From contig CALVXO010000004.1 in assembly GCA_944371325.1 (NCBI GenBank), positions 4,950-68,949 on the forward strand: DNA of 64,000 nt, written 5' to 3'. Under the pieces are notes generated by a model that saw only the letters and a list, made by a program, of their open reading frames with translations, had not been told where the DNA came from and did not search any database. The position numbers were made by a program, and so were the translations under genes. Every line of letters starts with the position of its first letter. Position 1 is the first letter of the stretch. The stretch is from an uncultured Bacilli bacterium (lineage in GTDB: Bacteria; Bacillota_I; Bacilli_A; RF39; UBA660). Positions 1-64,000 of the stretch are shown here, in pieces.

Positions 1-403
1 TTTCTTGTGTTGGATGGTTATAATCACTCATACCATTAATTACAGGAATATCGGCATATTTACCTAAATTTACAATAGATTCGTGTTTTTGGACACGTGC
101 CATTAAGATATCTACTAAACGTGATAAAACTTTAGCAGTATCATAGTAAGTTTCGTGTTTACCTAATTGAATTTGCCCTGGTGCTAAATATTGAGCATGC
201 CCACCTAATTGTGTCATAGCAGTTTCAAAAGAAACACGAGTTCTTGTAGATGATTGTTCAAAAATCATTCCAAGAGTTTTATGATATAAGACATTTAAAG
301 GATATCCAGCTTTAATATTTTTTTTAATCAAGATACCTAAATTTGCAATATCAAGAAGCTCTTCTTTTGAAAAATCACTTGTGTCAATATAATTTTTTTT
401 CAT
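1..403 (-). CDS. ptcA: Putrescine carbamoyltransferase (5' part, runs off the window edge)
   Basis: Manual translation from ATG 403: [15 protein letters not shown]...[41 protein letters not shown]...DILMARV...[15 protein letters not shown]. Has the STRT and HPTQ carbamoyltransferase motifs; [10 protein letters not shown] is typical of putrescine transcarbamylases; adjacent to potABCD; GGAGG RBS upstream. Confidence 0.85.
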
Positions 404-486
404 ATCTACCTCCTATTATTATATTACAATTTAATTATACCATACACAAGAAAAAAAATGCATTTTTTTTTTGCATTTTTTACATT

Positions 487-1503
487 TTATTTAATATTTG
501 CCCATATATGATCATATAATTTAATATTTGAACCTATATTTTTAACAAATATCCCATTTTTTAAAGTTTCATCACTAATATTAGCAGCATTATTATTTAA
601 ATAATCATCATCTAATATTTTATCTGTTTCTTTATTAATGTTTTTATATGGATAAGAATTAATTATTTCTTTCATTATTTCAGGCCTTAAAATATAGTCA
701 ATAAATTTATATGCTTCTTCTTGATTATTTGAATTTTTTAAAATAGCAAAATTATCTATACTTAAAGCGAAACCTTCTTTAGGAAAAATATTTTCAATAT
801 TATTATTTTCTTCTTTAGCTATTGCACCTTCAGCATTCCATAAAACAGCGATAGATGCTTCTTCAAAAATTAAAAAATTTTTAGGACTATCACTATCATA
901 AGCTTTTAAATTGGGTTTTAATTTTAATAACCATTCTTCAGCAATTTCTAATTCATCCGGATTAGTTGAATTCATATCAAATCCATTAGCTAATAAGGCC
1001 ATACCGATTATTATTCTTTGATCGTCAATTAAAACTATTTCATCTTTATATTTTGGATTTAATAAATCATTATATGATGTAATATCTTCTTTTATTTTTT
1101 CTCTATTTACTGATATAACTGTTGAAGCAGCTATAAAAGGAAGTGAATATTCATTATTTAAATCATATTCTAAATTTAAATAATTACTATTTAAATTATC
1201 TATGTTTGTTAACTTTGTTTTATCTAATTTTTCTAATAATCCTCTATCTTTCATAATTTCAATCATGTAATCACTAGGAAAAATCAAATCATAAGTTCCC
1301 TCTTTAGCGTTAGAAACTTTAGCTAATAATTCTTCATTTGAAGAATAGGTACTATAATTTACTTTTATACCTGTTTCCTTTTCAAAATTTCTTATTACCG
1401 AATCAGGAATATAAGATGTCCAATTTAGAACATTTAATTGTTCTTGATTATTATTACATCCTGTACATAAAATAACAAATAAAATAATTAATAATTTTTT
1501 CAT
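487..1503 (-). CDS. potD: Spermidine/putrescine ABC transporter substrate-binding lipoprotein
   Basis: Lipobox-like N-terminus, LNVLNWTSYIP, YDLIFPSDYM; last gene of the pot operon. Confidence 0.9.
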   Translation of the reverse strand: MKKLLIILFVILCTGCNNNQEQLNVLNWTSYIPDSVIRNFEKETGIKVNYSTYSSNEELLAKVSNAKEGTYDLIFPSDYMIEIMKDRGLLEKLDKTKLTNIDNLNSNYLNLEYDLNNEYSLPFIAASTVISVNREKIKEDITSYNDLLNPKYKDEIVLIDDQRIIIGMALLANGFDMNSTNPDELEIAEEWLLKLKPNLKAYDSDSPKNFLIFEEASIAVLWNAEGAIAKEENNNIENIFPKEGFALSIDNFAILKNSNNQEEAYKFIDYILRPEIMKEIINSYPYKNINKETDKILDDDYLNNNAANISDETLKNGIFVKNIGSNIKLYDHIWANIK

Positions 1504-2286
1504 TTAAGCTCTCCTTAACCTTTTTAAATTTATTAGAGTTGAAATAGTCAATATAACAAATACAACAAGTAACATTATAGTAATTAATGCATTAACATCT
1601 GGAGTAACTCCTGTTTTTATAATCGAATATACATGTAAAGGTAATGTATTACTACCTGGACCTGCTGTAAAATAGCTTATTACAACATCATCTAAAGATA
1701 ATGTTAATGCTAATTGAGCACCGCTTAAAATACCCGGTAAAATAGTGGGAATAACAACATAGAAAAAAGTCTTTAATTTAGAAGCACCTAAATCGCTAGC
1801 GGCTTTTTCTATATTAGGATCCATACTATCTAAAACACTCCTTACATTTATTATAACAAAAGGAATGGAAAAACAAATATGAGCTAAAATAAGTGTAAAT
1901 AAACCTAATTCCAACTTAAATAATGTGTAAATAGCAAGCAGTGAAATACCTAATACTATTTCAGGAATTACAATGGGAATATATAAAAGTTCTAAAACAA
2001 TATTTTTAAAAGGAAAATTATATTTTTTTAAAGCATAAGCTGAAATAGTTCCAATTATTGTAGATATGATTGTACTTGTAAAAGCTACTATTAAAGTATT
2101 ATACAAAGCTTCTAATAATGTTTTATTATTAAATAATTCTTTGTACCAATCAAAAGTAAATCCTTCAAATATTATATTTAAACTTGATGTGTTGAAAGAA
2201 AATAATATTATGACTAATATTGGTAAGAATAAAAATGTAAAAACTAAAAATAAACATATATTGTCAATTATTTTATTATTTTTCAT
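1504..2286 (-). CDS. potC: Spermidine/putrescine ABC transporter permease
   Basis: Multi-TM, EAA loop (EKAASDLGAS), SLDDVVISYF, TLPL motif. Confidence 0.9.
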   Translation of the reverse strand: MKNNKIIDNICLFLVFTFLFLPILVIILFSFNTSSLNIIFEGFTFDWYKELFNNKTLLEALYNTLIVAFTSTIISTIIGTISAYALKKYNFPFKNIVLELLYIPIVIPEIVLGISLLAIYTLFKLELGLFTLILAHICFSIPFVIINVRSVLDSMDPNIEKAASDLGASKLKTFFYVVIPTILPGILSGAQLALTLSLDDVVISYFTAGPGSNTLPLHVYSIIKTGVTPDVNALITIMLLVVFVILTISTLINLKRLRRA

Positions 2287-3146
2287 TATAATCCTCCCAA
2301 ATCATCCATCTTACCACCAATTTTTTTATATATTAAAATTAAAATAGTGGTTAATAAAATTAAAAATACTGATATAGCTGCACCAAACGGCCAATTTCTA
2401 GCAGTTAAAAATTGATTTTTTATTAAATTACCTAATATCATTATCTTGCCACCACCTAATATATCAATAATAAAGAAACATCCTAAAGCTGGTGTAAAAA
2501 CCATAATAGCACCATTAAATAATCCTGATAAAGTTTGAGGTAAAATTATATTTAAAAATCTTTTAACTTTAGATGCACCTAAATCGCTTGCAGCTTCTAA
2601 AGTATATTTATCAATATTACTTACAGCATTATATAAAGGTAAAATCATAAAAGGTATAAACGTATACACCATTCCTATAATAATTCCTATGTTGTTATAC
2701 ATTAAGCTTAATGGATTATCAATAATGTTAAAATTTAATAATAATTCATTTATTGCTCCAGATTTTCTAAGCAATACAATCCAACCATACATTCTAATTA
2801 ATGAATTTGTTAAAAAAGGAACCATAACTAATGTCATAATTATTTGTTGTGCTTTTTTACTTTTGTGAGAAATTGCTAGAACAAATGGATATGAAATTAA
2901 AATACAAATTAAAGTTGTTACTAAAGCTATAACAATTGAATTTATAAAAATCCTTAAATAAACTAAATTAAATAATTCTTTATAATTTTCTAATGTAAAG
3001 TCGTAAATCATACCTCCATAGAAATCACTTTTAAAGAAACTGATTGTTAAAATATATAAAAGTGGTAAAACAATCAATAACAAAGTATATAGGATAACAG
3101 GGGTTATAAAAACAAATCTTAAAGTTTTATTTTTCATTGTCTTCAC
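2286..3146 (-). CDS. potB: Spermidine/putrescine ABC transporter permease
   Basis: Multi-TM, PFLTNSLIRMYGW, EAASDLGAS, NWPFGAAIS. Confidence 0.9.
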   Translation of the reverse strand: MKTMKNKTLRFVFITPVILYTLLLIVLPLLYILTISFFKSDFYGGMIYDFTLENYKELFNLVYLRIFINSIVIALVTTLICILISYPFVLAISHKSKKAQQIIMTLVMVPFLTNSLIRMYGWIVLLRKSGAINELLLNFNIIDNPLSLMYNNIGIIIGMVYTFIPFMILPLYNAVSNIDKYTLEAASDLGASKVKRFLNIILPQTLSGLFNGAIMVFTPALGCFFIIDILGGGKIMILGNLIKNQFLTARNWPFGAAISVFLILLTTILILIYKKIGGKMDDLGGL

Positions 3147-4179
3147 TTTCTAATATTATAGCATCTTCAATATCCCATGTTAAATACACTTCATCATTTC
3201 TTTTATATAATTTGTCATTACCAGAAATTATTGCTTTAATTATTTTTTTATTTACTTTTATTAATATTTTAGTAAAAGCACCATCATATATTTGTTCATA
3301 TATAGTGCCAACCAAATCACTATTTTTTTCTTTAGATAATTTAACATTTTCTGGTCTTACAATCAAATCTACTTTAGTATCATTTTTAAATTTAGATATT
3401 ATTTTAATATTTGCTTCTTCACAAACACAAACATCATCTTTTACAATTCCTTTAAAAATGTTTGCTTCTCCCAAAAAATCTGCAACATAAATAGATTTAG
3501 GTTTTTCATAAACTTCAACCGGTGTACCTATTTGTTCTATTCTGCCATCTTTAATAACAGCAATTCTATCACTCATAGATAACGCTTCATCCTGATCATG
3601 CGTAACATATATGAATGTTATTCCTAATTTTTTTTGTAATTGTTTCAATTCTATCTGCATTTTTTTTCTTAATTTTAAGTCTAAAGCAGATAATGGCTCA
3701 TCTAATAATAATACTTTAGGGTTATTAATTAATCCTCTTACGATTGATACTCTTTGTTGCTCACCACCAGACAATTCTTTAGGTTTTCTTTTTTCATAAC
3801 CCTCCAAATGAACAAGTTCAATCATTTCCTTAACTCTTTTTTTTCTTTCCTGTTTTGGAACTTTTTTCATTTTTAGTCCAAATTCGATGTTTTTTTCAAT
3901 TGTCATCAAAGGAAATAAAGCATAATTTTGAAATATTGTATTTACTTGTCTTTCAGTTGGATCTAACTCTGTAACATCTACTCCATCCAAATATACTCTT
4001 CCACTTGTTGGTCTATCCATGCCAGAAATAGATCTTAAAATAGTTGTTTTGCCACAACCACTAGACCCTAAAAGAGTAATAAACTCACCTTCATAAACTT
4101 CCAAATTAATATTCTTAATAATTTCCTTTTCACCATAATTTTTTGTAAAGTTTTCCAATTTTACAATAACCTTTTTCAT
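3127..4179 (-). CDS. potA: Spermidine/putrescine ABC transporter ATPase
   Basis: Walker [37 protein letters not shown]-terminal TOBE-like region. Confidence 0.92.
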   Translation of the reverse strand: MKKVIVKLENFTKNYGEKEIIKNINLEVYEGEFITLLGSSGCGKTTILRSISGMDRPTSGRVYLDGVDVTELDPTERQVNTIFQNYALFPLMTIEKNIEFGLKMKKVPKQERKKRVKEMIELVHLEGYEKRKPKELSGGEQQRVSIVRGLINNPKVLLLDEPLSALDLKLRKKMQIELKQLQKKLGITFIYVTHDQDEALSMSDRIAVIKDGRIEQIGTPVEVYEKPKSIYVADFLGEANIFKGIVKDDVCVCEEANIKIISKFKNDTKVDLIVRPENVKLSKEKNSDLVGTIYEQIYDGAFTKILIKVNKKIIKAIISGNDKLYKRNDEVYLTWDIEDAIILESEDNEK

Positions 4180-4280
4180 ATCTCACCTACTTATATAAAT
4201 ATTTTACTACATTTTTTAACATTTTTAAACATTAACACATTAATTTTTTTTGAATAGAATAAAAACGAAAGGAGAATTGA

Positions 4281-5264
4281 ATGAAAAAAGTGATTATTCC
4301 AATAATTATTGTTTTAATTGTTGGTATTATTGTTAGTTTTATATTTTTTAGAGAAAAAAGTGATTTAAAGAAAGTTAAGGTAGCAGAAGTAACTCATAGT
4401 ATTTTTTATGCTCCACAATATGTTGCTCATGCTTTAGGTTATTTTGAAGAAGAAGGTTTAGATGTTGAATTATTATTAGTTCCAGGTGCTGATAAAGTAG
4501 CAGCATCAGTATTATCAGGAGATGTTCAAATTGGATTTTGTGGTAGTGAGGCAACTATCTATATTTATAATCAAGGTCAAGAAGATTATTTAGTTAATTT
4601 TGCAGGTTTAACCAAAAGAGATGGTAGTTTTATTGTATCAAGAGAAAAAATTGATAATTTTACATTAGAAGATTTAAAAGGTAAAACCATAATTGGTGGA
4701 AGAATTGGTGGTATGCCAGAAATGACTTTAGAGTACACTTTAACTAAAGCTGGTATTGATCCTAAAAATGATTTAAATATTGATACAAGTATCGAATTTG
4801 CAGCTATGTCAGGAGCTTTTATTGGTGGTACTGGTGATTTCGTATCTTTATTTGAGCCAAATGCTTTACAATTAGAACAACAAGGTTATGGTTATGTTGT
4901 AGCTTCTTTAGGAGAATTAGGTGGAGTTGTTCCATATACAGCATATAACGCTAAAAAAAGTTATATTGAAAATAATCCTGATGTAATTGAAGGATTTACT
5001 AAAGCAATTCAAAAAGGATTAGATTATGTTCATAGCCATAATTCTAAAGAAATTGCTGAAATCATTTTAGATTATTTTCCTGATATTTCTAAAAATGATT
5101 TAGAAACAATCATAGATAGATATAAAGATATAGATTCTTGGTTTACTACAACTTATATAACTGAAGAAAACTTTAATCATATTCAAGAAATAGCTGAAAA
5201 TGCTGGCCAATTAGATGAAAGAGCTCCATTTGACAAATTAGTTAACAATACATATTCAAAATAA
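4281..5264 (+). CDS. NitT/TauT-family ABC substrate-binding protein (YtlA-like)
   Basis: N-terminal TM anchor, VAEVTHSIFYAPQYVA and GGMPEMTLEY motifs typical of YtlA/NMT1-like binding proteins. Confidence 0.8.
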   Translation: MKKVIIPIIIVLIVGIIVSFIFFREKSDLKKVKVAEVTHSIFYAPQYVAHALGYFEEEGLDVELLLVPGADKVAASVLSGDVQIGFCGSEATIYIYNQGQEDYLVNFAGLTKRDGSFIVSREKIDNFTLEDLKGKTIIGGRIGGMPEMTLEYTLTKAGIDPKNDLNIDTSIEFAAMSGAFIGGTGDFVSLFEPNALQLEQQGYGYVVASLGELGGVVPYTAYNAKKSYIENNPDVIEGFTKAIQKGLDYVHSHNSKEIAEIILDYFPDISKNDLETIIDRYKDIDSWFTTTYITEENFNHIQEIAENAGQLDERAPFDKLVNNTYSK

Positions 5265-5292
5265 AAGTTATTCAAACACGAATAACTTTTTT
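5263..5292. terminator. Likely bidirectional intrinsic terminator
   Basis: aaaagttattc-N6-gaataactttt hairpin with A/T tails between convergent genes. Confidence 0.65.
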
Positions 5293-5293
5293 G

Positions 5294-5968
5294 TTAAGCA
5301 AATAAATAATTTATAATATCGCCATTTTCATATTCAATTATTACTGAATATATAACTGATCCTACCGAATTAAATGTTAACTTATTATCTTCAAATTTAT
5401 ATTTTAAATTTTCCTTTTTGTCATCATAGTTAGCAGTTACTTCTTTTACTGTAAATTTATCTTCACTTGTAAATAAAATTCTAGAATCACTTATAGTGAT
5501 ATATTCATAATCCATATTTTCATATTTTATTTTAAAATATTCTAAAGGAGAAATATTTAAATCATATTCTTGATTATTTAATTTAACTGGTAAACTATTT
5601 ATATTAATTAAACTAATGCCTTCTTCATTATCAATTATCGATTTTATTTCAACTCTATTTTTATAATCTAATAACTTTACATCATCATCACAATTACTTA
5701 TAATTGAACTTTTTTCTTCTTTAGTAGTTCCTAAATATTTAATTTTATTAATTGTTTTATCAATTCCTTCAACTTCTAATTTATCGCCAACTTTAAAAAC
5801 ATTTGAATCAATTGTAGCATTAAACCCTTTTACTTCAACATTAACACTAGAAAAAGAAATAACATCAGTTACTGTCGCAATTTCTTTAAATGATTTATCC
5901 CTATTTATAAGTAAAAATATTAATACAATAATTATTATTACACTAATCCCAATTACGACTTTTTTCAT
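5294..5968 (-). CDS. Hypothetical membrane-anchored protein (paralog of 11894..12571)
   Basis: N-terminal hydrophobic anchor; shares PxKLxxQEY..SPxE and the C-terminal pattern with 11894..12571. Confidence 0.7.
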   Translation of the reverse strand: MKKVVIGISVIIIIVLIFLLINRDKSFKEIATVTDVISFSSVNVEVKGFNATIDSNVFKVGDKLEVEGIDKTINKIKYLGTTKEEKSSIISNCDDDVKLLDYKNRVEIKSIIDNEEGISLININSLPVKLNNQEYDLNISPLEYFKIKYENMDYEYITISDSRILFTSEDKFTVKEVTANYDDKKENLKYKFEDNKLTFNSVGSVIYSVIIEYENGDIINYLFA

Positions 5969-6131
5969 TATATCACCACCGATCTAGTCATTTATTATCA
6001 AAATTATTACTAGAAACATTATATCAAAAATACTATTATAAGTAAATTATGTTAAATTAACAAAAAATTAATTTATATATTATATTTTTATTAATTGTAT
6101 GTTAATATATTAATGAAAGGAAGGTAATAGA

Positions 6132-7091
6132 ATGAAAAATGAAATTATATTATTTGAAGACCAAAATGTTAGACTGGAGGTGAATTTAAAAGATGAAACA
6201 GTTTGGTTAACACAAGAACAAATGGCAAGACTATTTGATAGAGATAAGTCAGTTATTTCAAGGCATATTAAAAATGCTTTAAGCGAAGAATTAAATGAAA
6301 AAGAGGTAGTTGCATTTTTTGCAATTACCACTAAACATGGTGCAATGAACGATAAAATTCAAACTCATATGGTAGAACATTACAACTTAGATATGATTAT
6401 ATCTGTTGGTTATAGAGTTAAATCTAAAAATGGCATCATATTTAGAAAATGGGCTAATCAAATATTAAAAGATTATTTAATTAAAGGTTATGCTGTTAAT
6501 AATAAAAGATTAGAATATTTAGAAAAAACAGTTAAATTAATCGATATAGCTAGTAGAATCGATGACGATATAAATAGTAACGAAGCAAAACAAATTATTA
6601 AAGTAATCAATAATTATTCTAATGCTTTAAATTTGTTAGATGATTATGATCATAAAACTATTAAAAAACCAAAAGGAACGAATAATGAAAGCATAATAAC
6701 TTATGAAGAGTGTATTGATGTAATTAATAATTTAAAATTTAATAATGATAGTGATTTATTTGCTTTAGAAAGAAATAAAGGATTAAAAGGAATAATTGGT
6801 AATATTTATCAATCGTTTGATGGTAAAGACTTATATCCAACGATAGAAGAAAAATGTACTAATCTATTATATTTAGTCATTAAAAATCATGTGTTTATCG
6901 ATGGCAACAAAAGAATTGGCGCAACATTATTTATCTATTTTTTAAATTATTATGATTTACTTTATAAAGATAATAAACAAGTAATTGATAATAACACATT
7001 AGTTGCTATTACTATTTTAATAGCGCAATCAAATCCAAAAGAAAAAGAAGTAATTATTGATTTGTTAATGAATTTTTTAATAAAAAACTAA
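6132..7091 (+). CDS. RhuM-family / Fic-Doc domain fusion protein
   Basis: N-terminal ETVWLTQEQMARLF...YNLDMIISVGYRVKS (RhuM-like); C-terminal Fic motif HVFIDGNKRIG. Confidence 0.88.
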   Translation: MKNEIILFEDQNVRLEVNLKDETVWLTQEQMARLFDRDKSVISRHIKNALSEELNEKEVVAFFAITTKHGAMNDKIQTHMVEHYNLDMIISVGYRVKSKNGIIFRKWANQILKDYLIKGYAVNNKRLEYLEKTVKLIDIASRIDDDINSNEAKQIIKVINNYSNALNLLDDYDHKTIKKPKGTNNESIITYEECIDVINNLKFNNDSDLFALERNKGLKGIIGNIYQSFDGKDLYPTIEEKCTNLLYLVIKNHVFIDGNKRIGATLFIYFLNYYDLLYKDNKQVIDNNTLVAITILIAQSNPKEKEVIIDLLMNFLIKN

Positions 7092-7100
7092 TCGAATTGA

Positions 7101-7718
7101 TTAGTCTTTTATATACTCTTTTACTGTATTAAAATCGTTTAAAGATGTTTCGTAAATTCCATTATAAGTTTGTTCTAAATAGTATTTATTATCACTAGTA
7201 TAAATATACATGTCAGTATAACTTCCTTTATTGTAAAAAATAATATGATATACTTCATCAGCATTTTCTGGATTTTTACTTACACTTTCTTTATTTGTTG
7301 TACGATTGTAAAAAATATTATATATATTTTCTATATCATTTTTATTAGCAATTTCTATAATACTATCATATTGGGACATTGTATTAATTGTTACTTTGGT
7401 AATATCATTTAAATCAGGAATATTTATTTTATATTCTTTTTTTACATCATCATTCATAACTTCGCTTTGAACAAATTTAATATACTTTGAATCAATTATT
7501 TTTTCTTTAAAATCATTTTGTTTTTCAATACTATTATCTGATAATCCAACAACAACTAATTTATTATCATAATCAACATAATTAAAAATCAAATTATCAT
7601 ATTGATTATTGGATAAATAAATAATAATATCATTATTTATTGCATCTAATTCTTCATTTTCTACATTACCGCATCCTACTATAAATAAGCATAAAACTAA
7701 AAATATTATCTTTTTCAT
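7101..7718 (-). CDS. Hypothetical lipoprotein
   Basis: Lipobox IVGC after a short signal peptide; 205-aa ORF with RBS. Confidence 0.7.
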   Translation of the reverse strand: MKKIIFLVLCLFIVGCGNVENEELDAINNDIIIYLSNNQYDNLIFNYVDYDNKLVVVGLSDNSIEKQNDFKEKIIDSKYIKFVQSEVMNDDVKKEYKINIPDLNDITKVTINTMSQYDSIIEIANKNDIENIYNIFYNRTTNKESVSKNPENADEVYHIIFYNKGSYTDMYIYTSDNKYYLEQTYNGIYETSLNDFNTVKEYIKD

Positions 7719-7792
7719 AATTCACCTACTTATATATATTATATCATAAATTATTAAATTTAAATTATATACCTAAACGAAATGACTATTTT

Positions 7793-8225
7793 TGAATATA
7801 ATAATGAGAAAGGAGTTTATATAATGAGTATCCTAACAATTAAAAATTTAAATAAAATATATCATACTAAAAATTCTGAAACAAAAGCGATTGAAGATTT
7901 TTCTTTTGAATTAAATGATAATGAATTTATAGCAATCGTAGGGCCTAGTGGTTGCGGGAAAAGTACCATTTTAAATATATTAGCTAATTTAGATAACAAA
8001 TCAAATGGTGAAATAATACTTAAAGATAATATTAAATTAGGTTATATGTTACAACAAGATGCTTTATTTAACTGGAAAACTGTTTTAGATAATTGCTTAT
8101 TAGGATTAGAAATAAATAAAATGAATAATAAAGATTATGTTTCAAAACTATTAAATACTTATGGATTAAAAGATTTTATTAATAGTTATCCTAATAATTT
8201 ATCTGGGGGAATGCGTCAAAGAGTA
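7793..8225 (+). repeat. Direct repeat, copy 1 (copy 2 at 13250..13682, offset 5457 bp)
   Basis: Appears identical by eye from tgaatataataatgagaaagg (7793) to 8155, then shows mostly synonymous differences. Confidence 0.9.
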
Positions 8226-8231
8226 GTATGA
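7824..8231 (+). pseudogene. Truncated 5' copy of the NitT/TauT ABC ATPase (YtlC-like)
   Basis: Nearly identical to the first ~135 codons of 13281..14012, but ends LSGGMRQRVV-stop and lacks Walker B and the H-loop. Confidence 0.85.
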
Positions 8232-8699
8232 ATACAGTATAGACACATGTAATAATTAAGTAAAGTTGCTTATAACCATTATAAATAAAGGAAAAAAAGT
8301 AAAATATGTTGTTAGATAATAATTAAAAAAAGGTAATAAATAATTTTGATACTTTAAACAATATTGACAAATTAATATTAAATATTTATATATTAGAAAA
8401 ATATAAACTTTAATAATAGAGATATAATCATTCTTTTAAAGAAAGTTTTATTTAATTTAGATTCTAATTATCGTAAAACTATTATTAATTTTAGTAAATA
8501 TAAACATTTATTGTTTTTTTAGCCAAGTATTTAGAATTAAATGATTTAGAAAATAAAAACTGTGGAAATGTTATATTTATGAAACTGATTTTAATGATAA
8601 AATAATTAATAATGTGATAAATAAATTATTACCAATTTATGATTATTCATATTGCATATTAAATAGTTAAAAAATACCTAGTGAGCATTAATTTGCTTA

Positions 8700-9824
8700 C
8701 TAGGCTTTTTCATTTTTATTAACAGTTATTGACAAAACAAATATAAATATGAATATTATTATCTCTATTTTAAGTAAAGTTAAAATATCAAAAATTTTCA
8801 GTAATAAATTAAATTTATTATTTAAAAATATATTTAAACTACTTGTAATAATTATAGAAACTATTAATACAATTAACATTAATGCTATTAGCTCAATTAA
8901 AATTATTAATTTATTTTGGATTTTATTATATCCTAAAAATTTAAGCATTGTTAATTTATTGTTTTCATCTTTTACTATATTTCTTAAAATGATAAATATA
9001 ATTGAATAAAATAATACTAATATTACATAACTAACATTAATTAATATATCAGTTATTTCAATTAAATTTGACATACTTAATTCATCATTTGTATCTTCAA
9101 CTGTATTTAAAGAAACATAAAAGTCATCATTATTTTCGGCTTCATCTAATTTTCCTACTAAAAGTTGAGCATCATAATAATCGTCAAGTGTTATTTTATA
9201 AGCATATATATTATTTTCTTTTTCTATTTTAGCAAACATATCAGAAGAAATAAACATTTCAGGAAATTTAGAATTATCAATTATATTTTCTATTACAAAT
9301 TCGTAAGAAATATTATTATTAATAATTCCTATCTTTTTATTTATTAAACTAGATAATGGAATATCATAAGTAACTTGTCTATTAAATGATAATGTTATTT
9401 CATCTTCTTTTAAATTATCATCTTTCCTAATAACAATTCTATTATTTTTATAAATAGCAATAAATTCTTCCCAAGTTGGAATAATTAAATCACTTGTTGA
9501 AGAAGATGAATCAATTACTGCTCCCGTTGAGCCATCTTGTAAAATATAACCTTGTCTCCCTAATGTATCATAAGTATAATCAGGTTTTACTACTAATATT
9601 TTTTCAATGTTAATTACACTATCATATTTAGAAAATTCTTTATAATAATCATTTTGGCCTATAACATATAATACTGTATTATTTACAAAAGAATCGTTTA
9701 AAAGTCCTTTATAATAATTTATAAACGACATTAAAGTAATAATAGCTGTCATTAAAATAATTGTTATAAATGCAAAAATTTTTGTTGATTTTTTTCTAAA
9801 AAATCCTTTTAAAAGTATCATCAT
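8700..9824 (-). CDS. FtsX/MacB-like ABC exporter permease
   Basis: N-terminal TM, extracellular domain, C-terminal TMs with LKFLGYNK motif. Confidence 0.75.
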   Translation of the reverse strand: MMILLKGFFRKKSTKIFAFITIILMTAIITLMSFINYYKGLLNDSFVNNTVLYVIGQNDYYKEFSKYDSVINIEKILVVKPDYTYDTLGRQGYILQDGSTGAVIDSSSSTSDLIIPTWEEFIAIYKNNRIVIRKDDNLKEDEITLSFNRQVTYDIPLSSLINKKIGIINNNISYEFVIENIIDNSKFPEMFISSDMFAKIEKENNIYAYKITLDDYYDAQLLVGKLDEAENNDDFYVSLNTVEDTNDELSMSNLIEITDILINVSYVILVLFYSIIFIILRNIVKDENNKLTMLKFLGYNKIQNKLIILIELIALMLIVLIVSIIITSSLNIFLNNKFNLLLKIFDILTLLKIEIIIFIFIFVLSITVNKNEKA

Positions 9825-9826
9825 AG

Positions 9827-11065
9827 CTATTCACTTCCCACTAATTCAATTATTCTACAATTACAAACCTTATTAATAGTAATTGTTGTAACAAATGAAG
9901 ATAAAAATACTATAATTATAAAATTTAAAATAAATATCAAAGGTGATATTGTTAAATTAATTCCAATGTAAGCCATATTAGATAATACTGAAGTTTTCAA
10001 TATACTAAATAGTATTACTAATAAAAATATAGAAATTAAATAAGCTATTATATTTATTATTAGAAATTCGATAAAATACATTTTTTTTAAAGTTTTTTTG
10101 TCATATCCAATTGCTCTTAATAATCCAATTATATGACTATCATTTATTATAATTTTTTTTACATATGCTAAATCAAGAATAATAATAGTTAAAATAACAA
10201 TAGTTATTAAAGCAATATATGAAATGTCTACCATATCAACTAAATTTTCATCTATAGAGTTTTTTTGATAAACATTAATGAAATTTTTATTTTTTATTTT
10301 ATTCATTACATAACCTATATTATCTACACTATCTATCAACACATAAAAATTTGTATTATTAAATTCCATATCATTATTTGGATTTACTTTATCAATTATC
10401 GAAATAATATCATCTGACATAATATAACACTGATTATTTAAGTTCATAATTTGTTTATTATCATATAATCCGATTATTTCATAATCTTCATTATATTCTT
10501 TACCAGTAACAAGATTATTGTTATCTGAATCAAAATTCATTTCATAATATTTAATAGTAAATTTTTTATTTAATAAACTATCTTCAGATATAAAGTTTTC
10601 TTCTTTTAGTTTTAATTGGTATACCGATTCATCAGGATAAAAATTTTGAGGACATATTGCAACTTTAGAATCCCCTTCTTTAAATCCTCTACCTAAAACA
10701 ATATTAGGATAAGTTGTTGCAGTTCCATATAAAAATTCAATTGTTCCATCTAGTTTTGAACTTTTAAAACTACTTTCTACAATTTTAGAGTTATATTTAG
10801 AATTATACACATCTAATATATGTTCAATACTTAAGAGTTCATTTTTTCCTAAATCAGCAACTTCTAATTTTGGACTTACTTCTAAAATTCTAAAACCTAA
10901 ATTATTATTTATATTATCTTTAATATATTGATTAAAATTAAATTTAAATAATATTACAGACATGAATATTAAAGAACAAAAAGTTATTATAATCAAAAGA
11001 TATAATTTTTTTCTATTTCTGATAATATCAATCATTGATTTTTTTATATAATCATTTATTCTCAC
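9827..11065 (-). CDS. FtsX/MacB-like ABC exporter permease
   Basis: N-terminal TM, LGRGF, YEIIGLY, IGLLRAIGYDK, C-terminal TMs. Confidence 0.8.
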   Translation of the reverse strand: MRINDYIKKSMIDIIRNRKKLYLLIIITFCSLIFMSVILFKFNFNQYIKDNINNNLGFRILEVSPKLEVADLGKNELLSIEHILDVYNSKYNSKIVESSFKSSKLDGTIEFLYGTATTYPNIVLGRGFKEGDSKVAICPQNFYPDESVYQLKLKEENFISEDSLLNKKFTIKYYEMNFDSDNNNLVTGKEYNEDYEIIGLYDNKQIMNLNNQCYIMSDDIISIIDKVNPNNDMEFNNTNFYVLIDSVDNIGYVMNKIKNKNFINVYQKNSIDENLVDMVDISYIALITIVILTIIILDLAYVKKIIINDSHIIGLLRAIGYDKKTLKKMYFIEFLIINIIAYLISIFLLVILFSILKTSVLSNMAYIGINLTISPLIFILNFIIIVFLSSFVTTITINKVCNCRIIELVGSE

Positions 11066-11753
11066 AATTAACCTCTTTTAATGTATGATTACATAATTCA
11101 AAAATAACATCAGCATATTTTTTAGCGTTATTACTATGACTAACAACTATAACACATTTACCATCTTTTGATAATTTTTTTAATTTTTCAAAAATAATCT
11201 TCTCATTTCCTTCATCTAAATTACCTGTTGGCTCATCAGCTAAAATAATAGATGGGTCATTAGCCAATGCTCTTGCAATTGCTACTCTTTGTTGTTCACC
11301 ACCTGATAATTCATTAGGAAAATGATTAAATCTTTCTTTAATGTCTAAACTATCCAACAATTTTAAAGCCCTTTCTTTTCTATATTTAAAATTTATTTCT
11401 GAATTTATACACATTGGAACTATTATATTTTCATAAGCCTTCAAATTAGGATCTAAATAAAAATTTTGAAAAATGTAACCAATGTTTTTCATTCTTAATT
11501 TTGACAATTCAAAATCATTCAACGATACAACATTTTTTCCATAAATCTTATATTCACCACTATTAAAACTATCAATAAGACCTAAAATATTAATTAAAGT
11601 TGTTTTACCACTACCACTATGACCAATTATTAAGTAAAACTTTCCTTCTTCAAATTCAAGTGACACACCATCTAAAATAGGTATTTTTTTATTATTATTC
11701 TTATAAATTTTAATAACTTTATTTAAACAAAGAACTTTTTTATTATTATTCAT
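11052..11753 (-). CDS. LolD/MacB-type ABC exporter ATPase
   Basis: [40 protein letters not shown]. Confidence 0.9.
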
Positions 11754-11893
11754 ACTTATCTCCTTAAAACAAATTAGTTATCCATTATTTTTAATATAAC
11801 ATAAAAAATCTAAAATCATTATGCTTTTTGATTCCTAATTTTCAAAATATTTGTTTGTCATAAAACTACATTTTATAAAAATCAGATATAAAA

Positions 11894-12571
11894 TTACATT
11901 ACAATAAATTCTAATAAATCTTGGTTTACTTCAACTTTTATGCAATAATATCCATTACCTAATCTTTTAAATGAAATAGATTCATCATTTTTATTAAAAT
12001 CAATTTTTTGGATATTTTCATCCCCATAATAATTAACTTCAACTACATTGATTCCATCTTTATTATTAATTACTACTTCTTCCTCATCCGTTACGGTAAG
12101 TGGTGGTGCATAATGATTGGTAATAAAATTATATACTTCTTCTGGAGATAACATATCCACATATTCTTGACCAGACAATTTTAAAGGAATAATAACAAAA
12201 ATGGAATATTCACCATAAAGTTCTAAAGATGTTGAAAAAGATTTAATACTAGGATTATTATATAATTTATCTACAACAAATTTTTCTTTTTCTTCTTCGG
12301 AATTAAAATTCATATAAACCTTTTTTATTGTATATTCACCATCTTGTTTAGTTCCTTCAACAATTATTTTTTTATCTTTATCAAATAAATTAGATTGTAT
12401 TTTTAAATATTTATTGTTAAATTTAACAGATGATGATGAATTATTTACATCAACAACTATACCTTCTCCTTTAAAATCTTTTCTTTCAAAAAATTTTTTA
12501 TAAGCGAATAGTGAAATTAATATTAATATAACCAATACAATTAATAAAATTATAATATTTTTTTTCTTCAT
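11894..12571 (-). CDS. Hypothetical membrane-anchored protein (paralog of 5294..5968)
   Basis: N-terminal TM; IPLKLSGQEYVDMLSPEE versus LPVKLNNQEYDLNISPLE in the paralog. Confidence 0.7.
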   Translation of the reverse strand: MKKKNIIILLIVLVILILISLFAYKKFFERKDFKGEGIVVDVNNSSSSVKFNNKYLKIQSNLFDKDKKIIVEGTKQDGEYTIKKVYMNFNSEEEKEKFVVDKLYNNPSIKSFSTSLELYGEYSIFVIIPLKLSGQEYVDMLSPEEVYNFITNHYAPPLTVTDEEEVVINNKDGINVVEVNYYGDENIQKIDFNKNDESISFKRLGNGYYCIKVEVNQDLLEFIVM

Positions 12572-12835
12572 AACTTACACCTTTCTTTTTTATTACTTTA
12601 TTAATACCAACATTTAAAGTCTCCCTACATTTTTTCATTCCACTTTTTTTATTTAATCTCATCTTAATATTGATTATCATATTAATATATTATAATCTAA
12701 ATACATTATCTATAATAACTATTTATTAAATTTAAAAAAAATATTTTTGAATTGTTTTACATTTTACAATTATATGTTCATCTTTTATATTAAATATAAT
12801 TAATATAAAAATCACTACTTCATCTATTTACTAAC

Positions 12836-13149
12836 ATTGTACCAAATTTCTAACGAAAAGTCACTGTAATGAAAAATATTTTGTTAATCTATTGCAAAAT
12901 AAAAATTGTTGGATTATTATCAAATAGATACAAAATATTAGACTATGTAAATTACTTATTCCTAAAAGTTTATGTAATGATTTTCAATCAATAGAAAACT
13001 TTGCATATTCAAATGTCACAAATGTGGTTATTCAAAGCTTAGTTATATTTTTAAATATAAAATTAATTGATCATTATTTTTTAAATTTAAACTTATTTGT
13101 GATACATACTTTCCCTTTATTTTTCTTTTCGTTAGAAATTAGGTAAAAT
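12836..13149. repeat. 25-bp imperfect inverted repeat pair bracketing a 264-bp segment
   Basis: attgtaccaaatttctaacgaaaag (12836-12860) versus cttttcgttagaaattaggtaaaat (13125-13149): 23/25 complementary. Confidence 0.75.
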
Positions 13150-13249
13150 AATTTTATGATACATTTTTTGTATGCTCAAAATGTATCATAAATTGCTTAA
13201 CATCATATCATACCGTTTTACTTTTAACAATAACATAAATAACCATTTC

Positions 13250-13682
13250 TGAATATAATAATGAGAAAGGAGTTTATATAATGAGTATCCTAACAATTAA
13301 AAATTTAAATAAAATATATCATACTAAAAATTCTGAAACAAAAGCGATTGAAGATTTTTCTTTTGAATTAAATGATAATGAATTTATAGCAATCGTAGGG
13401 CCTAGTGGTTGCGGGAAAAGTACCATTTTAAATATATTAGCTAATTTAGATAACAAATCAAATGGTGAAATAATACTTAAAGATAATATTAAATTAGGTT
13501 ATATGTTACAACAAGATGCTTTATTTAACTGGAAAACTGTTTTAGATAATTGCTTATTAGGATTAGAAATAAATAAAATGAATAATAAAGATTATGTTTC
13601 AAAACTATTAAAAACATATGGATTAAAAGATTTTATTAATAGTTATCCTAACAACTTATCTGGTGGTATGAGACAAAGAGTT
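13250..13682 (+). repeat. Direct repeat, copy 2 (5' region of the intact ATPase gene)
   Basis: Matches 7793..8225. Confidence 0.9.
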
Positions 13683-14012
13683 GCTTTAATTAGAACACTT
13701 GCTACTAAGCCAGACATTCTATTATTAGATGAACCATTCAGTGCCTTAGACTATCAAACGAGATTAAAAGTATCAGATGATGTTTATAATATTATTAAAA
13801 AAGAAAAAAAATCTGCTATTATGGTAACTCACGATATAGCTGAGGCTATCAGTATGGCCGATAAAATAATTGTTTTATCAAAAAGACCTAGTGTTATAAA
13901 AAAAATAATTGACATTAATTTAACTGACAAAAGTACGCCAATTAATAATCGAAAAGCAAAAGAATTTGCTTATTATTATGATTTAATATGGAAAGAGATT
14001 GACTATGACTAA
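13281..14012 (+). CDS. NitT/TauT-family ABC ATPase (YtlC-like)
   Basis: GPSGCGKST, LSGGMRQRVALIRTLA, LLLDEPFSALDYQTR. Confidence 0.9.
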   Translation: MSILTIKNLNKIYHTKNSETKAIEDFSFELNDNEFIAIVGPSGCGKSTILNILANLDNKSNGEIILKDNIKLGYMLQQDALFNWKTVLDNCLLGLEINKMNNKDYVSKLLKTYGLKDFINSYPNNLSGGMRQRVALIRTLATKPDILLLDEPFSALDYQTRLKVSDDVYNIIKKEKKSAIMVTHDIAEAISMADKIIVLSKRPSVIKKIIDINLTDKSTPINNRKAKEFAYYYDLIWKEIDYD

Positions 14013-14793
14013 TGAACATATAAATTATTTAAAAAAAATTAAAAGAAATAATCTTTTAATTAAATTAACTCAATTTAGTATTTTAATTTTGTTTATTATT
14101 ATTTGGCAATTATTATCAGATTACAAAATAATTAATCCATTTATTTTTTCTTCTCCCAAAAAAGTTATAGAATGTTTAATTAGTCTACACAATGCTAATA
14201 ATTTGTATAATCATATCTTTATAACTGTTTATGAAACATTTATAAGTTTTTTATTAGGTACTTTATTAGGTATTTTAATGGCAAGTATAATGTGGTGGAA
14301 TAAATTCTTTGCGAAAGTAATTGATCCTTATTTGACAGTTTTAAATAGTCTACCTAAAGTAGCGCTAGGACCAATATTAATTATATGGGTAGGTGCTGGT
14401 ATGCAATCAATCATTGTTATGGCTTTATTAATATCTACTATTATTACTATTATAACTGTTTATCAAGGATTTATTAGTGTCGATCCTATTAAATTAAAAT
14501 TAATGAAAACATTTAAAGCAAATAAAAGACAAATATATATAAAATTAATATTTCCAGCAACTTTGCCAAATATAATAAGTTGTTTTAAAGTAAATATAAG
14601 TATGTCTTTAATTGGCGTTATTATGGGTGAATTTTTAGTATCTAAAGAAGGTATTGGTTATTTAATTATGTATGGATCACAAGTATTTAATTTAGACTTA
14701 GTTATTACAGGAACAATTATTTTATGTATAGTAGCAGTTATTATGTATTATTTAGTATTATTATTAGAAAAAAAATTAATAAAGAGTAGTTAA
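13999..14793 (+). CDS. NitT/TauT-family ABC permease (YtlD-like)
   Basis: LNSLPKVALGPILIIW, LIGVIMGEFLVSKEGIGYLI. Confidence 0.88.
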   Translation: MTMTNEHINYLKKIKRNNLLIKLTQFSILILFIIIWQLLSDYKIINPFIFSSPKKVIECLISLHNANNLYNHIFITVYETFISFLLGTLLGILMASIMWWNKFFAKVIDPYLTVLNSLPKVALGPILIIWVGAGMQSIIVMALLISTIITIITVYQGFISVDPIKLKLMKTFKANKRQIYIKLIFPATLPNIISCFKVNISMSLIGVIMGEFLVSKEGIGYLIMYGSQVFNLDLVITGTIILCIVAVIMYYLVLLLEKKLIKSS

Positions 14794-15644
14794 AAGCTAC
14801 TCTTTATTAATATTACACCTATAACAGTTAAAATACCAGCAATTAATTTTTGAATAAATCTATCTTTGTTTTTATAAAAAATTAATTCAATTAAAGAATT
14901 TATTATTGTAGTTATAGAAAATAATGAAGCTACTATAGCCATATTTCCTAATTGATATGATCTAACTGATGATACTAACATTATACACCACAAAAATGCA
15001 GAAAATATTAATTCTTTTTTATCATATAAATTATATTCTTCTTTTAAATATTTTAATTTATTTTTACTAAATAAAATTAAATAAATAGCAGGAAATAAAA
15101 CTGTACATATTGTATATATGCCTAAATTAAAATTATTAGAAATATTGACATTTATAAGCATACCAATAGCAAATAAAAAATTAGCTAAAAAAGATATAAA
15201 ATAATATTTATTAAACTTTAATTTGCCTTTTTCGTAAAAAATAATAAAATTAGCTAAAATAATAATAGTAGTTCCTATTATTTTATTGATACCAAATGAC
15301 TCATGCAAAAATATAAAACTAAATATTATCAAGTAAACTGAAGACGTTTGTTTAAACATACTAAAAATAGAAGGATCTAATCCATATCTTGCTTCAATAT
15401 TTAATCTATCTGTTACCGCATATAAAATTGTTACAATAAATAAAGTAATATATATATTAATATCATTTGGTAATTTGAACTCAAACAAAGGAATAAATAA
15501 TATAGCAAAGAATGCTGTTAAAGCTTCTAATAAAATAGTTAATTTAGTAGCATCTTTCATATTTCGATTAGCTTTTTTAAAAGTATGAGCAAACAAAATA
15601 GAAGCTATCAAATAAATAATTACCCAAAAATACCATGTATCCAT
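14790..15644 (-). CDS. EamA/DMT-family transporter
   Basis: About 10 TM helices in two repeats, 284 aa. Confidence 0.7.
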   Translation of the reverse strand: MDTWYFWVIIYLIASILFAHTFKKANRNMKDATKLTILLEALTAFFAILFIPLFEFKLPNDINIYITLFIVTILYAVTDRLNIEARYGLDPSIFSMFKQTSSVYLIIFSFIFLHESFGINKIIGTTIIILANFIIFYEKGKLKFNKYYFISFLANFLFAIGMLINVNISNNFNLGIYTICTVLFPAIYLILFSKNKLKYLKEEYNLYDKKELIFSAFLWCIMLVSSVRSYQLGNMAIVASLFSITTIINSLIELIFYKNKDRFIQKLIAGILTVIGVILIKSSF

Positions 15645-15730
15645 ACCATCACCATTATTATTATACTAAAAAAAATATTATTTTAAAAGATATTTTGTTT
15701 TATTTATGCCATATTATATATGGTGATAAA

Positions 15731-16651
15731 GTGATAAGATTAGGTTATGTTTCTATTTCTAACACATTAAATTTAACTTGTTCCAAAACAATTACTTATA
15801 CGGAATTTAATAAAAATAAAGATTTAAATAAAATAGACAAAATAATATTAGAAAATTTAGAGAATTTAAATAAAACAATTGACTATAACATTAAAAATAA
15901 TATTCACTTTTATAGATTAACATCTAAACTAATACCACTTGCTACAAAAAAAGATGTAATTTTTGATTACATAGATAAATATAAAAATTTATATAAAAAA
16001 ATTGGAGATAAAATTAAAAAAAATAATATGCGAGTTGATGTTCATCCAGATCAATTTTGTGTTTTAAATAGCACAAAAAAAGAAGTATTAGAAAATACTT
16101 TTGATATATTAGAATATCATTACAAAATATTAGATGCTCTAGATATTCAAAATAAAATAATAATTCTACATGTTGGAAGTAGTGTCTTAGGAAAACAAAA
16201 TAGTATTAAAAGATTTATTAATAATTTCAACAAATTACCTAAATATATTCAACAGTGTATTGCAATCGAAAATGACGATAAAATATATAATATATTAGAT
16301 TGTTTATATATTTGTAACAAACTAAATATTCCTCTAGTTTTAGATTATCATCATCATATTTGTAACAATGTTTGTGATATTGATGACTATTTAGATTATA
16401 TTTTTAAGACTTGGAAAACAACACCTAAAATACATTTTTCTTCTCCTAAAAATAATACAAAAAAAGACTTTAGGTCTCACAATGATTATATTAATGTTGA
16501 CGACTTTATAAATTTTTTAATTAAAGTCAAAAATATTGATTTAGATATCATGTTAGAAGCTAAAGCCAAAGATGAAGCATTATTTAAATTAGTTAGATTA
16601 TTAAAATATCATGATTACAAATTTATTGATGATACAACTTTTATTAATTAA
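15731..16651 (+). CDS. uvsE: UV DNA damage endonuclease
   Basis: IRLGYV, FYRLTSKLIP, HPDQF, IENDD, DYHHH, KIHFSSP, MLEAKAKDEAL; start reassigned to GTG 15731 after a GGTGA RBS. Confidence 0.9.
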   Translation: MIRLGYVSISNTLNLTCSKTITYTEFNKNKDLNKIDKIILENLENLNKTIDYNIKNNIHFYRLTSKLIPLATKKDVIFDYIDKYKNLYKKIGDKIKKNNMRVDVHPDQFCVLNSTKKEVLENTFDILEYHYKILDALDIQNKIIILHVGSSVLGKQNSIKRFINNFNKLPKYIQQCIAIENDDKIYNILDCLYICNKLNIPLVLDYHHHICNNVCDIDDYLDYIFKTWKTTPKIHFSSPKNNTKKDFRSHNDYINVDDFINFLIKVKNIDLDIMLEAKAKDEALFKLVRLLKYHDYKFIDDTTFIN

Positions 16652-17132
16652 AATCCAACAATTCTAATAATTTTTTTATATCTTCTTTATTTGTATTATC
16701 TTTTTCTAATAATTCTTCTAAAAATAATTTAGTATTATTACTTTGAGGTAACATATAACCTGCTTCACGATATAAATCTTCAGTTATCAATCTATTTGAT
16801 TTCATTAATATTTTAGCTAATAATTTTTCTTTTTCATCATTACTATTTTCAAAAATATAATGAGCAATTTGTTCTTGTTCTACTTTGCCATTTATTACTC
16901 GTTTTAACCTATCAATTACTTCACTATCTTTATCTTGTTGCTTTGGATATTTATAAGGTACCATAGATATTGCACCTGATGGGCATGCTTTACTACAAGC
17001 TCCGCAACCAATACATTTTTCAAAATCTATTTGTCCTGTTTCTGTATCAGTTGCCCCAGTTGGACATACAAACAAACACAAACAATCTTTACTACAAATT
17101 CTTAGATTACGAACTGCTCTTAAATCACTCAT
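16644..17132 (-). CDS. 4Fe-4S dicluster ferredoxin-domain protein
   Basis: [12 protein letters not shown] and [12 protein letters not shown] motifs. Confidence 0.85.
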
Positions 17133-17722
17133 CTTACTACCTCCACTAATTTAAAATTAGGCACTTTACAAACTGGACAAATTTCTGGCTTTTCGTTTCC
17201 AATATATACAAATCCACATACTTCGCAAACATATATTTTTTTATCAGTTGAAATTTCATCATTTAATAAAGATTTTAAAATCATCGTAACTTTTTCACCC
17301 CATGTGATAACACGAAGTGCCCCTCTATCTTGTTTTGAGGTTGCAATTTCTTTAGCTTTTTTATAGTTTAAATCTAAATCTTTATTTATTTTATTAATTA
17401 ATTCTTCGAAATTACCTTCTAATTTAGCTTTACTATTATAGTAATCAGCTAATTTTTTAAATAATTTTGCTTCTTCTTCTAAATATTGTTTTTCACAACT
17501 ACTTGCTAAACTGCTACATAAAGCGCTTATTTCACCATAATTCATTTCTCTTAATTCTTCTTCTTGTTCTTCAATTACTACCTCTACTGCTTCTGATTTA
17601 AATAAATTTTTAGGAGCACCACATAATGGACATTTCCAATCATCTGGCAAATCTTCAAATTTTACTCCTTCTTTAGATTCATCATAAACATATCCACAAA
17701 TTGGACAAATATATTTTTTCAT
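17129..17722 (-). CDS. Rubredoxin / rubrerythrin-like fusion protein
   Basis: N-terminal rubredoxin CPICGYVYD...WKCPLCG, helical middle, C-terminal CEVCG...CPVC; start at MKKYICP. Confidence 0.8.
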
Positions 17723-17777
17723 TACCCACATCCTTTTTTTCATTATAACATATTAATACAAAAAAAGTATAGATAAT

Positions 17778-18470
17778 CTATACTAATTTTTTTTGATTTC
17801 CTTTTAATTCATTTAATTTATTTCTTAAATCTTGTTCTAATTGTATCTTTAATTGATTTTTATCTAAATCATCAACATAAACATTTAATAAAGATTCTAT
17901 AGTCTTTATTAATAAATCATTATCAATATTAACATCACTATTTAACAAATTTAAAATTGTTATTGCATATTTTGTCCAATGAATTAAATCCACTTCTAAA
18001 AACTGAACTTCGCCAATAATTTTTAAACATTGAATTTGAAAATAATTTTTATTATTTGGGTTAATTTTAATCTTTAATAATAGTTCACTAAATTTATTAT
18101 TTAGTAATTGTATTAAACGATTTCTATTAGAAAAACAATAAAAAATTTCTTCTCCTAATTTTCCAAAATCTCCAAAATTATGTTTAAATACTTTTTGATC
18201 TGATTTTAACATTAACTTTTCATTTTCAATTAAATTATACAATTGAATTATCAAATTCTCATCAAAATCAGAAGATAGTTCTAATTTTTCAAATTTATAA
18301 CAGTCATCTTTAACATCCAAAATTACTAGATCTCCAAATGATAAATTATCAGCATCTGAAACAACAACCGTAGTTATTTTATTCGCCCTATCACACAAAT
18401 GAATAGTTCTTTTATCCAATTTTTGATTATAAATTTCTTTTTTTGTAGTAGCAACTATACCTAAAAACAT
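17778..18470 (-). CDS. Hypothetical protein
   Basis: 230-aa ORF with GGAGG RBS; no recognised motif. Confidence 0.65.
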   Translation of the reverse strand: MFLGIVATTKKEIYNQKLDKRTIHLCDRANKITTVVVSDADNLSFGDLVILDVKDDCYKFEKLELSSDFDENLIIQLYNLIENEKLMLKSDQKVFKHNFGDFGKLGEEIFYCFSNRNRLIQLLNNKFSELLLKIKINPNNKNYFQIQCLKIIGEVQFLEVDLIHWTKYAITILNLLNSDVNIDNDLLIKTIESLLNVYVDDLDKNQLKIQLEQDLRNKLNELKGNQKKLV

Positions 18471-18527
18471 AATAATGCCTCCCTAAATGTTAAATATGAT
18501 AACACGTATCTAACACTTTGTCAAACA

Positions 18528-21086
18528 TTATACCCCGCCTATAATTCCTTTTTTCCTTAGATAATATTTCCTTAAAAAATCAACTGGAACAACTGTAAAA
18601 CTTAACCAAAACATAATTTGAAATTCAAAGAATGTTAATCCATAAGTTCTAAATAATTCGCCGCCAAAATAAATTAATAAAACTTGAACAATAAAGATAA
18701 AACTAATTATAAAAATAAACATTTTATTTTTTAATATGTTAGCTAATAGATTTAATCTATGTGTTCTTGCATTAAAACTATTAAATATACTAATAAAAAT
18801 AAATAGTCCAAAGAAAGCAGTTAAAATATATTGATCACCATTTCTAAATAGTTGATGGAAAATTGGTAGCTTTAAAAATAATATACATAAAATTGTGGAA
18901 TAAATTCCAGTAAAAAATATTTCATGTTTCATATATTCATTAATTATATTTTCATCTCTTTTTTTTGGCTTTTCACTCATATATTCTTTTAATGGTGCTT
19001 CAAAAGAAAATGCTAAAGCTGCTAAAGTATCCATAACCATATTTATCCACAGCATTTGTATAACTGTTACTGGTGTATCAACGCCAATAAAAGGTCCAAT
19101 AATTGACAAACTTACAGCACATATATTGACAGTTAATTGAAATATAATAAATTTTCTAATACTTTTAAATATAGTTCTACCAAATAAGATTGCTTTTGTA
19201 ATAGATAAGAAATTATTATCTAATATAACAATTTCACTTGCTTCTTTAGCTACTTCTGTTCCTGATCCAAACGCAAAACCGACATCAGCTCTTTTTAAAG
19301 CAGGTGCGTCATTTACTCCATCTCCTGTCATACCAACAACTAAATCTAATTCTTGACTAATTCTTACTAATCTACTTTTATCCTGTGGAATAGCTCTAGC
19401 AACAACTCTTAATTTTGGTAATACTTTTTTTAAATCTTCATCAGACATATTCTTCATTTCATCACTGGTTAATATTAAATCACCATCTTTATATAACCCT
19501 ACTTCTTTTGCAATAGCTAAAGCTGTTAATTTATTATCACCTGTTACCATAACAGTTTGAATAGATGCTTGTTTAACTAAATCTATTCCTTCATATGCTT
19601 CTTTTCTAATTTCATCTTTAATTAATACAAATCCAACTAAAGTTAATTCTTTACTGTTTTGTTTAGAAGAAGCAAAAGCAATTATTCTATTTCCTTCTTT
19701 AGTTAATTTTCTTAAATTATCTTCAATAATTAATTTTTTTCTTAAAAATTTCTTATTGCCATCAAAATCAAAATAAAATTCACATTTTTTTAAAATAACT
19801 TCCGGTGCTCCTTTAATTAAATAAATATTTTCATTTTTATATTTGATTGTTGTTGAAGAATATTTATTTTTACTATCAAAAGGCACATTATCAATTATTT
19901 CATATTTATTTTTTTCTTTGACATTAGTAAATTTTAAAATTGCTCGATCAGTAATATTCCCACCTATTATTTTATTATCATAATAACTAGCATTGTTATA
20001 AACTAAAGATATCAAAACAATTTCTTTTAAATTATTTTCTATTTTATCAATATTGTCATATTTTTTTAAATCACTATTTAAAAAATGAGTTACTTCAAGA
20101 TTTCCTTTAGTTATCGTTCCTGTTTTATCACTAAATAAAATATTAATACTTCCTGCAGTTTCAATACCATGTAACTTTCTAACTAAAACATTATCCTTCA
20201 ACATTCTTTTAACATTAGATGACAATACTAAAGTAATCATCATTGGTAATCCTTCTGGTACCGCTACTACTATTACTGTGACACATAAAGTTAAAGCATA
20301 TAAAATATGACCACTTATTAAAGGAATATTAGTAATAGTTTCTTTTATTAAATTAAAATCAAAATTATTTTTAATAAATATTACTGAAAACAAATAAGAA
20401 AAGAAAACTAAAAAAGCTCCAATATAACCTATTTTACTAATTACTTCCGCTAATTTTCTTAATCTTAATTTTAATGGACTTTCAGGTTGGCTTTCTTGTA
20501 ATTCTTTAGATATTGAACCATAAAAAGTATTATCCCCTACTTTTGTAACTATCATTTTAGCTTGTTTAGAATAAACAATAGTTCCTCTAAAAACAATTTT
20601 GTTCTCAATATTTTTATATATCTCTTTAGCTTCACCAGTAATACTTGATTCATCAACAGTTATTTCTCCTTCAATTATTTCTCCATCAGCAGGTATTCTA
20701 TCTCCCGATTCTAATAAAACTATATCACCTACTACTACATCTTCAATATTAACTTCAACTACTTTTTTATTTCTTAAAACTTTACATTTTATTTTAGATG
20801 ATTCTTCTTGTAATTTTTCAAATGCTTTCTCACTACCATATTCACTAACAGTTGAGATAAAAGATGCTAGGAATATTGCTATTACGATACCAACTGTTTC
20901 ATACCAATCAAAATTTTGAATTAAAAATACTGTTTTTATTCCTAAAGCAATTAATAATATTCTTATTATAGGATCACCTAAAGTAGCTATATACTGTTTT
21001 ATAAAACTATTTTTTTTACTAGAATTAATTATATTAGATCCAAATTTTTTTCTTGATTCGATTACTTCATTATCTGTTAGTCCCAT
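18528..21086 (-). CDS. Calcium-translocating P-type ATPase
   Basis: [32 protein letters not shown]. Confidence 0.93.
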   Translation of the reverse strand: MGLTDNEVIESRKKFGSNIINSSKKNSFIKQYIATLGDPIIRILLIALGIKTVFLIQNFDWYETVGIVIAIFLASFISTVSEYGSEKAFEKLQEESSKIKCKVLRNKKVVEVNIEDVVVGDIVLLESGDRIPADGEIIEGEITVDESSITGEAKEIYKNIENKIVFRGTIVYSKQAKMIVTKVGDNTFYGSISKELQESQPESPLKLRLRKLAEVISKIGYIGAFLVFFSYLFSVIFIKNNFDFNLIKETITNIPLISGHILYALTLCVTVIVVAVPEGLPMMITLVLSSNVKRMLKDNVLVRKLHGIETAGSINILFSDKTGTITKGNLEVTHFLNSDLKKYDNIDKIENNLKEIVLISLVYNNASYYDNKIIGGNITDRAILKFTNVKEKNKYEIIDNVPFDSKNKYSSTTIKYKNENIYLIKGAPEVILKKCEFYFDFDGNKKFLRKKLIIEDNLRKLTKEGNRIIAFASSKQNSKELTLVGFVLIKDEIRKEAYEGIDLVKQASIQTVMVTGDNKLTALAIAKEVGLYKDGDLILTSDEMKNMSDEDLKKVLPKLRVVARAIPQDKSRLVRISQELDLVVGMTGDGVNDAPALKRADVGFAFGSGTEVAKEASEIVILDNNFLSITKAILFGRTIFKSIRKFIIFQLTVNICAVSLSIIGPFIGVDTPVTVIQMLWINMVMDTLAALAFSFEAPLKEYMSEKPKKRDENIINEYMKHEIFFTGIYSTILCILFLKLPIFHQLFRNGDQYILTAFFGLFIFISIFNSFNARTHRLNLLANILKNKMFIFIISFIFIVQVLLIYFGGELFRTYGLTFFEFQIMFWLSFTVVPVDFLRKYYLRKKGIIGGV

Positions 21087-21212
21087 AAATATATCACCTA
21101 ATAAAAAATATTAAAAAAAATTTTTAATATTATAGTTTTAATTCGACAAAATTAACAATTTAGTATTATTTAATTTATATTTATCCATAATAATTATAAA
21201 GTAGGTGAAACT

Positions 21213-22670
21213 ATGGATAAAGAGTTAGATAAAATAATTAAGCATATTAAAGATATGAATGGTAATAGTAGTGACATTAATGTAAGATACTTTAATATTC
21301 ATAAAGAAAAAGTAGCTTTCATGTTTTTAGAAAGTGTTGCTAGTGATGATAAAATAAGTAATTATTTAGGCAAAAGTTTAAGTATTAATGTAAGAAGTAA
21401 AAAAAATATATTTGAAAATTTATTTGATAATATTAATAATACAATTCCTAATAGTAAAGTTAAGATAATAGATAACTATGACGATATTTTTTATCATTTA
21501 GCAAGCGGTTTTACTTGTGTTTTTGTCGATGGTTATAATAAAGCAATCACTTTAGAAACTAAAGCTTTATTAGATAGAAGTGTTACTGAAGCTACTAGTG
21601 AACCTGTTTTAAAAGGTCCTAAAGATTGTTTTATTGAAAATATACTAGCTAATATGGGATTAATTAGGAAAAGAATTAAAGATCCCAATCTTTATTTTGA
21701 AGAAACAAAAGTTGGAAGAAGGACAAAAACAAAAGTTATAATTGGTTATATTAAAGATATTGCTGATGAAGAAAAAGTAAATTTATTAAAGAAAAAACTA
21801 GAAAAAATTAATATTGATGGAATCATCGATTCAAATTATATAAAAGAATTATTAACCGATAATCAAAAATCTTTTTTACCAAGAGTAATATCTACAGAAA
21901 GACCTGATTTAACCGCCATGGGATTATTAGACGGTAAAATAGCTATCATCGTAGAAAACACTCCTTATGTTTTATTACTTCCTACCGTATTTGCTGATTT
22001 TTTCAAATCATCTGAAGACTATTATACAAAACCATTTAATGCCTCTTTTACAAGAATTTTAAGATATATTGCATTCTTTATTGCTATTTTAGTGCCAGCT
22101 TTTTATATTGCCGTAACAACATTTAATATGGAAATTGTTCCTAGTTCTTTATTAATATCATTTTCCATTCAAAGGGAAAGTGTTCCCTTTCCCACCATAA
22201 TAGAGGTTCTAATACTAGTAATTTCTTATGAGATATTAAGAGAAGCCGATACAAGAAAACCACAAATCATGGGCGCATCCATCAGCATTGTCGGTGCTTT
22301 AATTTTAGGTGAAGCAGCTGTTTCTGCCGGCGTTATATCGCCAATTGTTGTTATTGTTATTTCTATTTCAGCTGTTTCAGGAATGGGTTTCAATGATCCA
22401 GACATAACAAATGCAATTAGAACATGGAGAATATTATTCATGTTGGCCGCTTGTATGTTTGGAATTGTTGGAATCGTCACTTTATTCATTATTTTTATAA
22501 CTAAATTAAATAGTATTGAAGTATTGGGTACACCTTATCTTTCCCCTTTATCTCCTTTTAGTTTAAAAGATTTTAAAAATTCTTTGACAAGATTCCCTCA
22601 ACAAAAAATAAAAACAAGACCATCTTATTTTAATAAAAAAAACATTAATAGAATAGGAAGTGACAAATGA
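21213..22670 (+). CDS. Spore germination receptor subunit A (GerKA/GerA family)
   Basis: EPVLKGPKDCFIE, STERPD, RESVPFP, SIVGALILGEAAVSAG, GTPYLSPLSP. Confidence 0.92.
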   Translation: MDKELDKIIKHIKDMNGNSSDINVRYFNIHKEKVAFMFLESVASDDKISNYLGKSLSINVRSKKNIFENLFDNINNTIPNSKVKIIDNYDDIFYHLASGFTCVFVDGYNKAITLETKALLDRSVTEATSEPVLKGPKDCFIENILANMGLIRKRIKDPNLYFEETKVGRRTKTKVIIGYIKDIADEEKVNLLKKKLEKINIDGIIDSNYIKELLTDNQKSFLPRVISTERPDLTAMGLLDGKIAIIVENTPYVLLLPTVFADFFKSSEDYYTKPFNASFTRILRYIAFFIAILVPAFYIAVTTFNMEIVPSSLLISFSIQRESVPFPTIIEVLILVISYEILREADTRKPQIMGASISIVGALILGEAAVSAGVISPIVVIVISISAVSGMGFNDPDITNAIRTWRILFMLAACMFGIVGIVTLFIIFITKLNSIEVLGTPYLSPLSPFSLKDFKNSLTRFPQQKIKTRPSYFNKKNINRIGSDK

Positions 22671-23827
22671 AAAAATTATTAATCATTCCATTAATATTCC
22701 TATTAACTGGTTGTTGGAATTATCGCGAACTTAATCAATTAGCTATAACAACTGGGATTGCAGTAGATAAAGAAAATGATAATTATAAAATAACTATTAT
22801 GATAGCTAATTCTAAAAAAAGCAGTAGTTCAGATGGTAGTATAACTCCATCAGCAGCTGTTTACGATGGAACAGGTCAAACAATTTATGAAGCCTTTAAA
22901 GATACATCTTTAAGTGTATCTAAACAAATTTATCTAAGCCATATTGATGTATTAGTACTATCTGAAGAAATTGCGAAAAATAATTTAACTGATGTAATTG
23001 ATTTCCTATTTCGTTATCCCCAAACAAGAAATAATTTTTATTTAGTTTTAGCAAAAGATAAAAAAGCTAGCGACATCTTAAAAGTAACTACGCCAATAGA
23101 GACATTTCCCTCTCAAAATCTAGCTAAAAATCTTGAAATAACTGATAAATTACAAGGATTTACTTATACAGTCGATTTTACTGATTTCACAAAATCACTT
23201 GTATCAGAAGGGATAAATCCTATTCTTCCATCAGTAACAATCATCGGAAATAGTGAAGAAGGAAATAAAGAAGAAAACGTACAACAAAATGAACCATCTA
23301 CTTATTTAAAATTAGACATATTAGGATTATTTAAAAAAGATAAATTTGTTGCATGGGCTAATCCTAATCAAAGCAAAGGAATCAATATAATCAATAATAA
23401 AATATACATATTAGGAGTTATTATTAATTACCAAAATGAAAAAATAGTAACAGAAATAACCGAAATGAAAACTGATTTTAAAGTTGAAAATAACAAAGTG
23501 AAAATAACTATTGATACAACAGGAGCAATTCAAGAAGTAAATTCTAATGTTGATCTATATAATCTTAAAACTATTGAAGAAATTCAAAATTCAGATGTTG
23601 AAAAAATTAAAGAATATGTTAATGATGCTATTAATTTAGCCAAAGATAATAAAACGGATATTTTTGGTTTTGGAAACTATGTTTATAAGAATAATCCTAA
23701 AAAATGGAATGAAATAAAAGATAAATGGGACGATGAAATATTCCCTAGTTTAGAAGTAGAAATAGAAGTCAATCTAAAACTTCAGGCCAAAGGTTCAATA
23801 AATAATATCGTCGAGGTGAGAGAATGA
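22667..23827 (+). CDS. Spore germination receptor lipoprotein subunit C (Ger(x)C)
   Basis: LLTGCWNYRELNQLAI lipobox signature, DIFGFG...W. Confidence 0.92.
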   Translation: MKKLLIIPLIFLLTGCWNYRELNQLAITTGIAVDKENDNYKITIMIANSKKSSSSDGSITPSAAVYDGTGQTIYEAFKDTSLSVSKQIYLSHIDVLVLSEEIAKNNLTDVIDFLFRYPQTRNNFYLVLAKDKKASDILKVTTPIETFPSQNLAKNLEITDKLQGFTYTVDFTDFTKSLVSEGINPILPSVTIIGNSEEGNKEENVQQNEPSTYLKLDILGLFKKDKFVAWANPNQSKGINIINNKIYILGVIINYQNEKIVTEITEMKTDFKVENNKVKITIDTTGAIQEVNSNVDLYNLKTIEEIQNSDVEKIKEYVNDAINLAKDNKTDIFGFGNYVYKNNPKKWNEIKDKWDDEIFPSLEVEIEVNLKLQAKGSINNIVEVRE

Positions 23828-24897
23828 AAGTAACTAATTCAGAATATGCTTGTTTATCATCTTTTTTAATAAGATCATTATTTTTTGGACCAGCTATTTA
23901 TAGTATCTTACATTTTGCTTTACAAGATGGCTGGATAAGTATCATCGTTTCATTTATTTTAAGCTTTATTCCTTTAATTATTTATTATAAGCTACTAAAT
24001 TGTAATCCTAATGATAATATTGTTAGCTTAAATAACAAATTAGGATTAATAGGAAAAATAATTAATACAATTCTAACAGCTTTTGTTATTTTTCACGCCA
24101 GTCTAATTCTATGGAATTTAACTAACTTCATATATTCACAATTTCTATTCCAAACACCATTAATTGTTATTGCTATTATTATTTCCTTTGGCATATTTTA
24201 TATCAGTATTAAAAACCTAACAACTATTGCTAGAACGGGAACTGTTTTCTTTATTATTAGCACTATACTATATTTTATAGCAGCTTTATCTTTAATTAGT
24301 AAATGCGATTTAAATGGTCTTAAACCCATTTTCAACTCAGGTATTATGCCAATTCTAAAGGGAAGTTTTTCTTCTTTAGGACTTAATATATTCCCTTTAT
24401 TTATAATTTTAATAATACCGAAAAATAACATCAAAAATAATAACAAAATTATATCATCTTTCTTTAAAGTTTATATTTTCAGATATTTGTGCATGCTATC
24501 AGTATTAGTAATTTGTGTAGCTATTTTGGGAATAGAATTAACTAACCTTTATCAATATCCGGAATATCACATTTTAAAAACTATTAATATTGCTAACTTT
24601 TTTCAAAGAGTCGAATCAGTTTTATCAGTTCAGTGGATATTTGATGCTGTCATGTCAATAACATTATGCCTTTATTATGTTAAAGAAAGTATAACCAAAA
24701 CATTTAATTTAAAAAACAAATTTAATTTAATAAATATTATTTGCATTATTAGTATTTTAATTATCGCAAATTATATCTTTACTAGTAATACGGTAGCAGA
24801 AACATTTTATAAAAATATTTATCCTTTTCTAACTTCAATCTTTTTCTTAATTATTCCTTTGATAATATTAATAATAGTTAAAGTTAAGAAAACTTAA
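23824..24897 (+). CDS. Spore germination receptor subunit B (GerAB/KB permease)
   Basis: Multi-TM, QDGWIS, LKPIF, YPEY..., FFQRVES; A-C-B order as in gerK operons. Confidence 0.88.
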   Translation: MKVTNSEYACLSSFLIRSLFFGPAIYSILHFALQDGWISIIVSFILSFIPLIIYYKLLNCNPNDNIVSLNNKLGLIGKIINTILTAFVIFHASLILWNLTNFIYSQFLFQTPLIVIAIIISFGIFYISIKNLTTIARTGTVFFIISTILYFIAALSLISKCDLNGLKPIFNSGIMPILKGSFSSLGLNIFPLFIILIIPKNNIKNNNKIISSFFKVYIFRYLCMLSVLVICVAILGIELTNLYQYPEYHILKTINIANFFQRVESVLSVQWIFDAVMSITLCLYYVKESITKTFNLKNKFNLINIICIISILIIANYIFTSNTVAETFYKNIYPFLTSIFFLIIPLIILIIVKVKKT

Positions 24898-25725
24898 TTA
24901 TTCTAATTTTCTCGCTATATTATATCCAACAACTAGCAATACAAGGGCAACTATAGTTTCTAAAATGCTATAGTTGTTTTTAAATGTTTCAAAAAATAAA
25001 CTCAACACCGAACTTAAAGTAAATCCAAGAATTCCACAGTACATATACTCCTTTTTTTTATCAAATAAATATGTCATCACTTTAGATAATATAATAACAC
25101 ATAAAACAATACCTAATAAATAAGGGATAACTTTAAAAATATTAGTAAAAATAGCTGCCACACTAGTTAGAGAACTTAAAAAATTTAATAACAAATTATA
25201 ACAACCTAAAATCATCATCACTGCTGTTCCGCTAATACCAGGAATTATCATAGTTAAAGCATCAATAAAACCAATAATAAAAAATAATAAAAAATTAATT
25301 AATTCATTGGATGTCTCAACAAAAAAATGTTGACCATTCACTAAAAAAATCAAAAAAACTGTGGAAAAACTTAAAGTTAAAATCAAAATATGTATAAATT
25401 TCACTTTTTTAATATTAATATTATCGATCAAAGAAGGAATTCCTCCCATTATTAAACCGATGAATAAAAGAATAGTTGGAAAATAATAATTATTAATAAA
25501 ATAAAGAATCAAACCACTAGTCAAAGAAATAGATAGTAATACTCCTAATCCGATAGGAAATAAAAATAAAAAATTATTAATTGGATTTTCAAAAAAATTA
25601 CTAATTGCTTTAATAGCCTTTTCGTAAATTCCAAAACTAATTGCAATTAAAGCTCCACTAACACCAGGAATTATTTTGGCTATTCCTATTATAAATCCTT
25701 TTAATAACAAAGTTAAAAAATTCAT
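24898..25725 (-). CDS. DUF368-family membrane protein
   Basis: IIPGVSG and IIPGISG repeats, multi-TM. Confidence 0.85.
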   Translation of the reverse strand: MNFLTLLLKGFIIGIAKIIPGVSGALIAISFGIYEKAIKAISNFFENPINNFLFLFPIGLGVLLSISLTSGLILYFINNYYFPTILLFIGLIMGGIPSLIDNINIKKVKFIHILILTLSFSTVFLIFLVNGQHFFVETSNELINFLLFFIIGFIDALTMIIPGISGTAVMMILGCYNLLLNFLSSLTSVAAIFTNIFKVIPYLLGIVLCVIILSKVMTYLFDKKKEYMYCGILGFTLSSVLSLFFETFKNNYSILETIVALVLLVVGYNIARKLE

Positions 25726-25760
25726 AAATCACCTCAAAAAAAAGATGTTGTTATAACATC

Positions 25761-26762
25761 TTATTCAAAGTAATCTATTTTCATGTTTTCTCTAACTAGT
25801 TTCATTTTATTTTTCGCATACTTTTGTGCTTTTAAAGTTCCCTCTTTTAAAATATTGTCAACTACATCAATATTTTCTTCATAATATTTTCTTTTCTCTT
25901 GAATTGGTTTTAAAAATTCCATCATCTTATTAATAAGTTCTTTTTTACAAGCTACACAACCACGACTGCCATTTTTACATTCTTGACATACAGTTTCTAA
26001 ATTATCTTGATTAACTAACTTATGATAATAATAAACCATACAAACATCGGGATTAGCCTTATCATCTTTCCTTATTTTATTAGGATCAGTTACAGCTGAC
26101 ATAATTTTTTTAGAAATAGTTTCATAATCATCAATTAAATAAATAGCATTACCTAAACTTTTTCCCATTTTTTCATTACCATCTAATCCTTTAATTCTAG
26201 TATTTTTTGTTAATAATTGTTCTGGTTCTACTAATGTATCACCATATATAGAATTAAATTTACGAACTATTTCACGGCATTGTTCTAAAAGTGGTAATTG
26301 ATCTTCACCTACTGGTACAAGCTCGCCATCAAACATAGTAATATCAGCAGCTTGACTTACGGGATAGCCTAAAAAACCATAAGTAACACTTTCACCATTA
26401 CCAAACAATTCTTTTTTTTGTTTAATTTCTGTTTTAACAGTTGGATTACGATATAATCTAGAAATAGTTACTAAATTAGAATAATAAACTGTAGCTTCAG
26501 CTATTTCAGGTATATATGATTGAATAAAAATAGTTGTTTTTTTAGGATCAATACCACAAGCTAACAAATCTAAAGTTAATTCTTTAACATTTTTTCTAAC
26601 TTTATCGGGATTATTAAAATTGTCAGTTAATGCTTGAACATCAGCTATTTCAATAAAAGTATTATATTTATCTTGTAAATCAACCCAATTAGAAACAGCT
26701 CCAAAATAATGCCCTAAATGTAAATTTCCAGTTGGTCTAATACCTGTTAATATATTTTTCAT
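25761..26762 (-). CDS. trpS: Tryptophan--tRNA ligase
   Basis: TGIRPTGNLHLGH, VPVGEDQ, KMGKS. Confidence 0.95.
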   Translation of the reverse strand: MKNILTGIRPTGNLHLGHYFGAVSNWVDLQDKYNTFIEIADVQALTDNFNNPDKVRKNVKELTLDLLACGIDPKKTTIFIQSYIPEIAEATVYYSNLVTISRLYRNPTVKTEIKQKKELFGNGESVTYGFLGYPVSQAADITMFDGELVPVGEDQLPLLEQCREIVRKFNSIYGDTLVEPEQLLTKNTRIKGLDGNEKMGKSLGNAIYLIDDYETISKKIMSAVTDPNKIRKDDKANPDVCMVYYYHKLVNQDNLETVCQECKNGSRGCVACKKELINKMMEFLKPIQEKRKYYEENIDVVDNILKEGTLKAQKYAKNKMKLVRENMKIDYFE

Positions 26763-26764
26763 AA

Positions 26765-27919
26765 CTACCTCCTTACAGCTAATAAATAAATTGCTGCTGC
26801 AAATTCTTTTGGAAAAAAATTAAATACAGCATTTATTTTATCACAATTTTGTAATTTTAAATATATATATTTTGTAATAATAGATTTATCAAGTATTTTT
26901 TTTATTTCATCTAAATCAAATTTATCAAAATTAATATCTTTAGTTTCTTCTAATTTATCTAAAAGAATTTTATTTAAATCATAAGAATTATATATTTTAT
27001 CAACTTTAACTTTAAATATTTCTAATGTGTCTTCAATTATTTTGTTAAATTTTTTTTGATCATAATTTTTAAAATTGCCAATATAACTTAATTTACTACA
27101 AATATCATCTATTTGATTATGATAACTATAATATAAATTTGTTAACGTTCCTTTTTTAAAAGTATATAACTTACCATCTAATTTTTTAAACTTTTTTAAT
27201 GTATCGTTATATCCTAATTTAATCATCCTTTTAGTTACATTTGAATCAAACATTAAAAATGAATCTAATTTATTATTTGGTTCAATATAAGTTATTTTTA
27301 TATCTTTATTTTTTATTCTTTTTTTAAATCCTATCGAACCTAAATCCACAGCAATTATTTCAGTAGCTCCTAATTCTATTGCCAAATTGATTGGTAAATT
27401 ATCATAATATCCACCATCTACTAAAATGTCATTGCCAATTTTAGTTGGTTTAAAAAAGGGAAAACATGTAGCAGATGCTAATATATATTTTTTTAATTTA
27501 TCAGGTCTAGTATTTTTTTTAGTTGAAACAGTAACCTTTCTAGTTGACAAATTGAAAGAAACCACACCAAAAGCAATTCTAGAATTATATAGTTTATCAG
27601 GCTTATAATTATCATTGATCAATTGTTCTATTTTTTTAGTATCGATACCACCATCAACTATTTTATTTAAATATTCTAAATACATCTCTTTAGAATTATT
27701 TATTTGTTTAAAATTATCATATAAAATATCATAATTAATATTTTTCCATATCCTCAAACATTTATAAAATTCTTTTTGAGTCATCATCATTCCATTTATT
27801 GCCCCAATAGAAGTACCTGTTACAATATCGTATTTAATATGTAATTTACGAAGTGCTTTCCAAACACCAACTTCATAAGCTCCTTTAGCTCCACCACCAG
27901 ATAATACAATAGCTAGCAT
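26765..27919 (-). CDS. Patatin-like phospholipase
   Basis: GGGAKG, GTSIG, DGG motifs. Confidence 0.9.
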   Translation of the reverse strand: MLAIVLSGGGAKGAYEVGVWKALRKLHIKYDIVTGTSIGAINGMMMTQKEFYKCLRIWKNINYDILYDNFKQINNSKEMYLEYLNKIVDGGIDTKKIEQLINDNYKPDKLYNSRIAFGVVSFNLSTRKVTVSTKKNTRPDKLKKYILASATCFPFFKPTKIGNDILVDGGYYDNLPINLAIELGATEIIAVDLGSIGFKKRIKNKDIKITYIEPNNKLDSFLMFDSNVTKRMIKLGYNDTLKKFKKLDGKLYTFKKGTLTNLYYSYHNQIDDICSKLSYIGNFKNYDQKKFNKIIEDTLEIFKVKVDKIYNSYDLNKILLDKLEETKDINFDKFDLDEIKKILDKSIITKYIYLKLQNCDKINAVFNFFPKEFAAAIYLLAVRR

Positions 27920-27931
27920 ATTTCATCTCCA

Positions 27932-29155
27932 TTAATTAGAATACACATAAAAATTAATATTCTTATTAAATTCTAATTCTTTATAATCTAAAATATTTTT
28001 TATTCCAAATGTATCATTAAAAACTTTAACTTTATTATCTTCTATAAAATAAACATAATTATCAACATAATTAATTGAATCGATTGATTGTGTACTAAAT
28101 AAATAGATAAGACCTAATTGATTTTGCTTGTTAATTCTATAACAATCATATTTATTGCCATTCTTTTTATATAAGTAATAGTAACTATCTACTTGATCTA
28201 TTTTAATATAATCATTGTTTTCATAATCAACTTTATTAACAACAAATTTTTTTTCTTCTTTAGCTTCTTTTACTGTCATTGTTGTCCATGTTCCATCATA
28301 ATACTTAATTTCATTACTTAATTTTATTATAGTTTGTTTTGCTGGATCAATTTCATATTGAATATTATTATCTTTATCATATAAATAAATTTTATTATCA
28401 ACAACACCTTGAATATAACTATCCGTAGAAATTGCTTTATCAGATACAATTGTACTTGATTTTAATGTTACCATATTAATAACATTTATTTTATTAAAAC
28501 TATGTTCTTCATTATAATCAGCTACAACATAATAACTATCAACAAATGTACCTAATTTTTGATTATATATATCTTTTTTAAATAAACTTATATTATGAAT
28601 AATAGAATCAAATTTATTATTAATGTTATAAAGACCTTTATAATTCGTAATTCCGATAAAATGATTATCTATCAAATTTTTCGTATATATATTAATATTT
28701 TCTTTTGTTTCGCTTTCCGTACTATCAATAAATTTGTTTTTATCATATAAACTAATACTGTTTACAAAATCATCAAGTCCCTGATCATTTAGGTTATGAT
28801 AATAAACCAAATGATTATCATTCATACACATTACATCAGTAAATGTTTTATTTCCTTTAAATATTGGTAAAATACATTCATATTTTTCATTTTTATAATA
28901 ATATATATCAGTTAACACTTTAAAACTTTTATTGTAATCATTAAAAATTTGAAAAGAAAAATTAGTTTCATTAACCATTATTTCATACAAATAACTATTG
29001 TTTTCAAAATTAGATAATTCTTTTATATTAAAAACATAATCATCCTTATTTATCTTATATTCATACTCTTGACCATCACTAAACCAATAAAAAGCAAATT
29101 GGATACCTAAATATAATGCAAATAATACTACTAACATAAAAAATAATTTTCTCAT
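27932..29155 (-). CDS. Hypothetical membrane-anchored protein
   Basis: Start reassigned to MRKLFF after a GGTGA RBS; N-terminal TM, beta-rich extracellular part. Confidence 0.7.
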   Translation of the reverse strand: MRKLFFMLVVLFALYLGIQFAFYWFSDGQEYEYKINKDDYVFNIKELSNFENNSYLYEIMVNETNFSFQIFNDYNKSFKVLTDIYYYKNEKYECILPIFKGNKTFTDVMCMNDNHLVYYHNLNDQGLDDFVNSISLYDKNKFIDSTESETKENINIYTKNLIDNHFIGITNYKGLYNINNKFDSIIHNISLFKKDIYNQKLGTFVDSYYVVADYNEEHSFNKINVINMVTLKSSTIVSDKAISTDSYIQGVVDNKIYLYDKDNNIQYEIDPAKQTIIKLSNEIKYYDGTWTTMTVKEAKEEKKFVVNKVDYENNDYIKIDQVDSYYYLYKKNGNKYDCYRINKQNQLGLIYLFSTQSIDSINYVDNYVYFIEDNKVKVFNDTFGIKNILDYKELEFNKNINFYVYSN

Positions 29156-29235
29156 ATACTCACCTATAATTATTATATATGATTTTTTTATAATTATCAA
29201 TATATAATAATTATAAAATTAGGTGTTTAATTCAC

Positions 29236-29262
29236 ACCCTTTTGTCATTGTTGAATATGCTA
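29236..29262 (+). promoter_or_regulatory. Possible sigmaK-like promoter of the coat gene
   Basis: AC-N16-AATAtgcTA versus consensus AC-N16/17-CATAnnnTA; a weak motif in AT-rich DNA. Confidence 0.4.
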
Positions 29263-29288
29263 TATTAGAAAATGAAAGGGTGGATTTT

Positions 29289-29489
29289 ATGTGTAATAAT
29301 GAAAATGAATCTTGCAAATGCATAGCAGAAATATTAACAGTAATATGTATTTTACAACAAAACGCAAATTGTTCTGATTCATGTTTAGATACATGTGATC
29401 GTGGATTTTTAGGCTGTGGCACTACTACTTATACTTGCAATACAAGACCTATAATGTTATATACATGCTGTGGTAATGGAACACCATGG
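29289..29489 (+). CDS. CotY/CotZ-family spore coat protein, 5' half (interrupted)
   Basis: MCNNENESCKCIAEILTVICILQQ...CLDTCDRGFLG...NTRPIMLYTCCGNGTPW resembles the Cys-rich N-half of CotY/CotZ/ExsY; RBS gaaagggtgg; stop one codon past the junction. Confidence 0.85.
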
Positions 29490-29911
29490 GATTGACGTTA
29501 AAGTGATAAATTATAATTAAAAGATAACATAAATATTGACACTAAACGGCATATATAAGTCGTTTTTTTATTATTTAATAATCAAATACGCCACATCGCC
29601 AACTATAAATAATGGCCTGCCTTTATAAATTTAAGAAAATTTTTCTTTTTTTTAAAAGCACTTATAAAAAATCATTTAAATGTGATAAACAATAATATAT
29701 TTTTTTATTATAAATAAATAAGTAAGTAGAAATTTTAACTCTAATAACAAACATTAGGGGTATTTTACAATCAATAAAAACAAATAATAATTGATATTAA
29801 ATATTGCTAATAAACGTTGTTTAAAGTCTTAAAAAATTACAAATTATTGGAAATATATGGTAAAATAAGGTTGTATTAATTAATTTTTTTCAAAGGGATA
29901 GTGATTAAACA

Positions 29912-32815
29912 ATGATTAAAAAACACAATAAAGATAAAAGCAGTGAAAATAATAATATATTTTTAGAAACACCTATTGATAAAATAGAAGATGATAAATT
30001 TGGTTGTGTATCCTATTCCAAACAAATCGTTTCTGCTTTTGAAAAAGGTGCTAAATTTATAGCAATAGATGGTGAATATGGTGTAGGAAAATCAAGCATA
30101 TTAAATTTAACAAAAAAACTAATTGAAGACAAAAATAAATATAAAATATTTAATCATTTTAGGCAAAAAAAAGATTATTTTGTAAATATAAATTTTTTAA
30201 ATATTAATAATGTTTCCACTGAAGAATCGGACAAGATAAACAATTATCATAGATATTTTGTAAATCAAACAGCTAATGATTTATATAGAAATCCATATGA
30301 TATTGAAAAACTTTTTTATCATAATTTTGTTTCATATTCAACGATTTCATTAAAAAATGATAATTTATTTAAAAAAATTATTGATAAAGCATTATTAATA
30401 TTATTGGCTTTTATATCACTTTATTTAATCTATTCAAGCTTCTTTAAAAATTTCGAATTACTAAAGGGCTTATATAACTTTTCTACAGAAATAATGCCAT
30501 ATATCTTATTTACATTATTTATCTTATTAATTTTATATGGATATGGTTTTTATAAGCCTGATAAGTCTGAAATAAGTCCTATGCTCGAAGTAGATAAATG
30601 TAGGAATAATTTGTGCAAAATATTATTTAATAAAATTCCTAAAAACAGCAATGTTTATTTTATATTAGATGACTTAGATAGATTAGAAAATAATTTACAA
30701 TTACAAATCATTTCATTGTTATATAATGAATATTTCCCTTTAGATAAAATCATTAAAGATATAAATTTAAAATTTATTTTTATGATTAATATAAGTGAAT
30801 TGAATAAATTGAATAAATTAAATGAATCAGATAAATCGAATGAGCCAAATGAATTAAAAAAATTAAATGCACCTAAAAAATCAAATAATAATAACAATAT
30901 TAATGTAAATAAACTATTTGACTATATCATAAATATATCTAATAACCAAATCACAATTTTAAGAAATTATTTAATTAGAAACATAGAAAATAATACTATA
31001 TTGGAAAAATTATTTGATATTAAAGAAAAAGATTATATAATTGGTTTAATTTTAAATAACTACAATAGTATAAGAAAAATAAAACATTTTCTCAATAGAG
31101 TTATTACAAAATATATTTATTTAACCAATAAAAATTATAAATATTTAAATAATGCTCAATTAATATGCATATGTATATTGATTAATTTAACAGATACTGA
31201 AACATTAAATAATAATATAAATAATATAATACATAATTATAATTATTCACTAGAAAAAAATGATGAAGACGAAAATATATTAAATATTATAAAAGAGTTA
31301 TATGAAAGAAAACTAATTGATAATAATTATTATGTTTATTTATATAATTTTATAGACATAGATGATTTATTAAATAATGATGAACAATTTATATATAATA
31401 TATTAAATAATTTATCAAAATTAAAAGAAGATGATTTGATTAAAATGTATGAGATATTAGATGGAAATTATGTTTCATTTTCAAAAATATATAATGAGAT
31501 ATATAAATATGTTTCCAATAATTCAAAAATACTATTACTAGGAAATAAAACATTTAATAGTTTTATGGAATCAAATTATCAAATTGATTATGAAATATTT
31601 AAAAATTTATATAGAAATCCGTTTATTTATTTTTGCTATGAATTTTTAAATAATAAATATTATTATGCCATGGATGATGAAATTGAATTGTTAGAAAAAT
31701 ATTTTCAAAATTTTGAACAACAATCGTCTATAGTTAGCAATAAAGAAAAAGATGATTTTGTTAATGAATTAAAAATTTTTATAAAAAATATGAAATACAA
31801 TATTAAATTTTTTAATTTTCAAAAATATTTTAATTGGTTGGAACTTGATAAAAATTTATTTACTTTAATTTATAATCAAAAAGAAAAAAAAGTATCAGTT
31901 ATATATGAAATGATTTTAAATGAAAAACTATCTTGGGATATTATTGAAGATTTTGTTAATGAATCAATAATAAATGATATATTAAGTATCCAAGATGATG
32001 AATTTAGACTACAAATAGAAGAATGCTATTTGAAATGGAGCAAATCATTTGATTTTATGATTCAAATAATCTATAAAGAAAAAAGAATTATTAACGATAT
32101 TGAAGAAATTTTTACAAAATTAAATCAATTTGAAGACAATAAAATAGATTTAGAAACACTAAAAACAATTATAAATAAGTATGGCTATTTAAAAATATTT
32201 GACAAATATTTAATTAATAACTTAAAAGAAAACGAAAACGATACAATTTGTTATATTAATGAAAATAAATTTGATATTTCTGAAAATATAATAAATGCAA
32301 TAAATGAATCAAATTACGCACACAAATTTAAAGAACACTATAATAATTTATTTTTAAAATATAAATATTATAAACTATATATATATTCAAAAGCAAAAAA
32401 AAATAAAACTTTCGATATTAATTTAAAATTAAAATCAAACGAAAAATATATACACTCTTTATTGGAAATTTTTGAATCATTAAATACTGATTGGAAAAAT
32501 TATAATTTTACTGACAATTTTAAATCTTTAATAATTAAAGAAATAAATATAGATACAATAGAATTAACTGATAAAGATTTTTGGAAAATATTAAAGTTAA
32601 TTCCACAAATAAATAATCACAATGAATCATTTAAATTTTTTAATAGGATTAGAAATTTAAATTTATTAGATAAATTTTGCTCATATTGTTCACGAAATTG
32701 TAATGATAAAGATTTCATAAATAATTTGAATTTATTTGTTTCAGAATTTGGCACAACAGGAAATAAAATTGTAATTACAAAATTAAAAAATAAAATCGAG
32801 GAAAAGCAAAAATAG
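29912..32815 (+). CDS. KAP-family P-loop NTPase with two TM helices and a long C-terminal region
   Basis: N-terminal P...DKFG, Walker A GEYGVGKSS, two TM segments inserted before Walker B FILDDLDRL, SIRKIKHFLN. Confidence 0.8.
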   Translation: MIKKHNKDKSSENNNIFLETPIDKIEDDKFGCVSYSKQIVSAFEKGAKFIAIDGEYGVGKSSILNLTKKLIEDKNKYKIFNHFRQKKDYFVNINFLNINNVSTEESDKINNYHRYFVNQTANDLYRNPYDIEKLFYHNFVSYSTISLKNDNLFKKIIDKALLILLAFISLYLIYSSFFKNFELLKGLYNFSTEIMPYILFTLFILLILYGYGFYKPDKSEISPMLEVDKCRNNLCKILFNKIPKNSNVYFILDDLDRLENNLQLQIISLLYNEYFPLDKIIKDINLKFIFMINISELNKLNKLNESDKSNEPNELKKLNAPKKSNNNNNINVNKLFDYIINISNNQITILRNYLIRNIENNTILEKLFDIKEKDYIIGLILNNYNSIRKIKHFLNRVITKYIYLTNKNYKYLNNAQLICICILINLTDTETLNNNINNIIHNYNYSLEKNDEDENILNIIKELYERKLIDNNYYVYLYNFIDIDDLLNNDEQFIYNILNNLSKLKEDDLIKMYEILDGNYVSFSKIYNEIYKYVSNNSKILLLGNKTFNSFMESNYQIDYEIFKNLYRNPFIYFCYEFLNNKYYYAMDDEIELLEKYFQNFEQQSSIVSNKEKDDFVNELKIFIKNMKYNIKFFNFQKYFNWLELDKNLFTLIYNQKEKKVSVIYEMILNEKLSWDIIEDFVNESIINDILSIQDDEFRLQIEECYLKWSKSFDFMIQIIYKEKRIINDIEEIFTKLNQFEDNKIDLETLKTIINKYGYLKIFDKYLINNLKENENDTICYINENKFDISENIINAINESNYAHKFKEHYNNLFLKYKYYKLYIYSKAKKNKTFDINLKLKSNEKYIHSLLEIFESLNTDWKNYNFTDNFKSLIIKEINIDTIELTDKDFWKILKLIPQINNHNESFKFFNRIRNLNLLDKFCSYCSRNCNDKDFINNLNLFVSEFGTTGNKIVITKLKNKIEEKQK

Positions 32816-32839
32816 CATTAAAAATTATGCTATTTTTTT
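32811..32839. terminator. Intrinsic terminator between the KAP gene and the XRE gene
   Basis: aatagcat-N8-atgctatt followed by a T run. Confidence 0.55.
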
Positions 32840-32889
32840 ACTTATATAGTATTGTGGAAAACATATATAAATATACTAGTACATTAAGA

Positions 32890-33141
32890 TTAAAATTTAT
32901 TTACTTTAAAAAAGTCAGCTATATCAATTCCTAAAGCTTCTGAAATTCTTCCAAGAACTGCAATGGTTAAATGTTTATTACGTTTTTCATTTTCAATATC
33001 ACATATATATTCTCTTGACATTTCTGTCATGTCAGCTAAATCTTGTTGTGTCAAATTTTTTTCTAATCTAAATTTTTTTATGTTTTTTCTAATTATAGAA
33101 TAATAATATTCATTATCATGAATATATGCTTTTTCCTTCAT
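32890..33141 (-). CDS. XRE-family HTH transcriptional regulator
   Basis: IKKFRLEKNLTQQDLADMTEMSREYICDIEN...ISEALGI. Confidence 0.9.
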   Translation of the reverse strand: MKEKAYIHDNEYYYSIIRKNIKKFRLEKNLTQQDLADMTEMSREYICDIENEKRNKHLTIAVLGRISEALGIDIADFFKVNKF

Positions 33142-33241
33142 CTATTTCACCAACCTATAATTAGTATGTTATTTTTTTTCAAAAATATATATAGGCTAAC
33201 AGCCACATTTGTGATATAATAAATTATGAAAGGAGTTAAAT

Positions 33242-33463
33242 ATGGGAAAGCCAAAAAAAAATAATGAATTTAAATGGTATCATTGGTTTGGAATAGGCCT
33301 ACTTTTTCTTATGATTTATATTGGAATATCTGAAGGAAACGAAGAAACAGTTGAAGACCAAATTGACAGATTAAATCGTGAAAGTTGCAGTTCACAAACA
33401 AACACTTTTTACAAATGCAGTTGGAGTTTTTGGGAAGATAGATGCGTATGTAAAGAAAGATAA
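33242..33463 (+). CDS. Small membrane protein with a Cys-rich C-terminus
   Basis: Strong RBS aaggag, one TM helix, four Cys. Confidence 0.65.
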   Translation: MGKPKKNNEFKWYHWFGIGLLFLMIYIGISEGNEETVEDQIDRLNRESCSSQTNTFYKCSWSFWEDRCVCKER

Positions 33464-33639
33464 ACCAATAGAAAAGTACATTTTGTACTTTTTTTTGTAC
33501 ATTTTTCTATAAAAATTATTAATTTTAAAACTTTTTTTTCAAAAAGTTGATTATAGACAAAATAGCATGATATAGTGTTGTCGCTAGCAAAAAAAAGATT
33601 AATTTGTCGACAATTAAAAATTTAAGAAAGGAGAAGAAT

Positions 33640-34674
33640 ATGAAAAATTTTAAATTGGAAAGTTTTGATTCAATTACAGAAGAAGAAATTGAATGGTTAT
33701 GGAAGCCATATATTCCACTCGGAAAATTAACAATGTTCGCTGGAGATCCTAGCGTCGGAAAAAGCTTTATAAGTACATTTTTGGCAAGTACAATATCTAC
33801 TGGAAGCAAATTTCCGTTTAGTGATGAAATAGTTGAAAGTGGAAATGTTATAATTTTAAATGCTGAAGATGGTAATGCTGATTGTATTAAAAAGAGATTA
33901 CGATTAAGTAATGCTAATTTTGAAAATATCTATACCTTATTAAGTGTAGATAATAAGAAATTTTTCACACTAAAAAATTTATCTGATTTAGAGGATATGA
34001 TTCAAGAAGTTAAGCCAAAACTAATAATTATTGACCCTATTACCTCTTATTATGGAGAAGGAGTTGATACTTTTAAAGATAGTTCTGTTCGAGCTATACT
34101 TGCACCAGTTGTAGAATTAGTTTCTAAATATAAAGTTGCCTTACTAGGAATAATACATTTTAATAAAGGAAATGATAAAGCAATATATAAAATGAATGGT
34201 AGTATTGCAAATATGGGCTTACCTCGTTCTGTTATTTATGCAGTGCATTCTAATAACAATGATGAAAGATTACTAATTCATATAAAATCTAGTAATGCAG
34301 AATTAGGAGAAAGTATTGCTTATCGTATTACAGATAATGGGATTGAATGGCTTGGAATACGTGGAAAAATTAATGCGGATGAAGTAATTTCTAATGAAGA
34401 ATCTAATCAATATGAAATTGCCTGTGATTTTATATTAGACTACCTAAAAGATGGTAAACAGCTCGGAAGCAATCTATTGAAAAATGCTTTAGAAAATGGT
34501 ATAGCAAAAAGAACGTTGGAACGAGCTAGAGCAAATTTGAAAAAAAACGATATTATTAATAATGTGATTATTGATTTTAAAACATATTGGTATATTGTTG
34601 ATAAGAAAAAACTAGATAATAAAGTTGAAAATGAAACTAATTTAGATGATATTAATCCATTTGATGACATTTAA
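33640..34674 (+). CDS. RepA-like (AAA_25 / SF4-type) replicative helicase
   Basis: IEWLWKPYIPLGKLTMFAGDPSVGKS, AED, LIIIDPI, H.NK, C-terminal HTH-like RTLERAR; ATG after an aaggag RBS. Confidence 0.82.
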   Translation: MKNFKLESFDSITEEEIEWLWKPYIPLGKLTMFAGDPSVGKSFISTFLASTISTGSKFPFSDEIVESGNVIILNAEDGNADCIKKRLRLSNANFENIYTLLSVDNKKFFTLKNLSDLEDMIQEVKPKLIIIDPITSYYGEGVDTFKDSSVRAILAPVVELVSKYKVALLGIIHFNKGNDKAIYKMNGSIANMGLPRSVIYAVHSNNNDERLLIHIKSSNAELGESIAYRITDNGIEWLGIRGKINADEVISNEESNQYEIACDFILDYLKDGKQLGSNLLKNALENGIAKRTLERARANLKKNDIINNVIIDFKTYWYIVDKKKLDNKVENETNLDDINPFDDI

Positions 34675-34873
34675 AATTACTTAGTAGCCAAATAAAATGG
34701 CGATGTGGCGTAGTAAAAAGACTATGAAAATAATCATAGTCTCTCGCCATTAATATTTATATATTGAATCCAGTTAAATTATACCATAATATAAATTTTA
34801 AGTCTATATAATCATTATTGTTATGCAAATTATAAATACACACTAATATAATATATAAAGGGGTTGTGATATT

Positions 34874-34990
34874 ATGAATGTTGAAGTTTTTTATAACGAA
34901 AATGGTAAAACATTTCAAGAGATTATGGAATACTTTTTAATAGAAATGTGTGATACACAAAGTGCCAGTTTTATTGAGAAATATGCCTAA
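34874..34990 (+). CDS. 38-aa small ORF upstream of the recombinase (candidate recombination directionality factor)
   Basis: Manual translation MNVEVFYNENGKTFQEIMEYFLIEMCDTQSASFIEKYA; RBS aagggg; below the ORF-track length cutoff. Confidence 0.55.
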   Translation: MNVEVFYNENGKTFQEIMEYFLIEMCDTQSASFIEKYA

Positions 34991-35002
34991 ATATGATATA
35001 AT
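34974..35002 (+). promoter_or_regulatory. SigmaA-like promoter of the recombinase
   Basis: TTGAGA-N17-TATAAT with extended -10 TG. Confidence 0.6.
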
Positions 35003-35038
35003 ATTACTGTCAATATGTGTTATCTAGAAGGAGGCAAA

Positions 35039-36601
35039 ATGGTAGATAATAACACATATAAAGTTGGTTTATATATTAGATTATCTAGGGAAGATGAAGA
35101 TAATAATGGAGAAAGTGAAAGTATTACTAATCAAAGAAATTATTTGTTAGAATATGTAAAAAATAATCACTTTATTCTAATTGATGAATATGTTGATGAC
35201 GGGTTTACTGGAACAAATTTTGAGAGACCAGCATTTAAAAGAATGATTAAAGATATAGAACTTGGTAAAATAAATTGCGTTATTACTAAAGATATGTCAA
35301 GACTAGGAAGAGATTATATTGGTATAGGAACCTATATGGAAAAATACTTTCCAGAGCATAATATAAGATATATTGCTGTCAATGATAATATTGATTTAAA
35401 GGATGGTAAAATAGACAATATGGCTCCTATTAGAGCAGTATTTAATGACTATTATGCTAAAGATATTTCTGACAAAGTTAAAAGCACTATTACTAATAAA
35501 AAAAGAAATGGACAATTTTTAGGTGGAGTCCCACCCTATGGTTATAAGTTTGAAAGCGATGACAATCATTATAAATTAGTAATAGATGAAGAAACTAGCA
35601 TAGTTGTTAAGAGAATGTTTAATATGTTTGTTGGTGGCAAAAGTTTAAAATATATTGCTGATACACTAACAAGTGAGAATATTCCTATTCCTAGTATCCA
35701 TAAAAATTTAAATAGAGGCCTTAAGTCTACTGCTTATGGAGTATGGCAAACAAGAACTATTGATGAAATACTTAAAAATCCTACATACATAGGAAACTTA
35801 ACGCAAGGTAGAAGAAAGAAAATTAATTATAAAATTAAAAAAGTTGTTAGAGTCCCTAAAGAACAATGGATTGTATGCGAAAACACACATGAGCCTATTA
35901 TAGATAAAGAAACATTTGAGCAAGTACAAAATATCTATGAAAAGAATAAAAGCTTAAATCGTAGCAAAAATCATTTATTATTAAGTGGTTTTATATATTG
36001 CAAAGAATGTGGGCATAGAATTGGAATTAGTCAAAGCTCTAATAAAAAATTTTATTGTAGTTGTAATTATTACAAAAAATACTCTAAATTAGGCCTATGT
36101 ACACCCCATTCTATACCTTATAATGTGTTAGAAGATATAATACTAAAAGAAATAAGAAAAGAATGCAAAAAGAGTGTTAAAGGCGATAAATTTAAAGACA
36201 TAATTAAAAGTAATGACAAAAAAGAAAAAGCCAAAGTTAATTTAATACAATTAATTAAACAAAAAAAGCAAGATATAGAAAATACAAAAAATGCAATTGA
36301 TGATTTATATATAGAAAAACTTAAAAAAAATATAAGTAGTGAAAGATATACTAGTGTATATAATAAATTAAATAGCGAATTTAACGTTTTAAACGAAGAT
36401 TTAAAAGCACTAGAAACAGATTATTCATATTTGCTAGGAAACGTTAAAAACAGCCCTAGTATCAATTATACAAAGGCTGTTAACGAATATTTAGCATTAA
36501 AAAATCCTACTAGAGAATTACTTGCGAACTTAATAGACAAAATTGTTATAGATGAAGATAAAAATATACAAATATACTACAAAATAAAAAAAGCATGGTA
36601 A
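35039..36601 (+). CDS. Large serine recombinase (resolvase + recombinase + zinc ribbon + coiled coil)
   Basis: YIRLSRED catalytic Ser, DDGFTGTNFERP, KDMSRLGR, PPYGY, HEPII, CKECG...C...C; start MVDNN after an aaggagg RBS. Confidence 0.95.
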   Translation: MVDNNTYKVGLYIRLSREDEDNNGESESITNQRNYLLEYVKNNHFILIDEYVDDGFTGTNFERPAFKRMIKDIELGKINCVITKDMSRLGRDYIGIGTYMEKYFPEHNIRYIAVNDNIDLKDGKIDNMAPIRAVFNDYYAKDISDKVKSTITNKKRNGQFLGGVPPYGYKFESDDNHYKLVIDEETSIVVKRMFNMFVGGKSLKYIADTLTSENIPIPSIHKNLNRGLKSTAYGVWQTRTIDEILKNPTYIGNLTQGRRKKINYKIKKVVRVPKEQWIVCENTHEPIIDKETFEQVQNIYEKNKSLNRSKNHLLLSGFIYCKECGHRIGISQSSNKKFYCSCNYYKKYSKLGLCTPHSIPYNVLEDIILKEIRKECKKSVKGDKFKDIIKSNDKKEKAKVNLIQLIKQKKQDIENTKNAIDDLYIEKLKKNISSERYTSVYNKLNSEFNVLNEDLKALETDYSYLLGNVKNSPSINYTKAVNEYLALKNPTRELLANLIDKIVIDEDKNIQIYYKIKKAW

Positions 36602-36634
36602 AGGTATTATTTGTAACTATATGTACAAACGTGG

Positions 36635-36880
36635 AGTATGCCAACAACTAAAGATACAACTGACTGTACTGATACTCCAACACCATCAAATTGTTCAAAC
36701 GTATTTAGAATTGAAAAAATTGACGGATGTTGCGCAACTTTTAGAGTTCTAGCACCAAATACTGATCCTCTAACACAAGCAGCTATTCCATATGTATCAA
36801 CTAATTCTTTTTTTACTATGAATTTGAATTGCGTTTGTAGTTTAAGATGCTTACAAGATACATACGTTGAATGTTTATAA
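36635..36880 (+). CDS. CotY/CotZ-family spore coat protein, 3' half (interrupted)
   Basis: SMPTT...CSNVFRIEKIDGCCATFRVL...TNSFFTMNLNCVCSLRCL matches the CotY/Z C-half pattern (FRVE..CA.L..L; T..C..VDL.CFCAI.CL). Confidence 0.85.
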   Translation, partial: SMPTTKDTTDCTDTPTPSNCSNVFRIEKIDGCCATFRVLAPNTDPLTQAAIPYVSTNSFFTMNLNCVCSLRCLQDTYVECL

Positions 36881-36896
36881 CATTAAAACAACGAAA

Positions 36897-37220
36897 TTAA
36901 TCGTTGTTTTTTTGAAATTCAATATCTAATATATCATTTACATTAATAACTTCATTATCCATAGTAATTAATTCATTTCTATTTCTTCCAATAATTCTTT
37001 TGTTCATTTTACCATTTTTAGTAGTAATAATAACATCTGCTTTATAAACATATCTAGCTGATGAAAAAATTTGATTTATTTTTTGATTAACAGTAAATAT
37101 AGAACTAGAATTATCTTTTTGTTCACTTCTTACTTCATTTTTATCATAATAAACAGTTTCGTTATTATTTAAATTTTTATCAATTTTATTAGCAAATACT
37201 TTAGGTAATTTTTTTTCCAT
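36897..37220 (-). CDS. Hypothetical protein
   Basis: 107-aa ORF with gaggtg RBS. Confidence 0.7.
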   Translation of the reverse strand: MEKKLPKVFANKIDKNLNNNETVYYDKNEVRSEQKDNSSSIFTVNQKINQIFSSARYVYKADVIITTKNGKMNKRIIGRNRNELITMDNEVINVNDILDIEFQKNND

Positions 37221-37275
37221 AGAACACCTCTTAATAAATTATATTATCTATTTTTAATAATATGAAAAAAATCAA

Positions 37276-40200
37276 TTAAAATAAACTTAATTGACTTGAT
37301 TCATCTAAATTATCTAAAATATGCATGTTACGCATTTTTTCAATTAAAGTACTAGATACCTTACCACGTTTTTGCAAATCTTCAATACTTAAGAATTCAC
37401 CTTTATTTCTTTCTTCTACTATTGTTTTAGCAACAGTATCACCTAATCCATCAATACTACTAAAAGGTGGAATTAAATTACCTTCTTCATCTAAAGAAAA
37501 TGTTGTAGCTTGACTTTTATTTAAATCAATATTTTTAAATTTTAGACCACGAGCTGTCATTTCTAATGCAAGTTTTAAGCATTCTAAAATACCACTTTCT
37601 TTGTTTGAAGCATCAAATCCTTTATTAGAAATTTCAACCATTCTGTTTTTAATAGCATCATAACCTTTTATCATTGTTTCAATATCAAAATCGGTTGCTT
37701 TAGTTGAAAACCATGATGCATAAAAATAACTTGGATAATGAACTTTGTAATAAGCTATTCTAAACGCGCTAGTAACATAAGCAGTTGCATGAGCTTTTGG
37801 GAACATGTACTTTATTTTACGACATGAATTGATATACCAATCTTCAATGCCAGCTTCTTTCATTTCTTGTTCAAATTCAACCCATTTATCAGGTTCTTTA
37901 CTTGCTTTACCTTTTCTTACAAATTCCATTATTTTAAATGCTTTAATTGGTTTCATTCCCTTTTGCATTAAATATACCATAATATCATCACGACAACCAA
38001 TTACTTCTTTAAATGGTACGATGTTGTTTTTTATTAATTCTTGAGCATTACCTAACCATACATCAGTACCATGTGACAAACCTGAAATTTTAATTAATTC
38101 AGCGAATGTTGTTGGTTTAGTTTCAGCTACTAATCCTATTGTAAATGGTGTCCCAAATTCAGGTATTCCTAAAGTACCAGTTTCATTTAATATTTGTTCT
38201 TTAGTAACGCCTAAAGGTTCAGGTGATAGAAATATTCCCATTGTTTTTTTATCATCTAAAGGTACTTTTGTTATATCATGACCAGATAAATCTTGAATCA
38301 TTCTTAATTGTGTTGGATCTGAATGACCTAAAATATCTAGTTTTAAAACGTCTTGATCAATTGCATGATAATCAAAGTGTGTTGTACGCCAAGCGCTGTT
38401 AGGATCATCCGCAGGATATTGGAAAGGAGTAAAATCAAAAACATCCATATAACCTGGTATTACAACGATTCCTCCTGGGTGTTGTCCTGTCGTTCTTTTA
38501 ACACCAGTACAACCGAGCGCCAATCTTTCAATTTCAGCTGATTTTTTAGTTATTCCTTTATCTTCACAATAACCCTTAACAAAACCATAAGCAGTTTTTT
38601 CTGCCACTGTACCAATTGTTCCAGCACGATATACATTATCTTCACCAAATAATACTTTTGTATATTCATGAGCAGCGGCTTGATTTAAATCGGAAAAATT
38701 TAAATCAATATCAGGAACTTTATCCGCATTAAAACCTAAGAATGTTGCGAATGGCATATCATTACCGTCTTTTAACATTTTAGTATTACACTTAGGACAT
38801 TCTAAATCAGGTAAGTCAAACCCAGATGAATAAGTATTAGCTAAAGGTACACCATCTATTTCAAATATACTATGTTTACAATTAGGGCAACGATAATGTG
38901 CCGGTAATGGATTTACTTCTGTTATTCCCATCATAGTAGCAACAAACGATGATCCAACAGATCCACGTGAACCTACTAAGAAGCCATCATCATTTGATTT
39001 TTTAACTAATTTTTGGGCAATTAAATAAATAACATCGAATCCTCCGCCGATAATACCACCTAATGTTTTTTTTAAATTTTTTTCAACTTCATCATCATTT
39101 AATTCTGGTTCAGTTATTTTAATTTCATTTCTAATTTTATCTTTAACAGCATCAAAGCCTTGTAATATGGTCTCATGTAATATTTTAAATCCTTCTTCTT
39201 CAATATTTTCAACATTATTTCTTTTTAATTCTGCTTTAATACTATTAAATATACCATCACCGTATAACTCTTTAGCAATTCGCTCTTCAATATTATAAGG
39301 TAATGGGTCACCATACCAATCCTTAGCTTTTGTGTAAACCAAATCAGTAACTGTTTCTACTGATTTATCGATTCTAGGTGAAAAAGGAACACCACCAGTT
39401 TCAATAATTACTTCAATAATATCAACCATATCCGCTATTTTGTTAGGATTAGTAATAACAATTTCTTTTCTTGTTTCTTCATCTAAAAAATCAAAATTTT
39501 CTAACATTTCATTAGTTGTTCTGAAATGTTGACTAGGTATTTCTGTTATACTATTTTTAGCTAAAGGATGTCTTCCGCCACCTGGCACTTTTTGATTAAC
39601 AATAATTTCCCTATATATTTTATCTTCTTTAAATAAATGATGAACATCACCAGTAGCTACTATTATTTTACCTGAATCTTTTGTTACTCTAATTATTTTT
39701 CTAATATGTTCCATTATTTCACTAACAGAACCAAAATCATTAGTTTGTAATAAGTGATTATAAGCATCTATTGGTTGAACTTCAACATAATCATAAAAAT
39801 TAATTATGTTAGTTAATTCTTCATCTGATTTACTTTTAGCTTCAATAAATACTTCACTTTCATAACATCCGCTACCTATTAATAAACCTTCTCTTAATTC
39901 ATTTAAAACACTTCTTAATATTCTAGGTGTCTTATATAAATAAACAGTGTTAGCCAAAGAAATGATTTTAAATAAATTTTTTAATCCTTTTTTATTCTTA
40001 ACTAAAATATTGACATGATAACTTCTTCCATATTTATGAATTTCACTTTTATCAATCATTTTGTTTAATTGAGAAACTCTTTCAATATTTTGACTTGATA
40101 GTTTTTGAAGCATTTTATGTAAAACTAAAGCCGTACCTTCTGCATCGTAATCTGCTCTATGGTGAGCATCTTCATCCCAAGGAACGTCATATCTTTTAAC

Positions 40201-41793
40201 TAAAGCAGTTAAATTATGTCTTGCATAATTACTATCTAATATTCTTGATAGTTCTAATGTATCAATAACTGTATTTTTATACTCACCTAGATTATATTTT
40301 TTATAACACATTTCCAAAAAGGATGTATCAAATTTAGCATTGTGAGCAACCATTGGTAAATCACCATACCACTCAATAAATCTTTTAATGGCATTTTCTT
40401 CATTGTCCTTACCTTCTAGCATTTCATCAGTTATGTTAGTAACTTCAATTATCTTAGTTGGCAATTTTCTACCTGGATTTATTAATTCATCATATCTATC
40501 AATTATTTCACCATTATGAATTTTAACGGCACCTATTTCAATAATTGTATCGCCACCTGCTGCATTAAAACCAGTTGTTTCAAAGTCAAATACAACATAA
40601 GTATTATCTAATAAAACAGAATCATTTTCTCTTACTACAATATTAACACTATCATCAATTAAAGTTAATTCCGTTCCATAAATAGCTTTAAATTTATCTT
40701 TATCTTCTTTACCTTTGTTTAAATCACATACTAAATGATATACATCTGGATAAGCTTGAGCTCCATTATGATCAGTAATAGCAATTGCTTTATGTCCCCA
40801 TTTATATGCTTGTTTTACTAATGTTTTAGCATCTACTACTCCATCCATTTGACTCATCATTGTATGAGCATGTAATTCAACTCTTTTTTCTATAGCATCA
40901 TCACTAGGCGTAGTTATCACTTTATCGCTTTTATTAACATCTCTTAAATTTAAAACTATTTCATTAGAATACTTATCAAATTTAGTATATCCTCTAAATT
41001 TATACCAAGTATTATTTTTAATATTTTTTTTGTAAAAATCAAAATCACTTTGCTCTTTTACAAATAATTTAGCATACATACTATCATTAAAATCTGTTAT
41101 TTTTAAAGTAAATATTTTAAAATTAGATTTACTTGATTCAAATATATCAATACCAAAAACATAGGCTTCGATACTTACATTATCTTCTTCAGCAAATATA
41201 CCACTTATTTCATGCGTAATTTTAGGAATATAACTTCCCATTATTTCAATTATTTCCTTTTTTTCTTTTGGGACCTCTACTACTTTTGCTTCTTCAATTT
41301 CTTTTCTTATTTCTTTGCTTTTTTCTTCATCAATAGTTATATTTACATTAATATCATCATATCCAACACTATTTAATAAGTTAATTAATTTTATTTCTAT
41401 TGATTTAAATTTCATTTCTTCTGCTTTATTAGCCACTTTAATATTAATTGTATTATCAATAATATCTAAATTATCAGTTATAAAAGTTTCCAATAAAGGG
41501 AATTCTTTTAAATTTTGTTTTAACAAATAATTATAATAATCATTTATATATTCATTTTTTTTATTATCTACTTTGAATGAAACACCTACCTTATAGTTTT
41601 TAAAATTATTCTTTAAACAATCTAAAAATTTAACATATATAGTAAGCGGTAATGTATTTTTTAAAGTAATAAAAAAGTGATAACATGTTTTATCTTTATT
41701 ACCTATTATTTTGTCTAATTTTCCTTCATTAAAAAAATTAAATAAGTTTTCATCTAATTTAATTTGATTTAGTAATAAGATAAGTTTTTCCAT
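37276..41793 (-). CDS. polC: DNA polymerase III PolC
   Basis: PHP domain (ELHAHTMMSQMDG, AITDH), exonuclease DFETTG, GSRGSVGSS, VPDIDLNF, YMFPKAHA; start reassigned to MEKLILL. Confidence 0.97.
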   Translation of the reverse strand: MEKLILLLNQIKLDENLFNFFNEGKLDKIIGNKDKTCYHFFITLKNTLPLTIYVKFLDCLKNNFKNYKVGVSFKVDNKKNEYINDYYNYLLKQNLKEFPLLETFITDNLDIIDNTINIKVANKAEEMKFKSIEIKLINLLNSVGYDDINVNITIDEEKSKEIRKEIEEAKVVEVPKEKKEIIEIMGSYIPKITHEISGIFAEEDNVSIEAYVFGIDIFESSKSNFKIFTLKITDFNDSMYAKLFVKEQSDFDFYKKNIKNNTWYKFRGYTKFDKYSNEIVLNLRDVNKSDKVITTPSDDAIEKRVELHAHTMMSQMDGVVDAKTLVKQAYKWGHKAIAITDHNGAQAYPDVYHLVCDLNKGKEDKDKFKAIYGTELTLIDDSVNIVVRENDSVLLDNTYVVFDFETTGFNAAGGDTIIEIGAVKIHNGEIIDRYDELINPGRKLPTKIIEVTNITDEMLEGKDNEENAIKRFIEWYGDLPMVAHNAKFDTSFLEMCYKKYNLGEYKNTVIDTLELSRILDSNYARHNLTALVKRYDVPWDEDAHHRADYDAEGTALVLHKMLQKLSSQNIERVSQLNKMIDKSEIHKYGRSYHVNILVKNKKGLKNLFKIISLANTVYLYKTPRILRSVLNELREGLLIGSGCYESEVFIEAKSKSDEELTNIINFYDYVEVQPIDAYNHLLQTNDFGSVSEIMEHIRKIIRVTKDSGKIIVATGDVHHLFKEDKIYREIIVNQKVPGGGRHPLAKNSITEIPSQHFRTTNEMLENFDFLDEETRKEIVITNPNKIADMVDIIEVIIETGGVPFSPRIDKSVETVTDLVYTKAKDWYGDPLPYNIEERIAKELYGDGIFNSIKAELKRNNVENIEEEGFKILHETILQGFDAVKDKIRNEIKITEPELNDDEVEKNLKKTLGGIIGGGFDVIYLIAQKLVKKSNDDGFLVGSRGSVGSSFVATMMGITEVNPLPAHYRCPNCKHSIFEIDGVPLANTYSSGFDLPDLECPKCNTKMLKDGNDMPFATFLGFNADKVPDIDLNFSDLNQAAAHEYTKVLFGEDNVYRAGTIGTVAEKTAYGFVKGYCEDKGITKKSAEIERLALGCTGVKRTTGQHPGGIVVIPGYMDVFDFTPFQYPADDPNSAWRTTHFDYHAIDQDVLKLDILGHSDPTQLRMIQDLSGHDITKVPLDDKKTMGIFLSPEPLGVTKEQILNETGTLGIPEFGTPFTIGLVAETKPTTFAELIKISGLSHGTDVWLGNAQELIKNNIVPFKEVIGCRDDIMVYLMQKGMKPIKAFKIMEFVRKGKASKEPDKWVEFEQEMKEAGIEDWYINSCRKIKYMFPKAHATAYVTSAFRIAYYKVHYPSYFYASWFSTKATDFDIETMIKGYDAIKNRMVEISNKGFDASNKESGILECLKLALEMTARGLKFKNIDLNKSQATTFSLDEEGNLIPPFSSIDGLGDTVAKTIVEERNKGEFLSIEDLQKRGKVSSTLIEKMRNMHILDNLDESSQLSLF

Positions 41794-41966
41794 TTTTACC
41801 ACCCAATATATTGTATCAAATTTAGTAATTTTTTTAAATAGTTTAATTATAAATAATACAAATAAATTTGTAGTCGTCAAAAATAAGTTATGTTATAAAA
41901 CATAGTAAAACAACTAACTGTTAAACATATCACAATATCAATTATAAATTACCAAAAAAACTCTAT

Positions 41967-42671
41967 TTAAGAGTTTTCAATAAATACATATCTATCTTTA
42001 CCAGATAAGTCTTTTTCAATTGTAACTTTACATGATAAATAAGTATGAGCTAAAAGTTCTATTTTTTTTGCTTGTTTATAACCAATTTCAAAAGCAATTA
42101 AATAATCTTTTTTCAAGTAATCTTTAACATTCTTCAATATTTGTTCATAATAATATAATCCTTCATTATCAGCATATAAAGCAAGATGAGGTTCATTATT
42201 TTTAACTATATCCATAATTTCTTCATCATAAGCAATATATGGTGGATTACTTATTATTAAATCATATTTTTTATTTAAAGGATTTAACATATCACCTAAA
42301 TAAAAATTAATATTTACGTTATTATTAATAGCATTTTTTTTTGCTACTTCTAAAGCATCTTTAGAAATATCCACAGCATCAACATTGCCATTTAAATTTT
42401 CAGCTAAAGAAATAGCAATACAACCACTACCAGTTCCCAAATCAACTATATCAATATTTTTTTTATTTTTTAATTTTTTTATTACTCTATCGACCAATTC
42501 TTCTGTTTCAAATCTAGGTATTAATACATTTTCATTTACTTCAATGATATTGCCATAAAATTCAACATTACCTACGATATATTGAACAGGAATTCCTTTT
42601 TCTAATTTTTTAATACCTTCTTCTAGTTTATCAGAATCTAAATACTTTTTTAAATATTCAATATCAGTCAA
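41967..42671 (-). CDS. prmC: Release factor glutamine methyltransferase
   Basis: VLIPRFETEEL, DLGTGSG, NPPY; immediately downstream of prfA. Confidence 0.95.
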   Translation of the reverse strand: MTDIEYLKKYLDSDKLEEGIKKLEKGIPVQYIVGNVEFYGNIIEVNENVLIPRFETEELVDRVIKKLKNKKNIDIVDLGTGSGCIAISLAENLNGNVDAVDISKDALEVAKKNAINNNVNINFYLGDMLNPLNKKYDLIISNPPYIAYDEEIMDIVKNNEPHLALYADNEGLYYYEQILKNVKDYLKKDYLIAFEIGYKQAKKIELLAHTYLSCKVTIEKDLSGKDRYVFIENS

Positions 42672-42672
42672 A

Positions 42673-43740
42673 TTATTCTCCTCGTAATTTTCTATTTTGA
42701 TCTTCAGTTATTAATGCATCGATTACTTTATCAATATCACCTTGCATTACTCGATCTAATGTATTTAAAGTAAATCCAATACGATGATCAGTAACTCTAT
42801 TTTGTGGATAGTTATATGTTCTTATTTTTTCAGATCTATCACCAGTACCAATTTTACTTCTTCTTTCTTCGCCCATTTCTTTCTCTCTTTCTTGCATTTT
42901 TAAATCATAAAGACGAGCTTGTAATATTTTAATAGCTTTTTCTTTGTTTTTAATTTGACTTCTTTCTGTTTGTGAATATACTACAATACCTGTTGGAATA
43001 TGCGTTAATCTTACTGCTGAATCAGTTGTATTAACACCTTGACCTCCACAACCACTACTTCTAGTTATATCAATTCTAACATCGTTCATATCTAAATCAC
43101 AATCTAATTCTTCAGCTTCTGGCATTACTAAAACTGTAGCAGTTGAAGTATGAACTCTACCTTGTGTTTCAGTAACTGGCACTCTTTGAACACGGTGTGC
43201 TCCTGATTCATACTTTAATTTAGAATAAACATTTTCTCCTCTTACAATAAAACTAATTAAAGTATATCCACCAGCTTCTGATTTTTCTTCTTCAACTATT
43301 TCAATTTTCCAACCATTTCTTTCAGCAAGTTTTTTGTACATATCAAATAAGTCACCAGCAAAGATATTACCTTCGTCACCACCAGCAGCACCCCTTATTT
43401 CGACAATAACATCTTTACCATCATTAGGATCTTTTGGTAATAACATAACTTCAATATCTTTAGTTAATTTTTCTAACTTATTATGATTTTCTTCTAATTC
43501 TTCTTTAGCAAATTCACCTAGTTCAGGATCTTTTACCATTTCTTTAGCATCTTCAATATCACTAGTTATTTTTTTATATTCTTGATATGCTTCATAAGCA
43601 TCTTTTAAACTTGCTTGTTCTTTTGATAAACTAGTTGCTTTTTTAATATCTGATACAACTTCTGGTTTCATCAACTCATCAGTAATTTCATTATATCTTT
43701 TTTCAATAGCATTTAATCTTTCAATCATAAATTCACCCAT
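42673..43740 (-). CDS. prfA: Peptide chain release factor 1
   Basis: PVT anticodon motif, [18 protein letters not shown]. Confidence 0.97.
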
Positions 43741-43794
43741 TTCTCAATATAAGATTATACTATATTATTTGATAAAATTCAAATAAAAACTTAT

Positions 43795-45159
43795 TCAAAT
43801 AGAATAAGCATTTATTATTTTCATAAATTCATCAGTTATTTCTTGTAATCTTTCTTCAGTACTAGCTTCAAATCTTGCACTTATTATAGGTCCTGTATTA
43901 GAAAATCTAATTAATGCCCAACCATCATCAAAAATAACTCTTACACCATCAATATCATTATATTTATAATTTTTACTAATAGCATATTTTTTAACTGCTT
44001 CTACTGCTTGATATTTCTTTTCTTCTGTTGTATTTATTTTTAATTCATCAGTTGAATAATATACATTTATATCATTATATAATTCATCTAATTTTTTATT
44101 ATTGTTTGATAATAATTCTATCATTCTTAAACCAGCGTACAAACCATCATCAAAGCCATAGAATCTATCACCAAACCACATATGACCAGAATATTCTCCC
44201 GCAAATTCAATTTTTTCTTCATGCATTTTACAATACATGTAAGAATTACCAGTTCGATACATAATATGATTATAACCTAATTTGTTTAATTCATCGATTA
44301 AAGCCTTAGAACATTTAACGTCATATAAAGCTTTATTAACTATTTTTCCTTTTAAATAGCGATACATCATAATCATATAAACATCAGAATTAATAATATT
44401 TCCTTTATTATCAATTACTCTTACTCGATCACCATCAGCATCCATAGCAATACCAATATCGTAGCCTAATTCTACTACTCTTTTTTGAATGTCAACTAAA
44501 TTAGAACTTATTGATGGATCAGGATGATGATTAGGGAATGTTGGATCACTATCACAATATAATAAATCATAAGTTATATTTAATTTATCTAATATATCTC
44601 TTATAATAATTGAAACTGTACCATTACCACAATCAAATACTGCTTTAATATTTTTATTTATTTTTAAATTATTAACTATTAAATCAATATATTCGTTTTT
44701 AATATCATAATTTGATAAGGTACCATTACCCTTTAAAAATTCATTTTTATTAGTAAAATCTCTAAAAGCAATTATCTCTTCACCTGCAGCATTACCATTT
44801 TCATCAAATGATATTTTAAATCCATTATGATTGCTTGGATTATGAGAAGCAGTTATCATAACAGCTGCCCATTTATTTAAATGTTGTCTAGCAAAATAAT
44901 ACATTGGTGTTGTAACTAAACCTAAATTAGTTACGTTAACACCTGTTTCTAATAATCCTTTTATAAGATTACTAGCTAAATTAGGAGAAGATAATCTATT
45001 ATCATATCCGACTAACACTTCTTTTTTACCTCTTAATTGTACATAACTACCAAAACTTTTACCTAATATATAAGCTGTTTCATCAGTTATTTGTTCATTA
45101 TAAATTCCTCTTATATCATATGCTCTAAAAATTGTTTGATTAATCATAAATTCCTCCAT
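43795..45159 (-). CDS. Phosphomannomutase/phosphoglucomutase
   Basis: FRAYDIRG, TASHNP, DADGDR, GEYSGH. Confidence 0.92.
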   Translation of the reverse strand: MEEFMINQTIFRAYDIRGIYNEQITDETAYILGKSFGSYVQLRGKKEVLVGYDNRLSSPNLASNLIKGLLETGVNVTNLGLVTTPMYYFARQHLNKWAAVMITASHNPSNHNGFKISFDENGNAAGEEIIAFRDFTNKNEFLKGNGTLSNYDIKNEYIDLIVNNLKINKNIKAVFDCGNGTVSIIIRDILDKLNITYDLLYCDSDPTFPNHHPDPSISSNLVDIQKRVVELGYDIGIAMDADGDRVRVIDNKGNIINSDVYMIMMYRYLKGKIVNKALYDVKCSKALIDELNKLGYNHIMYRTGNSYMYCKMHEEKIEFAGEYSGHMWFGDRFYGFDDGLYAGLRMIELLSNNNKKLDELYNDINVYYSTDELKINTTEEKKYQAVEAVKKYAISKNYKYNDIDGVRVIFDDGWALIRFSNTGPIISARFEASTEERLQEITDEFMKIINAYSI

Positions 45160-45575
45160 ATTTCTAATAATTTAGGTCCAAAAATCATAATACCTATTAC
45201 AACTGATACAATCGCAACTACTAATACGGCACCTGCTGATGTATCTTTAGCTAATTTTGCTTTAGGATTAATTTCTGGCATACATATATCAATTGCAGTT
45301 TCAATAGCTGTATTCATTAATTCTAATGTTATAACAAAACCAAATAATAAAATACATATTAACCATTCTGTTTTACTAATATTTAAAATAAAGCCAAAAG
45401 CAATGACTAATAACATTACCATAAAATGAATACATAAATTTCTTTCATTTAGTATATTTACTATTATACCTTGAAAAGCATGATAAAAACTTTTCCATAA
45501 AGGTTGCTTAGATTTTTTAAATTTCTTTTTAAACATATACTCACCTACTAATAGAATTATATCATAAATCAACAA
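45144..45575 (-). CDS. dgkA: Diacylglycerol/undecaprenol kinase
   Basis: ERN, ELMNTAIETAID, AKDTSAGAVL. Confidence 0.88.
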   Translation of the reverse strand: MLIYDIILLVGEYMFKKKFKKSKQPLWKSFYHAFQGIIVNILNERNLCIHFMVMLLVIAFGFILNISKTEWLICILLFGFVITLELMNTAIETAIDICMPEINPKAKLAKDTSAGAVLVVAIVSVVIGIMIFGPKLLEIWRNL

Positions 45576-45595
45576 AAAAAGTACATATAAATGTA

Positions 45596-46024
45596 CTATC
45601 GTTTAATCATAATCTTTTGTTGTTCTTTCTTTAATTGTTTATAATTTTTCCATAAAACTGAATATTGTTCATCAGATAATGTTTTCCATGATATATTATT
45701 AATTCTATAATCAATAGTAAATTCTTTACCTAAATCAAGCAACTATGTATTATTAGATAATACTTGGTAATTACCATTAGTTTTCAAAATAGGATATCTT
45801 TCACCAGTAATAATATTAACAAATTCATTAGTTTCTTGATCAACCATACCATAAACATTAGTTTTTACATTAAAAACCAATTTGCCAGAAGAAGATCCTT
45901 TAAAATATAAACAATTTTCAAGTTCAATAACAACTGTCGATTTTACTTCATCACGCATTGATTTTTCTAAAGAACTAGAAAAACCATATTTTCTTTTTAA
46001 ATCATGTAAATACTTTTCAGTCAT
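45596..46024 (-). pseudogene. Hypothetical gene with an internal in-frame TAG
   Basis: The 93-aa ORF stops at TAG 45743-45745, but the same frame continues for 48 codons (LLDLGKEF...KEQQKIMIKR) to a stop beside a terminator-like palindrome. Confidence 0.55.
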
Positions 46025-46150
46025 TTTATTTTCCCCCTTTGAATTAGGTAAGTATTATACCACAAATTTTTAAAAATGCAAATTACAAATAAGTTTGACT
46101 ATAAATAACGATTGTGATAAAATAGCACGCTGTAAAGGGGGATTATTAAT

Positions 46151-47827
46151 ATGACAATAGAACAAGCACTAAATATTTTTAATTTAGATAGAGACTTTAC
46201 AGATAATGAACTTAAAAAAACTTATCATAAATTAGCGAGAAAATATCATCCAGATAACTTTGACAATGAAATTGAAGTAAGACAAGCTGAAGAGAAAATG
46301 AAAGAAATAAATAACGCTAAAGATTTACTAGAAAAATTTTTGAAAAATAGAAATCAACAAAATACACAAAATTATAATCAAACTGAGCAAAATAATAATA
46401 TCCAAACATATAAAAGAGAATTATTAAATAAATTATCCAAATTCAAATGTGAATATGTTAACAATAACGAATTAGAAAGATATAACAATGAAATAGAAGC
46501 AATTATAATTTGGTATAAAACAACAATAGATAAAATAAATAATAGAGAACTTATCTTAAATTTATATAAAAGAAGCTTAATGTTAATAAAAATTTCTTTT
46601 GATAATCTTAAAAATGAATTTTTTAGAAAAAATGATATTAAAGAAAACGAAATAAAAGAAAAACTTAATTATGATTGTAATATTGAACAATTTTATAATC
46701 AGTTATTGAAATTAAGGGAAAAATATAATAAAAAAGAAATATATAGAAGAAAAATCAAAGAAGATTTACACGACTATGAATTAAGAAGTGGATATAATGC
46801 ATTAAAAAATATAATTGATACAAAAATAGATAATAACTTAGATAAATTTAAAAGAAATAATTATTCAAATTATGAAAAAATGCTCAATTCATTAAAAACC
46901 GAATTAGATAAATTATTTGCAAGGTATTTTTCGTCACTTTCAAAAGTTAATGATTTGTTAAATATTATAAATAATGAATTTATTATAAATTCAAAAACGA
47001 TGGAATATCAAAAGAAAATTTCAATTTTATATAAAAAATTAAAAGATGGTGATTTTTCTAATGATGTAATTAAAGAATTAGATGAAGTTGAACAAATGCT
47101 TATCAAAATTAATAATTATAAAAAGAACCAACAAAATCATCATCTTATAGATGAATATACTAAAATAATTATTGATAATTACCAAAAAGCGTTACAAAGT
47201 TTAACATATCCACAAGATTTAATTAAGGCCCAAATGACTCAAAAAACATTTGATGAAGTATTACAAATAATTGATAAAGTTAAAAAAGGTGAAATTTCTA
47301 TAGATTCCTTCAAACAATTTACTAATTTAACATTTACAAACTATAATCAAGATATATCAATTATAAATAAAGTTAAGGGTATTAATAATATCAAAAACAT
47401 TTATGTTTTAAATAATGAAAATCGATTATATAATGGTGTTGTATTAGGAACAATTAAATACGAAAATAATAAAGAAGTAATTATGCAGGGATTTGCAATT
47501 CTAGGAAATCATATTTTTGAAAGAACTATTTCGAAGGAACAATTTATAGCAAGTTACATTCCATTAGAACAATGTATAAAAAATTGTACTTATGTAGGAA
47601 AAAGAAGTCTAGATTATCCTAACGAAATAGTACTTTATTATAATGAATTTGTCGTATTCAGTTATGATACACAAAACGATATAATAAGATTAAATTTAGA
47701 AAAACAAGTAAGTAATGCTGATTGCATAGAAGCTATTCCATTTAAAAATATTTACTATATGATGAATAAAGTGAATGAAACATTAAGAAAAGCATTATCT
47801 AAAAAAGAAAAAGTTAAAACATTATAA
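46151..47827 (+). CDS. DnaJ-domain protein with a long helical region
   Basis: N-terminal J-domain ELKKTYHKLARKYHPD...MKEINNAKDLL; lacks the zinc finger and C-terminal domains of canonical DnaJ. Confidence 0.85.
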   Translation: MTIEQALNIFNLDRDFTDNELKKTYHKLARKYHPDNFDNEIEVRQAEEKMKEINNAKDLLEKFLKNRNQQNTQNYNQTEQNNNIQTYKRELLNKLSKFKCEYVNNNELERYNNEIEAIIIWYKTTIDKINNRELILNLYKRSLMLIKISFDNLKNEFFRKNDIKENEIKEKLNYDCNIEQFYNQLLKLREKYNKKEIYRRKIKEDLHDYELRSGYNALKNIIDTKIDNNLDKFKRNNYSNYEKMLNSLKTELDKLFARYFSSLSKVNDLLNIINNEFIINSKTMEYQKKISILYKKLKDGDFSNDVIKELDEVEQMLIKINNYKKNQQNHHLIDEYTKIIIDNYQKALQSLTYPQDLIKAQMTQKTFDEVLQIIDKVKKGEISIDSFKQFTNLTFTNYNQDISIINKVKGINNIKNIYVLNNENRLYNGVVLGTIKYENNKEVIMQGFAILGNHIFERTISKEQFIASYIPLEQCIKNCTYVGKRSLDYPNEIVLYYNEFVVFSYDTQNDIIRLNLEKQVSNADCIEAIPFKNIYYMMNKVNETLRKALSKKEKVKTL

Positions 47828-47963
47828 GAACTTAATTGTTCTTTTTTTATATCTATTTTGTATTTCTAAATTAACTATTAAATAAAAGCATTAATATAAA
47901 ATGGTTAATATAATAAATGCAAACTTTATTAAACAAAAAAAATATGATTAATCTCATACTTTT

Positions 47964-48266
47964 TTAAATAAAATGTGTATGTTTTGTTTTCCATTTTTTT
48001 AAATCGATTGCAATCCAAAAAGAATAAATGCCTAATGTTATTATGCAAAGCAAAATCCATTTTATCCATGTACCAAACAATTGAATTGCATTACCATCAA
48101 ATTGTAACCGCTTTCCATTTATTACTGTGTGACTTATTTCCTAATTATAAATCATACAAATTGCCCAAGGAAAACAAATTCCAAATGTACAAATAGTAAT
48201 TAAAAATCCCAGTATTCCCCAACCAATTAATTGCAGTAATCCTCCATCAAAATATGAATTTTCCAT
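47964..48266 (-). pseudogene. DUF898/YjgN-like small membrane protein gene with an internal TAG
   Basis: Manual translation MENSYFDGGLLQLIGW...TFGICFPWAICMIYN*EISHTVINGKRLQFDG...ITLGIYSFW...KWKTKHTHFI; TAG at 48141-48143 where Trp would be expected; aggagg RBS. Confidence 0.75.
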
Positions 48267-48376
48267 AATTTACCTCCTATTTTTATTTTATCATATAAAA
48301 ATACTAATAAACAAGAGAAAATAATTTAATAAAAAAAGAAGATATTTTTTTATATCTTCTAAAACATTCACAAACA

Positions 48377-48796
48377 TTAGTCTTCAATTTGAACATATTT
48401 CTTTTCAGCAATTTGTTTTTCTTCTTTTTTAGGAATTTCAAGATTTAAAGTACCATTTTTAAAAGATGCTTTAATATCTTCTACTTCAATATTATCTCCT
48501 ACATAGAAACTTCTTGAACATTCACCAAAATATCTTTCACGTCTTACAAATTTACCATGTTCTTTTTCTTCTTCATTTTTACTCATTGTAGCATTTATAG
48601 TTAAATAACCATCTTCAATTGATATTTTAATATCATCTTTATTATAACCTGGTAAATCTACTAAAATAGAATAATTATCTTTATGTTCTTTAATATCTGT
48701 TTTCATTATTTTATTTTCTGTATAGTTCAAATCTCCAAAAATATCATCTAACAAATTAAATTCATTTCTTCTTGGTAACATCATCATATATATCAT
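48377..48796 (-). CDS. Hsp20/alpha-crystallin small heat shock protein
   Basis: MKTDIKE, DLPG, RRERYFGECSRSF, ASFKNGTLNLEIPK. Confidence 0.93.
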   Translation of the reverse strand: MIYMMMLPRRNEFNLLDDIFGDLNYTENKIMKTDIKEHKDNYSILVDLPGYNKDDIKISIEDGYLTINATMSKNEEEKEHGKFVRRERYFGECSRSFYVGDNIEVEDIKASFKNGTLNLEIPKKEEKQIAEKKYVQIED

Positions 48797-48896
48797 CTTC
48801 CTTCCTTAATGTGTTATACGATTAGGATAGCACAAATATGAATAATTATACCATGTAAGATCCTTTTTTTCTTACATTATAATTATAGCACATATT

Positions 48897-48923
48897 TTAG
48901 CACTTTAAACAAAAGAGTGCTAA
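48897..48923. promoter_or_regulatory. CIRCE element (HrcA operator) upstream of hsp20
   Basis: TTAGCACTt-N9-GAGTGCTAA, one mismatch to consensus. Confidence 0.9.
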
Positions 48924-48943
48924 AAAACATAATTTCCCATAAT

Positions 48944-49909
48944 TTATTCTAAATAATTAATATATTTGATTTGTTGTTTTTCAATCAATTCATAAATACT
49001 TAATTTGTTGTCATTCATATTAATACTATTTAATTTTATAGCAGTTATTTGATTAGTGTTATAAGTCTTATAATAATAAATACCTTTAGTCGTATTTATA
49101 CAACATGAATAAGTAGTTATATCATAATTGTTTTCTTTTGTTATTACACTACCTCTTACCATAGCTACCGAATCTAAAATATGAAAAAATTGCGTTACTG
49201 AACTTTCTTCATCATCATTACAAACAGAATTTAATTTATTAAAAGCTACTCTTATAAATCTTGATGTAGGAGAATTATCCCCAGGTATTCCAATTGCTCC
49301 CATACCTTGCCCATAATTAACTAAATTAATTTTATTAGAAAAAGTATTTTCTCTATTTTTAGGGCTTAAATTAATATAATTATTTATATTAGTTAAATGA
49401 TAAGAAAACTGTGGATTATTAGTTAATACACCTATTTTGTTATCGTATACTTTTAATCCTTCTTTTACTTGTTCAACTACAATACAATCATTATCATCAC
49501 TTATCATCCAATGTAAATCAGCAAGTGGGAAATTATTAAATGGAATATTAGTTATATTAATATCATTAATAATTTCTTTTACTTCTTTAACACTTTTATA
49601 ATTGCCTAAAATATATAAAATAAATTCATAAGGCGCTAAATTGATTTTATTTTTCATAGATTCATTATAATATGCATTATTAGGAAAATATAATCCTGCC
49701 ATAGCTAATCCTTTTTCATTAGCCGCTTCCGCATATAAAGGATAATTATCTTCTACAGTAGCCATACCTATCATAGCATATTTAATATTTATATTTTTTA
49801 TATTATAATTTCTAGGTATTATAGCAACTTTTTCATTAAACCTATATTCTAAATCTAAATTTCTTCCAAAATATTGATCTTTTGTTTTTAAATTAATACC
49901 TGTACACAC
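48944..49909 (-). CDS. Choloylglycine hydrolase (bile salt hydrolase / penicillin V acylase family)
   Basis: Catalytic Cys2 (MCTG), GRNLD, NEKGL, GVLTNNP, PGD.SPTSRF. Confidence 0.9.
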   Translation of the reverse strand: MCTGINLKTKDQYFGRNLDLEYRFNEKVAIIPRNYNIKNINIKYAMIGMATVEDNYPLYAEAANEKGLAMAGLYFPNNAYYNESMKNKINLAPYEFILYILGNYKSVKEVKEIINDINITNIPFNNFPLADLHWMISDDNDCIVVEQVKEGLKVYDNKIGVLTNNPQFSYHLTNINNYINLSPKNRENTFSNKINLVNYGQGMGAIGIPGDNSPTSRFIRVAFNKLNSVCNDDEESSVTQFFHILDSVAMVRGSVITKENNYDITTYSCCINTTKGIYYYKTYNTNQITAIKLNSINMNDNKLSIYELIEKQQIKYINYLE

Positions 49910-49944
49910 ATTATTCCTCCATTACATTATATTTAAAAAAGGAG

Positions 49945-50259
49945 TTATTTTACTCCTTCTAAATAAATTTTATTTTCAAATCCACCACGTTTTAATCTTT
50001 TAACTTTAGCCACTTCAATTACATCATCTAAATTTTTACCTTCTAATTTAGCTAAACTAATCATTACTTCTAACATATCAGCTAATTCTTCTATCCTATC
50101 TTTACCACTACTATTTAATACTTCTTGATATTCTTCATATAATTTCTTTTCTAATTCTATTTTATATTCATCATCATTTAATATTCTTGTAATTGGTATT
50201 TCCCCATTATTTTTTATTATATCTGGAATATTATCTCTTACTAATTTATTATAACTCAT
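49945..50259 (-). CDS. All-alpha NTP pyrophosphohydrolase (PRA-PH/MazG-like)
   Basis: YNKLVRDNIPDII, KLYEE..E, EELADMLEV, KRGGF. Confidence 0.85.
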   Translation of the reverse strand: MSYNKLVRDNIPDIIKNNGEIPITRILNDDEYKIELEKKLYEEYQEVLNSSGKDRIEELADMLEVMISLAKLEGKNLDDVIEVAKVKRLKRGGFENKIYLEGVK

Positions 50260-50263
50260 AATA

Positions 50264-53200
50264 TTACTCCGAAATTATTAATTCGCCAAGTTCATTCGAT
50301 GTAATTTTCCCTAAATAATAATTTTCGATAAAATGCCATCGTTCTTTGTCTGTTTTTAATTTGGTAAAAAAATAGTTTAATATGGCAATATCGTTCTTAT
50401 GTCTATTTTTAGCTTGTTCTATTAAATAATTATTATAATAAACTTTTCCTTCAACAATGTATCGTATTTTTTCAGGATAATTTATACGAATAAATATTTC
50501 TGGTTTATTACCACCTAAAATTTCAAAAGATACCAGTCCAAATAATAATGCAATATTAATTGCATCGTAGCGATTATCTCTTTCATTTATTTTTTTGTTA
50601 ATTACTGCATCATAAGTTGTAAATTCATCACTATTAGAATATCTAATACTTTTTAAAAGTGGTGAAATATTTACGGTTTTTTCGGCAACACTTCTAAAAT
50701 GACCTTTTGTTATTCTATACTTTATTTCATCATTTATTGTTCTTGTTTCGAAGAAAGTTGAAACAAATGTATCTCTATATTCTGATAACATATCTAGGTA
50801 GGAATTGGCTACAACTTTTGCCTTAAATCTATTGTTATATTTACATTCTAATTTTGTAGCAAAGTCATCTTTTGAAAAAAAACTTCCTTCTATTTGTAAT
50901 TCATTTAAAACATCTGAAACAATATTAATTTCATTCAAAATTCTTTCTTTCAATTGGGATAAAGGACTTCCATCAATTGTTTTAATTGTTATTTTATTTC
51001 TTAATTTAATAAATGGTCCAAACTGCTCAAATATCAAGTTTTTATTGTTATTCAATTCGTATTTAAACTCACCAAAAGTTTTTTTATAATGTTGTTCTTC
51101 CCATAAATCTTTTAAATTTATTAAAAAGATATCTCCTGGATCAGTAATAAAAACTTGATCCTTATATTTTAAATCTAATTGTTTTGTCCTTCCACTTGCA
51201 ATTTTTTTGAAATATTTCCCATATTTTGAATTTAATAAATTATTTTCCTGAGTTTTATCAACCATTGCAAAACATTCAGTAAACATATTCCTAGCTCTTG
51301 TAACAATTGGTTTACTTCCTTTATATCTATTTGCCAAATCCATTTCGATCGTTAACAATGCAGATTTTATTTTATTTTCTAATTGATCTTCATCACATTT
51401 TGAAAAAACAGGTCTAAACATATCTGGAGTAACCATAAGATTATATTTCTTTTTAGAATCATATATATTGATAATTATATTTAATATTTTTTGAATTTGA
51501 TAATTATGTAATGCCGACATTCCATATAATGTTTTCATATAATTTAAATCTCTATCATAATAATCACAACTAGCAACTCCATATAATATATCTTCACTTC
51601 TTGCTACACGTCCAATTTCTTGAACATAATCATTTAAATTACCACTTGCTGCATAATGATATACGTTTTGAATATCTTTTATATCTATACCCATACCAAA
51701 AGCTTTCGTTGCAAACATTATTTTTTTTATATTATCTCTAAACTCCAACATATTTGCATTTTTAGATTCATTACTTATTTTTCCTCCACCTGTATATATA
51801 GAAAAATATTGTTTTAGATCTTTTAATTCTCCAAATCCTTTTACAGAATTAGCCATGTATGCATCATATGCAGTATTAGCATATGGGAAATATACAATTG
51901 TTTTTTCATTTTTCTTAATATATTCATCAAGTTTTTGCTTAAATGTAAAATTTTTCTTTTCAATATAAGCATCTTGATTTACAGTTTTTTCATCACTATA
52001 ATCCTTAATATCAAACTTAATATCATCTCTAATTACCTTACCAAAATAAGTAATAGTATCCCTTAAATTCAAACTGTTTTTTATATCATTTACATCATCG
52101 TATTTACCACCATTAACCGCAGTAGCAGTAAAAGTACAAATTGGAAAGCAATATATAATTTTATTTTTATCTTTTAATCCTTTTGAATTTCTTACTTTTC
52201 GTAATTTATTTAAGTAAGAGCCTAAATACCAATAATCTGGTCTAAATCCTTTTCCCCAAGTTGACACAATATGAGCCTCATCTACAATAACCATTCCAAT
52301 CTTTCGATCTCCAATTAATTGATCAATCGAATAGGATAATAAAGTTTCTGGAGCTAAATATAACAAATTTATTTTACCTTCTGAAATATTTTTTACAATA
52401 TTCTTTTTTTCAATAGGATTAATAGACGAATTAAGTCTTTCAGCTGCCAAATAACCTCTTTCATGGAGATTTCTTACTTGATCATTCATTAATTCAATTA
52501 ATGGAGTAATAATAATAGTTAAAAGACTATATTTTTCAGCTAAATAAATGGCAGGCACCTGAAATATTAAAGATTTACCTGATCCTGTGGGTGCAGTCAC
52601 AAAAATATCTCTATACCCACTTAACTTTTTTCCATTTGAATTTATTACAATTTTTTCACATTCTTTTGATTTTTTTACCTGTTCTACCATATCAGCCATA
52701 ATTTGAGTTTGATTAATTTTAATCATTTTATTGCTTAAATTAGGATTTTCATAAAAATCCAAATCTCTAAATGTTTTAAATCCTGGAACTTTTAAAATAT
52801 TTAAAACTATATTTTTAAATTCATCAGTCAAATCTTCTCTATATCCATACTTTTCATAATCAGTTATCAAATATGAATCACTAGTATTAATAAATGCGCA
52901 AAAACTTTTATAAAGATCTAAAACAATCTCACTTTCGCCCATTAATTTTATGCCTATATTAGTATAATGATTATCCATTATTTCATTTATCTTTTCAATA
53001 TATTGTTGTTTGTCCTCATTAATTTCATAAATAATTTCTGTTTTTAAATTTACTTGCAATTTTTTTGGTGTAAAGTCATATTTATACTCTTTTTCAATAT
53101 TGTCCATATCGTATTCCATATTGTTATAACTTACATAATAAGAGTTTGCAATATAATAAACTTTATTATAAATTTTTGATAATTTAATAATATCATTATT

Positions 53201-53578
53201 TGGCTCTTTCAAACTCATTTCATTATTTACAATAAAATCATCCAATAATTCTGTATTGGTAAATTCACATGGATATATTTCAGGATAAATATTATTATAT
53301 ATTATTTTTAGTTTAATATTAAATGTTGACAAAATATTTTTCAAAGTTGCTCCATTATCATTAATACACATAAATACAAATTCTTCATATAATATATACC
53401 TATCATCTTTAATCATCATCAAAGATCTTAATAAATTTTGATAATACATATTATCATAATTTAAAATATTTATTTTTTCATTCAAATCGTTTTTATATAA
53501 AGGCTTTAATTTCATTTTTATTATTTCTTCTCTTCTAAAGCCTTTAAGTACAATCAGTTCCATATTATCACCTACCAA
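50264..53578 (-). CDS. Large RecQ-like DEAH helicase
   Basis: APTGSGKSLIFQVPA, LLYLAPE, VDEAHIVSTWGKGFRPDY, TATA, ATKAFGMGID, YVQEIGRVAR; long N- and C-terminal extensions. Confidence 0.88.
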   Translation of the reverse strand: MVGDNMELIVLKGFRREEIIKMKLKPLYKNDLNEKINILNYDNMYYQNLLRSLMMIKDDRYILYEEFVFMCINDNGATLKNILSTFNIKLKIIYNNIYPEIYPCEFTNTELLDDFIVNNEMSLKEPNNDIIKLSKIYNKVYYIANSYYVSYNNMEYDMDNIEKEYKYDFTPKKLQVNLKTEIIYEINEDKQQYIEKINEIMDNHYTNIGIKLMGESEIVLDLYKSFCAFINTSDSYLITDYEKYGYREDLTDEFKNIVLNILKVPGFKTFRDLDFYENPNLSNKMIKINQTQIMADMVEQVKKSKECEKIVINSNGKKLSGYRDIFVTAPTGSGKSLIFQVPAIYLAEKYSLLTIIITPLIELMNDQVRNLHERGYLAAERLNSSINPIEKKNIVKNISEGKINLLYLAPETLLSYSIDQLIGDRKIGMVIVDEAHIVSTWGKGFRPDYWYLGSYLNKLRKVRNSKGLKDKNKIIYCFPICTFTATAVNGGKYDDVNDIKNSLNLRDTITYFGKVIRDDIKFDIKDYSDEKTVNQDAYIEKKNFTFKQKLDEYIKKNEKTIVYFPYANTAYDAYMANSVKGFGELKDLKQYFSIYTGGGKISNESKNANMLEFRDNIKKIMFATKAFGMGIDIKDIQNVYHYAASGNLNDYVQEIGRVARSEDILYGVASCDYYDRDLNYMKTLYGMSALHNYQIQKILNIIINIYDSKKKYNLMVTPDMFRPVFSKCDEDQLENKIKSALLTIEMDLANRYKGSKPIVTRARNMFTECFAMVDKTQENNLLNSKYGKYFKKIASGRTKQLDLKYKDQVFITDPGDIFLINLKDLWEEQHYKKTFGEFKYELNNNKNLIFEQFGPFIKLRNKITIKTIDGSPLSQLKERILNEINIVSDVLNELQIEGSFFSKDDFATKLECKYNNRFKAKVVANSYLDMLSEYRDTFVSTFFETRTINDEIKYRITKGHFRSVAEKTVNISPLLKSIRYSNSDEFTTYDAVINKKINERDNRYDAINIALLFGLVSFEILGGNKPEIFIRINYPEKIRYIVEGKVYYNNYLIEQAKNRHKNDIAILNYFFTKLKTDKERWHFIENYYLGKITSNELGELIISE

Positions 53579-53613
53579 AATTATACCACATATTTTATTG
53601 TCAACTTAAACAT

Positions 53614-54462
53614 TTAAGAAAAAAATTCATTAAGTGCTTTTAAAAAAGCATCATTATCAATATCATTTTTTAATGAAATAAATAATTCTTTTGTTTTACT
53701 TAAATCTTCATCATATTTATTGAAAAATTTCACATTATTATCCAAATATAAAAGGTTATTATATTTTTCAAATGTTAATTTACTATTTTTCAATTTTACG
53801 CCAACCAGAAAAAAATTAAACAGGAAACTTAAAGCCATATTTTCTTTATATAAATAATGTTTTTTATCATTAGTAAAATATTTTAAACAACAAAAAAGTA
53901 AAACTTTAACAAAATAAAAGTTTTGATAGTTTAACATTTTTAAAACTTCTTTGTCATCATTATTTTTTATTTCAACAAGCGTAGTTACAAATAATGTACT
54001 ATGCGTAAATTTGCATAATTTATCATATAACTCTGTAAGCATGTCCCCTTTTTCTTTCCTATTGAAGTCTTTAAATAAATCCATACTAATTTCATTTAAG
54101 TGAGTTTTAAATTTGTTAATTAATTTCTGGATCTTTGTATAATCTCTAGAGTTTTCATCATCAATAGATAAATTAATAAATTCATAATACACATTATCTT
54201 CGAATTGTAACATCATCCCAACAAGAATATATTCAAAACTAGATCTTAATAAAGTATTCGCATCTACTAATCTACCCGAGTTTAGTAAATACTCTATACT
54301 ACTTAAAGTAGTATATGCTTGTGTGAGCAAACTTATTGTTTTCTTATATTTTACTCTTTTTTCTATGTTAAGTTTATTAATATTGTATTTAATTCCATCA
54401 TTTAATGGCCTTATAAATTTTTTTCTTATTGCTCTGTTAATTTCATCATTATTAATCTTCAT
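53614..54462 (-). CDS. Hypothetical protein (DUF5677/HEPN-like helical pattern)
   Basis: ANTLLRSSFE and LYDKLCKFTH motifs; family assignment tentative. Confidence 0.55.
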   Translation of the reverse strand: MKINNDEINRAIRKKFIRPLNDGIKYNINKLNIEKRVKYKKTISLLTQAYTTLSSIEYLLNSGRLVDANTLLRSSFEYILVGMMLQFEDNVYYEFINLSIDDENSRDYTKIQKLINKFKTHLNEISMDLFKDFNRKEKGDMLTELYDKLCKFTHSTLFVTTLVEIKNNDDKEVLKMLNYQNFYFVKVLLFCCLKYFTNDKKHYLYKENMALSFLFNFFLVGVKLKNSKLTFEKYNNLLYLDNNVKFFNKYDEDLSKTKELFISLKNDIDNDAFLKALNEFFS

Positions 54463-54714
54463 ATATCATTCCCACTTTATAGCTAAATTATCTAATTTTA
54501 TCTCTACAATAAATAGTACTAATTAAAAGTGTAGAGATTGTTTTCATATACAAAAAAAGTCAATAATTAGAAACAATGATAAAATAATTTTAAAAATATC
54601 CAAAAGAAATCTAATTTAATGACTCAATTTAATTATACTTAATATACAAAATTATTACAAAACTTTAAAAAATATATCACTTATATTTGTACTTACTTCT
54701 CGTGTGAAAATAAA

Positions 54715-56232
54715 TTATTTAAACTTATTAAATTTATTCATATTATTAAAATTTTCCTCACGTCTTGATAAAAACAATTTTGATTTATCCGTTAAAATTT
54801 CCCTAGGTAATTCTTTATTATTGGTGCAAAGTTCAAAAAATGTTTTATCAATTTCATTAGCATTTAATTTTATTATGACTTTACCTGTTTCAGACTCAAA
54901 ACAATAAAAATTAGAATCAAACAAACCATGATGATTACTGCATAACCAAACACCATTATCTCCCGAATTTGCTAACATATATTTTTTATAAAATAATTCT
55001 GAGCTATGATCACTTTCAGAAGAAATTAAATCACTCATACAAGGATTAGATAATATATCATTTATATCATGTGCATTGCATTTTTTTATTTCAGACACTC
55101 CCCATAAGTGCGCTGCCTCAAGAATATTTTCTATTTCACAGCCACATAAATAACATTTTGTTTGAATTCCTTTTTTTCTAAGGTTGTTCTTAAATAATTC
55201 TTGATTTCTTATTGTTCCATTAGCTTTTGATATTTCATATTGATTAATTTCTCTTCTAATTTGTTGTCGGACTTCATCAGTCGTTTCGTATTCTTGATCT
55301 AATCCAATCTTTTCCATTAATTCAATAAGTGGTCCAGTAAAGCCATCCGTAAATTTAGGTACTTCTTGTCCTAATCTAAAATTATACTTTTCTGGCGCAA
55401 ACATAAATTTAAGTTTTTTATTTTCTTTTTCAGCTAAAACACTTAATGTCCACATTGTTAAAAAACTATCATATCCTTCTGCTGACAATGTTTTAAACGT
55501 ATATATATATTCTTGATTTGTCAAATCAACAAATTTTTCCTCAGTTTCATCATCTGTTTCTTTATTAATATCATATGAATAATCTATGCACTTTATATAA
55601 GAAGGAACATTCCCCTTATTTTTGTTAGAAATAAAACTTAAATCATTTGAAAATTTATTAAATGAAATATATTTAATGCCACTTTTAATTTCATCAAGAC
55701 TAAATCCCATCTCAACATATTCATCAAATTTTATTTGATCTATATTCAATACATCAAATCCTATTGTGGCTAATTTACGGTATATCATAAGATTAAATTT
55801 ATCATGAGGATGGCTTTTATTTAAATCCAACATATAAAAATAGAGTTTTATATTTTTATTTATTTCTTTTTCTGTTAAATAATAATCAAATATTTTATTA
55901 CATCCCTGTACAAAATATGTATTTGCGTGATAACCAGTATGACCATAATCAAAGTTAGGATTTTCTAATAATTTATCATCATCATATCCAGTATTACTTA
56001 ATCCTACGATATACTTTATAATTCCATCTTCAATTATAGTTATTGTTCTTGAACTATTTTTTTTACTACGTTGACTTTGAATGGTTTCACCATCGAGTTC
56101 TTCTATTTGATATATTATTTTTTCTGGATTAATATTAATTCCGTTATTTTTATAAGCCCTTTCAACTACGTCCTTATATATTTTTCTATACGTTTCTTTA
56201 TACCCACTATATACCTTTGCTATTATTTCCAT
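54715..56232 (-). CDS. HNH endonuclease (probable restriction enzyme)
   Basis: C-terminal CYLC...LEAAHLW...NGVWLCSNHHGLFD; co-oriented just downstream of the MTase. Confidence 0.8.
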   Translation of the reverse strand: MEIIAKVYSGYKETYRKIYKDVVERAYKNNGININPEKIIYQIEELDGETIQSQRSKKNSSRTITIIEDGIIKYIVGLSNTGYDDDKLLENPNFDYGHTGYHANTYFVQGCNKIFDYYLTEKEINKNIKLYFYMLDLNKSHPHDKFNLMIYRKLATIGFDVLNIDQIKFDEYVEMGFSLDEIKSGIKYISFNKFSNDLSFISNKNKGNVPSYIKCIDYSYDINKETDDETEEKFVDLTNQEYIYTFKTLSAEGYDSFLTMWTLSVLAEKENKKLKFMFAPEKYNFRLGQEVPKFTDGFTGPLIELMEKIGLDQEYETTDEVRQQIRREINQYEISKANGTIRNQELFKNNLRKKGIQTKCYLCGCEIENILEAAHLWGVSEIKKCNAHDINDILSNPCMSDLISSESDHSSELFYKKYMLANSGDNGVWLCSNHHGLFDSNFYCFESETGKVIIKLNANEIDKTFFELCTNNKELPREILTDKSKLFLSRREENFNNMNKFNKFK

Positions 56233-56242
56233 ACTCCACCGC

Positions 56243-58123
56243 CTAATAATTAATTACTATAATTTCTTGCCTATTTTGTCTATTTCTTTTTGTTATTTTG
56301 TCATTCACTATTAATTTATAATTATTTTTATTTATCCACATTGAAAGTTTAGAGTTAATTTTTTCGTTTCTATCTTTCATATTAGATAACATAAATTTTA
56401 TACCTTTTTTGTTTAACCTATCCAAAAATGCTAAAAGCTCCTGTTCTTGATTTTGATCCCATCCATTAAATCCTCTTTTACCATCATTATAAGCACCACA
56501 TGATATTAAATATGGAGGATCACAATATACAAAATCACCTCGTGAAATTTCTTTTTCAAATGATCTATAATCCATGGATTTATAAACAATATTAATAGAC
56601 TTTGTTCTATTTGAATATGATACTAATTTTTCCAACATTTCTTGATTAAATCCTGAATTGCCACATGGATTATTAAACTCTAGCTTGCTATTAAATCTTA
56701 TTTGATGTTCAAAACCATAACAAATTAATAAATATAAATCCACTGGATTTCTACTACCTATTTGATTCAAATTATATTTTTTTCTAAAAGCTATATAAGA
56801 TTCTTTATTTCCTTTTTCCAAATTATATTTCTTTATACTCTTTTCAATATAATTATAAGTAATTAAAAATTTATCTCTTGATATTTTTTCTAACAAATCT
56901 CTTACCATCCAATTAATATCATTATAAACAACCTTTTCGCAATCAATATTGATTCCAACTGTTGATCCGCCACCAAACAAATCATAAAAACATTTAATTT
57001 TTTTAGGCAAATTTTTTTTTATCAATGGTAACATTTCATATTTTCCACCAATATAATTTAATGGTGAAATATAATATGGTTCTTCATTCTTTTCTATATA
57101 AAACAACCACTCATAATGCTTTTTATCTTTTGTATTTTCTTTAAGTTCTTTGTTAACTGCTCTTGTATTTTTATATTTTACAAAATCAATTTTTTTAAAA
57201 ACATAAGTACCTTCTTTAGCATATCTTTTCATAACTTTTTCAATAAATTCTTTTGACATGATCCCTGCATCACTATAACTAAATAAAATATGTTTAAATT
57301 TTGCATTTGAAATTAATTTTTCGAATTCTTCATGTACACAACCTTTTCTACACCACATAGAAATTTGATCTCCATTATCCCTATGTGCACCAACTCCATG
57401 TATTTCTGGATTATCATTTTTTGCAATTGTTTCAAGAACGTGATATTGACTAACATATTGTGTTGGCGTGTATGGAGGATCTAAATATAATATATCTCCA
57501 CTTATTTTACTTATTAAATCATTTGCATCAAGCATATATACTTCATTATAAAATTTTGATTCACCATTTGTTTCTAGCGGGATGAATTCCATTGTTTTTA
57601 CCGCTCTAGGATCCCAAATTTTTAAATATGCAGAATATACACCCGCCACATTAGATATCTTACTTGTACTTTCCAACAAACTACCTATTAAATAATACTT
57701 TTCATTCTCATCTATTTTATTTTCATCAAACCATATATCAATTGTATTTCTTATAAAGTCAATTTTTTTAGCATTTTCATCTGAAAAATATTGTCGTCCT
57801 GATATTGAAGGAGCAAAATTATTATAACAAAATCCACTTTTATATTCACTTGTATCTACTGTATTAAAATATTCAAACGGATCAAAACCAAGTGTTTTAA
57901 AAAATGTTCTTGAATTATACTTTAGTTTTCCATTACAAATTGAATATGAAAAATACAAATTATCATTAGCGATAATCTCATACTTATTTTTAAAATAATC
58001 CCCAACAGCACATGTTCCAGCAAACAAATCACAAAATATTAGACCTTTTTTATCTAATCCTTTCGAAGCCAAAAATTTATCTATAACATTTAATAATTTT
58101 GTTTTGTTTCCTATATATCTCAT
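56243..58123 (-). CDS. Fused double N6-adenine DNA methyltransferase (M.FokI-like, two D12-class domains)
   Basis: Domain 1: RYIGNK, DLFAGT, YLDPPY. Domain 2: NYIGGK, DLFGGG, YCDPPY. Confidence 0.9.
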   Translation of the reverse strand: MRYIGNKTKLLNVIDKFLASKGLDKKGLIFCDLFAGTCAVGDYFKNKYEIIANDNLYFSYSICNGKLKYNSRTFFKTLGFDPFEYFNTVDTSEYKSGFCYNNFAPSISGRQYFSDENAKKIDFIRNTIDIWFDENKIDENEKYYLIGSLLESTSKISNVAGVYSAYLKIWDPRAVKTMEFIPLETNGESKFYNEVYMLDANDLISKISGDILYLDPPYTPTQYVSQYHVLETIAKNDNPEIHGVGAHRDNGDQISMWCRKGCVHEEFEKLISNAKFKHILFSYSDAGIMSKEFIEKVMKRYAKEGTYVFKKIDFVKYKNTRAVNKELKENTKDKKHYEWLFYIEKNEEPYYISPLNYIGGKYEMLPLIKKNLPKKIKCFYDLFGGGSTVGINIDCEKVVYNDINWMVRDLLEKISRDKFLITYNYIEKSIKKYNLEKGNKESYIAFRKKYNLNQIGSRNPVDLYLLICYGFEHQIRFNSKLEFNNPCGNSGFNQEMLEKLVSYSNRTKSINIVYKSMDYRSFEKEISRGDFVYCDPPYLISCGAYNDGKRGFNGWDQNQEQELLAFLDRLNKKGIKFMLSNMKDRNEKINSKLSMWINKNNYKLIVNDKITKRNRQNRQEIIVINY

Positions 58124-58801
58124 ATTTTACTCCTTTATGAAAACATAAAATTAGTTTAAGATATGTGACATATCTATCTCATGACTATTTTATAATTTTC
58201 TAATCATCAATATCATTAAATTTATATATTATAATATTTTTCTAATTTTCTAATATATCTTATTCTATATTTTTAACTAATTCTACTTAAATGAAATTCT
58301 TCAAAATTCAATAATATTATTATATGTAATGTCTTTTAATAAATATATTTCATTATTTTCTTTCTTAATTTATTATAACATGAAATTACAATTTTTATTA
58401 AATAAATAAGTAATTATAACAATATTTTACTAAAATTTTAAACGACATTGAATTTAATTGAAATGTATTAACTAATATAATTTTAGATAATTTTAGACTG
58501 TATTTACCATTATTTGTTCTATGACAATATTCTTCTTATTACATAAAAAAACAATCAATACTTTTATAACTAATGCTTAAAAAATTAGAGCACACAATTT
58601 TAAACATAGATTTTCTACTTTATTAAAAAGGGAATAATATAACTTTAGTAGCCAAACATACCGAACATACTAAAATGGATAAAACGTTAAATACATATTC
58701 CCATATGAATCAAAAAAGTTACCATACGATTATATAAAATATGAAATAGTTAAGTCCAAAAGCAAAGATGACCTAGTCATTTAACGGACTAAGTCTATTT
58801 T

Positions 58802-60364
58802 TTATTCTATATATTTATTAATATGAATTACTGGAATTTTCCCTAAAACCTTAATGTTTTTTGACCAGGTACTTATCTTACTTAGCAACATAATTGATTG
58901 AATTTTTTGAAGGTTAACTTTATCATTTTCAAAAATACTATTACTTTCCATAAAAAACCAAACTCCAAATTTATCAGGTACGGGCAAGCCTTTTTCAACT
59001 AAATTTATTTTCTTTGTGTCAATCAGCTTTGCTGATAATTCGGATTGATCTACACAATACGAAAGAGATTGTGCAGAACCAATTTTTACAGATATATATT
59101 CACTTTCTAGTAATAAATCAGCTAATTCTATTTTATATTTAGAATTAAAATATTCATTTTCATACTTTGAAATAAACATATTTCTATCCAATAATTTACC
59201 ATCATATTTTTTTGACAAAATTTTATTTATAATTTCTTCTCTATATTCCTTATCATTAATTCTGAAATTTTCTATATACGACTTTGTATAATTATCAGTC
59301 GGATTATATTTAATTTCAATTGTTTGTATTTCATTCATTACTAGGTCATAATAGTCATCATTATAATAATACCATTCATCATTATATAAAGATACATTTT
59401 CTGACTCTATTTCATAGTTAATATATTTTCTTATATTTTCTGAATATATTTTTTCATTTGAAGAGTCCTTATAAATTATTTTGCCTCTTTCTATAATTGT
59501 TTGCATATCAATACCAGTTTTTTTAGACAGTTCAAACAGATCACTTAAATTATGTAACTCTATTTCTTCTTCAATCTTACCAACTTTAATCATTTGTGTA
59601 TGTTCTTCTTCAAAATAAATACTGCTACCTACAATATAAAATTCATTTATGAAAAAATGCGATGAATTATAATTACCATAAGCATCAAATTCTTTGTTTA
59701 ATGAAGCATACATTATTTTATTGTATCGTTCTACATCATCTATATTTGTAATTTTAGTTAAAAGTGGAATTCTATTAATTATTTTTTTACTAAGATCATT
59801 TTCAATTTGATCCAAAAGTTGATAAATATCTTTCAAAGAAATATCAACTTTTAGCTTTATTGATTTTCCAATATCAATTCTTTTACCATACAATTCATTA
59901 TATGGAGTAAATGATAAACTAGTAATATTTTCACCACTATCAAATACTATGGTTTTTGTATTTCTGAATGATGTAATAGATGAATTTTTTATTGAATGCG
60001 GAGTCATTGAACTTTTTCTTTTCATTTCTTTTAATTCGATTCTTTTAGCAAAATCGAAGCCAAATTCTCTATCAGAATACTTTTGAACTAAAAAACTACT
60101 TGCCCCATATGTTATTGCATAATTATTTTTATCACTTTCACAAATAATTATACCAGAAATACCTGTTCTTGTCGGCGGATGAGATTCCCCAAATTCAATT
60201 AATATATTCTTCCAACTTAATTTTAAATCATTATCATATTTGTAATATAAATTTAATTTGTATTTATCGCTAATGATGTCAGCACCTATTTTTTTAAAAT
60301 TTCTTTCAAGCATGTCTTTTTTTAATTCTTCCTTATTGTCAAGTTTAAAAATATTGTATTGCAT
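58802..60364 (-). CDS. DUF6119 / TIGR04141-like sporadically distributed protein
   Basis: YNIFKL, YAITYGASSFLV...DREFGFDFAKRI, WY..., IELADLL...ISVK nuclease-like C-terminus; family recalled, not searched. Confidence 0.65.
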   Translation of the reverse strand: MQYNIFKLDNKEELKKDMLERNFKKIGADIISDKYKLNLYYKYDNDLKLSWKNILIEFGESHPPTRTGISGIIICESDKNNYAITYGASSFLVQKYSDREFGFDFAKRIELKEMKRKSSMTPHSIKNSSITSFRNTKTIVFDSGENITSLSFTPYNELYGKRIDIGKSIKLKVDISLKDIYQLLDQIENDLSKKIINRIPLLTKITNIDDVERYNKIMYASLNKEFDAYGNYNSSHFFINEFYIVGSSIYFEEEHTQMIKVGKIEEEIELHNLSDLFELSKKTGIDMQTIIERGKIIYKDSSNEKIYSENIRKYINYEIESENVSLYNDEWYYYNDDYYDLVMNEIQTIEIKYNPTDNYTKSYIENFRINDKEYREEIINKILSKKYDGKLLDRNMFISKYENEYFNSKYKIELADLLLESEYISVKIGSAQSLSYCVDQSELSAKLIDTKKINLVEKGLPVPDKFGVWFFMESNSIFENDKVNLQKIQSIMLLSKISTWSKNIKVLGKIPVIHINKYIE

Positions 60365-60556
60365 AAATTCACTACCTCCTACTAAAAAAACGCCAATACA
60401 AAACTTATAAAGCCTGTACTAGCGCTTTCATTGCTATTATTATACTATAAAAATTAAAATTTGAACTATTTTTCAGAACAAATTTTTAAATTTTAATTTA
60501 TTAAAAAACTAGTTTTTACAAACTAGATTTTTTTCAATATATTTATTATTGTTATT

Positions 60557-61411
60557 CTACTTACTTTCTATTTGTTTAGATTCATCTATATATTGATAAC
60601 CTAATAAATTATCTTTTATTACAACAGATTCGCCAAGTCTTGATTCAATATCTTTTCTGGTATTACTAGCAACTTGTCCACCTTCTTTAGCAATTTTCCT
60701 ATTTCCTTCTAATCCAATTGGTTTATGTTTCTTAGCAAGTTCTCTAGTTGTTAGTTCACCTATATCAGCAAGTGCTATTTCAATATCACTCATATTATCT
60801 CTTAATGATTCTTTTCTTAAACCTTTATATTGTTTATACTCTTTAGCTGTCATTCCAGACCATTCTTTATAAATATCATTAGTTAATATAGCATATTCTA
60901 AATTACTACCTATGCCATTATCTTTCCAAACATCAGTTAATTTTTTTCTTTCTTGAATTCCTTTAATTCTTTTAGTAATCCATTCTTCATCATAACCTTT
61001 AGTTCTGTAAGTATCTACTGCTCTTTGTATAGTAAGTGAAGGATCAAATACTTCATCTATTCTTTCTTTACCTAATTTAGCTAACCATTGTTTTATTGGC
61101 TCAGCATTTTTACTTGGAATAGATTCGATTATTCTAAACATTTCTTCTATATCACATACATCAGTTAAACGATACTTTCCATCTTGAGATTTTAATTTAA
61201 ACTGTCCGATTTTTTCGGACACTTCATTTCCTTCTTCTTTTAATTTACTTTTTAAATCAGTCCAATATTTTCTTGGTCTAGTACTTTTTGTTAATACTCT
61301 AACAATATCTACTACACTTATATAATATTTTTCTTCATCTTTATCCCATACTGTTCTGATTTCTTCATTATTAAATATTTTATTAATTAAATGCATTTTA
61401 TCTTGCTTCAT
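60557..61411 (-). CDS. BRO-N domain protein (antirepressor-like)
   Basis: EIRTVWD...YISVVDIV, KYWTDLK, RIIESIPSKNAEPIKQWLA, SLRDNM. Confidence 0.8.
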   Translation of the reverse strand: MKQDKMHLINKIFNNEEIRTVWDKDEEKYYISVVDIVRVLTKSTRPRKYWTDLKSKLKEEGNEVSEKIGQFKLKSQDGKYRLTDVCDIEEMFRIIESIPSKNAEPIKQWLAKLGKERIDEVFDPSLTIQRAVDTYRTKGYDEEWITKRIKGIQERKKLTDVWKDNGIGSNLEYAILTNDIYKEWSGMTAKEYKQYKGLRKESLRDNMSDIEIALADIGELTTRELAKKHKPIGLEGNRKIAKEGGQVASNTRKDIESRLGESVVIKDNLLGYQYIDESKQIESK

Positions 61412-61560
61412 ATCTCTCCTTTCTAACTCCTACAAATTAATTATAACATACAAACATATATTTATAAACAAAAAAGCTAACCATTTTAAATAATTAACTT
61501 TTTAATAAATAACTAAATTATATTTTCCCAAAAGTATTATAATCTTTCTAACATATTACC

Positions 61561-62646
61561 TTAATAATTCCATTTATATTGTTCTTTATATTTTGTTAAA
61601 AAAGTATAATCTTTCATATCATTTTGTAATCTACCAATAACAATACCCGGTAAAACATTTTGAGAAGAAGCAAAGTTTTTAATATCTATATATTTAATAT
61701 TTCCTTTTTGTAAAAACTCTTTATAATCATTCTCATTAATTAAAATATTTCGAGCAAAAGTATCTGCTTTTTTCTCTACTTCACTTTCAACAAAATTATA
61801 GTCAACATATTGATTTATAAAGTCTTCATTTACTAAATGCGCTATTTCATGGAATAAAGTAAACCAAAATATATCTGAAAATGATTGTCTAATTGTCATA
61901 CATAAAATAACTTTATTATCTTTTTTTTGAATAAATCCTTGAACAGGAGCTCCAGTAAAATGTTTAACTATTTCAAAAACTATTCCACAGTCTAAAAATA
62001 TTTCTTTTAATTTTTCCACCATTTGATCAATAGGTAAAAACATAGTTTTTTTAATATCATCATATTTTAATTTTAACTTTTCTTTATCAAAACTATTAAC
62101 AACTGAAACTTTTTCTGTAAGATGTTCACATATTTTTTTCCATGCATGAAGTACATATATATTAACTTTATTTTTCTTTGAACCTCTAAATGCCATTTGT
62201 TGAAACGGTAAAGAAGGAATTTTATTTAAATTTGTTACATTTAAAAATTTTCTTAAATTTAAAACAGTTATTTGTTTATTACTACTACATGGCATTATAT
62301 TATTTTTTTCACAATATTTAACTATATCTTTTAAATCATTAGAAATTTCTAATTCTATTGAACTAATATTATTTATGTTTTCTAATTCACAGACTTCTTT
62401 ATCATATATCCCTTGCAAATTTATCCAAAATTCAGTTGGTATATTTAAAGCATACTCTAAACTATTAGCAAAGCGAGATGAAATTGATTTTTTACCACTT
62501 ATAATCTCACTTACATGTTTAGCAGAATAACCCGTTCTAATTGCTAATTCCTCTTGTGTCATGTTTCTATCTTCAATAACTTCTTTTATTGTTTCTCCTG
62601 GATGTACAATTAAATCAAGGGATAAGCCATTCATTTTTCCCATCAT
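61561..62646 (-). CDS. higA: HigA-family antitoxin fused to an ImmA/IrrE metallopeptidase-like domain
   Basis: VHPGETIKE HTH, FWINLQ, FWFTLFHEIAH (HExxH), EKKADTFA. Confidence 0.85.
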   Translation of the reverse strand: MMGKMNGLSLDLIVHPGETIKEVIEDRNMTQEELAIRTGYSAKHVSEIISGKKSISSRFANSLEYALNIPTEFWINLQGIYDKEVCELENINNISSIELEISNDLKDIVKYCEKNNIMPCSSNKQITVLNLRKFLNVTNLNKIPSLPFQQMAFRGSKKNKVNIYVLHAWKKICEHLTEKVSVVNSFDKEKLKLKYDDIKKTMFLPIDQMVEKLKEIFLDCGIVFEIVKHFTGAPVQGFIQKKDNKVILCMTIRQSFSDIFWFTLFHEIAHLVNEDFINQYVDYNFVESEVEKKADTFARNILINENDYKEFLQKGNIKYIDIKNFASSQNVLPGIVIGRLQNDMKDYTFLTKYKEQYKWNY

Positions 62647-62962
62647 GATAATCCATCACTCCTTTTATATTTATTTCATTACAATTTTTTAGTGAATCAT
62701 CATCTAGTTTATCTGTAATTGGTTCTACAATTAGTCTATAATTTTTATTTAAACTTATTCCATAAAGTTTATCTAAATTTCCTACTAAAGGATGCGGTTT
62801 ACCAATACCATTATCAAGATATTGTTTAAAATTACTACATGCCTCTAGTTCATTAAATCTTTGCTTAAGTTTTCTTGCTAAATCTAAACCAATTTTTTTA
62901 ATAACCTTATTAGGATCATCTAATATTTTTTGTAATTGTTTATTATGCACATATAATTTCAA
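62615..62962 (-). CDS. higB: HigB/RelE-like toxin
   Basis: PHPLVGNL...ISLNKNYRLIVEP...DYH; toxin precedes antitoxin; probable TTG start. Confidence 0.8.
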   Translation of the reverse strand: MKLYVHNKQLQKILDDPNKVIKKIGLDLARKLKQRFNELEACSNFKQYLDNGIGKPHPLVGNLDKLYGISLNKNYRLIVEPITDKLDDDSLKNCNEINIKGVMDYHDGKNEWLIP

Positions 62963-62982
62963 ACCACATCCCCCTTTCATAA

Positions 62983-63033
62983 AAATTACCTAATAGGTAA
63001 TTTAATTATACATTAAATATTCAAATTAGTCAA
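62983..63033 (-). promoter_or_regulatory. higBA sigmaA promoter with palindromic operator
   Basis: Minus-strand TTGACT-N17-TATAAT (63033-63005), followed by the perfect palindrome aaattaccta-a-taggtaattt (62983-63003). Confidence 0.75.
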
Positions 63034-63064
63034 CAAAAAAACTTTATTAAAATTAACAAAGTTT

Positions 63065-64000
63065 TTACTCATCTTTAAATAATTTAACAATAATAGGTTT
63101 TAATAATTCAATTATAATAAATGATACTATATTAACTATAACAACAAATAATAATTGTGAAACAGTAATAACTTCTAAACCAAATAATTTACCAATTGGT
63201 GTAAAGAATACTAATAATTGAACAGCAAATAAACCTAATATACCTAAATTTAAATATTTATTACTAAATAGTCCCCTTTTATGAATTTGTTCTTTTAATG
63301 ATCGACAATTATAAGCAAAAACAAATTCATTAATAATTATACTAAATAAAGCTAATGTTTGGGCTATACCTTGGCCTAAATCAATAAAATGATAATAAAC
63401 ATATAAACTAATTAAAGTTTCTAATATTACAGAAATAATTAAAAATGCACTAAAAAATCTAGTAAATATTCTTTTATCTAATCCATTAGGTTTTCTTTTC
63501 ATCACATCTAAAGATGCACCTTCAAATGCTAAAGTTATAGAAGGAATTGTATCAGCTACTAAATCAATATATAAAACATGAATAGCTGATATGATAGTAT
63601 TACCGGTTAACATACCAAATATAATAATAGCTATTTCAGTAAAATTACTTGATAAATTATATAATATATTAGTAATTACATTATCATATATTCTTCTACC
63701 TTCTTCAACAGCAACAGTAATTGTATTAAAACTATCATCTAATAAAATAATATCAGATGTATCTTTAGTGACATCAGTTCCAGAAGCCCCCATACCAATA
63801 CCTACATTAGCTAGTTTAATAGCAGGAGCATCATTTACCCCATCACCTGTCATAGCAACTACTTTACCTATTTTTTGAAAAGCTTTAACAATTTGTAATT
63901 TGTTTTCAGGACTTACTCGCGCAAAAACAGAGTATTTTTTAATATATTCCACTAATTCTTTTTCATCTAAATCATTTAAACTAGAAGCATTAATACATTC
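63065..64000 (-). CDS. Cation-transporting P-type ATPase (3' part; 5' end lies beyond the window)
   Basis: [21 protein letters not shown]-terminal TMs; frame stays open toward the window edge. Confidence 0.9.

Follow-up and report, generated by a model that had tools for sequence, protein, structure and literature searches.

A gene of the spore-coat family CotZ (Spore-coat_CotZ, PF10612) is interrupted at a TGG (Trp) codon in the stretch of DNA analysed here (64,000 nucleotides, referred to as the window), and the two copies of this codon, at 29487-29489 and 36632-36634, stand 7,145 bp apart (Table 1). The window belongs to an uncultured chicken-gut Bacilli bacterium (assembly G000). Each half of the gene scores above the family gathering cut-off of 24 bits and the two are mutually colinear, while the truncated frame of the 5' half terminates at 29493-29495. 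When positions 29289-29489 and 36635-36880 were joined in a script, a single open frame of 148 amino acids (aa) plus stop was obtained, containing 19 Cys residues. The uninterrupted protein of a sister genome (G014) matches PF10612 in one stretch (53.8 bits, profile positions 3-159 of 159) and is identical to the joined frame over all 148 aa: the two genes differ in 13 codons, each of them synonymously (0 non-synonymous). The 3' half has 100% identity to G014, and the 5' half 100% identity to the N halves of G014 and of two further genomes, G004 and G008. The original prediction of a CotY/CotZ-family gene in two intact halves, from which deletion of 7,145 bp yields an in-frame 148-aa protein, was reproduced in each of these parts, the profile check of both halves included.

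Table 1. Features of the interrupted CotZ-family gene and of the inserted element (window coordinates unless a contig is named)
Feature	Position	Strand	Evidence or remark
Promoter-like block upstream of coat gene: CACAC, 16 nt, AATATGCTA	29233..29262	+	Near-invariant in alignment of 18 upstream regions
CotZ-family gene, 5' half, 67 codons, ATG to Trp codon	29289..29489	+	PF10612 28.2 bits, profile 3-64
attL core TGG	29487..29489	+	Crossover dinucleotide most likely TG, 29487-29488
Integrative element body, 7,145 bp core to core	29490..36631	+	Absent from G014; contigs from 3 of 4 runs skip it
Terminator-like hairpin, just within left end	29544..29565	+	Predicted
967-aa cargo protein	29912..32815	+	Walker-A P-loop and two hydrophobic segments, read by eye
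XRE/Cro-C1-type repressor, 83 aa, divergent from downstream genes	32890..33141	-	HTH_3 45.4 bits; PHROG transcriptional repressor
73-aa ORF, one hydrophobic segment	33242..33463	+	100% nucleotide identity in G004
AAA_25 (RepA/primase-helicase-like) ATPase, 356 aa	33604..34674	+	PF13481 102 bits
Acidic 38-aa small ORF, directly 5' of recombinase	34874..34990	+	Conserved; candidate recombination directionality factor
Sigma-70-like promoter before recombinase start: TTGAGA, 17 nt, TATAAT, with TG	34974..35002	+	11 of 12 positions match
Large serine recombinase (LSR), 528 aa from first ATG	35015..36601	+	Resolvase 80.1, Recombinase 93.4, Zn_ribbon_recom 51.3 bits
attR core TGG	36632..36634	+	
CotZ-family gene, 3' half, 81 codons plus stop	36635..36880	+	PF10612 29.9 bits, profile 81-159 (query 36632-36877)
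RelB antitoxin and YafQ toxin, adjacent, G008 element only	L041 2223-2504, 2501-2806		RelB 54.1, YafQ_toxin 101.4 bits

By its family assignment the split gene is to be regarded as a sporulation gene, and sigK (uninterrupted), SpoIVA and Spo0A are all intact in the host genome. Of 401 genomes sampled from the order, where genome size is only about 1 Mb, 349 have the CotZ-family gene; among the 27 genomes of the genus that have it, 24 carry it intact and three carry an insertion. In all five split alleles both halves are open and match the family HMM end to end. Sigma-K promoters follow the pattern AC-16/17-CATAnnnTA. The conserved block upstream of the coat gene resembles this pattern and may act as its promoter; a loose sigma-K-like pattern occurs 24 times on both strands of the 64-kb window.

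The sister genome G014 provides the empty site: window positions 27000-29489 align to 663-3155 of G014 and 36632-39000 to 3153-5522, and the two flank alignments overlap by exactly 3 bp, the TGG core, so that the intact allele joins at the Trp codon named in the original prediction. In metagenome run X1 a single contig covers the entire stretch with 0 differences. The insertion is neither chance nor misassembly. The empty joint (29486 to 36632, skipping 7,145 bp, with 3 ambiguous letters) is present in contigs of three of four runs. Run X2 contains both the occupied and the empty allele at similar depth (43 vs 52), the empty one differing from the occupied one at 29480 by the same SNP as in G014, and in run X3 the empty allele has 22 differences across 422 nt. 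The empty junctions carry the SNPs of other strains and are therefore not excision products. Of the two junctions whose presence had been proposed as a check, the empty one was thus recovered, from other strains, and the circle junction is absent among the joints listed for the metagenome contigs (15 of 53). The element is 96.8% identical in G004, a different species in which the flanks are only 83-87% identical, and its GC content is 22.1% vs 23.4% for the whole window. It is evidently horizontally mobile, with clear recent spread between species and strains.

Only 30 bp separate the end of the LSR from the right core, in line with the original statement that the recombinase abuts the right junction. 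Its likely start is at 35039, behind GGAGG, giving a protein of 520 aa; the three Pfam domains all score above their cut-offs, the RLS-motif Ser does not vary among six homologues, and the PHROG_95 integrase family is matched at E 7e-104. In cyanobacterial heterocysts, which are terminally differentiated cells, the LSR XisF cuts the fdxN element out of a gene. The NCBIfam XisF model is the second-best match of the LSR, but its score of 112 bits is far below the model cut-off of 375, so the LSR is not an XisF orthologue, and the XisF system differs from the CotZ element in host and in developmental programme. The core shared by both ends is only TG in three other insertions (G008, L046 and G383). 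In three rebuilt attP sites the dyad matches 16, 17 and 15 of 26 positions (shuffles 7-8; p<=0.001), with an AAGTGA block at positions 13-18 common to all three, and attB symmetry is 12/26 in two cases and 7/26 in L046. Judged by these patterns, the att sites are of the genuine LSR type, with a 2-bp crossover, an imperfect dyad and conservative insertion, and recombination between attL and attR at the TG would restore exactly the allele carried by related genomes.

Four distinct elements with different cargo occupy the same TG (G000/G004, G008, L046 and G383), the other three being 2.4, 6.8 and about 7.1 kb long and residing in other species; their hosts belong to at least two genera of the family. 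Their LSRs are 49-63% identical and group together in a clade of six (support 0.889). The 2.4-kb G008 element keeps only the small ORF, a full-length LSR and a toxin-antitoxin pair; there 65 nt separate the coat-gene 5' half from the small ORF and LSR, the distance back to the coat promoter is 316 nt, and no terminator is predicted in either interval. Sister elements that share the small ORF interrupt an NMT1/THI5-like transporter (binding-protein) gene unrelated to sporulation, and one of them (L048) also has the same XRE and AAA_25 genes; the element family therefore does not depend on escape in the mother cell.

Homologues of the small ORF (29-38 aa) lie upstream of the LSR in all six genome loci and in G383, and the 80 metagenome loci gave six strong and five weak matches. 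At E<=1e-3 there were 87 library representatives, 81 of them 29-94 aa long, and family searches found no named family. The small ORF precedes every close relative of the LSR and is a candidate directionality factor. Sigma-E/K consensus patterns were found upstream of it in none of six elements (220 nt searched, 66 nt in G008).

Comparisons with described systems draw on parts of the published accounts. The gin element in gerE of Bacillus cereus ATCC 10987 encodes the recombinase GirC and the 42-aa GirX (PMC5595907), and resembles the CotZ element in being a non-prophage element in a short mother-cell gene, with an LSR and a very small accessory protein that lacks a known family. Its att sites also form an imperfect inverted repeat, and the small ORF plus LSR of G008 parallels the GirC/GirX recombination unit (PMC5595907). 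In contrast, the target of gin is a regulator whereas that of the CotZ element is a structural coat gene, the core is 9 bp in gin vs 2-3 bp here, and excision, a proposal for the CotZ element, has been demonstrated for gin. GirX and the small ORF of the CotZ element are unrelated in sequence searches, the latter being only a candidate for the role. The skin elements in sigK (B. subtilis SpoIVCA/Skr; C. difficile CD1231/CD1234) likewise interrupt a late mother-cell gene and carry a serine recombinase (PMC5025042, PMC6957869). In C. difficile the recombinase is constitutive and the mother cell supplies a small acidic directionality factor (PMC5025042); the layout of the CotZ element, in which the LSR has a sigma-A-like promoter and stands directly behind a small ORF, fits this logic. 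Unlike in skin, however, sigK is uninterrupted here, the element is not a prophage remnant, and a sigma-E/SpoIIID-type signal was not found upstream of the small ORF. SPbeta in spsM, phi12-5 in kamA and yin in yabG are mobile between strains and interrupt spore-envelope maturation genes, as the CotZ element does, and attB is conserved in element-free strains in all of these cases; they are phages or phage-like and tens of kb long, whereas the CotZ element is 7.1 kb (2.4 kb in G008) without virion genes. A literature search of the same partial scope found no report of a CotZ-family coat gene as the target of such an element, in agreement with the original statement that no description of this target was known. 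The element is thus a real LSR element inside a sporulation target for which no earlier description was found.

In the proposed mechanism, the LSR uses the TG inside the Trp-67 codon of the CotZ-family gene as attB. The recombinase would be made from its own sigma-A-type promoter, and the acidic 29-38-aa protein encoded just upstream would act as its directionality factor, produced in the mother cell at a late stage of sporulation. Excision would then be confined to the terminal cell, where the restored coat gene would be expressed from the sigma-K-like promoter, and the spore, as the germ line, would retain the element. In G008, where no terminator is predicted behind the 5' half, the coat-gene promoter could itself drive excision and RelB/YafQ could guard against loss in growing cells; in G000 the terminator-like hairpin behind the 5' half makes read-through from the coat promoter unlikely. 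In the cases described so far, to the extent covered by the sources consulted, elements in mother-cell genes are excised during sporulation or in a growth-phase-dependent manner. Developmentally programmed excision of the CotZ element is argued wholly by analogy with such cases and is plausible, with a chance slightly below even; at that strength, mother-cell excision is the explanation that best accounts for the observations overall.

Plain insertional knockout is possible, if somewhat doubtful. The element would be an ordinary mobile island, its recombinase recognising a conserved coding site by coincidence, and would stay in place during sporulation, leaving spores without the coat protein or with a 68-aa fragment, at a tolerable cost. 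B. subtilis cotY/cotZ mutants still produce viable spores, so knockout of the coat gene might be tolerated. The related elements in the NMT1/THI5-like gene are consistent with knockout, as are the similar depths of occupied and empty alleles in run X2, the hairpin behind the 5' half and the failure to find a sporulation-type promoter on the element with the patterns searched. The insertion is sporadic (3/27) and recent (96.8% vs flanks of 83-87%), so the intact halves prove little. The G000 assembly also has a second, intact CotZ-family gene of 163 aa on contig C27, which also favours knockout; but C27 has a GC content of 27.2% vs 23.4% and no synteny, and this copy may be foreign to the G000 organism. 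Knockout accounts less readily for the retention of one dinucleotide by four diverged elements, for the intactness of both halves in 5/5 split alleles, for the presence of the coat gene in so many reduced genomes (349/401), and for a 2.4-kb remnant that still has a full-length recombinase and small ORF.

Excision may instead be real and set by the life cycle of the element itself, which we consider rather improbable: stress, a helper phage or growth phase would relieve XRE repression, AAA_25 would replicate the circle of a satellite or mobilisable island, and coat-gene repair would be a by-product. The repressor, the divergent operon and the replication-type ATPase point this way, as does the clear recent horizontal spread among species and strains; in the available parts of the reports, SPbeta responds to stress and sporulation alike (PMC6957869) and the yin element is excised at all time points (PMC10747680). 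Packaging genes, however, are absent, as are capsid, relaxase and coupling genes (Pfam and PHROGs); among 50,697 phage records there was no relative beyond the recombinase, with matches confined to about 200 bp of its gene, 80 viral contigs contained no CotZ-linked relative, and the G008 element uses the same site without repressor or ATPase genes. A prophage or prophage remnant, implied by the earlier term 'skin-like', was rejected, since virion, packaging and lysis genes are absent, the PHROG matches comprise only the repressor, the primase/helicase-like ATPase and the integrase, and two ORFs have no PHROG family.

If excision is tied to sporulation, a structural coat/crust protein would join the few sporulation genes listed as rearranged (sigK, spoVFB, spoVR, spsM, gerE, kamA, yabG and spoVK), and the phenomenon would reach gut Bacilli of an uncultured family whose genomes are about 1 Mb in size. 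An extended version of mother-cell excision, in which the small acidic ORF founds a new, ultra-short family of directionality factors, the sigma-K-type coat promoter of G008 drives the repair of its own gene and RelB/YafQ punishes germ-line loss, is unlikely as a whole; if true, it would describe a minimal, self-contained developmental DNA switch that recurs at a single dinucleotide in different genera of gut spore-formers with tiny genomes. Whatever the timing, the locus offers four natural recombinase/attP/attB sets with one TG core and one target, together with sister enzymes retargeted to a second gene. These sets should be useful for studying how LSR site specificity is changed or retained, along with a candidate mini directionality factor, and the 2.4-kb G008 version would rank among the smallest such units and be easily tested in a heterologous host.

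Among the remaining features, terminator-like sites in the region number 4 vs 0.8 expected from shuffles, and sigma-70-like sites, at 89 vs 84 expected, show no enrichment in this AT-rich region. In PHROG the AAA_25 ATPase matches DNA polymerase/primase families over their C-terminal parts. Neither the 73-aa ORF nor the 967-aa cargo protein matched a family in Pfam, PHROG or NCBIfam; the latter has a weak PADLOC match to PifA, over residues 14-76 only (E 4.6e-8), and is possibly a defence NTPase.

The 7,145-bp insert that splits a CotZ-family (PF10612) spore-coat gene is a genuine serine-recombinase element: it is mobile, it sits at a precise position, it recurs, and its target is one of sporulation. 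The split of the gene at a repeated TGG, as originally predicted, was borne out when the two halves were joined by script, which gave a single frame of 148 amino acids with 19 Cys residues. Judged separately against the Pfam gathering score of Spore-coat_CotZ, both halves were above it, and their matches to the profile were colinear (N half, 28.2 bits on positions 3-64; C half, 29.9 bits on positions 81-159). The coat gene is present in 27 of the 30 species genomes of the genus and uninterrupted in 24 of the 27, with frames of 149-170 codons from stop to stop, and the coat-gene translations across the joint read ...YTCCGNGTPWSMPTTKD.... Relatives were also expected to be joined at the position of the core, and this holds in the related genome G014, whose sequence aligns to positions 27000-29489 and 36632-39000 of the window with a 3-bp overlap, i.e. 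TGG. The intact G014 protein scores 53.8 bits against PF10612 (profile 3-159 of 159), and 13 codons differ between its gene and the joined halves in the window, all of them synonymous. The start of the recombinase is likely at 35039, after GGAGG, and its ORF ends 30 bp short of the right core. The source assembly (G000) has 1.57 Mb in 77 contigs and is 92% complete with 5% contamination.

Positions of the split coat gene, the element genes and the predicted hairpins in the window
Feature	Position	Strand	Remarks
Hairpin GGTGTTTAATTCACACC	29222-29238		GC-rich
Coat gene, 5' half	from ATG 29289		67 codons, upstream of first TGG
Left TGG core	29487-29489		7,145 bp from the right core
Hairpin	29544-29565		terminator-like
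P-loop cargo protein, 967 aa	29912-32815	+	Walker-A; two hydrophobic segments inside P-loop region
Small ORF, 38 aa, acidic	34874-34990	+	directly upstream of recombinase
Large serine recombinase ORF	35015-36601	+	Resolvase, Recombinase, Zn_ribbon_recom domains
Right TGG core	36632-36634		
Coat gene, 3' half	stop 36878-36880		81 codons after second TGG

The ends of the element are the att sites of the recombinase. When the two attP arms are compared outward from the TG, 16 of 26 positions match in G000, 17 in the related genome G008 and 15 in L046, a locus from a MAG outside the 30 genus genomes (mean agreement in the shuffle control, 7-8; p<=0.001), and an AAGTGA block at positions 13-18 is common to all three; the attB host arms agree at 12, 12 and 7 of 26 positions, respectively. 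No variation occurs in the TGG or in the ATGCC behind it among the 17 intact alleles, while other parts of the gene are more conserved than the site.

The same TG of the coat gene is occupied by four different elements, those of G000/G004, G008, L046 and G383. A survey of the order covers 150 of its 416 matches, so that further split alleles may exist. G004 is of a different species (flank identity to G000, 82.7% and 86.6%) and carries an element of 7,064 bp that is 96.8% identical over 7,058 aligned nt and encodes an identical recombinase (gene 99.7%, protein 100%). The element is thus more alike than its flanks, which shows recent horizontal spread, as does a zero-difference copy in metagenome run X2 beside flanks that differ from G000. 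The G008 element (2,378 bp, L041 451-2828) lies in the same place with an end repeat of TG only; its complete gene set is a 33-aa ORF, a 510-aa recombinase (49-50% identical), a RelB antitoxin (54.1 bits) and a YafQ toxin (101.4 bits). The 6,844-bp element of L046 has a recombinase 49% identical and splits a coat gene 55-66% identical, of which a matching intact allele was seen in G411:C53. In G383, of a different genus in the same family, the element measures approximately 7.06 kb as counted by hand and has a recombinase 63% identical with different cargo. In all five split alleles (5/5) both halves are open, and a family HMM built from the 17 intact alleles covers them out to its ends. A FastTree phylogeny was built on 31 recombinases, 8 of them genomic and 23 drawn from the 80 metagenome loci so as to be complete in length and to span the range of identities; it groups the four coat-gene recombinases with L045 and L057 in a six-member clade (support 0.889). 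A split CotZ gene beside a related recombinase was found in 0 of the 80 metagenome loci, one of which (L126) has an intact gene nearby, and in 0 of 80 viral contigs.

Besides the 967-aa protein, whose only match is a weak one to the PifA N terminus and which is a candidate phage-defence gene carried by the element, the G000 cargo consists of an XRE repressor, a 73-aa ORF, an AAA_25 ATPase with primase/helicase-like PHROG matches, the small ORF and the recombinase. This element showed no genes for virions, lysis or conjugation, and a prophage is ruled out by the lack of virion genes. The phage records gave no match to it beyond approximately 200 bp of the recombinase gene, their recombinases being at most 35% identical to that of the element. 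Many of these records (H3-H12) are 4-19-kb "Bacteriophage sp." entries from human faecal samples with recombinases ~32-35% identical, and virus-like-particle preparations may often contain small recombinase elements. An intron or intein is ruled out because the 7 kb of insert contain several genes and are bounded by recombinase att sites, and an assembly artefact because the element is present in independent assemblies and runs; in run X1, the possible source run, a single contig covers the entire occupied locus with 0 differences from the window.

Directly in front of the recombinase, homologues of the small ORF (29-38 aa, motif Y-N-E-x-G-K-x-L-Q-E-I) occupy the same place in 6/6 genome loci (L044-L049) and in G383, and the ORF adjoins or runs into the start of the recombinase in both G008 and L045. 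The 80 metagenome loci contribute six matches at E below 1e-7 and five weak ones. A profile search of 1.84 billion representatives returned 87 proteins at E<=1e-3, 81 of them 29-94 aa long and mostly aligned from residue 1, the remaining six being long repeat proteins and probably spurious; of eight clusters looked up, one was named, as "hypothetical protein". The ORF reached no threshold in Pfam or NCBIfam, matched only unnamed clusters in the Atlas (0.81-0.83, the chance level) and gave nothing by tblastn in plasmids or phages. By its small size, acidity and linkage to the recombinase it resembles known directionality factors and is a candidate for that role: GirX has 42 aa (PMC5595907) and CD1234 a pI of 5.5 (PMC5025042), and the zinc-ribbon/coiled-coil junction is where known factors of such elements bind (PMC12286644). 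Searched with the recombinase, the 1.57-Mb G000 assembly gives 10 places, and the closest paralogue (G000:C6:15892-17493, 42% identical) also has the small ORF upstream.

On paper the element works like gin or skin, and it is a putative member of that class, whose defining feature is excision in the mother cell. In the available parts of the respective papers, the genes split by such elements are sigK, spoVFB, spoVR, spsM, gerE and kamA (PMC4191935; PMC6957869), gerE being interrupted by the non-phage gin element (PMC5595907), as well as yabG (PMC10747680) and spoVK (10.1101/2021.11.22.469490). No account of a split CotZ-family gene was found in full-text searches on cotZ, cotY and exsY, and supplementary lists may hold further targets.

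By analogy with those systems, excision of the element in the mother cell is a reading that we favour tentatively, somewhat short of calling it probable. On paper the host forms spores: its sigK is intact and scores 302.7 bits, above the cut-off, and SpoIVA and Spo0A are present. Of 401 genomes sampled from the order, 349 retain a CotZ-family gene. The block upstream of the coat gene is nearly invariant (CACAC, 16 nt, AATATGCTA) and stands one mismatch from what we take to be the sigma-K pattern. In G008 the small ORF stands 316 nt downstream of this sigma-K-like coat promoter, and no terminator is predicted in the interval. Four diverged elements at one dinucleotide with halves always intact, and a 2.4-kb remnant in which the small ORF and recombinase are still present, fit a site at which insertion is rendered harmless. 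The GC-rich hairpin upstream of the gene overlaps the CACAC block and scored terminator-like on both strands. The genomes of the order survey are only 0.7-1.9 Mb with Spo0A, SpoIVA and sigma-K, on contigs C1, C18 and C25 in the case of G000, and look like a large family of putative spore-formers with very small genomes.

A plain knockout of the coat gene, tolerated by the host, is less probable and still a serious contender. It is opposed by the features that fit a harmless site, and the intact halves are weak evidence since the insertions are sporadic and young. The terminator-like hairpin in G000 stands behind the 5' half of the gene. The original prediction had proposed a search for the empty and circle joints, and no excision product was seen; the empty joint was present in three of the four runs compared, and linked SNPs assign it to other strains. 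The run listing comprised 24 rows from 9 studies, mostly chicken-gut metagenomes, 20 of them with at least half of the query words; all are contig sets, and no RNA data set is among them. In the contigs of those three runs the joint goes from 29486 to 36632 (skipping 7145, with 3 ambiguous letters). In run X2 the left-flank contig common to the empty and occupied forms stops at 29479, and the occupied contig begins at 29450; the two forms diverge at 29480 rather than at the core. This A/G position also distinguishes G000 from G014, and the empty allele is that of another strain. The empty contig of run X3 differs at 22 of 422 nt and its allele is likewise another strain's. No circle joint was among 15 of 53 joints in the contigs of the four runs.

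Excision governed by the element's own cycle, independent of sporulation, is unlikely in our estimate. Against a tie of excision to sporulation stand two related elements, both of them splitting a non-sporulation gene for an NMT1/THI5-like binding protein (halves on profile 5-96 and 105-215): L048 (2173-12155), which has a recombinase 45% identical, the same small ORF, and genes for XRE and AAA_25 proteins resembling those of G000, and L049 (501-3802), a 2.3-kb version with a recombinase 42% identical and the same small ORF. It also speaks against such a tie that 0 of 6 elements had a sigma-K/E pattern within 220 nt (66 nt in G008) upstream of the small ORF; the five strict matches in the window precede no ORF. 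Sigma-70-like sites lie between the small ORF and the recombinase in G000 (11/12, extended TG) and, as a strong site of its own, before the RelB/YafQ pair of G008 (L041 2172-2200), in scans that were not above chance (89 vs 84 expected in the window stretch; 28 vs 35 in L041).

L048 and L049 are similar to the coat gene in their right-hand host arm (TGGAATGCC and TGGAGTATGCC, respectively). The source assembly has a further CotZ-family gene that is intact (G000:C27:10231-10719; frame of 163 codons, C half 63% identical). It lies on a contig of 14 kb and 27.2% GC that shares no synteny with the window and carries another serine recombinase (622 codons, 4313-6178) 4 kb from that gene. Between this contig and L046 there are two short matches only (~72%), and the contig may be a mobile region or contamination, which is put at 5% for this assembly. 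Two extra genes that G000 is without, encoding 348 and 325 aa, lie between the coat gene and a conserved 107-aa gene in G004 (G004:C8, L040 10326-12352).
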